Made by a program: the position numbers and the translations under genes. A stretch of DNA of 64,000 nucleotides from the IMG/VR virus record IMGVR_UViG_2671180921_000012. One strand, given 5' to 3'. Numbering within the stretch: position 1 is the stretch's first letter; each line of letters begins with the position of its first letter. Positions 1 through 64,000 of the stretch are shown in pieces. The DNA is from a virus (Duplodnaviria > Heunggongvirae > Uroviricota > Caudoviricetes). The notes beneath the pieces are model-generated. The model did no database searches. It saw only the letters and a list, made by a program, of their open reading frames with translations, and was not told the DNA's origin.

Positions 1-10894: not shown

Positions 10895-10990
10895 TATAAC
10901 CTCACCTGCCTTATAACTCATTTAGGGTACATATTTTCGCCTTTAAAAAAAAGAGGTTATTAGATCCAACTGTGTATTTATTAAACAAAT

Positions 10991-11007
10991 AATGCTCTAA
11001 TAAATTT
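10991..11007 (+). promoter_or_regulatory. C1 repressor operator (AATGCTCTAATAAATTT), immI control
   Basis: 16/17 match to P1 C1 operator consensus ATTGCTCTAATAAATTT, upstream of the c4-icd-ant region. Confidence 0.7.
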
Positions 11008-11045
11008 GTATTTTTAAGTCGCGAATGCTATCTTTTCGCATCATA

Positions 11046-11074
11046 TTGACCTTTTAATCGTTCAGGCTTATAGT
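11046..11074 (+). promoter_or_regulatory. Sigma70-type promoter for immI transcript (TTGACC-N17-TATAGT)
   Basis: Near-consensus -35/-10 with 17-bp spacer, downstream of the C1 operator. Confidence 0.5.
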
Positions 11075-11184
11075 TCCACCGTCGTAGCAAATTCTGCGAC
11101 CGGGTTTAGCAGCCTGAATGTTAGTGCGGACAACCGCAGATATCCGATATTGCGGTATTTTTGTGTCCGTAAAACCGCGTTACG

Positions 11185-11262
11185 CCCAAATTATGGTGGG
11201 GCGTGATGGGGAGGCTTCGGCCTGCTGGTTTCACTAACGCCAGTCTGCTAACCCCGTCACGT
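11185..11262 (+). ncRNA. c4: c4 antisense repressor RNA (boundaries approximate)
   Basis: Contains b' CACTAAC (11232-11238) and a' CTGCTAAC (11245-11252), complementary to a1/b1 (11104-11113, 11120-11126) and a2/b2 (11273-11282, 11304-11310); b2 overlaps the icd SD. Confidence 0.6.
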
Positions 11263-11321
11263 CCTGCCACCTGTTTAGCAGCGGGTAGCAGGTTGTTAAA
11301 CCTGTTAGTGAGGCCGTAACT

Positions 11322-11543
11322 ATGGTTAATGCCAATCCTTGCGCACGCCAAGAATTCATCTGGCGTTTCTATTCCTGTAAAAAACACCACTATCACTTCG
11401 TTATCGCAGCAACAGAAGACGAAGCACGCTCTCAATTGCCTGATGGCCCCTGCATTTTTACTGCCCGTTTTTCAACTAACTCGCGCAATTCACTTAGTTA
11501 CTGGAGCCTCCCCTTCTCTGCCGACGTTCAGGGGGGTTTATGA
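11322..11543 (+). CDS. icd: Icd, cell-division interference protein (73 aa), coupled to ant1
   Basis: 73-codon ORF with SD GAGG, overlapping ant1 start by 4 nt; c4 target b2 overlaps its RBS. Confidence 0.6.
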   Translation: MVNANPCARQEFIWRFYSCKKHHYHFVIAATEDEARSQLPDGPCIFTARFSTNSRNSLSYWSLPFSADVQGGL

Positions 11544-12574
11544 AAACACCTCTCGTCACCCGTAATGAAATAGCCGAAGCGATCGCCTTGCATACAATCT
11601 GTATGCCGACACGGGAGATCCCCGGCGCAATTGCCAACTATTTCATGATAACCAGACGTTTTTATACCCGAACAGATAAGGCTGTGATCAACAGGCTACT
11701 GATAGCCGAGATCAGGGATTATTTGATTGAACAAGGACGTCTACGTTACGCAACAGTGGCAGCAGAAATGAGAAAGGAGGCACATAGAATGACCGGTAAT
11801 AATTTAAATGTTGAAAAACCAGCACCTGTTGCTTCAGCTACGCCAGCACCAGCCCTGAATGTCATCCCCAACACCGGAGACACAATCGACAGCCAAACAT
11901 TGTTGAAGATGGTCAATGAGGCACGGAAATTATGTAGCGAAAAACCAGTTCGCAACAATGATTTCATTGCCAGAGTTAAGGATGAGCTTGAAGGAGAAAC
12001 CTACGAAATTTTCGTAGGTCAAAAAAACGGCGCAGAAATAGATATTATAACCATGACCTACAAACAAGCCCTGCGAGTTGCCGCGCGCGAGTCAAAAGCG
12101 GTCCGCCGTTCGCTGATCGACAAACTGGAAGAATTGCAGCAGGCAAACTCCCCTACCCCATCGATCCCCCAAACATTACCAGAAGCTCTACGCCTGGCTG
12201 CCGAGTTGGCAGAACAGAAAATGCAGCTGGAACAACAGCTGGTGGCCGCAGCCCCTAAAGTCGATTTTGCCGACCGGGTATCAGTGGCCAATGGAATCCT
12301 GATCGGGAACTTTGCAAAGGTCGTTGGACTTAAGCAAAACGCCCTTTTCTCATGGTTGCGCCAGAACGGCATTCTCATGGCTTTTGGTGCGCGCAAAAAC
12401 GTACCGCGCCAACAGTACATCAACGCCGGGTATTTCACGGTGAAAGAAGTGGTGCTGGATGATGAAAATGGCTACCAGATACGGCTGACGCCCCAATTAA
12501 CGGGTAAAGGCCAGCAGTGGTTAACTCGCAAGCTACTTGATGCTGGTTTGTTAAAACCAGTAGCAATAGGTTAA
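11540..12574 (+). CDS. ant1: Antirepressor Ant1 with C-terminal KilAC domain (344 aa; in-frame internal start for Ant2 near 11807)
   Basis: C-terminal 130 aa nearly identical to C-terminus of the downstream KilA-like protein (LPEALRLAAELAEQK...); immI synteny. Confidence 0.7.
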   Translation: MKTPLVTRNEIAEAIALHTICMPTREIPGAIANYFMITRRFYTRTDKAVINRLLIAEIRDYLIEQGRLRYATVAAEMRKEAHRMTGNNLNVEKPAPVASATPAPALNVIPNTGDTIDSQTLLKMVNEARKLCSEKPVRNNDFIARVKDELEGETYEIFVGQKNGAEIDIITMTYKQALRVAARESKAVRRSLIDKLEELQQANSPTPSIPQTLPEALRLAAELAEQKMQLEQQLVAAAPKVDFADRVSVANGILIGNFAKVVGLKQNALFSWLRQNGILMAFGARKNVPRQQYINAGYFTVKEVVLDDENGYQIRLTPQLTGKGQQWLTRKLLDAGLLKPVAIG

Positions 12575-12587
12575 CAAAAGAAAAAAA

Positions 12588-12610
12588 CCTGCCAGCAAAC
12601 TGGCAGGTTT
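12588..12610 (+). terminator. Rho-independent terminator after ant
   Basis: CCTGCCAG-CAAA-CTGGCAGG hairpin followed by TTT. Confidence 0.7.
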
Positions 12611-12652
12611 CTGAGCAGATCGTCCAACCCGATCTGGATCGAATCAGAAAAA

Positions 12653-12669
12653 TTTGCTCTAATAAATTT
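12653..12669 (+). promoter_or_regulatory. C1 operator upstream of kilA-repL (TTTGCTCTAATAAATTT)
   Basis: 16/17 match to C1 operator consensus. Confidence 0.7.
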
Positions 12670-12738
12670 CGTTTTCTAAGTGCAAAGAATCACCATTTCG
12701 AGCTGGTGATTGAAGGTTGATGCAAATTTGGAGAAAAA

Positions 12739-13539
12739 ATGCAACAAACATTCAATGCGGATATGAATATATCAAACCTTCATCAAAATGTCGATCCTTC
12801 AACCACTCTGCCCGTTATTTGTGGTGTTGAAATTACGACCGACCGCGCTGGCCGTTACAACCTTAATGCTCTACACAGAGCGAGCGGACTCGGTGCCCAT
12901 AAAGCGCCAGCTCAATGGCTAAGAACGCTGTCAGCCAAACAGCTCATCGAAGAGCTTGAAAAAGAAACTATGCAGAATTGCATAGTTTCGTTCGAAGGCC
13001 GTGGCGGCGGCACTTTTGCCCATGAATTGCTCGCAGTGGAGTACGCAGGCTGGATTTCTCCCGCGTTTCGGCTGAAGGTAAACCAGACATTTATCGACTA
13101 TCGAGCCGGAAGATTACAACCTGCTATTCCGAAGAGCCTCCCAGAAGCTCTCCGTTTGGCTGCTGACCTGGCAGAGCAAAAGCAACGGCTGGAGCAAAAA
13201 ATGCTGATGGATGCACCTAAAGTCGAATTCGCCGAACGCGTTGCTACCGCCAGCGGGGTTCTAATCGGCAACTATGCCAAAGTGCTCGGCCTGGGCCAAA
13301 ACTATCTCTTCACCTGGTTGCGTGATAACGGAATTCTGATCGCAACCGGTGAACGCAGGAACGTCCCCAAACAAGAATACATATCCCGTGGGTATTTCAC
13401 CCTTAAAGAAACCGTGATCGATACAAGCAATGGAAGCAGGATTTCTTTCACGACTCGTATAACCGGCAAAGGTCAGCAGTGGCTGATGAAGCGATTGCTT
13501 GATGCTGGTGTGCTGGTACCTGTCGCGGCAACGCGCTAA
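12739..13539 (+). CDS. kilA: KilA (KilA-N plus KilAC domains, 266 aa)
   Basis: 266 aa as in P1 KilA; KilAC C-terminus shared with Ant1; precedes repL. Confidence 0.7.
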   Translation: MQQTFNADMNISNLHQNVDPSTTLPVICGVEITTDRAGRYNLNALHRASGLGAHKAPAQWLRTLSAKQLIEELEKETMQNCIVSFEGRGGGTFAHELLAVEYAGWISPAFRLKVNQTFIDYRAGRLQPAIPKSLPEALRLAADLAEQKQRLEQKMLMDAPKVEFAERVATASGVLIGNYAKVLGLGQNYLFTWLRDNGILIATGERRNVPKQEYISRGYFTLKETVIDTSNGSRISFTTRITGKGQQWLMKRLLDAGVLVPVAATR

Positions 13540-13568
13540 CAGACGTAGTAAGAACCACCAGCATTGTA

Positions 13569-14414
13569 ATGCTGGCTAAAGTCACTTTCCTGAGCTGTAT
13601 AACGATGAGCGATTTTACTTTTTCTGGCTATGAATTGGCCTGCTTTGTAACACACTCCGGTCTATCCCGTAGCGCCGGGCATATCCTGTCGCAATGTGCA
13701 AATCTAGCGGCAACAACCAGTGAATACTTCATTCACAAGCCTCACCGCCTGATCGCGGCAGAAACTGGTTATAGCCAATCAACCGTCGTTCGTGCATTCC
13801 GTGAAGCTGTAAACAAAGGAATTCTGTCTGTAGAGATTGTTATCGGCGATCACCGTGAACGTCGCGCTAACCTGTACCGGTTTACACCATCCTTTTTGGC
13901 CTTCGCACAACAAGCCCAAAATGCGCTGATTGAAAGCAAATTAAAGATCTCTTCAGCGGCAACCAAGGTTAAAGCTGTTCTCGCTAAGACATTGGCTTTA
14001 TTTAATTTTTTATCCACACCCCCATGTCAAAATGATACCCCCTCCCCCTGTCAGGATGACGTGGCAATAAAGAATAAGAAGTCACAAGTTAAAAAAACAA
14101 AAAGATCAGTTTCCGGCGGTGCCGGAACGACCAGACTCAAAAAATTGACTTCATGGATCGCTGAGGCAAAAACAAAGGCTGACAATCTGCGGTTATCCAA
14201 AAAACGCGCTCAAAAACATGAGTTCAAGCAGAAAGTAGAGGCGGCTGCGCGGAAATATGCTTACCTGAAGAACAAGCGTTCTCCTGATATTGGCGGGGTA
14301 TCAAACTTCGATAATCTGCCGCATTGCATGACGGTAAACGAAGCTCTTAATGCGGTTTTAGCCAAAAATAAAGATAACGAACAATGGGGTATACCGGCAG
14401 GATTCAGAGGGTGA
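13569..14414 (+). CDS. repL: Lytic replication initiator RepL (281 aa)
   Basis: 281 aa and position after kilA match P1 RepL; sequence not independently verified. Confidence 0.55.
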   Translation: MLAKVTFLSCITMSDFTFSGYELACFVTHSGLSRSAGHILSQCANLAATTSEYFIHKPHRLIAAETGYSQSTVVRAFREAVNKGILSVEIVIGDHRERRANLYRFTPSFLAFAQQAQNALIESKLKISSAATKVKAVLAKTLALFNFLSTPPCQNDTPSPCQDDVAIKNKKSQVKKTKRSVSGGAGTTRLKKLTSWIAEAKTKADNLRLSKKRAQKHEFKQKVEAAARKYAYLKNKRSPDIGGVSNFDNLPHCMTVNEALNAVLAKNKDNEQWGIPAGFRG

Positions 14415-14465
14415 TAGATTGCTCTAATCTGGAGTCACCTGGCGTTTTCAGTTTGAGGTCGGAGA

Positions 14466-14710
14466 TGCAATCTGATTTTTTACAGTTAGCGATCGCTTTT
14501 GCAGGATATGTTTGTATTGGCTTCTGTGTATACATGATCAGCCGAAAAATGCTTGTCGATATCGACCGCAAAGAACAAGCAGAGGAGATCTTAGTATGGA
14601 TTTTCTTTGGCGCGGTCTGGCCATTAGGGATCATGTTTGCTGCAACATTTCTTCTGATGTGGATATTCACCCTTCCTGGTGATTTCTATAGAAAAAAAGC
14701 CAGACATTGA
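14466..14710 (+). CDS. Small two-TM membrane protein (81 aa)
   Basis: Two hydrophobic helices (LAIAFAGYVCIGFCVYMI; WIFFGAVWPLGIMFAATFLLMWIF). Confidence 0.35.
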
Positions 14711-14779
14711 TACAATCGTTGCGGGTGCTTGAGGCTATCTGCTTCAGGCATTACCCGAAAAGCAGATAGAAGAAAGCCC

Positions 14780-14845
14780 CAGATAACATCACGCGTCCTG
14801 CAAGACGCTTAACATTAATCTGAGGCCATATCTATGCTTAGCATA
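14780..14845 (-). ncRNA. sok: Sok-like antisense RNA (approximate)
   Basis: Minus-strand promoter TTGACC (14878-14873) N17 CTAATC (14855-14850); transcript would be antisense to the mok start/RBS region. Confidence 0.4.
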
Positions 14846-15040
14846 CGTAGATTAGCCTCTTACCGACCAAAAGGTCAAGGAGAAGCAGGCTATGAAGCAG
14901 CAAAAAGCGATGTTAATCGCTCTGATCGTCATCTGTTTAACCGTCATTGTGACGGCACTGGTAACGAGGAAAGACCTCTGCGAGGTACGAATCCGAACCG
15001 GCCAGACGGAGGTCACTGTCTTCACAGCCTACGAATCTGA
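14834..15040 (+). CDS. mok: Mok-like overlapping reading frame (68 aa)
   Basis: ORF in alternate frame almost fully overlapping hok, as in hok/mok/sok loci. Confidence 0.55.
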   Translation: MLSIRRLASYRPKGQGEAGYEAAKSDVNRSDRHLFNRHCDGTGNEERPLRGTNPNRPDGGHCLHSLRI

Positions 15041-15047
15041 AAGGTAA
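14892..15047 (+). CDS. hok: Hok/Gef-family type I toxin (51 aa)
   Basis: MKQQKAMLIALIVICLTVIVTALVTRKDLCEVRIRTGQTEVTVFTAYESER, near-identical to Hok/Gef family; SD AAGGAG 6 nt upstream; below ORF-track size cutoff. Confidence 0.85.
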   Translation: MKQQKAMLIALIVICLTVIVTALVTRKDLCEVRIRTGQTEVTVFTAYESER

Positions 15048-15121
15048 GAGACCTGGCGGGGAGAGATCTCCGCCACTCTTCGTGTGTCAGGTATCCTCAA
15101 TGCACCCTTTCCTCTCCAAAT

Positions 15122-15144
15122 AAAAAAGCTCCCGAAGGAGCTTT
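15122..15144 (-). terminator. Rho-independent terminator ending the head/sheath operon
   Basis: AGCTCC-CGAA-GGAGCT hairpin followed on the minus strand by TTTTTT. Confidence 0.65.
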
Positions 15145-15163
15145 AAAATAAAAGGGATGACTC

Positions 15164-15673
15164 TTAATCCCACTCAATCCAGTTGTAGACGATACGAAGT
15201 GACGGGCGCACAGCGGCAGTCACATCTTCGGTACTAAAGTCGATTGCATCACTGTAGATTTTGCAGTCCAACATTTCAATTGTTGTAGCAGCTTTTGTCA
15301 CAGCGTTAACCCCGGAAGATTTGGATTCAGGGGTAGCAGCCATCGTGATATCAACATAGTCCTTCGCCGCAATGCGATCCTTGATGAACTGAAGAATATC
15401 GCCTTCGATAGTCTCCACGCACTGGACCTGGATTTCCCCAGAGTTTCGAATTGGTCCGTGCTGGTTGAACTTCACACCATTCGGACCATAGTCCTCCACA
15501 TCCTCGCGGGTCATTTCAGGAATTTGCGACGTGCGAACCAGTACGCTGATATCTTCATGGCCTGCAAAAGTGAGCTGGAATTCAGAAGATACCAGTCGTT
15601 CGCCTTTGGCCGCGTTGGCAGTATAGCGGCCCTTAATAAATTTACGGTTTCCCTTAGTGTTATTGTGCCCCAT
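15164..15673 (-). CDS. Virion structural protein (169 aa)
   Basis: Last gene of the minus-strand late operon downstream of the sheath gene. Confidence 0.4.
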   Translation of the reverse strand: MGHNNTKGNRKFIKGRYTANAAKGERLVSSEFQLTFAGHEDISVLVRTSQIPEMTREDVEDYGPNGVKFNQHGPIRNSGEIQVQCVETIEGDILQFIKDRIAAKDYVDITMAATPESKSSGVNAVTKAATTIEMLDCKIYSDAIDFSTEDVTAAVRPSLRIVYNWIEWD

Positions 15674-15684
15674 ATAAAATCCTT

Positions 15685-16266
15685 TTACTGGAACGCCCGA
15701 ACAATATCGGAGCTGTTATATATCGAAGAACCGGTCAACTGGAGGTTGACGGTGTTTTTCAGGAAATGCCCATTGCTGTCCCTGGGCGCATCGAGATCGA
15801 AACTTATGTCCTGGATAGCGACATCAATGATGTTGATCCGGCGACCAATGTTTAGCGTCACGCGCTCCGGGATTCGACCACCAATACTGGCATCTTTAAG
15901 TTCCGGGCTAATCATCGCTGACAATGCGGCGATAGCTCCTGAAACCTCCGTGAATGGGTCAAACAAAGCGATGAAAGTTACTGGCAGCGTGAAAGTCGGC
16001 GGTGTTCCCCCTTCCCAAACCATTAAGCTGTTCCAACGGGCAACCGACGTTGTTTCAGTACCAACCTGCGCAAAACCACTGAAGGCACCAGCAACAGATC
16101 CCATGGACATACCGGTAAACGGCGCTTCCCAATTCTGGGCCATGTTCATTGCCGCCCCCTGGCTGATATATCCGGTAACCTGGTACTGAGAGTTCGTTAA
16201 AGTAACTTTCAGAAATGGCGATACACCGTCAGCCTGGCTGTAAACCCCATAAGGAATAGGTGCCAT
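15685..16266 (-). CDS. Virion structural protein, possible tail tube/baseplate component (193 aa)
   Basis: Operon context only. Confidence 0.35.
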   Translation of the reverse strand: MAPIPYGVYSQADGVSPFLKVTLTNSQYQVTGYISQGAAMNMAQNWEAPFTGMSMGSVAGAFSGFAQVGTETTSVARWNSLMVWEGGTPPTFTLPVTFIALFDPFTEVSGAIAALSAMISPELKDASIGGRIPERVTLNIGRRINIIDVAIQDISFDLDAPRDSNGHFLKNTVNLQLTGSSIYNSSDIVRAFQ

Positions 16267-16301
16267 TCAAGTTAAAGGCCGGAGTTCTCCGGCCTCCTCC
16301 T

Positions 16302-17117
16302 TTAGCCAAGGCGCTTACGGCGCAGTTTCATTGACTTTTTGCGGGCAAGTTTTGCCGCGCCGGTCTGGGCTTTTCGACGCGCTTTTTTCAGCGCCGATTT
16401 TTGAGCCGCAGTCAGACGTTTTTTACGCAGGCGTTTACGGATGAGTTTGATCTCACCGTTACGAACAACCTTCTTAAATGCTTCAGTCAGCATTTCATCA
16501 GAAGTGCCAGCAACAACAAACGCCGCTTCCAGTTCGTCGCGGTCGTCGCTATCTAAACCAGCGATAGAGGCACCAACATCAGCAGCTGCGTCGTCGTCTT
16601 CATCGTCAGCCAGTGCTTCGATCAGGTCATCATCTACACCGCATGCTGCGAGGAAGTCAGCAACATTTGCCCATGCTTCGTTATAGGCATCGTCCTGTTC
16701 TTCTGTAACTTCGGAGTCGTCGTCATCAGAGATACCAGCGATAGCCTGAACGAAACCATCAAGGGAGTCGAAAGTCAGATCACCGCTATCAGCCCAGGCG
16801 AAAACGGCGTCGGCCGCATCACTCAACGCATTTTGCATAGCACTTCGATTTGCAGCTTCCAGAATCATCTGGTGCGCCTGTTCGACGGTCCATTCTTTAC
16901 CGTCTTTCCCTTCCAGGATTTGCTCAGGAGCCGGGGCAGATGGAACGTTATCGTTAGTCTGTGCCGCCGGTTCCGGATTATTATTAATAACCGGATCTGT
17001 TGGCGGTTCGGCGCTTGCTCGGGCAGACTCCATCAGCTGCACAGGATCAGAGTTCAAAGCGAAACGAGACAGTCCATTCCCCAAAAATGCCCCGGATTGA
17101 AAAAAGTTTTTGCTCAT
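16302..17117 (-). CDS. Highly acidic protein with strongly basic C-terminal tail (271 aa)
   Basis: Asp/Glu-rich body (DDDSEVTEEQDD..., ADDEDDDAAAD) and C-terminus KLIRKRLRKKRL...KLRRKRLG. Confidence 0.45.
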   Translation of the reverse strand: MSKNFFQSGAFLGNGLSRFALNSDPVQLMESARASAEPPTDPVINNNPEPAAQTNDNVPSAPAPEQILEGKDGKEWTVEQAHQMILEAANRSAMQNALSDAADAVFAWADSGDLTFDSLDGFVQAIAGISDDDDSEVTEEQDDAYNEAWANVADFLAACGVDDDLIEALADDEDDDAAADVGASIAGLDSDDRDELEAAFVVAGTSDEMLTEAFKKVVRNGEIKLIRKRLRKKRLTAAQKSALKKARRKAQTGAAKLARKKSMKLRRKRLG

Positions 17118-17126
17118 TGTATTCCC

Positions 17127-18716
17127 TTACTTAATAAGCAGCGGTACGCCCTGGATACGACGGGCTACGCCAGTCGGGCAGCAGGCCCAGACTACTTCCC
17201 ATTTATCGAATTCCGCCTGCGTAACTTTCAGCACATACGGTTCTGTACCGTCAGCATCAGGATCACGAGGAGCCACCAGAGCGCCGGAGGCGACAAAGCG
17301 ATCTAAAAGTTTGGTCATCCCTTTAGTCAGGCCAGCCGCAGTAATACCGTCCGGGCTATGCTTCATCTGTCGGGCTAACTGGACAAAGAAACGGCTGATT
17401 GCATTCATCAGGGATGGGACGTGCTGGAAGTGCAGATAGTTATCCTGCGTGCAGCAAGTTAAAGCATCGTCGATGATCATCTGGCCAGAGGTGCCAACAG
17501 ATACTTTATTGAGACGGCCCTTGACCATTGCTTCTTCGTCCGGGGTATCTTCCGGATACAGCGGTTGAATTGACGCACGAGCAATGACGGCACGTTCTTC
17601 ACCAGCCGGTGAGTAATGCCAACCGCCGACATCAGAGTTTTTCTTGACGCCACGAGCTTTCGCCGCATACGCCACGCCAGACAGACCAAAGACCACACGG
17701 GATTGGGTCCATTTGTCTTTGCAGGAGAACGGGTAGTGATAGACAGCACAGCTTACATAATCGGTACCAAGTAAACCGGTATCTTCAACAGCAGAGATCG
17801 CTTCCGTGTACGTCAATGTCGGTTTGACATCAAAGAAGCCATCAATCAGGCGATCTGCACAGATTTTACCTAATGCGGTGATAGCCGCATTGTCATAGCA
17901 GCCCAAGCCAAGAACAGCGGTGTACATGTACGGCGCATTATTCAGCACTTTAACCGCACGCAGGTACGCAGCGGTTGAGATTTTCGACTGATCGCCGTTG
18001 GTACCGCCAGTGAACGCCAACGATTTTTTGTTTGTTACTTTCGCTGTCGAAATCAGCTCTTCATTAACAACCGCGCGCAGATATTTAGAACGGGCTTCCA
18101 GAGCCGTAGGCAGATAACACAAGCGGCCCATGTCATCTTTCGCTTCTTCCGCCAAAGACACAGTGTGTGTCTCCAGGGTCGTTACCACGCCGAGCGAAGT
18201 CGTCTGGGTCAGTTTTAAGAGGAAGCGTTCATTACCCGCGCTGTCCGCTGTTGCCGTTTCGATGGTTAACTCACGGGTAGGTGAAATACACGGATCACCA
18301 TCATCAACGTAGATAGCAAAGGCTTCGCCACTATCAAGTTCAATTTCAGAACCGTATGGCAACGCACTGTAAGCCGGTTCGCCTGATTCATCGAACATAA
18401 TAATCGGGAACTTCGCATCATCCGGAACAGCGCGAACAACATAACCAGACGTTTGCTGAATAGCTTCGTATACATGGCGAATTGGTTCGAACTGTGAGCC
18501 GGAAGACGGCTTCAGCGGTTCGCCGAGAACATCTTCGTAATTGGACTCAGTAACCGCAAGAACAGTAAACGGCTTGCCACGCGCAAATACGCCAATACCA
18601 GCCCACAAGCTGCTATTTAATGCAACACCGGTAGATAACGTCGCATCAGCATTGATCGGGCTAACCGCGACGCCGGATGCATTACCTAATGACTGTTGAA
18701 TTGAATATTGAGACAT
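17127..18716 (-). CDS. Tail sheath protein candidate (529 aa, P1 gene 22-like)
   Basis: Size and position immediately downstream of the major head gene; strong SD. Confidence 0.5.
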   Translation of the reverse strand: MSQYSIQQSLGNASGVAVSPINADATLSTGVALNSSLWAGIGVFARGKPFTVLAVTESNYEDVLGEPLKPSSGSQFEPIRHVYEAIQQTSGYVVRAVPDDAKFPIIMFDESGEPAYSALPYGSEIELDSGEAFAIYVDDGDPCISPTRELTIETATADSAGNERFLLKLTQTTSLGVVTTLETHTVSLAEEAKDDMGRLCYLPTALEARSKYLRAVVNEELISTAKVTNKKSLAFTGGTNGDQSKISTAAYLRAVKVLNNAPYMYTAVLGLGCYDNAAITALGKICADRLIDGFFDVKPTLTYTEAISAVEDTGLLGTDYVSCAVYHYPFSCKDKWTQSRVVFGLSGVAYAAKARGVKKNSDVGGWHYSPAGEERAVIARASIQPLYPEDTPDEEAMVKGRLNKVSVGTSGQMIIDDALTCCTQDNYLHFQHVPSLMNAISRFFVQLARQMKHSPDGITAAGLTKGMTKLLDRFVASGALVAPRDPDADGTEPYVLKVTQAEFDKWEVVWACCPTGVARRIQGVPLLIK

Positions 18717-18776
18717 AACTTTCCCTGTTATGCGCCCCGCACGGGGGCGCTATGTTAAACGGAGAACTTCCCCTGA

Positions 18777-20483
18777 TTACTCAGAGTCACCGGCATCAAT
18801 CGTGTCGCCGCTAATGAAGTTAAGCCCGCCTTTTTTGGCCATTGTCAGCGTTACACGAGTGAAGTAATCAGCGCCGTTGCGTGGGTGCATATCGTTGATA
18901 GCCGAACCCCACAGCGTGGTACGGTTGACCAGCGCCGGAGTGGTCGGATGCTGGAACGGGATGGCCGGGACAGCATCACCAGTCACGAAGCCTGCTTTAC
19001 CCGGATTTTCATCACGGACGTAGCACAGCACATCCATCGAGCTGAACTGAATGTTCTCTGTCGTTAAGTTCTTACAAATACCAGCAGGTACTTCGTACAC
19101 TTTCACGTTACCGAACAGGGTACCGATGTAGTGAACATACGGAGTCTGGATATAGTCTTCGGCTGGCTGGAAGAAATCCTTCGGCAACTGTTTGAAGAAA
19201 GATGCTGCATCAGCACCAGCAAACATCCCCATCGCACCAGAAGATTTAACGCGCTCAATAATGTCGCGATATACAGTCTGGAATTTGCCACGAATGATGG
19301 TTGCCCATACATCAAAGGACTGGTTAACCGGCAGAGCGATGTCAAAGGTGTCGGTCGCAAGAGTACGCCAGATCATGATGCGAAGACGCAGCATATCCTG
19401 TTCATGAGACAGGTATTCCTTCAGGGTGCGGAACTGTAGGGAACCCAGGTCCAGACCAAATTCACGCTGTGCTTCATACGCCGCCTGTACCGTGTGCTCA
19501 GCCGCGATAACGAACTGGCTTGGGAACAGGGTGTATTTCTTCATTTCGTGGTTGATCAGCGGGATCAGCTCAGGAGCGGCTTCAATATTGATTTCCGTCT
19601 CAATTGCGATCTCAGTGCCTTTATCCGGCGCTTTGGAGAACGACAGGGCAATCTGACCAATGTTGTAGTTCAGAGAGCAGGTAACAGTGATTTGCTCACC
19701 AGCAGCATTAGTAAACGAGTGAAGTAGGCTGCCGGAACCGTTATCAACAACAGACTTAATACGGTTAACGTAGATATTAGTGCGACCTTTTCGGATTGGT
19801 ACATTCTGGCCTTCGAAGTCTTCCATCTTGAAGGTTGCGGTTTTGCTGGTGCCATCGGAGCTTGCCACCAGCACATAGCGGCGGCGTAACTGGCTGTACA
19901 CACCGACGGATTGCATGTCCAGAACATCACCAGCAGCATAAGAACCAAAAGAGGAACCTGCCACGTTAAAGACTTCATAGATGTCGGACTGGTCACGCGT
20001 AACCGGAATGAAGGTACACGCATCAGCGGTAGCTGCCCCCAACTGAACAGGCAGGATCATCGCGAGGAATAAAGGCAGACGCATAACACCGTCAGAAACG
20101 CTCATCATCTCTGCTGCGACGGATTCCAGCATCGCTTTATTAGTGGCATCCATGCTATTGCGGGTGGACTCAATCAGGCAGTTTTCCAGCGTCTGGTGGC
20201 AGGAGGCCAGAATTTCCGGACGCGGCATAGATTTATGTGCTGCGGCGTAGTCAGCCAGTGCACTTGCCCACGCTGTAGCGATTTGAGCGGTGGCATTATC
20301 AGAGATACCCGCAAAAACCGGGTCTTTACGTGCAGCTTCAAGGATAGATGCGGCACGCGCGGCATCATCTTTAATGAATTGGTTATCAGTACCGAACTGC
20401 GCAGTGCTTGCCCAGCCAAGCACAGCTTTAGAGCGTTTTGCGATATCTGCAATACGATTCTGGTATTCGCGTAAGTTACTCAA
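18777..20483 (-). CDS. Major head protein precursor candidate (P1 gene 23-like; ORF track 18777..20504 begins at an upstream TTG)
   Basis: 568 aa from TTG at 20483 preceded by AAGGAAG; first gene after a candidate late promoter. Confidence 0.5.
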   Translation of the reverse strand: MSNLREYQNRIADIAKRSKAVLGWASTAQFGTDNQFIKDDAARAASILEAARKDPVFAGISDNATAQIATAWASALADYAAAHKSMPRPEILASCHQTLENCLIESTRNSMDATNKAMLESVAAEMMSVSDGVMRLPLFLAMILPVQLGAATADACTFIPVTRDQSDIYEVFNVAGSSFGSYAAGDVLDMQSVGVYSQLRRRYVLVASSDGTSKTATFKMEDFEGQNVPIRKGRTNIYVNRIKSVVDNGSGSLLHSFTNAAGEQITVTCSLNYNIGQIALSFSKAPDKGTEIAIETEINIEAAPELIPLINHEMKKYTLFPSQFVIAAEHTVQAAYEAQREFGLDLGSLQFRTLKEYLSHEQDMLRLRIMIWRTLATDTFDIALPVNQSFDVWATIIRGKFQTVYRDIIERVKSSGAMGMFAGADAASFFKQLPKDFFQPAEDYIQTPYVHYIGTLFGNVKVYEVPAGICKNLTTENIQFSSMDVLCYVRDENPGKAGFVTGDAVPAIPFQHPTTPALVNRTTLWGSAINDMHPRNGADYFTRVTLTMAKKGGLNFISGDTIDAGDSE

Positions 20484-41885: not shown

Positions 41886-42464
41886 ATGTTGCGCTTTACT
41901 GAGGAAGAGTTTCAGGCTTTTAGTGAGCGTCGAAATAAGGGGCGGTCCAGGCCAAAAACCAAAAAGGATCCATTCTTATCGCTTGCGCCGGTAAAAGAAG
42001 TTTCTCCACATGCGAAGGCACTTGCAGCACTGGCAAAGAACCCAGACCTGCGCGACGGAAATTGCGAGCACTTCGAGCAGGTTTTCATTTTTGATTACTT
42101 CGAACGCAAGCACCCTGACATCTATGAGCTGTTGCATGCAACGCCTAACGGAGGGAAGCGTTCAAAAGCAACCGCCGGGAAAATGAAGGCTGAAGGGCAG
42201 AAAAAAGGTTATCCGGACATGAGTCTCGATAAAGCATGCGGTATTTATCACGGCATGCGAATTGAGCTTAAAGAACCAAATGGTAAAGCCCCGACGAAAG
42301 AGCAGATCGCCTGGATGCGCAGGCTTAGAGAGGAAGGCTACTACGTTGTTCTTGCGTATGGTGCAGAACAAGCGATTACCGCCATCCTGGAATACATAAG
42401 TCTTAAAAAGGGTGAGGCTATTGAGCATGTATTGAACGGCGATAAGTGGTTGCATGCCGCTTAA
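41886..42464 (+). CDS. VRR-NUC domain nuclease (192 aa)
   Basis: GYPDMSL...IELKEPNGKAPTKEQIAWMRRLREEGYYV (PD-(D/E)xK D...E.K arrangement). Confidence 0.55.
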   Translation: MLRFTEEEFQAFSERRNKGRSRPKTKKDPFLSLAPVKEVSPHAKALAALAKNPDLRDGNCEHFEQVFIFDYFERKHPDIYELLHATPNGGKRSKATAGKMKAEGQKKGYPDMSLDKACGIYHGMRIELKEPNGKAPTKEQIAWMRRLREEGYYVVLAYGAEQAITAILEYISLKKGEAIEHVLNGDKWLHAA

Positions 42465-42530
42465 AATAATAAATTAATTAGTGCATGTACGCTCTTTGTG
42501 GTAGTGCACTTTAACATCGGGAGAATAATC

Positions 42531-42686
42531 GTGTCATCCAAGGTTAATTATGAGTCGCTGGCATCGGTCATGCCGCGTAATGAACAGGAAACAGATGCTG
42601 TAGTGGACCCTGTAATCGCTGAAATGAATGCTCGCCTGGAGGCTGAATTTGCAGCTGAGAATGAACATACCACCCAGGGCGACTAG
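42531..42686 (+). CDS. Small acidic protein (51 aa, GTG start)
   Basis: SD GGGAG 5 nt before GTG. Confidence 0.3.
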   Translation: MSSKVNYESLASVMPRNEQETDAVVDPVIAEMNARLEAEFAAENEHTTQGD

Positions 42687-43290
42687 GACTGTTTTTTGTG
42701 TCGGTAGCGGTCCGTCACTCACTCGTGAGGACTGTGCTGCTATAGAAAAAACTGGCTGTTCAATCATCGCGGTTAACAATTCCTGGCAGATGTTCGATGA
42801 CATTTATGCCTTATACGCCGGTGATTTGTCATGGTGGAAGCAATACGGATCCACCATACCGGGAGGGAGATTCCGCAAAGTGACAGCCAACCTGGCGGCG
42901 GCGAAATCATTTTCGTTGGAGTACAGGCGATATTGTGGACCGGCGGAAGGGGTAAATAGCGGCGCGCAGGCTATCAGTCTGGCTGCTGAATCAGGGGCTG
43001 AAGTAGTGGTATTAGTCGGCTATGACTGTTCTCTGCAAAACGGCCTTCATTGGCATGGCGCGCACCCTCAAGCACTACGGAATCCAACGCAGGTGTCTAT
43101 TTCAAAATGGCAACAGCAGTTCCTGGATACCCGCAAAAAACACGCAGATTTACATATTTTGAATGCAAGTAGGAGCAGTGCAATTCAATGTTTCCCAAGA
43201 ATAAATTTAGAGGCAGTGATCGCGTTATTATCGTCGGCAGTGGCCCAAGCGCCGCAAACTTTGTTGCGCCGCGCGGAGTGCCGATTATAG
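42661..43290 (+). CDS. Paralogue A, Rossmann-like protein with N-terminal GSGPS motif (about 209 aa)
   Basis: VFCVGSGPSL...IIAVNNSW...VVLVGYDCS; paralogous to the next ORF. Confidence 0.45.
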   Translation: MNIPPRATRTVFCVGSGPSLTREDCAAIEKTGCSIIAVNNSWQMFDDIYALYAGDLSWWKQYGSTIPGGRFRKVTANLAAAKSFSLEYRRYCGPAEGVNSGAQAISLAAESGAEVVVLVGYDCSLQNGLHWHGAHPQALRNPTQVSISKWQQQFLDTRKKHADLHILNASRSSAIQCFPRINLEAVIALLSSAVAQAPQTLLRRAECRL

Positions 43291-43814
43291 CGGTCAATGG
43301 GGCCATCGACTGGCTTAACCGCGCTTCTTATTTTTTCACCCTTGATCCATCCCCAGACAATATGCGGCGCGTTGGTCGTGGCCGCCGTCGCCGTGGTGTT
43401 TGTTATTGCATGGCACTACCCGATGTTAAAGAACGTGAAGTCAGAGATGGCGTTCTGTGCTTCCGTCGTGTGGCTGAACGCGGCATGGAGCCAAAAAATA
43501 CGAATTCTCCCGAGTGGTGGGCGTGGCGCTGGTCCGCACATTTCGGCCTTTGCGAAGATGAGAATGAAATTGCCAGCGGCAATAGTGCATATGGTGCTCT
43601 GAACCTGGCTTTCCATATCGGATTCAAACATGTAGCTCTGGTGGGCGTTGACGCTACGCAAGAACTACGCGTTCACTCCGGCGGCACGCCAAAAAATCTA
43701 AGTCACCTGCCTTTGTTATTCCAGTCTGCGCGTGAACAGATTGACGTTGTTTCATGCGGGAAAATGGGAGGTATTCCGCAGATGACTCTTAAAGAATGGC
43801 TGAAGAATACATGA
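43188..43814 (+). CDS. Paralogue B, Rossmann-like protein with N-terminal GSGPS motif (208 aa)
   Basis: [13 protein letters not shown]...IIAVNGAI...VALVGVDAT; same motif order as paralogue A. Confidence 0.45.
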
Positions 43815-44488
43815 TGGCACCCACAATTTATCACCGTATCGACGGTACCAAATACAGGAATGTCTGGGTTGTTGGTGATCTGCATGGTTGCTACACCAGA
43901 CTGATGTCCGAACTCCATCGTGTGGATTTTGACCCGGCGCAGGATTTACTGATATCGGTCGGCGACCTTATCGATCGCGGTACTGAAAATGTCGAATGTC
44001 TGGAACTATTGCAGATGCCCTGGTTCAGGGCAGTGATGGGGAACCATGAGCGGCTGATGATTGATGCGTTAAGTCCAGATGGCAACGTGAATAACTGGCT
44101 AATGAATGGCGGACAATGGTTCTTCATGCTGGACACTGATCAGGAAATATTAGCCTGGGCGCTGGTGGAGCTGGTAAAGCGTCTGCCCTATATCATTGAG
44201 TTGAACACCGGGCAAGAAACTATCGTTATAGCCCATGCCGACTATCCGGATAATGAATACCAATTCGGTAAGGAGGTGCCGCTTTTCAACGTTGTCTGGG
44301 CGCGCGAGCGTATCAGTGATTCGATGGATGATATTGGTGGCGAAATTTCGGGCGCAGATCGTTTTATCTTTGGTCACACTCCGGTGAAAAGCCCGAAGAC
44401 ATTCTGGAATCAGCAGTATATCGACACTGGTGCCGTATTTTGCGGAAACCTGACATTGATGAAAGTGAAAGGTGATGGTGCAGCATGA
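43811..44488 (+). CDS. ppp: Ser/Thr protein phosphatase, lambda PPase-like (Ppp)
   Basis: Metallophosphatase motifs GDLHGC, GDLIDRG, GNHE; close to lambda phosphatase over full length. Confidence 0.85.
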
Positions 44489-45186
44489 AGATTGCTTTAG
44501 TTTTTCGCTCTGGTGGTGACTATAACGCTTCCGATGTGCAGTGGCTGGTTAATCAACTGCCAAAAGGCTATGAAATTATTTGCCTGACAGACCTGAAGCG
44601 TTTACATGTACCTGGCGTCAAAGTTGTCCCATTGATCAACCAGTGGCAAAAGTGCCGTGGCTGGTGGGCGAAAATCGAGTTGTTCCGACCGGATATAACC
44701 GATGATCTGTTCTATCTGGATTTGGACACGGTTATTGCCGGTGATATACGCCCAATCCTAGAGCATCCACCAACCAGCTTCACCATGCTTAGGGATTTTT
44801 ACCATCCACAATATCGTGGCAGCGGTGCCCTGTGGATACCAAATAGTGTTAAAGCGCATATCTGGAGTGCATTCTGGCAAGATCCGGAAGGTTGGATTTC
44901 TCGTTGTGTCACTACTGAGTGTTGGGGTGACCAGGGGTTCTTACGAAAGGTTATGGGCGATGATACACCAGCATTTCAGGATCTGTATCCAGGATGGTTT
45001 GTAAGTTACAAGGCCGATGTTGTGGAACCTGGTTCAAAATATGCGAGCGCGCGTTACTCCAGGGGGAATGGGGCATTACCAAAAGACTGCCGAATAATCT
45101 TTTTCCACGGCAAACCGCGACCTCGCGAAGTGTCAGAGGATTGGCTTCCCCTTATCAGCTCATTTTTTGAGCGAGAATCAGAATAA
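44485..45186 (+). CDS. Nucleotide-sugar transferase-like protein with DxD motif (233 aa)
   Basis: YLDLDTVI DxD-type motif; start overlaps ppp stop. Confidence 0.4.
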
Positions 45187-45187
45187 T

Positions 45188-45204
45188 ATTGCTCTAATAA
45201 TTCC
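45188..45204 (+). promoter_or_regulatory. C1 operator (ATTGCTCTAATAATTCC)
   Basis: 14/17 to consensus; paired with inverted operator at 45236-45252. Confidence 0.55.
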
Positions 45205-45212
45205 ATATTTTT

Positions 45213-45240
45213 AAAACGTGATGTACACTCATCACGTTTT
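45213..45240. terminator. Hairpin AAAACGTGATG-TACACT-CATCACGTTTT between two inverted C1 operators
   Basis: 11-bp perfect stem with A-run and T-run flanks. Confidence 0.55.
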
Positions 45241-45252
45241 TTATTAGAGCAA
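45236..45252 (-). promoter_or_regulatory. C1 operator, inverted (ATTGCTCTAATAAAAAA on minus strand)
   Basis: 14/17 to consensus. Confidence 0.5.
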
Positions 45253-45267
45253 TCTACAAGGTGCACT

Positions 45268-45486
45268 ATGTGGCCATTCCGACGGAAATATCACTACTGG
45301 CTGATCGCCTTTGTTACGCCGACCGGCGGTATCAGGCATGTCATCACCAGGTATCGCAACAAGAGACTCACCTTAGCCAGAATTTTACAGGCTGCCATAG
45401 GTGAGGGACTGGATACAAATTGCGTAGTCCTTCCTCCTTCATACTTAGGAAAAATGACCGAAGCACAAGCTAATACGGAACTTTGA
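45268..45486 (+). CDS. Hypothetical small protein (72 aa)
   Basis: First ORF after operator pair. Confidence 0.3.
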   Translation: MWPFRRKYHYWLIAFVTPTGGIRHVITRYRNKRLTLARILQAAIGEGLDTNCVVLPPSYLGKMTEAQANTEL

Positions 45487-45487
45487 A

Positions 45488-46749
45488 ATGAGCACTTCAG
45501 CACAAAACCAATCAATCGAAAATGTATGTATCCCTGATGTCCTGAATGCCGGTATCCCGGCCATTATCCAGAACATCCGGGCCGCGCAACGCCGCGTTAG
45601 TTGTGATGACCTCACAGCGCGTTTTTTTGATAATGCGGTTCAGTCAGCGGAGATGCTTCACGCACAGCTTATTGATGTTTATAACGCAGAAGCTGATAGC
45701 CATAACTCCCTGGTAGATGCAGCTGAAAATATGCAGTTGGATCTCGGTCTGAAGGGTAAAGAAATTGAAGAGCTTCAGCTGGAAATTGAACATTTGAAAC
45801 GCCAGCAACAGGACGCGATCGACGATGCGACGCATGACGCCAACCAGCGTGCTGATAATGCCGAACGTATAAGCATTGAGCTGGAAACAAAACTCAATGA
45901 AATGACCGCGATGGTTGAACTGCGGAACTCACAGATTTCAACGCTAAAATCTCAATATAAAGAGATCATGAAACTTGATCCTTTTAACCTTGAGAAACGC
46001 TATAACAAAGCTAAAAGCGAGCGACAGGAACTGCGTAAGCAGGTCGCCGACCTTAACCAACAGCTCAAAAAACTATTAAAGATGCAAGCGAGGCGCGCGT
46101 GGCATTTGCTAATAAAAAAGCAGAGGTTACCGCGCTGGTTAATGAGAATGCCAAATTTGCGACGCTCAAGAAGGAAATGTATGGCATTACTGAGCGCCGT
46201 TTCCCTGCAAGCAAACTTCATCCGACGTTAGGGCAAATCTCCTTCTTCCCGCGCCTCCTGGCTTATGGGATCTCATCGCCTAAAGAGTTCAATAACGAGC
46301 GTCCTTATATCGTTTCTAAGCTGGACTTTGCTTATCAGTTCTGCTGCGACATGGGCTATGCCATTGATATCCGAATCAACGAATGGTTGATGCCAAACTT
46401 CCAGCCGTTGGCAATTTTCCGCGAGTTCCAGCCGGAAGGTTGGGTAGAGTTCTTCCATGAATTGATCTGTAAAGAGATGGAAAGCCGCCGCCCGGAATTG
46501 GTCCGTCGAGTTGAGTGGGCGCAAGAGGTTATGTTGGCAGATACAGAGCTGCCGTTCGAACCGGAATTCATTGATGATCTGGCAACTAAAGGGTTGCATA
46601 CCCTGTTTGATGTGGTTACCCGCCGTCATGAGCAGTTGGTTGTCGAATTGGGTTTAGAGGAAACTGCGGCAAGAAGACTTCTCGATGTTTGCTATGCACG
46701 TAGCGATGCATGGGAAAAAGAGAACGGCGGCACTATTTACGTTCGCTGA
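45488..46749 (+). CDS. Coiled-coil protein encoded in two frames (frame switch near A6 tract at 46067-46072)
   Basis: Frame-2 ORF 45488-46231 turns into an Arg-rich tail after QQLKK; frame-1 ORF (open from 46057, no ATG) continues the coiled coil; -1 junction at CTCAAAAAAC. Confidence 0.45.
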
Positions 46750-46821
46750 TAGTTACAGTGTCACTTTTAATGCTGGTGGAGTGCTCCCACCAGCATTTTT
46801 TTCGTCCAATGAGGAGGGCAT

Positions 46822-47328
46822 TTGAGTATTTTCAATAAACACGCACACCAGGAACGTCCGTACATCGTCATAGTAGATATTGATGGGACGATATCAGAGG
46901 CAACGGAAGACAGACTGCATTTACTTCCACCACCTGGCAAAGGTGCATTAACAGAGCACTGGAACGAGTTTAACCTTGCCTGTGACACTGATGCTCCCAT
47001 CACTCCAGTTATTGATATGGTGCGCCAGTTGTCCGGCATTTACACCCTCTGGTTTGTAACCGGGCGCTGTGAGATAGCAAGGGATAAAACACGAGCCTGG
47101 TTGCGTAAGCACGTAACAAATGGGGCGGAGCCTTTGCTATCTATGCGTCCTGCCACCGATGACAGAAATGACGGTCCAGCAAAGATTGATCTCCTGAAGA
47201 AAATTGGTCTAAGTAAAATTGCGTTCGCGCTGGAAGATAAGATTGAAGTGGCGCGTGTTTTCAGGAGTCACGGCGTACTTACGTTAATGGTCAGGGAGTA
47301 TGAAAACGCGCTTCTCCATCAACAATAA
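46822..47328 (+). CDS. HAD-superfamily phosphatase-like protein (168 aa)
   Basis: Motif I IVIVDIDGTI (DxDGT). Confidence 0.5.
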   Translation: MSIFNKHAHQERPYIVIVDIDGTISEATEDRLHLLPPPGKGALTEHWNEFNLACDTDAPITPVIDMVRQLSGIYTLWFVTGRCEIARDKTRAWLRKHVTNGAEPLLSMRPATDDRNDGPAKIDLLKKIGLSKIAFALEDKIEVARVFRSHGVLTLMVREYENALLHQQ

Positions 47329-47344
47329 TTGCTCTAATAAATCT
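47328..47344 (+). promoter_or_regulatory. C1 operator (ATTGCTCTAATAAATCT)
   Basis: 16/17 to consensus; overlaps stop of the HAD-like gene. Confidence 0.65.
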
Positions 47345-47522
47345 TGATTTTTAAAACAGAGAAAGTGAAAATAAAAACATGCCGTAAGGCGCGGCATGTA
47401 TCCAATCAATCACAGGAGCTGAAAATATGAACACGGCATTCAAAATCATTATGGCCGCGATCTATTTCTGGCTGTTCTCTATCACTTTTGGCGGCATCGT
47501 CGCGCATGGGTAAGGGGGATGC

Positions 47523-48251
47523 ATGAAAGGCGAAGTGAAAGAGCGCGGCATGATTTTCAACGATGAGATGGTCCGAGCCATCCTCGAAGGAAGGAAAACG
47601 CAGACGCGGCGGATAATGAAAAATCAGCCTGCGGAAGTTGGTCCAGAAGCACCAGTGATGGTTAGGGAAATTGGTGCAGGTTTTCAGTGGTACGGGGCTG
47701 ATGGTGTAAGCAGTGTTTTCAATTGCCCCTTTGGTATCGTCGGCGATCGAATTTGGGTTCGTGAAACATGGGCGATATTAGGCAATGAAGATGGTTGCAG
47801 TGTGGACTGGAACGACAACCTTTGTCGTGGCGATGAGAAGAACGCAGCAAGGATTTATCGGGCCAGTTGTGAGCAAAAGCCTGGTGATTACGGTTTATGG
47901 TCGATACCCGATGATGCCGACTGGAAACCTCACACTGTGAATGAAAAGTTTGATGGTGGGTGGCGTCCATCAATTCACATGCCGCGCTGGGCATCACGCA
48001 TCCTGTTGGAAATTACCAACGTGCGCGTTGAGCGGTTGAACAATATCAGCGAATGCGATGCAAGGGATGAGGGCGTTCCGCCTGCTGGAAGTTTGCTTCC
48101 TGATCACCCGGGAACATTCCTTACTCCCAAGGGGGATTTCGCAATGGCCAAGGTTGCGTTCCAGCGCCTGTGGGAATCCATCTATGGTGAAGAAAGCTGG
48201 AACGCTAATCCCTGGGTGTGGGTAATCGAGTTTAAGCGCATTCAGGAATAA
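47523..48251 (+). CDS. ASCH/PUA-like domain phage protein (242 aa)
   Basis: N-terminus MIFNDEMVRAILEGRKTQTRRI typical of prophage ASCH-like proteins. Confidence 0.45.
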   Translation: MKGEVKERGMIFNDEMVRAILEGRKTQTRRIMKNQPAEVGPEAPVMVREIGAGFQWYGADGVSSVFNCPFGIVGDRIWVRETWAILGNEDGCSVDWNDNLCRGDEKNAARIYRASCEQKPGDYGLWSIPDDADWKPHTVNEKFDGGWRPSIHMPRWASRILLEITNVRVERLNNISECDARDEGVPPAGSLLPDHPGTFLTPKGDFAMAKVAFQRLWESIYGEESWNANPWVWVIEFKRIQE

Positions 48252-48334
48252 ACCGTGAGTATGCATCAAATCGTCAGTTTTTCAGGTGGACGAGCATCGG
48301 CCTGTCTCGTTCATCTGTTCGAATAGGTAGTGGC

Positions 48335-48538
48335 ATGACAATCGTAAAAACCCATACCGGTACCGTGATCACCAAAGATGGCCCGAAGGTAAAAAAACTG
48401 CACCAAACAGAGCGGATGTGGGTCGTTGGCAAAAACGAGTTTTACCACAAAGAAACTGGACGCCGCCATTTTGCAGAAAATACGCGCCGCCGACTGCTGT
48501 TAGACACCATCAAGCCTATCGAGGTGAAGCATGTTTAA
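48335..48538 (+). CDS. Hypothetical small protein (67 aa)
   Basis: ORF only. Confidence 0.3.
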   Translation: MTIVKTHTGTVITKDGPKVKKLHQTERMWVVGKNEFYHKETGRRHFAENTRRRLLLDTIKPIEVKHV

Positions 48539-48770
48539 ACAGAACGAAAAAGCTATCGCTCAAATTGCTGATTATATCCCGCGTGCGTGCCGGGGTATGC
48601 AGTTGCAGGAAGCCAAAGCGCGCCTGGAGAAAAAAATTGCGCTCTATATTGATGACGGCTGTGATGCCGCCGTTCTTAACGAGGCGTTCGCACCAGCTCT
48701 TAACAGTCATACTCGGGAGTCTTTTTTTTCGTGCATCGCAGCGCAACTCCACCAAGGAGGCATCCAGTGA
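48531..48770 (+). CDS. Hypothetical small protein (79 aa)
   Basis: Overlapping start with upstream ORF. Confidence 0.3.
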   Translation: MFKQNEKAIAQIADYIPRACRGMQLQEAKARLEKKIALYIDDGCDAAVLNEAFAPALNSHTRESFFSCIAAQLHQGGIQ

Positions 48771-48787
48771 GCAACCGTTTTTACATG

Positions 48788-49411
48788 ATGTGTTTGCGTG
48801 AAACTGTGGGTAATAACGCCTCATTCCATTGCCATAACGGCAATGGTTACAGTTCTGATATCGATCGCGCTCATGTTTACACGCTGGAAGAAGCCCAAAA
48901 AGCCTGGAATTGTGGGCGAGATATCGATCAGCCTGTTTGTGCCGATAGTGTGGATGCAATGGCTGTGTGGCACGTTGATTGCCAGTACATCCCTACAGAA
49001 AGCCTGATTGAGTCAGATTGCACTGCGTATGTGGCCTACAAAAAAGGTAGCTGGAACGGCAACGATGTTTACTGGCTTCAACACGGTGGATTGCCAACCG
49101 ATGACTTCAGTAAAGCAACCATCTTTAGCGTCGCCAACAAAAACGAACCAGGAATAGTTTGGTTGCCATTTTCCATTGCCGATGCAGCAAAGCGGCGGAC
49201 GTTCAATATCAATAATTTTAACCGCAGAACAATGGTTCAGGGCGCAGGTTTGGTCATGCCTGACTGGTTGAAAAAGCAAAACAGAAGAAAGAAGTCGCGA
49301 AGCGGGAAGGTGCGTTGGAATTGTCCGCATTGCGGAAAAATAACCTGGCAGTACAGCCCATATGATTTTGAAGGCTGTAGTGATTACAACTGTGAAGGAT
49401 GGCGAGAATGA
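48788..49411 (+). CDS. Cys-rich protein with C-terminal zinc ribbon (about 207 aa)
   Basis: NCPHCGK...CSDYNC motif. Confidence 0.4.
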   Translation: MCLRETVGNNASFHCHNGNGYSSDIDRAHVYTLEEAQKAWNCGRDIDQPVCADSVDAMAVWHVDCQYIPTESLIESDCTAYVAYKKGSWNGNDVYWLQHGGLPTDDFSKATIFSVANKNEPGIVWLPFSIADAAKRRTFNINNFNRRTMVQGAGLVMPDWLKKQNRRKKSRSGKVRWNCPHCGKITWQYSPYDFEGCSDYNCEGWRE

Positions 49412-50274
49412 CAATTGACTATCAGGTACTGCGTGAGGCGGCAGAAAAGGCAACACCAGACGAATGGGTCGCATTTATTTCGACGGATACTGGTACTTAT
49501 GCGGTGCACACGCCCGGTGATGAACGATGTGAAGACGTTATCAAATGGACCGGCTTTGATGGACAGAAAAATGCAGAGAACAACGCTCGTTATGTTGCCG
49601 CGTTCAACCCAAAGGTTGCACTGGAGCTGCTTGGTGAAATTAAGCGCCTGGAGGACACAAATATTGATGCTATGTGTCGAATTGCAGAGCTTGAGACTAA
49701 TCTCGCGGCGCTGGCAGCGGAGAATGCGGCGCTGAAGGCCGGGGCTATGTATTTCTCATATGGCTCTGAATTTAGTTTCGAGTGTCACAAAACTGCTGAG
49801 GAGGCTATCGCTGCTGCTGAGGCTGCAATTGACGACTATAGAGGCGATGCTTGCGATGGATGGAGCGAAGAGGTCGAAAGCATTTGCTGGGGGGTAATTA
49901 TTCAGCAGGCAACCAAGGTCGGTGAACGCAAGAAGAGGAAATGCGACAGAGTATCACCATGGATTGAAAGAGTTTGTGATTATGAGCTTCGACCTAATGT
50001 CGAAACCCCAGCCACCGATGCTTTCCTGTCTGAAATTCGTGCGGAAGCACGCAACGAGGGGATTAACTATACCGCCAGCCGTCTTGCTGCTGCGTTCAAT
50101 CACGGATTTATCAATAAGTCTTTGCGTGAAGTTTTCGACGTTACACGCATGATTTTGTCAGCGAAAGAAGAGTTGGCTAATGAAGCGCATCCGATTGATG
50201 GCCTGTCTGGTGAATATGCGGAGAAATCCCTTGAAGAATGGGCGGAACAGATTCGCAAAGGAAGCAGCCAGTGA
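49399..50274 (+). CDS. Ea22/Ead-like protein, paralogue 1 (291 aa)
   Basis: N-terminus MTIDYQVLREAAEKATP and central coiled coil; shares ATDAFL...QIRKGS C-terminal module with paralogue 2. Confidence 0.5.
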   Translation: MARMTIDYQVLREAAEKATPDEWVAFISTDTGTYAVHTPGDERCEDVIKWTGFDGQKNAENNARYVAAFNPKVALELLGEIKRLEDTNIDAMCRIAELETNLAALAAENAALKAGAMYFSYGSEFSFECHKTAEEAIAAAEAAIDDYRGDACDGWSEEVESICWGVIIQQATKVGERKKRKCDRVSPWIERVCDYELRPNVETPATDAFLSEIRAEARNEGINYTASRLAAAFNHGFINKSLREVFDVTRMILSAKEELANEAHPIDGLSGEYAEKSLEEWAEQIRKGSSQ

Positions 50275-50561
50275 ATATCGACACGACCGTAACGATCGAT
50301 ACGCTCCTAAATACCGGTCTGGCACTTCTCGGTTGGCTTTACATCATGTCCCGCACATGGCGATGGCTGGGTTCCATTTTCCTAAAACAGTGGAAAAAAC
50401 GGCGCAAACAGGAACTACGCCAGAAGGCATTAGAAGCGTTCTATGACGCATTTGAGCTTAGCCGCATTGAACCAGGTACAACAGCCAGGATAGCGACAAA
50501 AGGCGACCTGATGATAGTGATGTTCCGACAGGAGAGAGCAGAGAAAGGGGAATCAGCATGA
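50271..50561 (+). CDS. Small membrane protein (96 aa, GTG start overlapping upstream stop)
   Basis: Hydrophobic segment LLNTGLALLGWLYIM; GTGA and ATGA overlaps with neighbours. Confidence 0.35.
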   Translation: MNIDTTVTIDTLLNTGLALLGWLYIMSRTWRWLGSIFLKQWKKRRKQELRQKALEAFYDAFELSRIEPGTTARIATKGDLMIVMFRQERAEKGESA

Positions 50562-51292
50562 AATTTTCCAAATTTTCTGAGTTGGTGAATCGTATTTTGT
50601 CCAACAACCACAGCCATCGTCGCGATATGGATGTAACAATCGTTGTTCATTCGCCTGGCAGCATTGGTTCAACACCTTCAGTTGAGGTTCAGTCAATTCA
50701 CGCTGGTTTTGATTGGGATTCCGGGAAAGTGCTTATTTTCCCATCACAGCCACTGACCACGCTAACACCAGAACAGATTACTGATATCACTGATAGTGTG
50801 CGCAAAGGTCAGTCTTGGCACGCATATCAGGAATACAAGAAGCATCAAGAGCAGTTGGAAAAATTGTCGATTGAACTGGATGCCGCAAAACAGCGCATTG
50901 CAGAGCTGGAGGGTAATCGCACGGCGCTGGCAGTGGAGAATGAGCTGGCTCGTAAGGCAGTTCAGGCATTCTGCGATGTTGTTGGCGACAACACCGAGGT
51001 TATCGCTGAGGTGGTTGGGCGAGATGGCGTTCTGGTTATTTTGGAGGCCATGAAGGCAACAGGAAATATGCCAGCCACCGATGCTTTCCTGGCTGAAGTG
51101 CGGGCGCAGGGCGTGGATGCTGCTATAGAAGCTGCAAAAAATCTGGTGGCCCAAGAATATGAGTATAAGGATTTCAAAGCGGCGCAGAGTGATTGCTGTA
51201 TGCACCCTGGTTCAGACCTGGTAGGGAAGGTTGAAATGACTGAGTGGTTAGTTGACTTTGCTGCCCAGCTTCGCAAAGGAGGCAACCAGTGA
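50558..51292 (+). CDS. Ea22/Ead-like protein, paralogue 2 (244 aa)
   Basis: Coiled coil LEKLSIELDAAKQRIAELEGNRTALAVENELA and shared C-terminal module. Confidence 0.5.
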   Translation: MKFSKFSELVNRILSNNHSHRRDMDVTIVVHSPGSIGSTPSVEVQSIHAGFDWDSGKVLIFPSQPLTTLTPEQITDITDSVRKGQSWHAYQEYKKHQEQLEKLSIELDAAKQRIAELEGNRTALAVENELARKAVQAFCDVVGDNTEVIAEVVGRDGVLVILEAMKATGNMPATDAFLAEVRAQGVDAAIEAAKNLVAQEYEYKDFKAAQSDCCMHPGSDLVGKVEMTEWLVDFAAQLRKGGNQ

Positions 51293-51777
51293 GCGAAATT
51301 AATTACCAGGCACTGCGTGAGGCGGCGGAACGTGCAATTCCAGCAATGGAACGCCTGTTAATGTTGCCAGCTGATGATGATTTGTTAAGTGAACAGGAAC
51401 TTAAAGATTACGGTGTGGATATTGATGCGCTCAACGCCTTCAAATTTCTGGCCGGACCAGAAACCGTGCTGGCACTACTGGATGAACGGGAAAGGAACCA
51501 GCAATACATCAAATCCCGCGACCAGGAGAACGAGGATATTGCGCTAACGGTAGGGAAGTTGCGCGTTGAGCTTGAGGCAGAAAAACAGCGGGCAAAGGAT
51601 CTGTTTATGGAAAATGCTCGGCTTAAGTCAGGTATAGCCGGTCTGATACACCTCGGTATTCGATATGCAGATGTTGATGTCATGAAAATTGCTGGAGATG
51701 CCCAGCTTTCTACCCCATGCACTGACAGCATCATAAACAGCATTGCAACAGGCATTCGCATCAACGGAGGTGAGTAG
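51289..51777 (+). CDS. Ea22/Ead-like protein, paralogue 3 (162 aa)
   Basis: N-terminus MSEINYQALREAAERAIP matches paralogue 1 N-terminus. Confidence 0.5.
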   Translation: MSEINYQALREAAERAIPAMERLLMLPADDDLLSEQELKDYGVDIDALNAFKFLAGPETVLALLDERERNQQYIKSRDQENEDIALTVGKLRVELEAEKQRAKDLFMENARLKSGIAGLIHLGIRYADVDVMKIAGDAQLSTPCTDSIINSIATGIRINGGE

Positions 51778-52140
51778 TGCGTGTGGCATGTATTGGCTTG
51801 TTACCGTACCCGACTCGTTTTTGGGCTTCTGCGCTAATTGCAAAGCCACAGGTCCTGATGGCTGACAACATCACCCCAGCACCAAAGCGCCGCCATACCG
51901 GTATTGCAGCGGCACGACGAGCAGCAAAGAGACGCAGGAGAGCAAAGCGATGAAAAACCGTAAAGCAAAGATTCTGTTAGTTCGTAGAAACGCTCCTGGC
52001 GTCTGGCAGTGGGTGAGACTCAGCAACCGACGGATGGGGTTAATGAAACATTACGGGATGATGGATTGTGGTTTTTGCAAAAAGCCCAGCGCGGCGCAAA
52101 ACCGCTGGAAAAACCACTTGCGCACTAAAGGAGAGTGATA

Positions 52141-52655
52141 TGGCGTTAACACACCGCGAACTCTGTCAGATTGCGTACAAGTTCCTTAAGCGCAACGGGT
52201 TCAAGGTTTGTTTTCATGACCGCTTTATAGCTGTAACCAGTACCGGAGAACAGCCAGATGCTATGGGATTCAGAAATTCAGCATCATGCCTGATAGAGGC
52301 GAAATGTTCTCGTGCTGACTTGTTGGCAGATAGAAAAAAGCGTTTTCGTAAAAATCCGTCTCTTGGAATGGGCGACTGGCGATTCTTTATTAGTGAGCCG
52401 GGAATTATTTCAATTGAGGATTTACCACCTGGCTGGGGATTACTTCACGTTGTTAACGGAAGAGTACGGAAAGTACATGGGTGGCCCAAGGGTAATTGCT
52501 GTTGGGGTAATCCTGACGATAAGCCATTTACTGGAAATAAGCAGGTTGAATGCGATTACATGTTATCTGCATTAAGGCGTATGGAGTTGAGAGGGCACCT
52601 TAATGAAATATATGACGGTGTAATTGTTAATAAGAAAGAAGGAAACGCGGCATGA
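52141..52655 (+). CDS. PD-(D/E)xK-like protein (ORF track starts 52068; 171 aa from ATG 52141)
   Basis: DAMGF...LIEAKCSRADL arrangement suggests a restriction-endonuclease-like fold. Confidence 0.35.
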
Positions 52656-53038
52656 TCACTATTACCAAAGAGCGACTGCTGACAATCAAGCAGTGGCGCG
52701 AAACATACGGACCTGGTAGCAACGTTGTACTGCCAGCAGAAGAAGCGGAAGAACTGGCACGGATTGCGCTGGCATCGCTGGAAGCAAAACCAATAGGTGC
52801 TTTCCACATTGCAGAACAGCAGGTCGATGGCACAAGTGACTACATCAAGGATGGGGAGTGGCCTATTGATAATGGAATTATTGAGGTCTACGCCGCTCCA
52901 CCCGTTCCAGTAGTACCGGAAGAAAAACCAATGCCTAATCCTCTTAGCATGTACGCGGTTGATGCTGTTGCCGCTATTGCAGAGGTGAGAGGCTGGAACG
53001 CCTGCCGCGCTGCAATGCTTCAGGGAAAAGGAGAGTGA
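52652..53038 (+). CDS. Hypothetical protein sharing ELARIALASLEA motif with the DUF551-like gene (128 aa)
   Basis: ATGA overlap with upstream gene. Confidence 0.35.
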   Translation: MITITKERLLTIKQWRETYGPGSNVVLPAEEAEELARIALASLEAKPIGAFHIAEQQVDGTSDYIKDGEWPIDNGIIEVYAAPPVPVVPEEKPMPNPLSMYAVDAVAAIAEVRGWNACRAAMLQGKGE

Positions 53039-53039
53039 T

Positions 53040-53249
53040 ATGGCTATTGCCGCAAGTTACACAATGCATCTCTATTGTGACTGCCGCCAGTGTACGGAAG
53101 GTGTATATCCAGTGCCAGACTTCGGTGAGTATATAGGTACGTCATGGGCTGGCTGTGCAAAAGAGGCGCGCAAGGATGGCTGGCGAATAAGCAAAGACAA
53201 AACGCGTGCTTTTGCGCCTGGGCATAAAGTTTTGAGGATTAACAAATGA
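53040..53249 (+). CDS. Small Cys-rich protein (69 aa)
   Basis: CDCRQCTEG motif. Confidence 0.3.
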   Translation: MAIAASYTMHLYCDCRQCTEGVYPVPDFGEYIGTSWAGCAKEARKDGWRISKDKTRAFAPGHKVLRINK

Positions 53250-54193
53250 CCACTATTACCAGAGAACAAGCTCTGAAAATTATTGAGGCAGCCGATGAGG
53301 TTATTAGTGCGCTGGCCGGAACTAACGAGGATGTTCACCCTGGTAGCGATAACATGCTACGCCTGTGGGATGACCTGAATGACCGTTACGCGCCGCCGGA
53401 AATTGTGCGTGAACTGGCACGGATTGTGCTGGCATCGCTGGAAGCCGAGCCTGTTCTGTATCAGTCCTGCACTCGCCCCACCTGGAATAGCGGTGTTCCG
53501 TGGACGGAATGGAAAGAACGAAGTCGTGAGTGCTACGAAGACGATTTGCGCTTTACAGACACGCCTGACCATGCCGGTTGGATATACAAATGTCGAAAAC
53601 TATATACCACTCCGCCAGCGCCGATAGCGTTAGAGGCCATTGAAAACGCAATTGAATACATCCGCAGTATCGCTTTTCACATCGATGAAGACGATTACCA
53701 CGGCAAACATATTGCGTATTTCATGCAGCAAGCATTGGCCTGGCTGGAAGGGCATTCATGCAGCGACGACAGACTGGGTAAAGCCGAGAATCAACCAGTA
53801 CGCGGCAACCAGGCTGCCGAATCCAATCGCGATAATGAGTGGACTGGCAATCCTGATATTGATAACGCCATCATCATGCTCGACCGCATAGATACGCTGG
53901 AAAATTGCGATGATGACCGTATTGAGGCTGTTAAGGCTGTTTTGCGTAGACTGGCTGGCAACTATCCGGTAATTCCGGATGGTTGGATAAGCTGTAGTGA
54001 GCGAATGCCTGAGAACATTCCCGGAAGTTGTAAAGAGTATCTGGTGTTTGATGGGCTTAATAATAAAGTTCATCACGATTACTGGGTTGTCCCTGATGGA
54101 GACAGTGCGCCAGTTGCGTCGTTCTGGAATCATTACGGGGCACATGTAACTCACTGGATGCCTCTACCAGAACCGCCGCAGGAGGCGAAATGA
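53246..54193 (+). CDS. Protein with C-terminal DUF551-like module (315 aa)
   Basis: C-terminal ...FWNHYGAHVTHWMPLPEPP resembles the DUF551 signature. Confidence 0.4.
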   Translation: MTTITREQALKIIEAADEVISALAGTNEDVHPGSDNMLRLWDDLNDRYAPPEIVRELARIVLASLEAEPVLYQSCTRPTWNSGVPWTEWKERSRECYEDDLRFTDTPDHAGWIYKCRKLYTTPPAPIALEAIENAIEYIRSIAFHIDEDDYHGKHIAYFMQQALAWLEGHSCSDDRLGKAENQPVRGNQAAESNRDNEWTGNPDIDNAIIMLDRIDTLENCDDDRIEAVKAVLRRLAGNYPVIPDGWISCSERMPENIPGSCKEYLVFDGLNNKVHHDYWVVPDGDSAPVASFWNHYGAHVTHWMPLPEPPQEAK

Positions 54194-54450
54194 TGGATGT
54201 AAAAGAGAAGGTTTTGCAGGTGATGCGTTCCCGGGCTGCCCTGCAAGATAAAGCTCTCGGCGGGAAATATCCATTCAGGATGGCAACCTGGAATCTGCGG
54301 TTGGCAATGGAGAAGGAATTTCCTGATGAAGAATGGCGTTCGGCAGATTTGCGCAAAATTCTTATGGAGATGGCTAAAGATGGAACAGTATCCAAAGATA
54401 CCCATGCCAGCCGGATTGGTCAGGCGGTATGGAGACTGGAGGTGAGGTAA
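54190..54450 (+). CDS. Hypothetical small protein (86 aa)
   Basis: ATGA overlap with upstream gene. Confidence 0.3.
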   Translation: MMDVKEKVLQVMRSRAALQDKALGGKYPFRMATWNLRLAMEKEFPDEEWRSADLRKILMEMAKDGTVSKDTHASRIGQAVWRLEVR

Positions 54451-54526
54451 TAAGCTGGCCTGAAGCATTTGCGATTGTAGGCGTAGCTATGGCGATTGCC
54501 GCTATTTTTATCTTCTGGGGGTAACG

Positions 54527-54760
54527 ATGGGAAAATTAACTTTTGTAGTCGAATTTGAGGATGGCAAAGAGCCACCTGTTAGCGCCAATCTTGATGTTGC
54601 TGGTGGCAGGCTGGTTTCGGTTCTATTTGGTGATTACCGCGACGACTTCTTTCAGCCTGAAGAAGTTGATGTAGTGCGAGAAGCATTAAACGAGCTAAGT
54701 GTTGATAACGATGATGCTCATGCGGAAATCATCAAAAAAATGGAACTGCTAACTCACTAA
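54527..54760 (+). CDS. Hypothetical small acidic protein (77 aa)
   Basis: ORF only. Confidence 0.3.
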   Translation: MGKLTFVVEFEDGKEPPVSANLDVAGGRLVSVLFGDYRDDFFQPEEVDVVREALNELSVDNDDAHAEIIKKMELLTH

Positions 54761-54938
54761 ATTATCAATTATGGTGCTATCACCTACGACACCGAGAGAA
54801 AATTTATAATGTCAAAAGTAAATGTTTTGATTTTTTCAGCAATTGTTGGCTTTGGTTTTACTGCCGGAGTGCAGATTTATATTACGTGGGAAAAAATCAT
54901 CAACTACGCATGGAGTTGTTTTATTAAGTGAGGTAAGT

Positions 54939-55232
54939 ATGTGGAGAGGTAATAATCATGGCAAAAGCCAGATGATACTTACCGAATATAAGCTAGACCA
55001 CAAAACCAATAAATCACGCTCAGTATATTTGCTCCGGCACAATAGCCGCGTAAGAAATACCGTGCTGGAACAAAATCTGACAGTTGAAATGGATAATTGC
55101 GGGGGATTCAAGCCAACAATTTCGCTTGATGATTTTCCTCGTGGTTTAAGCGAAAGAGAAGCAATGCTGAAATTAGCAGAATGGCTACAAAGATTAAGCA
55201 TTGCTATTGAAGATAACTGGTCTGAACCTTAA
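54939..55232 (+). CDS. Hypothetical protein (98 aa; ORF track starts 54843)
   Basis: SD GAGGTAAG before ATG 54939. Confidence 0.3.
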   Translation: MWRGNNHGKSQMILTEYKLDHKTNKSRSVYLLRHNSRVRNTVLEQNLTVEMDNCGGFKPTISLDDFPRGLSEREAMLKLAEWLQRLSIAIEDNWSEP

Positions 55233-55466
55233 ATTTATATGATGACACTAAAACATTTTCTTGACCGCCCATTATGGGCGGCAGCCGCAGGCTATGACTT
55301 TAATTATATGGATTGCATGTCTTGTACTGCCAATGCATACGACCATTCGTTCATCCTGCTGTTTAATTCTTTAAGAATATTGCCGGAAACAGTATTTCTT
55401 AGGTGATGGAATGACTGATATTGCCAAAATGAACATTGAAGAATGGACTAAGGAATGTGAAAAGAA

Positions 55467-56090
55467 ATGGCGCAAAAAGAAATGACCAGAATCACTGAAG
55501 AGCGCATATCAGAGATTATTTCCCGTATCGAAATGTATGGTCACGGTGCTGGATATACGGCAGATGAAGTATTGGAAATAGCCCAGCAGATGCTGGCCTT
55601 GAGACAAAAAGAGCAACATGAAAGCAATACGTGTAGATTGAATTTTGAGCAGTGGCTGGAACAGCAACGCGGGAAAATCGATGTGGACTGTGGTTGTGTG
55701 TCCACTGAAACATTCATGCACTGGCTGCGGGTAGCTTACGAGGCTGGCAACTATCCGGATATTCCGGATAGTTCGGCGCAAGCACCAGGGAAGGGGGGCT
55801 TCCCCGGAGAGCGGATTCGAATTAAGCCGCATGTTTACCGTGAACTGGTTAACCGCCTCCACGATACAGCGATCAAGTGTGCTGGCACCCAGCAATTACG
55901 GGAAAGAATTAGCCGCGTTTTGGGCGAAGTTATTACACCAGATCGTCATAAACAAGCCGAGAAAAGCGGTCTGGAAAGGAGTCATCTTGAAGCGGCATTA
56001 AACATTAAACCGGGGCATACGCTAGGTGTCATTGATGCCATGTTGGTTCATGAAATGGCTAAGGCGTTATTGCCACTGGAGGCTGATTAA
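55467..56090 (+). CDS. Hypothetical protein (207 aa)
   Basis: ORF only. Confidence 0.35.
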   Translation: MAQKEMTRITEERISEIISRIEMYGHGAGYTADEVLEIAQQMLALRQKEQHESNTCRLNFEQWLEQQRGKIDVDCGCVSTETFMHWLRVAYEAGNYPDIPDSSAQAPGKGGFPGERIRIKPHVYRELVNRLHDTAIKCAGTQQLRERISRVLGEVITPDRHKQAEKSGLERSHLEAALNIKPGHTLGVIDAMLVHEMAKALLPLEAD

Positions 56091-56153
56091 ATTCCGGATA
56101 AAGCTGATATCTGATCACCATGCTAAAATCCCCTCAATTCACAGAGGGGATTT

Positions 56154-56426
56154 TTGTATATGTTGCGTAGATTTTTAGGTAAAAGCGTTATTGTCGGTGC
56201 GATGTTGGCTATGTCTGGGTGTGCTATGGTGCAATACAATGACGGAGAAAAGGTTAGCATCCAGTCAGATGGTTGGTATGGCCTGGATAGCCTGCAAAAA
56301 ACAGCGGATAAAGCCTGCCAGCAATACGGAAAGTCTAAAGCCGTATATCAGCATAGCGCGAACGCTAACCCTCATCTTGCGCCCGGTTCGGGTGTTCAGA
56401 ATACCATCTGGAAATGTGAGCCTTAA
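56154..56426 (+). CDS. Small lipoprotein (90 aa)
   Basis: Lipobox AMLAMSGC. Confidence 0.45.
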
Positions 56427-56428
56427 AC

Positions 56429-56677
56429 ATGAGCGACTGGAATATTGCAGCCAAAAGTCAGGAAGAACGGGATAAGGTTAACGTAGATCTGGCTGCCAGC
56501 GGTGTGGCGTACAAAGAGCGATTGAACATACCAGTCATAGCGGAACAGGTGGCCAGGGAACAACCTGAGCACTTGCGTGCATATTTCATGGAAAGACTAC
56601 GTTATTACCGCGAGCAGAGCGTGAAACTACCAAAAGGAAGTGATCCGGTATATCAAAAGGCAGATCCACAAAAATAA
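56429..56677 (+). CDS. hot: Hot, homologue of DNA polymerase III theta subunit (82 aa)
   Basis: [43 protein letters not shown] parallels E. coli HolE. Confidence 0.8.
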
Positions 56678-56788
56678 GCCTTTTCAATAAGCTATATCAC
56701 CACCAGCTAAAAAATACATTCTGACTTGCATGAAATGCGCCCTTTAGCGATATACTGTATATAAACACAGTATTTAGGAGGGCGTATA

Positions 56789-57181
56789 ATGGGATTCCCA
56801 TCACCAGCAGCCGATTTTGCTGAAAGCAGAATTTCGCTTGACGCACAATTCATCAAACGACCAACCGCAACATATTTCATGCGGGCCGCCTGCTCACATC
56901 TCCGTGAGGGGATTTTGCAAGGTGCAATGCTGGTGGTTGATTCATCTCTTCCACCACTGGATGGTTCTCTACTCATATGTGCCGTAGAGGGAGAATTTCG
57001 CGTAAAGCGATACCGCAAGCATCCTCGCCCACACCTTGAGGATCTGGAAAGCGGAAGACGTGAGTCACTGCCAGATGATGATGACAGCAGCTATTCCGGG
57101 AGTCAGGCCATATTCGGGGTAATCACATACATCATTAACGATGCCAGGAGTGGGGAATTTGATGATTGCCCGGTGATTTAA
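56789..57181 (+). CDS. humD: HumD, UmuD'-like protein (130 aa)
   Basis: Starts GFPSPAADFAE...ATYFMRA as processed UmuD'; S24 peptidase-like body. Confidence 0.8.
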   Translation: MGFPSPAADFAESRISLDAQFIKRPTATYFMRAACSHLREGILQGAMLVVDSSLPPLDGSLLICAVEGEFRVKRYRKHPRPHLEDLESGRRESLPDDDDSSYSGSQAIFGVITYIINDARSGEFDDCPVI

Positions 57182-57253
57182 GCTGCAAAGAGCTGGTGCT
57201 TTATGCTTGTGAAGTTTATACTTGTGTACACATAACGAGTACACGAGGTGTTT

Positions 57254-57475
57254 ATGCAATCCATTAACTTCCGTACCGCGCGTGGCAACCTTTCTGAAGT
57301 GCTCAACAATGTTGAAGCCGGGGAAGAGGTTGAAATCACCCGCAGAGGCCGTGAGCCAGCAGTAATTGTCAGCAAGGCTACTTTCGAAGCCTACAAAAAA
57401 GCGGCGCTGGATGCTGAATTTGCATCCCTGTTTGACACCCTGGACTCCACCAACAAGGAACTGGTTAACCGATAA
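57254..57475 (+). CDS. phd: Phd antitoxin (73 aa)
   Basis: [39 protein letters not shown]... recognised as P1 Phd. Confidence 0.9.
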
Positions 57476-57855
57476 TGAGGCATATATCACCGGAAGAACT
57501 TATTGCGCTTCATGATGCGAATATAAGCCGCTACGGCGGCCTGCCGGGAATGTCAGATCCGGGTAGGGCAGAGGCCATTATCGGGAGAGTTCAGGCCAGA
57601 GTTGCCTACGAAGAGATCACCGACCTTTTCGAAGTCTCCGCCACCTACCTGGTGGCTACAGCGAGAGGGCATATATTCAATGATGCCAATAAGCGTACCG
57701 CGCTAAACAGTGCGCTGCTATTTCTACGCCGTAACGGGGTGCAGGTATTTGATTCACCTGAACTGGCAGACCTTACTGTAGGCGCTGCGACTGGCGAGAT
57801 ATCTGTATCTTCTGTCGCCGACACGTTACGTAGATTGTATGGTTCTGCGGAGTAG
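57475..57855 (+). CDS. doc: Doc toxin (Fic-fold kinase, 126 aa)
   Basis: Overlaps phd stop; [11 protein letters not shown] Fic-type motif; 126 aa. Confidence 0.9.
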
Positions 57856-57859
57856 ATTA

Positions 57860-58039
57860 ATGGCACGCAAATACAACAAATTGTCCCGTGAAGCGTTAAA
57901 GATGCTTCTTGATGGCGTGAGTCGCCGCAAGGTAAAGCAATACCTGGTTGGTAAGCAAATTGGAGTCAGGACCGCTATTGCTGTGTTATGCCGTCAGGAA
58001 ATGGTTGTGCTTAAACAGAGAATGCCGGGCAGCAGATAA
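57860..58039 (+). CDS. Small basic protein downstream of doc (59 aa)
   Basis: SD GGAG 8 nt before ATG 57860. Confidence 0.35.
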   Translation: MARKYNKLSREALKMLLDGVSRRKVKQYLVGKQIGVRTAIAVLCRQEMVVLKQRMPGSR

Positions 58040-58066
58040 AGCCCAATCAGTGATTAAAGGTGTGAT

Positions 58067-59110
58067 GTGAAAGCCGTAATTACTCCCTTTGTACAGAAAG
58101 AGCTTGGCCTCGCCACGTTCAAAGTGGATCAGGAGGTCAGAAAGCTGGTGGAGGCTGGCCGTAAATTTATTATGGAGCCGGTGCCGCGTGAGTTAATCGA
58201 GCACATGGAAGACGGCCTCGTTGTTACCGAGCAAACCATGGCAACAAATGAGGCGTTGCAGCCGTTTTTTAACAGCGATGAACTGTTTCGCCGTATTGGT
58301 GGAATTGACGCGCTGGTGGCGTGGTTGCGTAGGAAAGAGGGTCAATGCCAGGCCGCAGATCGTAGTTGGTGTGACAACCATATTGTCCACGCTGAACGAG
58401 ACAATAGCGCGGTGTTGTTGTGCTGGCATCACGATAACCATTACCGGATGCGTGGTTTTAATGAGCTGAAAGAAACGCTGCACAATAATCGCGTTAACTG
58501 GATACTGGATGTCGCCCGTCAGGAAATGGGCCTTTCAAATAGCCATGATTTAAGTATTCAGGAGCTGTGCTGGTGGGCTTTCATGCGCAACATGATGCAC
58601 CTGATGCCGGAAGAAGTCTGCCGCATATCAATAAATAAGATGAAGGCTACTCCGCAGGATAGCGGACCTCTGAAAGAGGCGGATATTCGCCCGTATGACG
58701 ATCGCGCTACAGCATATGTTCAGATGATGGAAGAACGCGCCGCGCCGATGCGTGCAAAAGTATGCCCTGTGGATGTTGACGCCGACCCTGGCATGGCGCA
58801 TTTCAAAATACCAAAACTTCAATCGCTAAAATTGCCCGAGTACATGGATTTTGTGGCTTCCCGTCCATGCTGTGGCTGTGGAGCTGCGGGAGCTGGCGCT
58901 CACATTACGCCTTATATCGTTCGTCATAGTCGATTATGCGCGCATGACATTTATGCTATTCCTCTGTGCCAGTCATGCCAGCGTGATATTGAGCGTGACC
59001 GCGATAATTGGGAGAAGACGCACGGTAGGCTGGCGATGCATCAACGATTGTTCTTTGATTACGCGCTTGGAGTCGGCGCTATCACAAGTCATTCGTCGAG
59101 CGTTAGATAA
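58067..59110 (+). CDS. DUF968-like protein with C-terminal Cys-rich HNH-like motif (347 aa)
   Basis: [19 protein letters not shown]...[20 protein letters not shown]. Confidence 0.4.
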
Positions 59111-59111
59111 A

Positions 59112-59128
59112 ATTGCTCTAATGTATTG
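59112..59128 (+). promoter_or_regulatory. C1 operator variant (ATTGCTCTAATGTATTG) upstream of lpa
   Basis: 13/17 to consensus with perfect ATTGCTCTAAT core. Confidence 0.5.
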
Positions 59129-59198
59129 CTATTTCTTTAATCGAGGGTATTATATTCGACGTTGATTAGTTGACATGGGCTAATCAGTAGGTGACAGG

Positions 59199-59651
59199 AT
59201 GTTACTTAACTGGCAGGGACGCCACTTCATGGAAATAAATCACTCACGAATAACATCGTACGAGATTGCGGATTACATGATCCGCACTAAATCTCTTCTA
59301 TCAGCGAAAGATCTCGCAGCAATTCTTGAAAAGGAATACCCGCATCTGGATGTCGATAAGCGCGATGTTTATCTGCGCTTAAAGGCTATCGCTGTGTCTA
59401 AGTATTCGTCTGTTTTGATTGATGACAGTACACGCCCACGTAGATTTCAGATCCACTCTCTGAATCCTGAATTCTTTCGCCGCAGCCGCGCTCCGCGCCG
59501 GTTTGATGAAAAACTCCAGAACGAACTCTATATGACGCAGGACGAAAAGGAACGCCGGGAGCACCAGCCTTGGGTGATGGCGCGTCAACTTTTCAATAAG
59601 GTGGTCCGTCAGCACCGTCATTACGGTAATGCCACATCCGCACGTATCTGA
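59199..59651 (+). CDS. lpa: Late promoter activator Lpa candidate (150 aa; alternative start 59229)
   Basis: Small basic protein between a C1 operator and pacA, as P1 lpa. Confidence 0.55.
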   Translation: MLLNWQGRHFMEINHSRITSYEIADYMIRTKSLLSAKDLAAILEKEYPHLDVDKRDVYLRLKAIAVSKYSSVLIDDSTRPRRFQIHSLNPEFFRRSRAPRRFDEKLQNELYMTQDEKERREHQPWVMARQLFNKVVRQHRHYGNATSARI

Positions 59652-59661
59652 TTGATTGCTT

Positions 59662-59679
59662 GCCCGTTCCGGGCCTTTT
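59662..59679 (+). terminator. Terminator-like hairpin after lpa
   Basis: GCCCG-TTC-CGGGC followed by CTTTTG. Confidence 0.45.
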
Positions 59680-59701
59680 GACATGTGACTTTCGTTACCC
59701 T
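59680..59701 (+). promoter_or_regulatory. Candidate late promoter of pacAB (GACATGTGACTT-N4-TACCCT)
   Basis: 10/12 match to the AACAARTGACTW motif of the three minus-strand late promoters, same spacing to a TANNNT. Confidence 0.35.
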
Positions 59702-59737
59702 CGCGTCAAAAAGAGTTTTATACGAAAGGAAGCATAA

Positions 59738-60931
59738 GTGACCTGGGACGATCACAAGAAGAATTTTGCTCGCCTGGCGCGAGATGGTGGTTACACCATC
59801 GCACAATATGCCGCCGAGTTTAATCTCAACCCAAACACCGCACGTCGTTATCTCCGTGCATTCAAAGAAGACACCGGAACAGCGGACAGCCGTAAGCCAA
59901 ATAAGCCTGTCAGGAAACCACTAAAAAGCATGATCATTGATCACGCTAATGATCAACGTGCAGGTGATCACGTTGTGGCTGAAATGGCTGAAAAACAAAG
60001 AGTTAATGCTGTTGTCAGTGCCGCAGTCGAGAACGCTAAGCGCCAAAATAAGCGCATAAATGATCGTTCTGATGATCATGACGTGATCACCCGCGCCCAC
60101 CGTACCTTACGTGATCGCCTGGAACGCGACACCCTGGATGATGATGGTGAACGCTTTGAATTCGAAGCTGGCGATTACCTGATAGATAACGTTGAAGCGC
60201 GGAAGGCCGCGCGCGCTATGTTGCGTCGGTCCGGGGCTGATGTTCTGGAAACCACTCTTCTGGAAAAGTCTCTCTCTCATCTCCTTATGCTGGAGAACGC
60301 CAGGGATACGTGTATTCGCTTGGTTCAGGAAATGCGCGATCAGCAAAAAGACGATGATGAAGGAACTCCGCCTGAATACCGTATCGCGAGCATGCTAAAC
60401 AGCTGTTCCGCGCAGATAAGCAGCCTGATCAACACCATTTACAGCATCCGGAATAACTATCGAAAAGAAAGCCGGGAGGCGGAAAAGCACGCTTTGTCTA
60501 TGGGGCAAGCTGGCATTGTTAAGCTGGCATACGAACGAAAGCGTGAAAACAACTGGTCAGTGCTGGAGGCAGCTGAATTCATCGAGGCGCATGGAGGGAA
60601 AGTACCGCCCCTGATGCTGGAGCAAATCAAAGCCGATCTGCGTGCTCCTAAGACCAATACCGATGATGAGGAAAGGCAAACAGCCGTCGGTGGCCCTTCT
60701 CTTGAAGATCTGGACAAAGTTGCGCGAGAACGGGCCGCCAACCGCCGCGCCGATGCCGCATTGTGGATTGAGCAGCGTAGGGAAGAAATCGCCGATATCG
60801 TTGATACAGGCGGTTATGGAGATGTTGATACTGAAGGTGTATCAAACGACCCATGGCTGGAACAAGACCTGGACGAAGACGAGGAGGAAGACGAAGAAGT
60901 TACCCGCAAGCTATACGGGGATGATGATTAA
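59738..60931 (+). CDS. pacA: Terminase small subunit PacA (397 aa, GTG start)
   Basis: 397 aa; contains the hexamer-repeat pac site; acidic C-terminus. Confidence 0.8.
59931..60117. repeat. pac: pac packaging site: TGATCA/TGATCG hexamer clusters (4 left, 4 right) with Dam GATC sites
   Basis: Hexamers at 59931, 59938, 59950, 59965 and 60061, 60073, 60084, 60112. Confidence 0.8.
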
Positions 60932-62415
60932 TGGCCAGAAGTTGCGTAACGGATCCACGTTGGCGCGAGCTGGTGGCGCTATATCGTTATGACTGGATTG
61001 CTGCCGCTGATGTTTTGTTCGGCAAAACACCTACCTGGCAGCAGGATCTGATTATTGAGTCTGTGCAGGAACAGGGTAGCAAGACATCTGTTTCGTCTGG
61101 TCACGGTACCGGGAAATCAGACATGACTTCTATCATGATCATGTTGTTCATAATCATGTATCCAGGTGCCCGTGCCATTATCGTTGCGAACAAAATTCAG
61201 CAGGTAATGACCGGTATATTCAAGTACATCAAGATAAACTGGGCTACTGCCACCAGCCGTTTCCCATGGCTTGCTGATTATTTTGTTCTGACAGAAACCG
61301 CTTTCTATGAGATTACTGGTAAAGGTGTATGGACTGTAGTACCGAAGGGCTTTCGTCTGGGAAGTGAAGAAGCTCTCGCCGGTGAACACGCAGATCATCT
61401 TCTGTATATTATCGATGAAGCCTCCGGTGTCAGTGATAGAGCTTTCGGTATCATCACCGGTGCTCTTACCGGACAGGATAACCGCATCTTATTGCTGTCA
61501 CAGCCTACACGCCCAAGCGGCTATTTCTACGATACACACCATAAACTGGCCAAGCGTCCTGGTAACCCTGATGGCGTTTATACGGCGATCACGCTTAACA
61601 GTGAGGAATCACCGTTGGTAACGCCAGCATTTATCAAAATGAAGCTGGCGGAGTACGGCGGGCGTGATAACCCTATGTACATGATTAAGGTACGCGGCCT
61701 ATTCCCTAAATCACAGGATGGCTTCCTTCTTGGACGTGATGAGGTTGAACGTGCAACGCGGCGGAAAGTCAAGATTGCAAAAGGATGGGGCTGGCTTGCA
61801 TGTGTGGACGTTGCTGGTGGTACGGGACGGGATAAGTCCGTTATCAATATCATGATGGTGTCCGGCCAGCGAAATAAACGCCGTGTAATCAACTATCGAA
61901 TGCTGGAATACACAGACGTTACAGAAACGCAGCTTGCCGCCAAAATTTTCGCAGAATGTAATCCTGAGCGATTCCCAAATATCACCATAGCGATAGACGG
62001 CGATGGCCTGGGTAAAGCAACGGCGGATCTGATGTACGAGTATTATGGTATTACCGTACAGCGTATACGCTGGGGTAAAAAGATGCATAGCCGTGAAGAT
62101 AAGAGCCTGTACTTTGATAAACGTGCTTATGCCAACGTTCAAGCCGCAGAGGCCGTAAAATCTGGTCGTATGAGACTGGATAAGGGTAATGAAACTATTG
62201 AGGAAGCGTCGAAAATCCCTGTAGGGATTAACTCCGCAGGTCAATGGAAGGTGATGAGTAAGGAGGATATGAAGAAAAAACTCAACCTGCACTCACCAGA
62301 CCATTGGGATACATATTGTTTCGCTATGCTGGCTGATTATGTTCCCCAGGATGAAGTGCTTAGCGTCGAAGACGAAGCGCAGGTTGATGAAGCTCTGGCA
62401 TGGCTTAATGAATAA
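60931..62415 (+). CDS. pacB: Terminase large subunit PacB (494 aa)
   Basis: Walker A SGHGTGKS; start overlaps pacA stop. Confidence 0.8.
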
Positions 62416-62439
62416 CTCATTGACCATGCCGGATAGAAA

Positions 62440-63291
62440 CTATTGCGCGCTTTCGGGGTTGTCGTTTACTGGCTGCCCCTTCTTAGTTTTACGGCTGCGC
62501 GTAACTGATGCGGCTGATTTGACCTTTTTCTCTTCGCGAGTGATGGCAATTTGTTTTTTTACATTTTCAATATCTGCCAGGCGATATATTTTTGCCTGCG
62601 GCCAGCGGTCGCAGATGATCGGTTCTATAGAGTCATAAAGGCTAAATTTTGCTTTCTCGAATTCACCGTTGATGATGATTCCATCACGGAGAGTTTCATC
62701 GCAGATAAACACACCACACAGCGGCACATGGTAACTAACTGATTTACCATCATTGTAGTTAGGGCTACTGGAAATGTAGTGGACGCGCAGCATTGTTTCG
62801 CTAAAGCCGTGTACACGCATACGGAATTTTTCATCCTCCGGGTACTGCTTCATTAGCTCTTTTGTTGCTTCCAGGTTCTCTATGTATTTCGCACTGTGCT
62901 CATTGATCCCCGCGCTTTTCTGGATGCGAATGTCCTTATCAATCAGATGAATAATGCGGCCAGCGGTCATGTTGACGCTGTTCACAGCTTCTGTCTGATA
63001 AGTCGTAACCTTACGCACACCGCGAAGGATGTTAGGCACAGGATATAAAATAGTCTTTGGGATATTGAGGTCTGGGTACTGTTCCAGTTCCCGCGCCATT
63101 AAAGTCCATTTATCAATTTCAGCCTGAATGCTGTCCGTTTCTTTGAACGGCAGAACGACAACCGGGCGTACAGGACGACCGTCGCTGGCGGCATCAACGT
63201 GTTGGGCGCGTGCAACAGCTTTTTTTAGAAAGAGATCCCTGAAGCTGACGAACTCCTGGTACAGTTGTTCGCCGTAGACATAATTTATCAT
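62440..63291 (-). CDS. c1: C1 repressor of lysis (283 aa)
   Basis: 283 aa, MINYVYGEQLYQEFVSFRDLF...; many cognate operators in window. Confidence 0.85.
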   Translation of the reverse strand: MINYVYGEQLYQEFVSFRDLFLKKAVARAQHVDAASDGRPVRPVVVLPFKETDSIQAEIDKWTLMARELEQYPDLNIPKTILYPVPNILRGVRKVTTYQTEAVNSVNMTAGRIIHLIDKDIRIQKSAGINEHSAKYIENLEATKELMKQYPEDEKFRMRVHGFSETMLRVHYISSSPNYNDGKSVSYHVPLCGVFICDETLRDGIIINGEFEKAKFSLYDSIEPIICDRWPQAKIYRLADIENVKKQIAITREEKKVKSAASVTRSRKTKKGQPVNDNPESAQ

Positions 63292-63385
63292 TGATCCTCC
63301 TCCAGAATTGACATGGCCAACAACTCACAGCGGATTACACTGGGAGTTGTTGGCCACCATTATAGAAGGATCCAACGAAAATAAT

Positions 63386-63402
63386 AGATTTATTAGTGCA
63401 TT
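63386..63402 (-). promoter_or_regulatory. C1 operator variant (AATGCACTAATAAATCT) between coi and c1
   Basis: 14/17 to consensus. Confidence 0.5.
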
Positions 63403-63611
63403 TATTGTGAGTCTGGCTGGTTAGTGGCCATGAGATATTCGATTGTGTCAGTGAGATCATCCAGGTCGTCTTGGGTGATGCGGTACTCCTGATTGGATAT
63501 CTTTGAGTAGTGTTCAGCAATGGCGCGGGCAGCGTCGGTTTCGGCGGGGTCTACAGATAAAGCGTTAGAGCAATGTCTAACGTCGTCGATGGTTGGTGGA
63601 ATGAAAGCCAT
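63402..63611 (-). CDS. coi: Coi, C1 inactivator (69 aa)
   Basis: 69 aa ORF directly upstream of c1. Confidence 0.6.
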   Translation of the reverse strand: MAFIPPTIDDVRHCSNALSVDPAETDAARAIAEHYSKISNQEYRITQDDLDDLTDTIEYLMATNQPDSQ

Positions 63612-63849
63612 AATTATGCCTCACTGTATTGACAACACAGAGCCTGAAGCTCTGACCTACTGTTTCACCCATGATCCATGCTGGGGTAATCTAACAACAT
63701 TGCGCTGTGTGTAAGATGAGCAATGCATAGCTGTAATGCCGTTGTATAAGGTTTCCCTGTTTGCTCATTTCCTTCTGAGCCGCTCTACAACGCTGAAGAC
63801 ACATTAAATAGTGAATCCAAAGTCGTATTACGAAACGGCGGCAAAACTA

Positions 63850-63866
63850 TAATTTATTAGAGCAAT
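63850..63866 (-). promoter_or_regulatory. C1 operator (AATTGCTCTAATAAATT region, 16/17)
   Basis: Near-perfect consensus upstream of coi/c1. Confidence 0.7.
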
Positions 63867-63932
63867 TGTCAAACAACTATGAAAAACAATCCAGTTTTTG
63901 GCTGGTGGAGTGGGATTTTTCTCTCAAAATTT

Positions 63933-63949
63933 ATTGCTCTAATAATTCT
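63933..63949 (+). promoter_or_regulatory. C1 operator (ATTGCTCTAATAATTCT)
   Basis: 14/17 to consensus; clustered with the operator at 63850. Confidence 0.6.
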
Positions 63950-64000
63950 TGATTTTTATGCGCAGCTGGACGTAAACTCCTCTTCAGACCTAATAACTTC

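Follow-up and report, generated by a model that had tools for sequence, protein, structure and literature searches.

A predicted hok/mok/sok module of the prophage hokD/hokW subfamily occupies the rlfA-rlfB-pmgF site of a P1-like phage-plasmid

The hok/sok (parB) system of plasmid R1 combines a Hok toxin of about 50 residues, an overlapping mok reading frame, an antisense RNA (Sok), the paired elements tac/fbi and ucb/dcb, and a 3′ stem-loop. In the inert full-length R1 hok mRNA, a tac/fbi stem and pairing of ucb with the Shine-Dalgarno sequence of mok (SD-mok) are known, and the roles of ucb and of the terminal stem-loop have been summarized together with the mechanism of this mRNA (PMC9841398). 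The window analyzed here, a stretch of 64,000 nucleotides from IMG/VR record IMGVR_UViG_2671180921_000012, contains at positions 14711 to 15107 a locus of the same architecture, its Sok being predicted. The Hok peptide of the window displays only 42% identity with R1 Hok, a value obtained with an unverified R1 query sequence. Unlike the R1 system, the locus is a member of the prophage subfamily hokD/hokW, resides on a phage-plasmid, and is followed after fbi by a terminator from the P1 backbone. Much closer relatives are the Rac-type mok/hok locus (MN652886) and the hokW/mokW/sokW locus of 933W, which display 90.3% and 86.5% nucleotide identity over 14711-15107, respectively, with essentially identical tac and fbi elements and a nearly identical Hok; both are found in integrated prophages, whereas the copy of the window is located on a phage-plasmid. 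The product of K-12 hokD (relF) is 96% identical to the Hok of the window (the near-perfect match supports the query sequence used). K-12-type chromosomes match the locus only from the equivalent of position 14878 onward, indicating that they lack the leader, the mok start, and the Sok region, whereas the copy of the window is complete. The site itself is occupied in P1 and P7 by rlfA, rlfB, and pmgF, which lie between the same C1 operator downstream of repL and the same bplB terminator but have unrelated content (1826 bp encoding a DUF3800 protein, RlfB, and PmgF).

The coding features of the region, which reads from 14400 to 15400 as the end of repL, a small open reading frame (ORF), hok with its overlapping mok, and bplB, are as follows.

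13569-14414, plus strand: repL (ORF list)
14822-14825, plus strand: Shine-Dalgarno sequence of mok, GAGG, located 8 nt before the ATG (read from the sequence)
14834-15040, plus strand: mok reading frame, 68 aa, overlapping hok (ORF list; mok is annotated in the Rac homologue)
14892-15047, plus strand: hok toxin gene, 51 aa, MKQQKAMLIALIVICLTVIVTALVTRKDLCEVRIRTGQTEVTVFTAYESER (ORF list)
15164-15673, minus strand: bplB (ORF list)

An original prediction made from the letters of this DNA had recognized a Hok/Gef peptide of 51 residues, a mok-like frame, and a hok/mok/sok locus extending from 14711 to 15110. Profile searches bear out this identification. The 51-residue peptide aligns with Pfam HOK_GEF (PF01848) over the entire profile (positions 1 to 42 of 42; 78.7 bits for a cut-off of 22; E = 2.4e-22) and with PHROG 251, "MokW-like host killing" (E = 4.9e-32). 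Two NCBIfam Hok models also matched, with scores lower than their curated cut-offs, and the PGAP name of the toxin gene is hokD (WP_001313475.1). The overlapping 68-residue frame was indeed present and matched phrog_37205 (E = 8e-21); Mok had no match in Pfam or NCBIfam. In 933W, mokW is in frame with hok. The Rfam match and the RNA fold reported below, both well beyond chance, point to the same identity, and the predicted extent nearly coincides with the block of homology common to prophage hok loci, which blastn delimits at 14711-15107. Judged by its sequence, this block represents a complete member of the hokD/hokW subfamily of type I toxin-antitoxin modules.

The limits of the exchange were defined by comparison with P1 (NC_005856) and P7.

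14418-14428, plus strand: C1 repressor operator core ATTGCTCTAAT, equivalent to P1 Orlf/Op55
14429-15121, no strand assigned: 693-bp cassette replacing P1 51586-53411 (1826 bp: rlfA, rlfB, pmgF; blastn versus NC_005856 and P7)
14465-14710, plus strand: orf81, 81 aa, predicted two-helix membrane protein (phrog_3772, E = 3e-54, full length)
15125-15144, no strand assigned: P1-backbone hairpin AAAGCTCC-CGAA-GGAGCTTT (terminator scan, minus strand; common to P1 from 15122)

Blastn analyses revealed that homology to P1 and P7 stops at 14428 and resumes at 15122. Both flanks display 96 to 99% nucleotide identity with P1 and P7 in the same gene order (kilA, repL, bplB, pmgG, and gene 21), and a hallmark of P1 immunity, Rfam C4 with its targets, is present at 11068-11274. 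The left breakpoint corresponds to P1 51585, within the annotated Orlf (51575-51591); the window keeps the 11-bp operator core and differs in the last six bases of Orlf. The left junction of the cassette is therefore the last base of the operator core, an 11-mer present in 9 copies in the window for an expected number of 0.05. The right break falls at P1 53412, just before the backbone hairpin, which is predicted to be the strong terminator of the minus-strand bplB operon. Since both boundaries lie in conserved backbone elements, the C1 operator core and the bplB terminator, the arrangement fits cassette exchange by homologous recombination rather than transposition.

Within the 693 bp, which comprise orf81 and hok/sok, only 14711-15107 is shared with lambdoid prophage hok loci. 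The product of orf81, called by PGAP as WP_001369095.1, had no match in Pfam, NCBIfam, or PADLOC. The original prediction stated that P1 carries rlfA and rlfB at this position, which annotation and blastn against NC_005856 confirmed, with pmgF as the third gene. It had also left room for an identical hok locus in the P1 reference. The alignment revealed that P1 has no such locus at the site, and the hok sequence had no match anywhere in NC_005856, in which only the two flanks matched, at one place and with 75% coverage. Thus, the cassette is a true replacement relative to P1. In a CRISPRi screen of P1, rlfA, rlfB, and pmgF were nonessential and bplB was essential (PMC10695390). The rlfA-rlfB-pmgF segment is one of eight highly variable regions (region 5) delineated in 54 P1-like plasmids (PMC9603915), and the substitution was mentioned in 2019 by Venturini et al. 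(PMC6906374). We regard as practically certain the combined statement that the locus is an intact hok/sok module and that it replaces rlfA-rlfB-pmgF; as judged from the sequence, a P1-like phage-plasmid carries the module as cargo in the interval that separates repL, the lytic replicon, from bplB, a late gene.

Searches of sequence collections revealed that this arrangement is widespread. With a 711-bp query and at least 80% coverage, the cassette was detected in 263 PLSDB plasmids; among the top matches listed, plasmids range from ~79 to 187 kb, mostly 90 to 100 kb, and nearly all are from E. coli or Salmonella. Most of the matching PLSDB records (480 of 606) are typed as non-mobilizable. Of 5,426 complete E. 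coli genomes, 235 matched a 951-bp query spanning both junctions, and 4,748 contain a related hokD-type sequence. Phages MH422554, MH445380, MH445381, Ro157c2YLVW, and phi456 have the same arrangement with 98.5 to 99.5% identity, and the record of one of these five phages annotates the gene as MokW. The original prediction considered the module to be specific to a variant. This is correct insofar as the window differs from reference P1, but among the P1-like plasmids sequenced no other state of the site is as frequent as hok/sok (263, versus 125 with a cassette lacking the toxin and 99 with the P1-type rlfA-rlfB-pmgF segment), and existing records already name the gene hokD or MokW. The module is thus real but ordinary, being a canonical member of a well-known family annotated in hundreds of records. 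A search of the literature on hok in P1-like or IncY elements retrieved only hok genes located on other plasmids, and we found in the literature searched no paper in which this locus of P1-like elements is analyzed as a hok/sok system, so that a short experimental note on it would still be new. The practical value of the assignment is a cleaner annotation; the understanding of hok/sok or of P1 is unchanged.

The toxin-less cassette is a third state of the site, found in RCS47, SJ46, 673R5, and other plasmids (125 in all). It consists of orf81 and of the hok leader up to the equivalent of 14854-14857, followed, in place of hok, by a 765-bp segment carrying an unrelated minus-strand gene for a protein of 198 residues, which had no Pfam match.

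The distribution of the three states bears on the direction of the exchange, since the hok/sok cassette could be ancestral in the P1 lineage, the rlfA-rlfB-pmgF segment of P1 and P7 being a later replacement, contrary to the direction assumed in the original prediction. The numerical predominance of hok/sok over the two other cassettes would agree with this order of events, and the toxin-less form is clearly derived from the hok/sok cassette, because it retains part of the hok leader. The orf81 homologue of SJ46 is just 44% identical to that of the window, suggesting a long residence of this type of cassette. Against this, the counts mirror the sampling of clinical E. coli rather than phylogeny, and the 87 to 91% identity of hok/sok with the lambdoid copies suggests that the hok part, at the least, was imported comparatively recently. 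We consider an ancestral hok/sok cassette possible but doubtful.

The putative mRNA and its regulatory elements are listed below.

14689-14716, plus strand: candidate hok promoter TAGAAA-16-TACAAT with a TG extension (promoter scan)
14723-15112, plus strand: predicted full-length mok-hok mRNA (3′ end approximate)
14723-14734, plus strand: tac, GGGUGCUUGAGG, pairing with fbi in the full-length MFE structure and with ucb in the Rfam consensus structure
14774-14780, plus strand: ucb, anti-Shine-Dalgarno box AAGCCCC, pairing with SD-mok in the full-length fold and with tac in the Rfam structure
15054-15075, plus strand: 3′ stem-loop UGGCGGGGA / GAGA / UCUCCGCCA, 9 bp with a GAGA loop (folds)
15095-15107, plus strand: fbi, fold-back inhibitory element, CCUCAAUGCACCC / CCTCAATGCACCC, pairing with tac in the MFE structure

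The 3′ end of orf81 overlaps the −35 element of the candidate hok promoter, the −10 element of which aligns with TAGAAT in the Rac and 933W hok loci. The predicted transcription start, G 14723, coincides with position 1 of the Rfam model RF01794 ("sok"), which matched the plus strand at 14723-14897 over its full length (model positions 1 to 157; 112.2 bits for a gathering score of 59; E = 1e-25). Despite its name, RF01794 describes the leader of the hok mRNA, since it matched the plus strand and its last positions align with the AUG of hok; Sok is the exact complement of the leader described by this model. Other Rfam candidates were discarded as chance: two snoRNA matches near 16577 and a "sok" match on the minus strand (14632-14780; 20 bits, E = 0.25) were below threshold, and the weak match to CRISPR-DR46 at 15114-15149 (E = 0.94) is simply the bplB terminator hairpin.

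The 390-nt RNA extending from 14723 to 15112 has a predicted folding energy of −153.2 kcal/mol (z = −7.7 versus dinucleotide shuffles). In this full-length fold, tac and fbi form 12 pairs (14723-14734 with 15095-15107), and ucb pairs with SD-mok (14822-14826), which is thereby sequestered. In the Rfam structure, SD-mok (GAGGC, 14822-14826) pairs instead with dcb (GCCUC, 14855-14859), corresponding to the open, processed form. The MFE structure of the processed RNA (14723-15078), as well as that of the first 175 nt alone, contains a 5′ metastable hairpin and not the tac/ucb stem, so that the Rfam covariance model is what argues for the open tac/ucb form. The hairpin GGCGGGGA/TCTCCGCC (GGCGGGGAGA/TCTCCGCC) described in the original prediction as a 3′ fold-back exists at 15054-15075. 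The fold-back label itself was misplaced: this hairpin is the protective stem-loop and predicted end of the processed mRNA, and the true fbi is CCTCAATGCACCC at 15095-15107, which pairs with 14723-14734.

The full-length structure was compared with 35 distinct homologous loci drawn from viral contigs and phages. Standard pairs occupied 92% of the pair cells, versus 37 to 43% with the partners slid, a control that is generous, one of the compared sequences having served to derive the structure. Compensatory changes were observed in the 5′ hairpin and in the 3′ stem-loop (helix 17). The tac/fbi helix (helix 1) was paired in 100% of the cells, every change keeping the pairing; the 35 homologues contained no double compensatory change in this helix, just G-C to G-U changes. 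Being nearly invariant, tac/fbi provides no covariation evidence, either for or against the pairing. Downstream of fbi, Rac-type loci have an intrinsic terminator of their own (ACCCGCTTCGGCGGGTTTTTT), which is absent from the window; the backbone hairpin lies in its place, ~18 nt after fbi, with only a short U-run on its plus-strand face. Transcription of mok-hok may extend to this hairpin (15125-15144).

The antisense RNA and its promoter are assigned to the opposite strand.

14772-14842, minus strand: predicted Sok antisense RNA, ~71 nt (coordinates transferred by alignment from the annotated sokW of 933W)
14849-14878, minus strand: putative Sok promoter, −35 TTGACC at 14873-14878, −10 TAATCT at 14849-14854, 18-nt spacer (sequence and 5′ end of sokW)

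Extending from ~14842 to 14772, Sok would cover both the start codon and the Shine-Dalgarno sequence of mok. Its 5′ leader, lying over the mok start, is predicted to be single-stranded and to be followed by a long hairpin with a CUUUC(UUCU) tail (−32 kcal/mol, z = −4.45). The promoter originally proposed, TTGACC-N17-CTAATC, is present to the letter (reverse complement of 14873-14878 and 14850-14855), but the register of its −10 element is off by one base: by homology to sokW of 933W, the −10 is more likely TAATCT, which has A2 and T6, whereas CTAATC has neither. This assignment was made by reading the sequence and by homology to the annotated sokW. A simple consensus promoter scan called the hok promoter and not the Sok promoter, the −10 of which is weak on paper.

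The family alignment varies most around the mok start, in the stretch that encodes the 5′ leader of Sok. In the window this stretch is near the Rac type, with one or two differences, and distant from the 933W type, with many. Since the leader differs between types, cross-protection by resident prophage copies is probably host-dependent. Likewise, resident chromosomal Sok, if encoded by the hokD-type copies, could blunt killing in some hosts.

By analogy with the R1 paradigm, the module would operate as follows. The weak hok promoter would produce a stable mok-hok mRNA, inert at full length because tac (5′ end) would pair with fbi (3′ end) while ucb would hold the ribosome-binding site of mok. 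Slow 3′ trimming to the stem-loop at 15054-15075 would remove fbi, enabling tac to pair with ucb and exposing the start of mok. For as long as the cell keeps the plasmid, the convergent promoter would supply Sok, a short-lived RNA that would pair over the mok start, and the duplex would be destroyed. Following plasmid loss or transcription shutoff, Sok would decay first, mok would be translated together with hok, whose translation would be coupled to it, and the 51-residue Hok would kill the cell by damaging the inner membrane. We consider it highly probable that the entire explanation holds, namely, that a P1-like phage-plasmid carries an intact module as cargo and that this module kills by an R1-like mechanism, and the locus is likely, if with somewhat less assurance, to be active and to stabilize the element.

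The element also encodes the classical addiction module of P1, as the original prediction had stated.

57254-57852, plus strand: phd-doc, classical P1 addiction module (tblastn; context only)

Phd and Doc were detected with 100% and 99% identity, respectively (tblastn; the near-perfect matches support the query sequences used). Given the presence of phd-doc, hok/sok would be a second addiction-type module on the same element. The two differ in type, phd-doc being of type II (protein antitoxin and protein toxin) and hok/sok of type I (RNA antitoxin and membrane peptide), and the module would thus add RNA-based to protein-based post-segregational killing. The common form of P1-like phage-plasmids, a group that disseminates resistance genes among E. 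coli and Salmonella, would carry two independent addiction-type modules, the laboratory reference P1 representing a minority state at the site. Both points bear on the difficulty of plasmid curing and on the use of P1 as a model for the group.

Retention of the plasmid may not be the selected role of the module. The same machinery could serve abortive infection or the exclusion of competitors: a lytic phage shutting down host transcription, or a competitor displacing the prophage, would lead to Sok decay and killing by Hok. P1 already has phd-doc and partition functions, and hok/sok of R1 was reportedly found by Pecota and Wood in 1996 to exclude T4. The closest relatives of the locus all reside in integrated lambdoid prophages (933W, Rac, and Stx phages), which are not lost by missegregation, and a role in exclusion is therefore equally compatible with the sequence, which contains nothing that would separate exclusion from stabilization. 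The neighboring genes, however, are not defense genes, and neither hok nor orf81 matched a defense model of PADLOC. We consider exclusion unlikely to be the selected role; it is compatible with the main explanation of an intact, R1-like killing module, which it leaves in place.

The toxin-less cassette retains the whole Sok-coding stretch, the −10 element, and, at the same spacing, a −35-like TTGCTC. In SJ46, the tac region and hok leader are 57% identical to those of the window, and the Sok stretch, 84.5% identical, still folds. Another toxin-less sub-form keeps the Sok stretch even though the neighbors to its left have also been replaced. This stretch may have been kept as an orphan antitoxin, or it may simply serve as terminator for the gene encoding the 198-residue protein. 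If expressed, orphan Sok would act as an anti-addiction element, and toxin-less P1-like plasmids could then displace relatives bearing hok/sok without killing of the host. We find it rather improbable that hok/sok at this site serves competition between incompatible P1-like plasmids; the orphan-Sok derivatives nonetheless offer a testable case of anti-addiction.

In two viral contigs related to the window (L016 and L025), the 3′ stem-loop is interrupted at the equivalent of position 15068. The inserted end is presumably that of IS186. The insertion agrees with that of IS186B reported in pSvP1, in which the direct repeat matches the hairpin (PMC6906374). These interruptions, the missing native terminator, and the absence of the hok ORF from 125 plasmids, indicating that its loss is tolerated, could be taken as signs of a passenger locus that is inactive or attenuated, which is what most chromosomal hok copies in E. 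coli K-12 are said to be, but this is very improbable for the window, in which the Hok profile match is full length and no known element is damaged (promoters, tac, ucb, SD, mok, hok, dcb, 3′ stem-loop, and fbi), and for a cassette conserved at 99 to 100% in hundreds of plasmids, although recent common descent could explain this conservation.

A cassette without the toxin gene occupies the hok/sok site of the window in RCS47, SJ46, 673R5 and 125 PLSDB plasmids. It lies in the following intervals of four related sequences.

L007:2583-3607, toxin-less cassette
L008:2023-3040 (SJ46), toxin-less cassette
L009:1100-2416, toxin-less cassette
L090:1801-2522, toxin-less cassette

The hok leader and the entire Sok-coding stretch are retained in this cassette, ending at window-equivalent 14854-14857, together with a promoter-like TTGCTC-N18-TAATCT. 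The place of the hok open reading frame is taken by a minus-strand gene with a 198-aa product, which had no match in a Pfam search. Conservation in SJ46 is much higher over the Sok stretch than over the neighboring tac region, the 5′ element of hok mRNA. Either an orphan Sok or a borrowed terminator could account for the retained stretch.

The hok/sok and the toxin-less cassettes both carry orf81, a gene upstream of hok whose last codons contain the candidate hok -35 element and whose SJ46 homologue is 44% identical.

14465-14710, plus strand, orf81, 81 aa, predicted two-helix membrane protein (phrog_3772, function unknown)
14667-14682, weak terminator-like hairpin inside the orf81 span

Alignment of hokD-type loci revealed that columns 137 to 160 (window 14826-14852), around the mok start, are the most variable part of a family that is otherwise 89% identical. 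This stretch, which encodes the Sok 5′ leader, exists as several distinct alleles and looks like a specificity determinant restricting cross-talk among co-resident hok/sok copies.

Two P1-like viral contigs (L016 and L025) contain an insertion that splits the 3′ stem-loop of hok mRNA.

L016 and L025, from ~877 onward (window-equivalent 15068), insertion starting with CATAAGCGCTAACTTAAGGGTTG

CATAAGCGCTAACTTAAGGGTTG looks like an IS186 end. The insertion would cut off fbi, the 3′ fold-back element, from the hok mRNA. It agrees with the IS186B insertion reported in pSvP1 (PMC6906374).

In one 98.9-kb P1-like viral contig (L012:874-940), hok/sok is present and the sequence past fbi differs (...CCCCAATAGTGTAAAACA), which points to another variant of the right junction. 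Beside repL in SJ46, the product of L008:1308-1823, annotated "replication protein RepL," matches Pfam OMP_b-brl (E 2e-24) and Ail_Lom (E 1e-22) and is an Ail/Lom-type outer membrane beta-barrel protein rather than RepL. The gene is additional cargo at the hot spot harboring the hok/sok cassette.

The following Rfam matches in the window are ordinary P1 content.

11068-11274, P1 C4 antisense RNA with its a1/b1 targets
31815-34041, three tRNA genes

Follow-up and report, generated by a model that had tools for sequence, protein, structure and literature searches.

A pmgS gene split at a six-adenine tract in a P1-like phage-plasmid of Escherichia coli: most likely a recent frameshift allele, and not a recoding site

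Does a coiled-coil gene that changes reading frame at a run of six adenines (A6) use a programmed recoding site, carry a genuine frameshift mutation, or merely reflect a homopolymer sequencing error? The question is raised by the IMG/VR record IMGVR_UViG_2671180921_000012, of which a stretch of 64,000 nucleotides was analyzed here (hereafter, the window). The first-pass annotation of this DNA had described one coiled-coil gene distributed over two frames at the A6 tract, leaving the three explanations side by side. The map of open reading frames (ORFs) and the match of the repaired protein to PmgS agree with that description, and the features of the locus are collected in Table 1.

Table 1. 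Coordinates of the pmgR-pmgS operon and of the split pmgS gene (positions are those of the window)
Feature	Position	Strand	Remarks
OpmgRa, C1-controlled operator	45188-45204		Position transferred from the P1 annotation
PpmgR, predicted sigma-70 promoter of the pmgR-pmgS operon	45189-45217		Flanked by OpmgRa and OpmgRb; position transferred from the P1 annotation
OpmgRb, C1-controlled operator	45237-45253	-	Position transferred from the P1 annotation
pmgR, intact, upstream gene of the operon	45268-45486	+	72 aa; corresponds to P1 pmgR 82232-82450
pmgS, 5' part	45488-46072	+	Frame 2, 195 native codons; N-terminal region plus the greater part of the coiled coil; ends in Lys-Lys
A6 tract, site of the lesion	46067-46072	+	CTCAAAAAAC at 46064-46073; exactly six A
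Out-of-frame tail	46073-46231	+	52 missense codons, then stop at 46229-46231
pmgS, 3' part	46072-46749	+	Frame 1, native codons 196-420 (rest of the coiled coil and C-terminal domain of ~190 aa); stop at 46747-46749
Intrinsic-terminator-like hairpin and T-run, end of the operon	46769-46803	+	11-bp stem; consensus scan

Read from its ATG, the frame-2 ORF (45488-46231) encodes 247 aa, and the residues following Lys-Lys (LLKMQARRAWHLLIKKQRLPRWLMRMPNLRRSRRKCMALLSAVSLQANFIRR) include Arg at 11 of 52 positions (21%, counted by hand). This tail has no counterpart in the PmgS protein of phage P1, in keeping with the Arg-rich stretch that had been singled out as implausible right after the A-run. Frame 1 is open from 46057 to its stop codon and, as had also been remarked, lacks an ATG at its beginning, the earliest one in frame being located at about 46177. 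A GTG at 46099, which went unmentioned in that annotation, lies five bases 3' of a GAGG motif (46090-46093) and would give a C-terminal fragment of 216 aa; it represents a possible, fortuitous candidate for an internal start. The continuation of the coiled coil, together with a further domain, that had been read in frame 1 corresponds to the native C-terminal codons of PmgS listed in Table 1. Insertion of a single A yields a protein of 420 aa reading ...QQLKKTIKDASEAR..., which is the sequence found in P1 (...QQLKKTIKD...), and the disrupted region spans 1262 bases in the window vs. 1263 nt in the intact coding sequence (CDS).

Judged from its sequence, the window belongs to a P1-like E. coli phage-plasmid; the split gene is pmgS (named shtB in phage P7). 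The window is collinear with the ~37.1-94.8 kb region of P1, with a few segments replaced. A megablast search against a phage collection found pmgS/shtB in 19 records at 98.5-99.4% nucleotide identity, the match extending over 1263 bases in 18 of them and over 1261 in phage 813R1; a single 1263-nt CDS of 420 aa is annotated in P1, JL22, and P7, and a single-chain protein of 420 aa is also present in SJ46. Native PmgS is one chain of 420 aa, in which a coiled coil occupies the center, between an N-terminal region and a C-terminal domain. The repaired protein shows 99% identity to P1 PmgS, and the 5' part is by itself 99% identical to residues 1-195. Furthermore, residues 1-420 of the repaired protein align with positions 1-403 (of 405) of PHROG 1660, a family named “PmgS-like head morphogenesis” (E = 5.6e-195), in a match that crosses the frame junction once one A is restored; the split is therefore not a chance juxtaposition of two frames. 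Searches of the repaired protein against Pfam, NCBIfam, and PDB sequences returned only sub-threshold coiled-coil noise (TPR, SMC, Rad50, keratin, L29), and a single-sequence AlphaFold2 model of the 216-aa C-terminal fragment was unusable (mean pLDDT 38.8, pTM 0.24).

The surroundings of the gene are those of its relatives. The segment 45180-45290 is 100% identical over 111 nt to positions 82144-82254 of P1 (NC_005856), and the gene is preceded by pmgR and the C1 operators Op86a/b and followed by pap. The window gene shares with P1 pmgS (P1_gp093, YP_006559.1) and P7 shtB (AAQ07558.1) a 99% identity at both the nucleotide and the protein level, the pmgR-pmgS-pap synteny, identical C1 operators and promoter, and the same stop codon and terminator. 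It differs from them in being one A short of their seven-adenine tract (A7), which turns the 420-codon ORF into a 247-aa ORF plus an orphan 3' frame. In this sense, the end-to-end family match and the genomic context are both present, whereas the single ORF of ~420 codons is missing, and the window gene is a disrupted allele of the PmgS/ShtB family, not an intact member of it. Downstream of the operon, one of the A6-carrying contigs found in this study (SRR31140449_316, from the Logan set of contigs assembled from public sequencing runs) presents hsdR (type I restriction, 1038 aa) and an hsdS fragment directly after pap (positions 8106-11628 of the contig). The P1 annotation reports similarity to EcoDXXI and R124 hsd flanks at that same site, and this post-pap position looks like a recombination hot-spot.

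Several of the segments of the window that differ from P1 can be described from the annotation of plasmid pA16EC0618-5 (CP088846.1). A stretch of ~8.5 kb (48217-56789) has no P1 counterpart and stands in place of P1 pmgT-hot, carrying small genes of lambdoid type (ead/Ea22-like, DUF4752, DUF551, eaa). The replicon region (~23022-25268) is unlike that of P1: its replication initiator (~24194-25078) is a different one, and a gene for a GIY-YIG nuclease lies on the minus strand (~23230-23901). Besides, a gene for an SPFH-domain protein (33114-33941) occupies the P1 tciA-C position, and a type I toxin gene of the hokD type (~14892-15047) is located at the position of P1 rlfA/rlfB, where the alignment with P1 breaks (14428-15122).

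The two-frame arrangement is not found in orthologues of the gene. In an alignment with P1, P7, JL22, and 813R1, A6 vs. A7 at the tract is the only length difference; the A7 of P1 reads AAA AAA ACT (Lys-Lys-Thr), and A7 is also present in SJ46, CP088846.1, and CP090076.1. The divergent orthologue of Cronobacter phage JK004 (69% identity) is a contiguous ORF of 420 aa whose tract reads AAA AAA CAC, and the homologue of Pseudomonas phage 15b, only 24% identical, aligns in one piece across the junction (residues 114-411). A census with a 52-nt probe carrying A6 found this length in none of 561 E. coli RefSeq records containing the locus, all of which matched over 53 nt, and in 1 of 568 PLSDB plasmids (CP121349.1). 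A6 was present in a single IMG/VR contig, vs. at least 119 contigs with A7, and A8 was not found in that database. Among contigs of species-representative genomes two matches were obtained, both A7, and a metagenome collection, searched with the A6 pattern alone, yielded one contig. The share of A6 in complete plasmid records is about 0.2% or less. About 1,100 plasmid records have A7 and an uninterrupted 420-aa ORF, the A6 arrangement is essentially absent from more than 1,100 orthologous records, and only a handful of public sequences depart from A7.

These data bear directly on the possibility of programmed recoding, according to which A6 would be a site of -1 ribosomal frameshifting or transcriptional slippage, from which a short coiled-coil protein would be made alongside the full-length fusion, as in dnaX or the phage tail chaperone G/GT. 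The likeness to those systems is an A-rich Lys tract (A AAA AAG in dnaX) at a junction of two frames which a -1 shift would join. In the window, the shift needed is indeed -1, it would regenerate the wild-type ...KKTIKD exactly, and the two halves are both still open. In addition, tRNA-Lys of E. coli is prone to slip on A-runs, and the next zero-frame codon, CUA, is rare. Unlike in dnaX and G/GT, however, the split is not conserved, each A6 carrier is matched by an A7 twin, and the divergent JK004 orthologue is contiguous. The zero-frame codons CTC AAA AAA CTA give the heptamer C AAA AAA in place of a canonical X XXY YYZ, and its first position bars re-pairing in the P site during a tandem slip. 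Stimulatory elements, expected as an SD-like motif some 10 nt before the tract or a stable fold 5-9 nt after it, were not apparent either: no SD-like (GGAGG-like) sequence was seen in 46040-46066, the ~25 nt upstream of the tract, and a single hairpin lies downstream, which begins 20 nt past the tract, at 46093, and lacks significant stability (z = -1.26; 23 of 200 shuffled sequences were at least as stable). With respect to transcriptional slippage, the characterized bacterial cases need about nine or more consecutive A or T, and a run of six is too short to be efficient. We consequently give this explanation hardly any weight. Comparison with orthologues, which the first-pass annotation had proposed as a check, returns a single contiguous 420-aa ORF, JK004 included, and thus rules out a programmed two-frame gene; the -1 slippage put forward in that annotation is refuted by P1, P7, JL22, SJ46, and ~1,100 plasmid records with A7 and one ORF. 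The A6 tract is not a programmed recoding site.

The comparison then falls between a real mutation and an error. According to the latter, the true sequence would be A7 with an intact pmgS, one A having been dropped in base-calling, assembly or polishing. Single-base contractions of homopolymers are the commonest class of error in long-read assemblies, and every nearly identical plasmid has A7. The nearly isogenic backbone of pA16EC0618-5 (CP088846.1; pmgS UGK19935.1), from an E. coli blood isolate, is 99.907% identical over 44 kb, with A7 and an intact 1263-nt pmgS CDS. Against window positions 20000-64000 it shows 40 substitutions and exactly one indel, which is that of the pmgS A-run. The remainder of the comparison argues against an error-prone window. 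The 44 kb common to both contains 60 homopolymer runs of at least six bases in the window and 61 in CP088846.1, with no other alignment gap; the alignment is gap-free in 12047-20883, and 1-9479 presents just a clustered 30-nt difference, located in a divergent stretch. Three independent relatives (L081, L022, and L011) show no indel with respect to the window apart from the pmgS A-run, matching it at each other homopolymer, and the isolated single-base differences between the window and P1 lie in intergenic DNA. Scattered homopolymer indels, as an artefact would leave them, are not seen.

Furthermore, A6 is reproduced in assemblies made from reads. The exact 247-aa frameshift product is among the called proteins of four Logan contigs. 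The contig of run ERR2777517, a k-mer assembly, equals window 39488-51292 at 100.000% over 11,805 nt, A6 included, although this run may share the isolate, or even the read set, with the window and is perhaps not fully independent. The other three contigs have different backbones and carry no other homopolymer indels, so that clean contigs of other runs, besides one from a metagenome, also have A6. Since the read-based assembly reproduces A6 and the window is otherwise clean, a real mutation is favored over a consensus error.

One record indicates that artefacts, too, can shorten the tract. CP121349.1 (an unannotated PLSDB plasmid, 99.06% identical to the window with 149 mismatches) has the same A6 beside at least 16 other single-base homopolymer contractions in ~22 kb (its positions 3916-43967 vs. 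window 25181-48245); it resembles a long-read assembly that was never polished, and the A6 in its pmgS is probably one of the errors. The sequences L009 and L130, 98.4% and 97.9% identical to the window, respectively, were discarded, like CP121349.1, as the origin of the window. Homopolymer artefacts are also seen in other records that contain this gene, namely CP090076.1, 813R1 (at a T7 tract) and the IMG/VR contig IMGVR_UViG_2645727715_000003 (L080). The last of these was dropped as evidence for A7: it shows 12 homopolymer indels, mostly expansions, and 0 substitutions with respect to window 40297-47380. Probably the contig comes from the plasmid lineage of the window, read with a chemistry prone to error, and its A7 is untrustworthy either way. 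CP090076.1 shows eight indels vs. window 25079-64000, seven of which (six of a single base, and one of three bases at 41204) are situated at 35209, 40208, 41204, 43206, 47208, and 56705; this spacing near multiples of ~1000 nt suggests that a polishing tool left artefacts at chunk boundaries. Weighing both sides, we regard a sequencing or consensus error as unlikely, retaining a minor share of the probability, and an ordinary inactivating frameshift allele of pmgS, most likely a real and recent mutation, as the explanation in which we have good confidence. Of the two options that had been left standing next to recoding, the genuine mutation is accordingly preferred on the strength of the clean window and of the A6 in ERR2777517.

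The distribution of A6 among haplotypes is informative on its history. The seven usable A6 carriers fall on at least five different haplotypes (defined over ±500 nt), three of which are common to A7 sequences with identical 1-kb flanks. The four A6 carriers included in a distance tree (87 segments, ~2 kb each) are polyphyletic, and each lies 0-3 substitutions from an A7 neighbor. The presence of A6 on at least five haplotypes, three of them with an A7 sequence of identical flanks, means that the loss of one A recurs, that it is recent, and that it has never become fixed. On several independent and recent occasions A6 has arisen, or has been mis-called, and no diversified lineage has descended from it; such a pattern marks a mutational hot-spot on which purifying selection acts. 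An independent contraction on at least five haplotypes, in a gene dispensable in the laboratory, might also be expected of a phase-variable contingency locus, in which the A-tract would switch PmgS on and off in populations of P1-like plasmids. However, rather than both lengths being common and expansions occurring too, the OFF length is very rare (0/561 and 1/568 in the census), A8 is unseen in IMG/VR, and the A6 lineages have not diversified. The observed rate is what weak selection on the gene and an ordinary hot-spot of homopolymer mutation would produce, and a tract of 7 nt is short for a contingency locus. We regard such a switch as extremely improbable.

The A-tract is not the only site at which pmgS is found altered. 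The gene contains a second 7-nt homopolymer, a T7 tract at window 45622-45628, which is reduced to T5 in phage 813R1 (ON470617.2, L003), where the gene is consequently annotated as two separate “hypothetical proteins,” and to T6 in L080. A terminator-like hairpin (45600-45618) lies, probably by chance, directly 5' of the T7 within the coding sequence. Public E. coli assemblies contain further shortened forms of PmgS (proteins P0003, P0005, and P0015, from the cluster of window 45488-46228): P0003 has 295 aa and is present on 35 contigs, one of them of 5.57 Mb, and P0015 has 297 aa and is fused to unrelated sequence past residue ~270. Broadly, the broken forms of pmgS (ON470617.2/813R1, CP121349.1, P0003, and P0015) resemble the window allele in that the same gene is affected by small lesions, often at homopolymers. 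They differ from it in that 813R1 is broken at T7, CP121349.1 is error-ridden, and P0015 is fused to unrelated sequence. The shortened and fused forms in public assemblies imply that the gene is disrupted in several ways in nature. The T7 and A7 (46067-46073) tracts of pmgS have been repeatedly altered in public records, by real mutation and by sequencing error.

From these comparisons we infer that A6 is the real base sequence, and that the frameshift allele arose through slipped-strand mispairing during replication, the usual cause of such contractions, which would remove one A from A7. The operon would still be transcribed from its intact C1-controlled promoter. Translation would leave the native frame after Lys-Lys (about residue 195-196) and add 52 missense residues, the resulting product of 247 aa being devoid of the end of the coiled coil and of the whole C-terminal domain. 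The allele would thereby be one of loss of function, as predicted from the coding sequence. The 3' half would have remained open owing to the very recent origin of the lesion. Full-length PmgS could be made from A6 only via low-level spontaneous -1 slippage, with the P-site tRNA-Lys moving from AAA to AAA before CUA. On this basis, A6 might alternatively be a hypomorph, providing a few percent of wild-type PmgS by slippage, or acting through the GTG 46099 fragment, which would contribute the C-terminal domain in trans, and the change from A7 to A6 would then be a low-frequency dosage switch; we consider this quite improbable.

The allele would be tolerated because pmgS is dispensable for lytic growth and plasmid maintenance, and A6 would not persist in the population, in which nearly all copies have A7 and a full-length gene. 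P1 does not need pmgS for lytic growth, as observed both by CRISPRi (efficiency of plating, 1.2) and by deletion (PMC10695390). On the other hand, pmgS is among the genes always found at full P1 length in a survey of 77 P1-like phage-plasmids (PMC9603915). The main text of Gonzales et al. (2022; PMC9024508) is silent on pmgS, the gene being shown in a figure only.

In terms of annotation, the locus is a frameshift allele of an already known gene. A single frameshifted pmgS should be recorded here, labeled as a pseudogene or as “frameshifted; internal stop,” and neither two hypothetical proteins nor a recoding candidate. From the biological point of view, the full-length retention of a laboratory-dispensable gene in almost all natural P1-like plasmids implies a selected function for PmgS.

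Follow-up and report, generated by a model that had tools for sequence, protein, structure and literature searches.

The window (the whole 64,000-nucleotide stretch of DNA analysed here) represents a P1-like IncY phage-plasmid and is 100% identical to CP088789.1, an IncY P1-like plasmid carrying the markers phd/doc, lpa, pacAB and coi. The block of genes under study is flanked by pap and hot, and its counterpart in P1 is the pap–hot interval, described as 'variable region 8' of P1-like elements (PMC9603915). In P1-like elements hot, which encodes Pol III theta, and humD lie next to the cassette. A type I R-M system occupies the same hotspot in 21 of 80 P1-like loci, accompanied at one of them (L019) by PrrC, and the interval is therefore a cargo site for conflict genes.

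All genes discussed below lie on the plus strand. The first, u1 (47,523–48,251; 242 aa; phrog_874), encodes intact the protein that survives in P1 as the N-terminal 232 aa of 'PmgT'. It is followed by u2 (48,335–48,538; 67 aa; phrog_1226, unknown function), u3 (48,531–48,770; 79 aa; phrog_1344) and u4 (48,767–49,411; 214 aa; phrog_2457), which has a Cys-rich C-terminus (CPHCG...CSDYNC) and shares 97% identity with an ORF from the early-left region of an Stx2c phage. Further small genes are g2 (50,271–50,561; 96 aa), a DUF4752 protein (Pfam PF15944, 143 bits, above the Pfam threshold) with a hydrophobic N-terminal segment; g5 (51,777–51,953), a doubtful 58-codon ORF (phrog_13831) with an arginine-rich C-terminus, open in all variants and left without annotation by PGAP; g6 (51,950–52,138; 62 aa), which is basic, annotated and has PHROG families; g9 (53,040–53,249; 69 aa; phrog_926), which is Cys-rich; and g11 (54,190–54,450; 86 aa; phrog_2814), a PGAP 'eaa protein'. 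Codon positions one, two and three held 1, 0 and 9 variable sites in u2, a strong third-position bias, and 5, 3 and 20 in g9, indicating purifying selection, while g5 showed no codon-position signature (4, 4 and 6) and g6 no third-position bias. All PHROG matches of the block are classed as 'unknown function', in keeping with a preliminary description of this DNA as largely uncharacterised.

Three of the larger proteins share modules in different combinations. The g1 product (49,408–50,274; 288 aa) is a fusion protein with an Ead/Ea22 N-terminal module and coiled coil (aa 2–126), an insert and an EaE/Oad2-type C-terminal module (aa ~155–288); it matches PF13935 above the Pfam threshold (70 bits) and phrog_614 (E = 2e-50), and aligns with P22 EaE by blastp (35% identity over 134 aa, 75 bits). 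Its N-terminal Ead_Ea22 module recurs in g4 (51,289–51,777; 162 aa) at 32% identity. This second Ead/Ea22-family protein (PF13935, 114.5 bits, likewise above threshold) is P22 EaD-like, with 80% blastp identity to EaD over 40 aa. The g3 product (50,558–51,292; 244 aa) joins a phrog_6026 N-terminal domain to a coiled coil and an EaE/Oad2-type C-terminal module, matches phrog_614 (E = 3e-25) and aligns with Oad2 (28% identity over 170 aa, blastp); it shares with g1 a coiled-coil stretch (49 nt, 86% identical) and the C-terminal module PATDAFL...RKGxxQ. Three Ea22-like paralogues sharing N- or C-terminal modules had been proposed here. The sharing holds for all three, but g3 has no Ead_Ea22 match in Pfam, so that only g1 and g4 are strict members of the Ea22 family; we rejected g3 as an Ea22-type protein and assign it to the EaE/Oad2 type.

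A second module set derives from P22 EaA. Both g8 (52,652–53,038; 128 aa; phrog_60, phrog_5117) and g10 (53,246–54,193; 315 aa) are EaA relatives, g10 also by blastp alignment to EaA, and their common N-terminal module recurs in d3. In g8 the module ends in ELARIALASLEA and gives way to an unrelated C-terminus; in g10 it contains ELARIVLASLEA at aa 56–67, with a central region behind it and a DUF551 domain at the C-terminus (aa 246–312; PF04448, 52.5 bits, above the Pfam threshold), which bears out the predicted DUF551-like gene. The g10 protein has more than 7,600 relatives. Between these two sets lies g7 (52,140–52,655; 171 aa), which, as anticipated from the sequence, is a PD-(D/E)xK nuclease-fold protein of the MmcB-like/Hjc neighbourhood on the basis of fold, profile and invariant catalytic-type residues (E37, D40, E53 and K55); its variable sites (4, 6 and 29 by codon position) show a third-position bias. 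Downstream of the chain, d1 (54,527–54,760), d2 (54,939–55,232) and d3 (55,467–56,090) make up the distal part of the same operon at looser spacing, d3 being a third EaA-family (phrog_60) mosaic whose C-terminal half corresponds to P1 'PmgU'.

The genes are packed end to end. Reading the junctions from the sequence, we found GTGA overlaps at u3/u4 (48,767), g1/g2 (50,271) and g3/g4 (51,289) and ATGA overlaps at u4/g1 (49,408), g2/g3 (50,558), g5/g6 (51,950), g7/g8 (52,652), g9/g10 (53,246) and g10/g11 (54,190); the g4/g5 junction reads TAGTG, and g6/g7 and g8/g9 read TGAtATG, with Shine-Dalgarno sequences for these 1-nt spacers embedded in the last codons of the preceding gene. Four-nucleotide overlaps thus account for 9 of 12 junctions from u3 to g11; elsewhere in the annotated 23-kb neighbourhood they occur at 2 of 23 same-strand junctions (Fisher P = 1.4e-4). 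In total, 14 ORFs are chained by stop–start overlaps or 1-nt spacers. This agrees with the earlier view of at least eight genes linked by ATGA/GTGA overlaps in a translationally coupled block. The interval originally proposed (49,399–54,450) keeps its end at g11, the last gene of the overlap chain, but not its start: the chain begins upstream at u2/u3 (48,531), and g1 itself more likely starts at 49,408, where it has the ATGA overlap and a GAAGGA 9–14 nt upstream, than at 49,399.

Directly upstream, a C1 repressor operator (Op88/OpmgT, ATTGCTCTAATAAATCT, 47,328–47,344, plus strand) overlaps the predicted PpmgT promoters; over this operator–promoter stretch the sequence does not differ from that annotated in P1. 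An operator consensus scan gave 13 C1 sites in the window against 0.35 expected, with Op88 the sole site between 45,253 and 59,112 (~14 kb). A consensus scan for sigma70-like sites on the plus strand inside the operon found none, and the top-scoring terminator-like site in a 10-kb scan was an intrinsic-terminator-like hairpin (56,125–56,154, plus strand; 11-bp stem followed by a T run) at the operon end. From consensus scans and spacing only, we infer a single operon of ~8.8 kb and ~19 genes running from Op88 (47.33 kb) to this terminator (56.13 kb), within which the spacing of the chained ORFs would fit translational coupling. The block as first delimited is thus the core of a longer operon (~47.3 to 56.15 kb) and not a full unit. 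Because a C1-controlled promoter heads the operon, the cassette genes would be silent in the plasmid prophage and expressed early after derepression or infection. Their assignment as early genes also agrees with the position of their lambdoid counterparts in the pL-driven exo–xis region.

The block is a mosaic whose parts are found far more widely than the whole. At least 80% of it was covered in only 5 of 797 plasmid records and 7 of 5,426 complete E. coli genomes, yet pieces occurred in 3,390 of the latter, mostly chromosomal. The same genes, in the same order and at 91–99% nucleotide identity, are found in Stx2a and Stx2c phages, where they are bounded by exo or erf on one side and xis on the other; in lambdoid phages the cassette always adjoins recombination genes. 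Invariance across P1-like genomes would have spoken against a modular hotspot, and the opposite was found: gene presence and absence assort almost independently across the 80 P1-like loci.

Breakpoints, for which BLAST HSP ends served as an imperfect proxy for recombination, fell within 30 bp of a gene boundary in 36 of 76 clusters (17% expected), and 34 of 52 in-block clusters fell in nine repeat families that make up 17% of the block (P ~ 2e-14). The junction linker D1 (...CGCAAAGGAGGCAnCCAGTGA, 51,260–51,294, plus strand, with copies at 48,738–48,772, the 3' end of u3, and 50,242–50,276) specifies the ..RKGxxQ tail and also contains a Shine-Dalgarno sequence and the GTGA overlap, and breakpoints cluster at it. 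D17 (AAAGGAGAGTGATATGGC, 52,127–52,144, plus strand; 18/18 nt identical to 53,027–53,044) forms the g6/g7 and g8/g9 junctions. Three other plus-strand joints lie within genes: D6 (PATDAFL, 50,008–50,043; 89% identical to 51,071–51,106) sits where the EaE/Oad2 C-terminal module begins, with breakpoints at 50,001–50,009 and 51,068–51,076; D5 (52,751–52,785; 34/35 nt identical to 53,411–53,445, breakpoints at 52,782–52,792 and 53,411) encodes the ELARI(A/V)LASLEA motif correctly noted as common to two genes, g8 and g10; and D8 (AGNYPxIPDG, 53,953–53,984; 91% identical to 55,742–55,773 in d3) directly precedes the DUF551 domain, its d3 copy abutting the right endpoint (55,736) of a deletion in P1. 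In D5 and D17 the identity extends to synonymous and non-coding sites, although the flanks are unalignable. The proteins are assembled from interchangeable modules (EaD/Ea22, EaE/Oad2, EaA and DUF551) alongside stand-alone genes, g7 among them. The breakpoint pattern suggests that the cassette is re-assorted between P1-like plasmids and resident lambdoid prophages by crossovers at short conserved nucleotide joints, which lie at gene and domain boundaries.

Taken together, the block is probably the core of an accessory cassette of the lambdoid ea/exo–xis type in a P1-like cargo hotspot. For its function, our leading but tentative reading, somewhat short of an even chance, is that the genes are dispensable early effectors that would bind or cut components of the host or of competitors, above all in counter-defence. 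A 2026 preprint reports that Oad2 (HK446 gp27) binds the P2 OLD defence nuclease and inhibits it directly; it also relates Oad2 to P22 EaE and mentions occasional fusions to EaD/Ea22 (bioRxiv 10.64898/2026.07.10.737580). Modular early blocks of this sort had been put forward as hotspots for host-takeover or anti-defence functions. Oad2, EaE, g1 and g3 all match phrog_614, and this kinship lends indirect support to an anti-defence role for g1 and g3, which would be candidates for inhibiting OLD-like or other defence nucleases. A 54%-identical homologue (HK75) is reported not to block OLD (same preprint), and the specificity of Oad2 is therefore not transferable to g1 or g3. The remaining genes may modulate host DNA metabolism and the lysis–lysogeny balance. 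A PADLOC search gave no meaningful matches.

The cassette might instead mainly tune the lysis–lysogeny or induction decision and host physiology, a less probable account that draws on the phenotypes reported for exo–xis genes, pro-lysogenic for Ea22 and pro-lytic for Orf60a, Orf61, Orf63 and Ea8.5 (PMC7093339, PMC3824215, PMC10834534), and the effects reported for lambda/Stx Ea22 concern the lysis–lysogeny balance, not defence (PMC7093339, PMC10834534). It gains from the true Ead_Ea22 membership of g1 and g4, the collinearity with Stx exo–xis and a lambda Orf63-type DUF1382 gene in the same P1 interval of one relative; for host physiology, the DUF551 protein YfdS has been linked to H2O2 tolerance and inhibition of DnaA-dependent initiation (PMC4776307). 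However, P1 decides by C1/Coi/Ant rather than CI/CII and may therefore lack lambda-specific targets, the C-terminal domains of the Ea22 proteins differ from lambda's, and the extreme combinatorial turnover fits conflict genes better than core regulators. The lysis–lysogeny and anti-defence readings are compatible with each other.

Auxiliary functions in DNA recombination, repair or replication, including a structure-specific nuclease in g7, are unlikely as the main role. The intact PD-(D/E)xK core of g7, near MmcB and the Hjc resolvases, would suit them, as would neighbouring recombination genes in lambdoid phages and hot/humD in P1-like elements, but a DNA-enzyme fold is confined to g7, the other modules having no recognisable catalytic domains; g7 occurs in only about one-third of cassettes and is frameshifted in at least one relative; and both P1 pmgT–upfO and lambda ea22 were non-essential in CRISPRi screens (PMC10695390). 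Partner genes would be hot/humD in P1 and exo/bet or erf in lambdoid phages. Least probable of all is a functionless hitch-hiker from resident lambdoid prophages heading for loss, as its deletion in reference P1 and one other element (L079), its different content in nearly every element, the laboratory screens, the absent coding signature of g5 and g6 and the g7 frameshift might suggest, since no ORF in the window is broken and all are tightly coupled, each with a Shine-Dalgarno sequence ahead of it, purifying selection is clear on g7, g9 and u2, and a form of the cassette is retained behind a conserved regulated promoter at most of the P1-like loci sampled.

Reference P1 resembles the window in position, upstream operator, promoter and first gene, but spans 2.3 kb at the locus compared with 9.1 kb. 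Its 7.5-kb deletion, which removed the cassette, identifies P1 pmgT and pmgU as fusion scars, with u1 joined to d3 out of frame in pmgT and the C-terminal half of d3 left as pmgU. At the protein level, the g7 group forms a large separate group, mostly from prophages and with more than 3,000 representatives at 50% identity; g7 falls below the Pfam threshold for both Hjc and the MmcB-like/DUF1052 family (PF06319; structure 3DNX), whose member MmcB is an SOS-regulated repair nuclease of Caulobacter (PMC9578287). A sequence search of the PDB found no relative of g1. Published work describes Ea22 itself as a tetramer that combines an N-terminal segment with a coiled coil and a C-terminal domain that varies, and as mosaic in Stx phages (PMC10834534). 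The pro-lysogenic lambda protein, a tetrameric coiled-coil protein whose C-terminal domain has an NMR structure, shares with g1 and g4 the Ead_Ea22 N-terminal segment, the coiled coil and the plan of a constant N-terminal part with a swappable C-terminal domain, although the C-terminal domains are unrelated; Salmonella proteins also exist in which the Ea22 N-terminal module is fused to a g7-type nuclease. Oad2 and EaE are only 28–35% identical to g1 and g3 and differ in their N-terminal regions, but share with g3 and the C-terminal half of g1 the phrog_614 match, a coiled-coil LAxEN stretch, the ETPATDAFLAEVRAQ motif and the QLRKGxxQ tail, and g1 is of the EaD/Ea22–EaE fusion type named in the Oad2 preprint.

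The closest parallels to the block overall are the exo–xis region of lambda and Stx phages (ea22, orf60a, orf61, orf63 and ea8.5) and the P22 ea region (eaA–eaI), with which it has the Ead/Ea22, EaE and EaA/DUF551 families in common, and the Orf63 family in relatives. The block differs in its rare module combination, in control by the C1 operator Op88 of a P1-like plasmid prophage rather than by pL/N, and in its pap and hot flanks in place of exo/erf and xis. All of these regions are early, non-essential, mosaic and tightly overlapped operons, and the block as a whole is an ordinary phage cargo region of an already recognised kind.

The block lies on a P1-like element, between the P1 genes pap and hot. 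Three E. coli plasmids are 100% identical to the 5-kb block, for example CP088789.1 (91 kb, IncY, non-mobilizable), and hundreds of other plasmids match it only piecewise. The CP088789.1 neighbourhood holds tail genes, VRR-NUC, ppp, pap, hot, humD, phd/doc, pdcA/B, lpa, pacA/B and coi; this is the P1 gene order, and the guess that the element is P1-like was therefore right. In reference P1 (NC_005856) the pap–hot stretch carries pmgT-pmgU-pmgV-upfM/N/O in 2.3 kb, compared to 9.1 kb in the window (47.33–56.43 kb). Among 77 surveyed P1-like phage-plasmids, the pmgT...humD stretch counts as one of eight highly variable regions, and in one element a cluster including a 'ra22' gene stands in place of pmgT (PMC9603915). 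In PLSDB, matches to P1-like elements number more than 1400 records.

Genes were re-called on the plus strand of the window, giving ORFs upstream of the block (u1, 47523–48251; u2, 48335–48538; u3, 48531–48770; u4, 48767–49411), within it (g1, 49408–50274; g2, 50271–50561; g3, 50558–51292; g4, 51289–51777; g5, 51777–51953; g6, 51950–52138; g7, 52140–52655; g8, 52652–53038; g9, 53040–53249; g10, 53246–54193; g11, 54190–54450) and distal to it (d1, 54527–54760; d2, 54939–55232; d3, 55467–56090). Junctions from u3 to g11 consist of nine 4-nt ATGA/GTGA overlaps, one 1-nt overlap and two TGAtATG arrangements with 1-nt spacers, while 4-nt overlaps occur at 2 of the 23 same-strand junctions in the rest of the 23-kb annotated neighbourhood (Fisher p = 1.4e-4). 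The tight packing is real and particular to the cassette. The preliminary description had claimed at least eight genes linked in this way between 49399 and 54450, and the nine overlaps bear out the linkage. Its end point also stands, but its start does not: the chain begins two genes upstream, at the u2/u3 junction (48531), and 49408 is a more likely start for g1 than 49399. Shine-Dalgarno-like AGGA/GGAG motifs lie 5–12 nt 5' of most starts, inside the upstream gene, and together with the stop-start overlaps or abutments they give the region the sequence features of a translationally coupled operon, in which translation of a downstream gene is predicted to depend on the gene before it.

Variation among relatives separates these genes. 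In g7, variable sites fall at codon positions one to three in the numbers 4, 6 and 29, a strong third-position bias that indicates purifying selection; a bias of this kind is also present in g9 and u2. It is absent in g5 and g6 (4, 4, 6 and 13, 13, 14), which are open in all variants and are only putative coding genes. The gene table in PLSDB for a 100%-identical plasmid omits g7 and g8 (LQR11_26280 and LQR11_26275), whose ORFs are intact.

Family assignments were made against Pfam gathering scores of 27 bits (PF13935), 22 bits (PF04448) and 27 bits (PF15944). Both g1 (70.2 bits, aa 2–126) and g4 (114.5 bits, aa 2–128) match Ead_Ea22 (PF13935) over an N-terminal segment and coiled coil, while g3 has no PF13935 match at E ≤ 0.1 and is therefore not an Ead/Ea22 member, which leaves two of the three Ea22-like paralogues originally proposed. 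The DUF551-like gene is g10, which matches the full-length PF04448 profile at aa 246–312 (52.5 bits); g8 is without the domain. The g2 product matches DUF4752 (PF15944; 143.4 bits, profile positions 1–83 of 84), for which a literature search gave no papers. Every PHROG match of the block and flanking proteins is to a family of 'unknown function', an NCBIfam scan of ten block proteins gave no meaningful match, and a PDB search with the single sequences of g1, g7, g9, g10 and g11 returned nothing usable. An AlphaFold2 model of g10 (EaA/DUF551) from a 34-sequence alignment reached a mean pLDDT of only 43.8. Pairwise comparison recovered the sharing of terminal modules given in the preliminary description: g1 resembles g4 at the N terminus and g3 at the C terminus, and g8 and g10 share an N terminus that includes ELARI(A/V)LASLEA, with d3 a third, weaker member of this group (phrog_60). 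In the Salmonella proteins P0091, P0093 and P0104 an N-terminal Ead/Ea22 module is naturally fused to a PD-(D/E)xK domain of the g7 type, and one distant g7 relative carries DUF551, which shows that these N- and C-terminal modules are also joined in other arrangements.

The PD-(D/E)xK-like gene of the preliminary description is g7. Its AlphaFold2 model is confident (pLDDT 86.5, pTM 0.80; 38-sequence alignment) and has the alpha-beta-beta-beta-alpha-beta core with conserved acidic residues and a lysine; E37, D40, E53 and K55 are invariant in a 40-sequence alignment (34–56% identity). Close relatives number 324 across Enterobacterales prophages, most of ~171 aa, and an exhaustive profile search found 3258 representatives at 50% identity. 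Taken alone, g7 has no Pfam match at E ≤ 0.1, none by PDB sequence search, and does not reach the gathering score of MmcB-like PF06319. A Foldseek search of viral models with the g7 model retrieved proteins named 'MmcB-like DNA repair protein', a broader family profile matched the sequence of 3DNX (E = 2.5e-5), and some distant relatives matched PF06319 weakly (6 of 40, best E = 2.9e-4) or matched Hjc (5 of 40). The lack of a Pfam match in g7 itself, the weak PF06319 matches of its relatives and the 3DNX match therefore indicate a related family rather than a PF06319 member. By its fold model and invariant residues, g7 is a predicted nuclease with an intact catalytic-type PD-(D/E)xK core, from an uncurated family adjoining MmcB-like and Hjc proteins. 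Caulobacter MmcB is an SOS-regulated PD-(D/E)xK repair endonuclease (PMC9578287). Because phrog_9263 spans both g6 and g7, we also considered a single frameshifted gene; this was rejected because the 171-aa stand-alone form is the common one (1363 sequences in one 90%-identity cluster) and conserved across Enterobacterales, and because the two genes assort independently of each other. RefSeq annotates the g7 homologue of the relative p1gmyPossum (L089:4415-4593) as frameshifted.

The best matches outside P1-like elements in the phage collection are to Stx-converting lambdoid phages (92–99% nucleotide identity). Between exo/bet and xis/int, Stx2a phage F578 has homologues of g9-g10-g11, arranged as they are here. 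The series in Stx2c phage Stx2_5044 runs from u4 through a g1/g3 hybrid, g4, g5, an IS insertion, g6, g7 (99% amino acid identity) and a g8-type N terminus on a different C terminus to g11, which is followed by an ASCH gene, then a xis-like gene and host sbcB. The IS element of that phage (L085:6648-7861) has two transposase ORFs and lies exactly between the g5 and g6 homologues. In one P1-like relative this interval holds a DUF1382 gene of the lambda Orf63 type, and direct comparison to P22 pairs g10 and g8 with EaA, g4 with EaD, and both the C-terminal half of g1 and g3 with EaE. From the Stx-phage collinearity, the DUF1382 relative and the P22 comparison, we identify the block on sequence grounds as a lambdoid 'exo-xis / ea' cassette. 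Fragments of it occur in 3,390 of 5,426 complete E. coli genomes (~60%), mostly in the chromosome, and a single genome may have them at as many as 10 sites; at least 80% of the arrangement is found in one place in only 7 of the 5,426.

Across 80 P1-like loci from IMG/VR, anchored on pap, gene presence and absence are near-independent. In loci that show both anchors, pap and hot are separated by 2.3 kb (P1) to 9.5 kb; in many loci hot lies past the 10-kb flank. Ends of high-identity alignment blocks, which are only a proxy for breakpoints, form 76 clusters, 47% of them within 30 bp of a gene boundary compared to 17% expected (p = 6.5e-10). Intragenic clusters fall at domain joints (g1 aa ~111 and ~200; g3 aa 172; g4 aa 100; g8 aa 46; g10 aa 56–70 and 246–255) and coincide with short direct repeats in the block. 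These repeats include two junction linkers, D1 (three copies, encoding ..RKGxxQ-stop, a Shine-Dalgarno and GTGA) and D17 (18/18 nt), as well as families at the coiled coil (D2), the Ea22 N terminus (D4), the ELARI motif (D5, 34/35 nt identical), PATDAFL (D6), the EaA N terminus (D7) and NYPxIPDG (D8). These repeats make up 17% of the block yet hold 34 of the 52 in-block clusters (p = 2e-14). Synonymous and non-coding identity stands beside unalignable flanks and so points to recent homologous exchange at the joints, not just to constraint on the proteins. ELARI(A/V)LASLEA, which had been described as a motif, is thus probably a recombination joint.

Relative to the window, reference P1 has a 7.5-kb deletion (window 48217 and 55736; P1 locus position 13183), with GGGT microhomology at a junction adjoining the D8 repeat. 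P1 'pmgT' corresponds to u1 aa 1–232 fused out of frame into mid-d3, and 'pmgU' to the C-terminal half of d3, whose reading starts at an internal GTG. Both 'putative morphogenetic' genes look like deletion scars. One locus is more reduced than P1.

The pap–hot site is a general cargo hotspot, often with conflict genes. Directly after pap, on the opposite strand, 21 of the 80 loci have a type I restriction-modification system (hsdR, hsdS, hsdM) in place of the cassette, and then phd/doc or hot (L019:10772-17852, minus strand; L007, L012, L015, L024–L030, L039, L044, L045, L048, L051, L052, L055, L078, L080 and L081), and L019 has a PrrC anticodon-nuclease gene in addition. Identity between these loci is 35–45% for hsdS and 93–99% for hsdR/hsdM. 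Two further loci (L056:11201-14836 and L076:11204-14839) have a 1211-aa ORF after pap and then doc directly; by eye, its N terminus is like that of invasin/intimin-type adhesins.

Upstream of u1, the C1 repressor operator OpmgT (former Op88, 47328–47344) and the annotated promoter stretch downstream are base-for-base as in P1. This 17-bp operator overlaps the promoter and has one mismatch to consensus. No other C1 operator occurs between 45253 and 59112; across the whole window there are 13 operator-like sites compared to 0.35 expected. A consensus scan found no plus-strand sigma70-like site inside the interval, and the clearest terminator-like hairpin (56125–56154) lies directly 3' of d3. These features are most simply read as a single C1-repressed operon with ~19 genes over ~8.8 kb. 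Late-promoter control was dropped because a search modelled on LPhot for sites resembling P1 late promoters gave none in the interval. An Rfam scan of 46.8–57.0 kb (E ≤ 0.1) detected no RNA family. A GC-rich hairpin directly after the Op88 promoter (47377–47399) is conserved in P1 apart from two substitutions. Read on the minus strand it resembles a terminator and is followed by TTTTATTTT; on the plus strand it would lie in the 5' leader of the operon. Between this promoter and u1, a 28-codon plus-strand ORF (MNTAFKIIMAAIYFWLFSITFGGIVAHG, 47427–47513) with a strong AGGAG Shine-Dalgarno 8 nt upstream also occurs, unchanged but unannotated, in reference P1; its product could be a leader peptide or a small membrane peptide. 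The gene d4 (56160–56426, plus strand), located between the terminator of the operon and hot, encodes 88 aa that include a signal peptide and the lipobox-like LAMSGC (phrog_7757); only a subset of P1-like loci has it, and it probably represents lipoprotein cargo.

Overall, the observation of a modular block is confirmed and its interpretation as a variable early region supported. Mosaic early accessory cassettes of this kind are already known, and the hotspot had been described as variable; added here are the lambdoid identity and predicted C1 control, the MmcB-like assignment of g7, the EaE/Oad2 assignment of g1 and g3, and the map of joints. The advance is incremental, of modest interest, and does not overturn current ideas. 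It gives content to a region of P1-like phage-plasmids previously left as 'hypothetical proteins', suggests that near-identical cassette modules pass between these elements and Stx prophages through crossovers at defined short joints, corrects the reading of P1 pmgT and pmgU from 'morphogenetic' genes to apparent deletion scars, and supplies concrete candidates (g1, g3 and g7) for a gene set found in ~60% of complete E. coli genomes.

A lead on function comes from a July 2026 preprint, which reports that HK446 gp27 (Oad2) directly inhibits P2 OLD, an abortive-infection nuclease, describes it as a relative of P22 EaE that in some cases is joined to EaD/Ea22, and proposes recombination-adjacent lambdoid regions as anti-immunity gene reservoirs (bioRxiv 10.64898/2026.07.10.737580). 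With the Oad2 sequence from NC_019714, phrog_614 is the best family of both Oad2 (E = 8e-53) and P22 EaE (5e-55), and it also takes in g1 (2e-50) and g3 (3e-25); EaE matches g1 at 75 bits by blastp. All four proteins align over a coiled coil, ETPATDAFLAEVRAQ and a QLRKGxxQ tail. The shared family, this alignment and the fused architecture of g1 support g1 and g3 as candidate counter-defence proteins. Against this, identity is low (28–35%), a 54%-identical Oad2 homologue showed no OLD inhibition (bioRxiv 10.64898/2026.07.10.737580), and the published phenotype of Ea22 is pro-lysogenic (PMC7093339, PMC10834534). The DUF551 protein YfdS has been linked to H2O2 tolerance and DnaA-related effects (PMC4776307), and P1 pmgT-upfO and lambda ea22 are non-essential in CRISPRi screens (PMC10695390). 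A defence or exclusion role expressed from the prophage is unlikely because the operon sits behind a C1 operator and PADLOC gave no significant match for ten block proteins (two marginal partial ones, E = 0.0016 and 0.0036).

We offer as a speculative reading, one we ourselves find rather doubtful, that the cassette is a combinatorial counter-defence toolkit in which OLD-family or related ABC-ATPase/TOPRIM defence nucleases are inhibited by g1 and g3. Target binding would fall to swappable C-terminal modules (EaE/Oad2-type, DUF551 and others) displayed on two constant N-terminal scaffolds, one the EaD/Ea22 coiled coil and the other the N-terminal helix of EaA. The conserved nucleotide joints, which lie where genes and domains meet, would serve as built-in crossover points, and P1-like plasmids could draw new specificities from lambdoid prophages in the same cell. 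Among known systems, lambda Ea22, a tetrameric pro-lysogenic coiled coil (PMC10834534), resembles g1 and g4 by domain layout alone, while in the Oad2/EaE family g1 corresponds to the EaD/Ea22 fusion type of the preprint, as an Ea22-EaE fusion.
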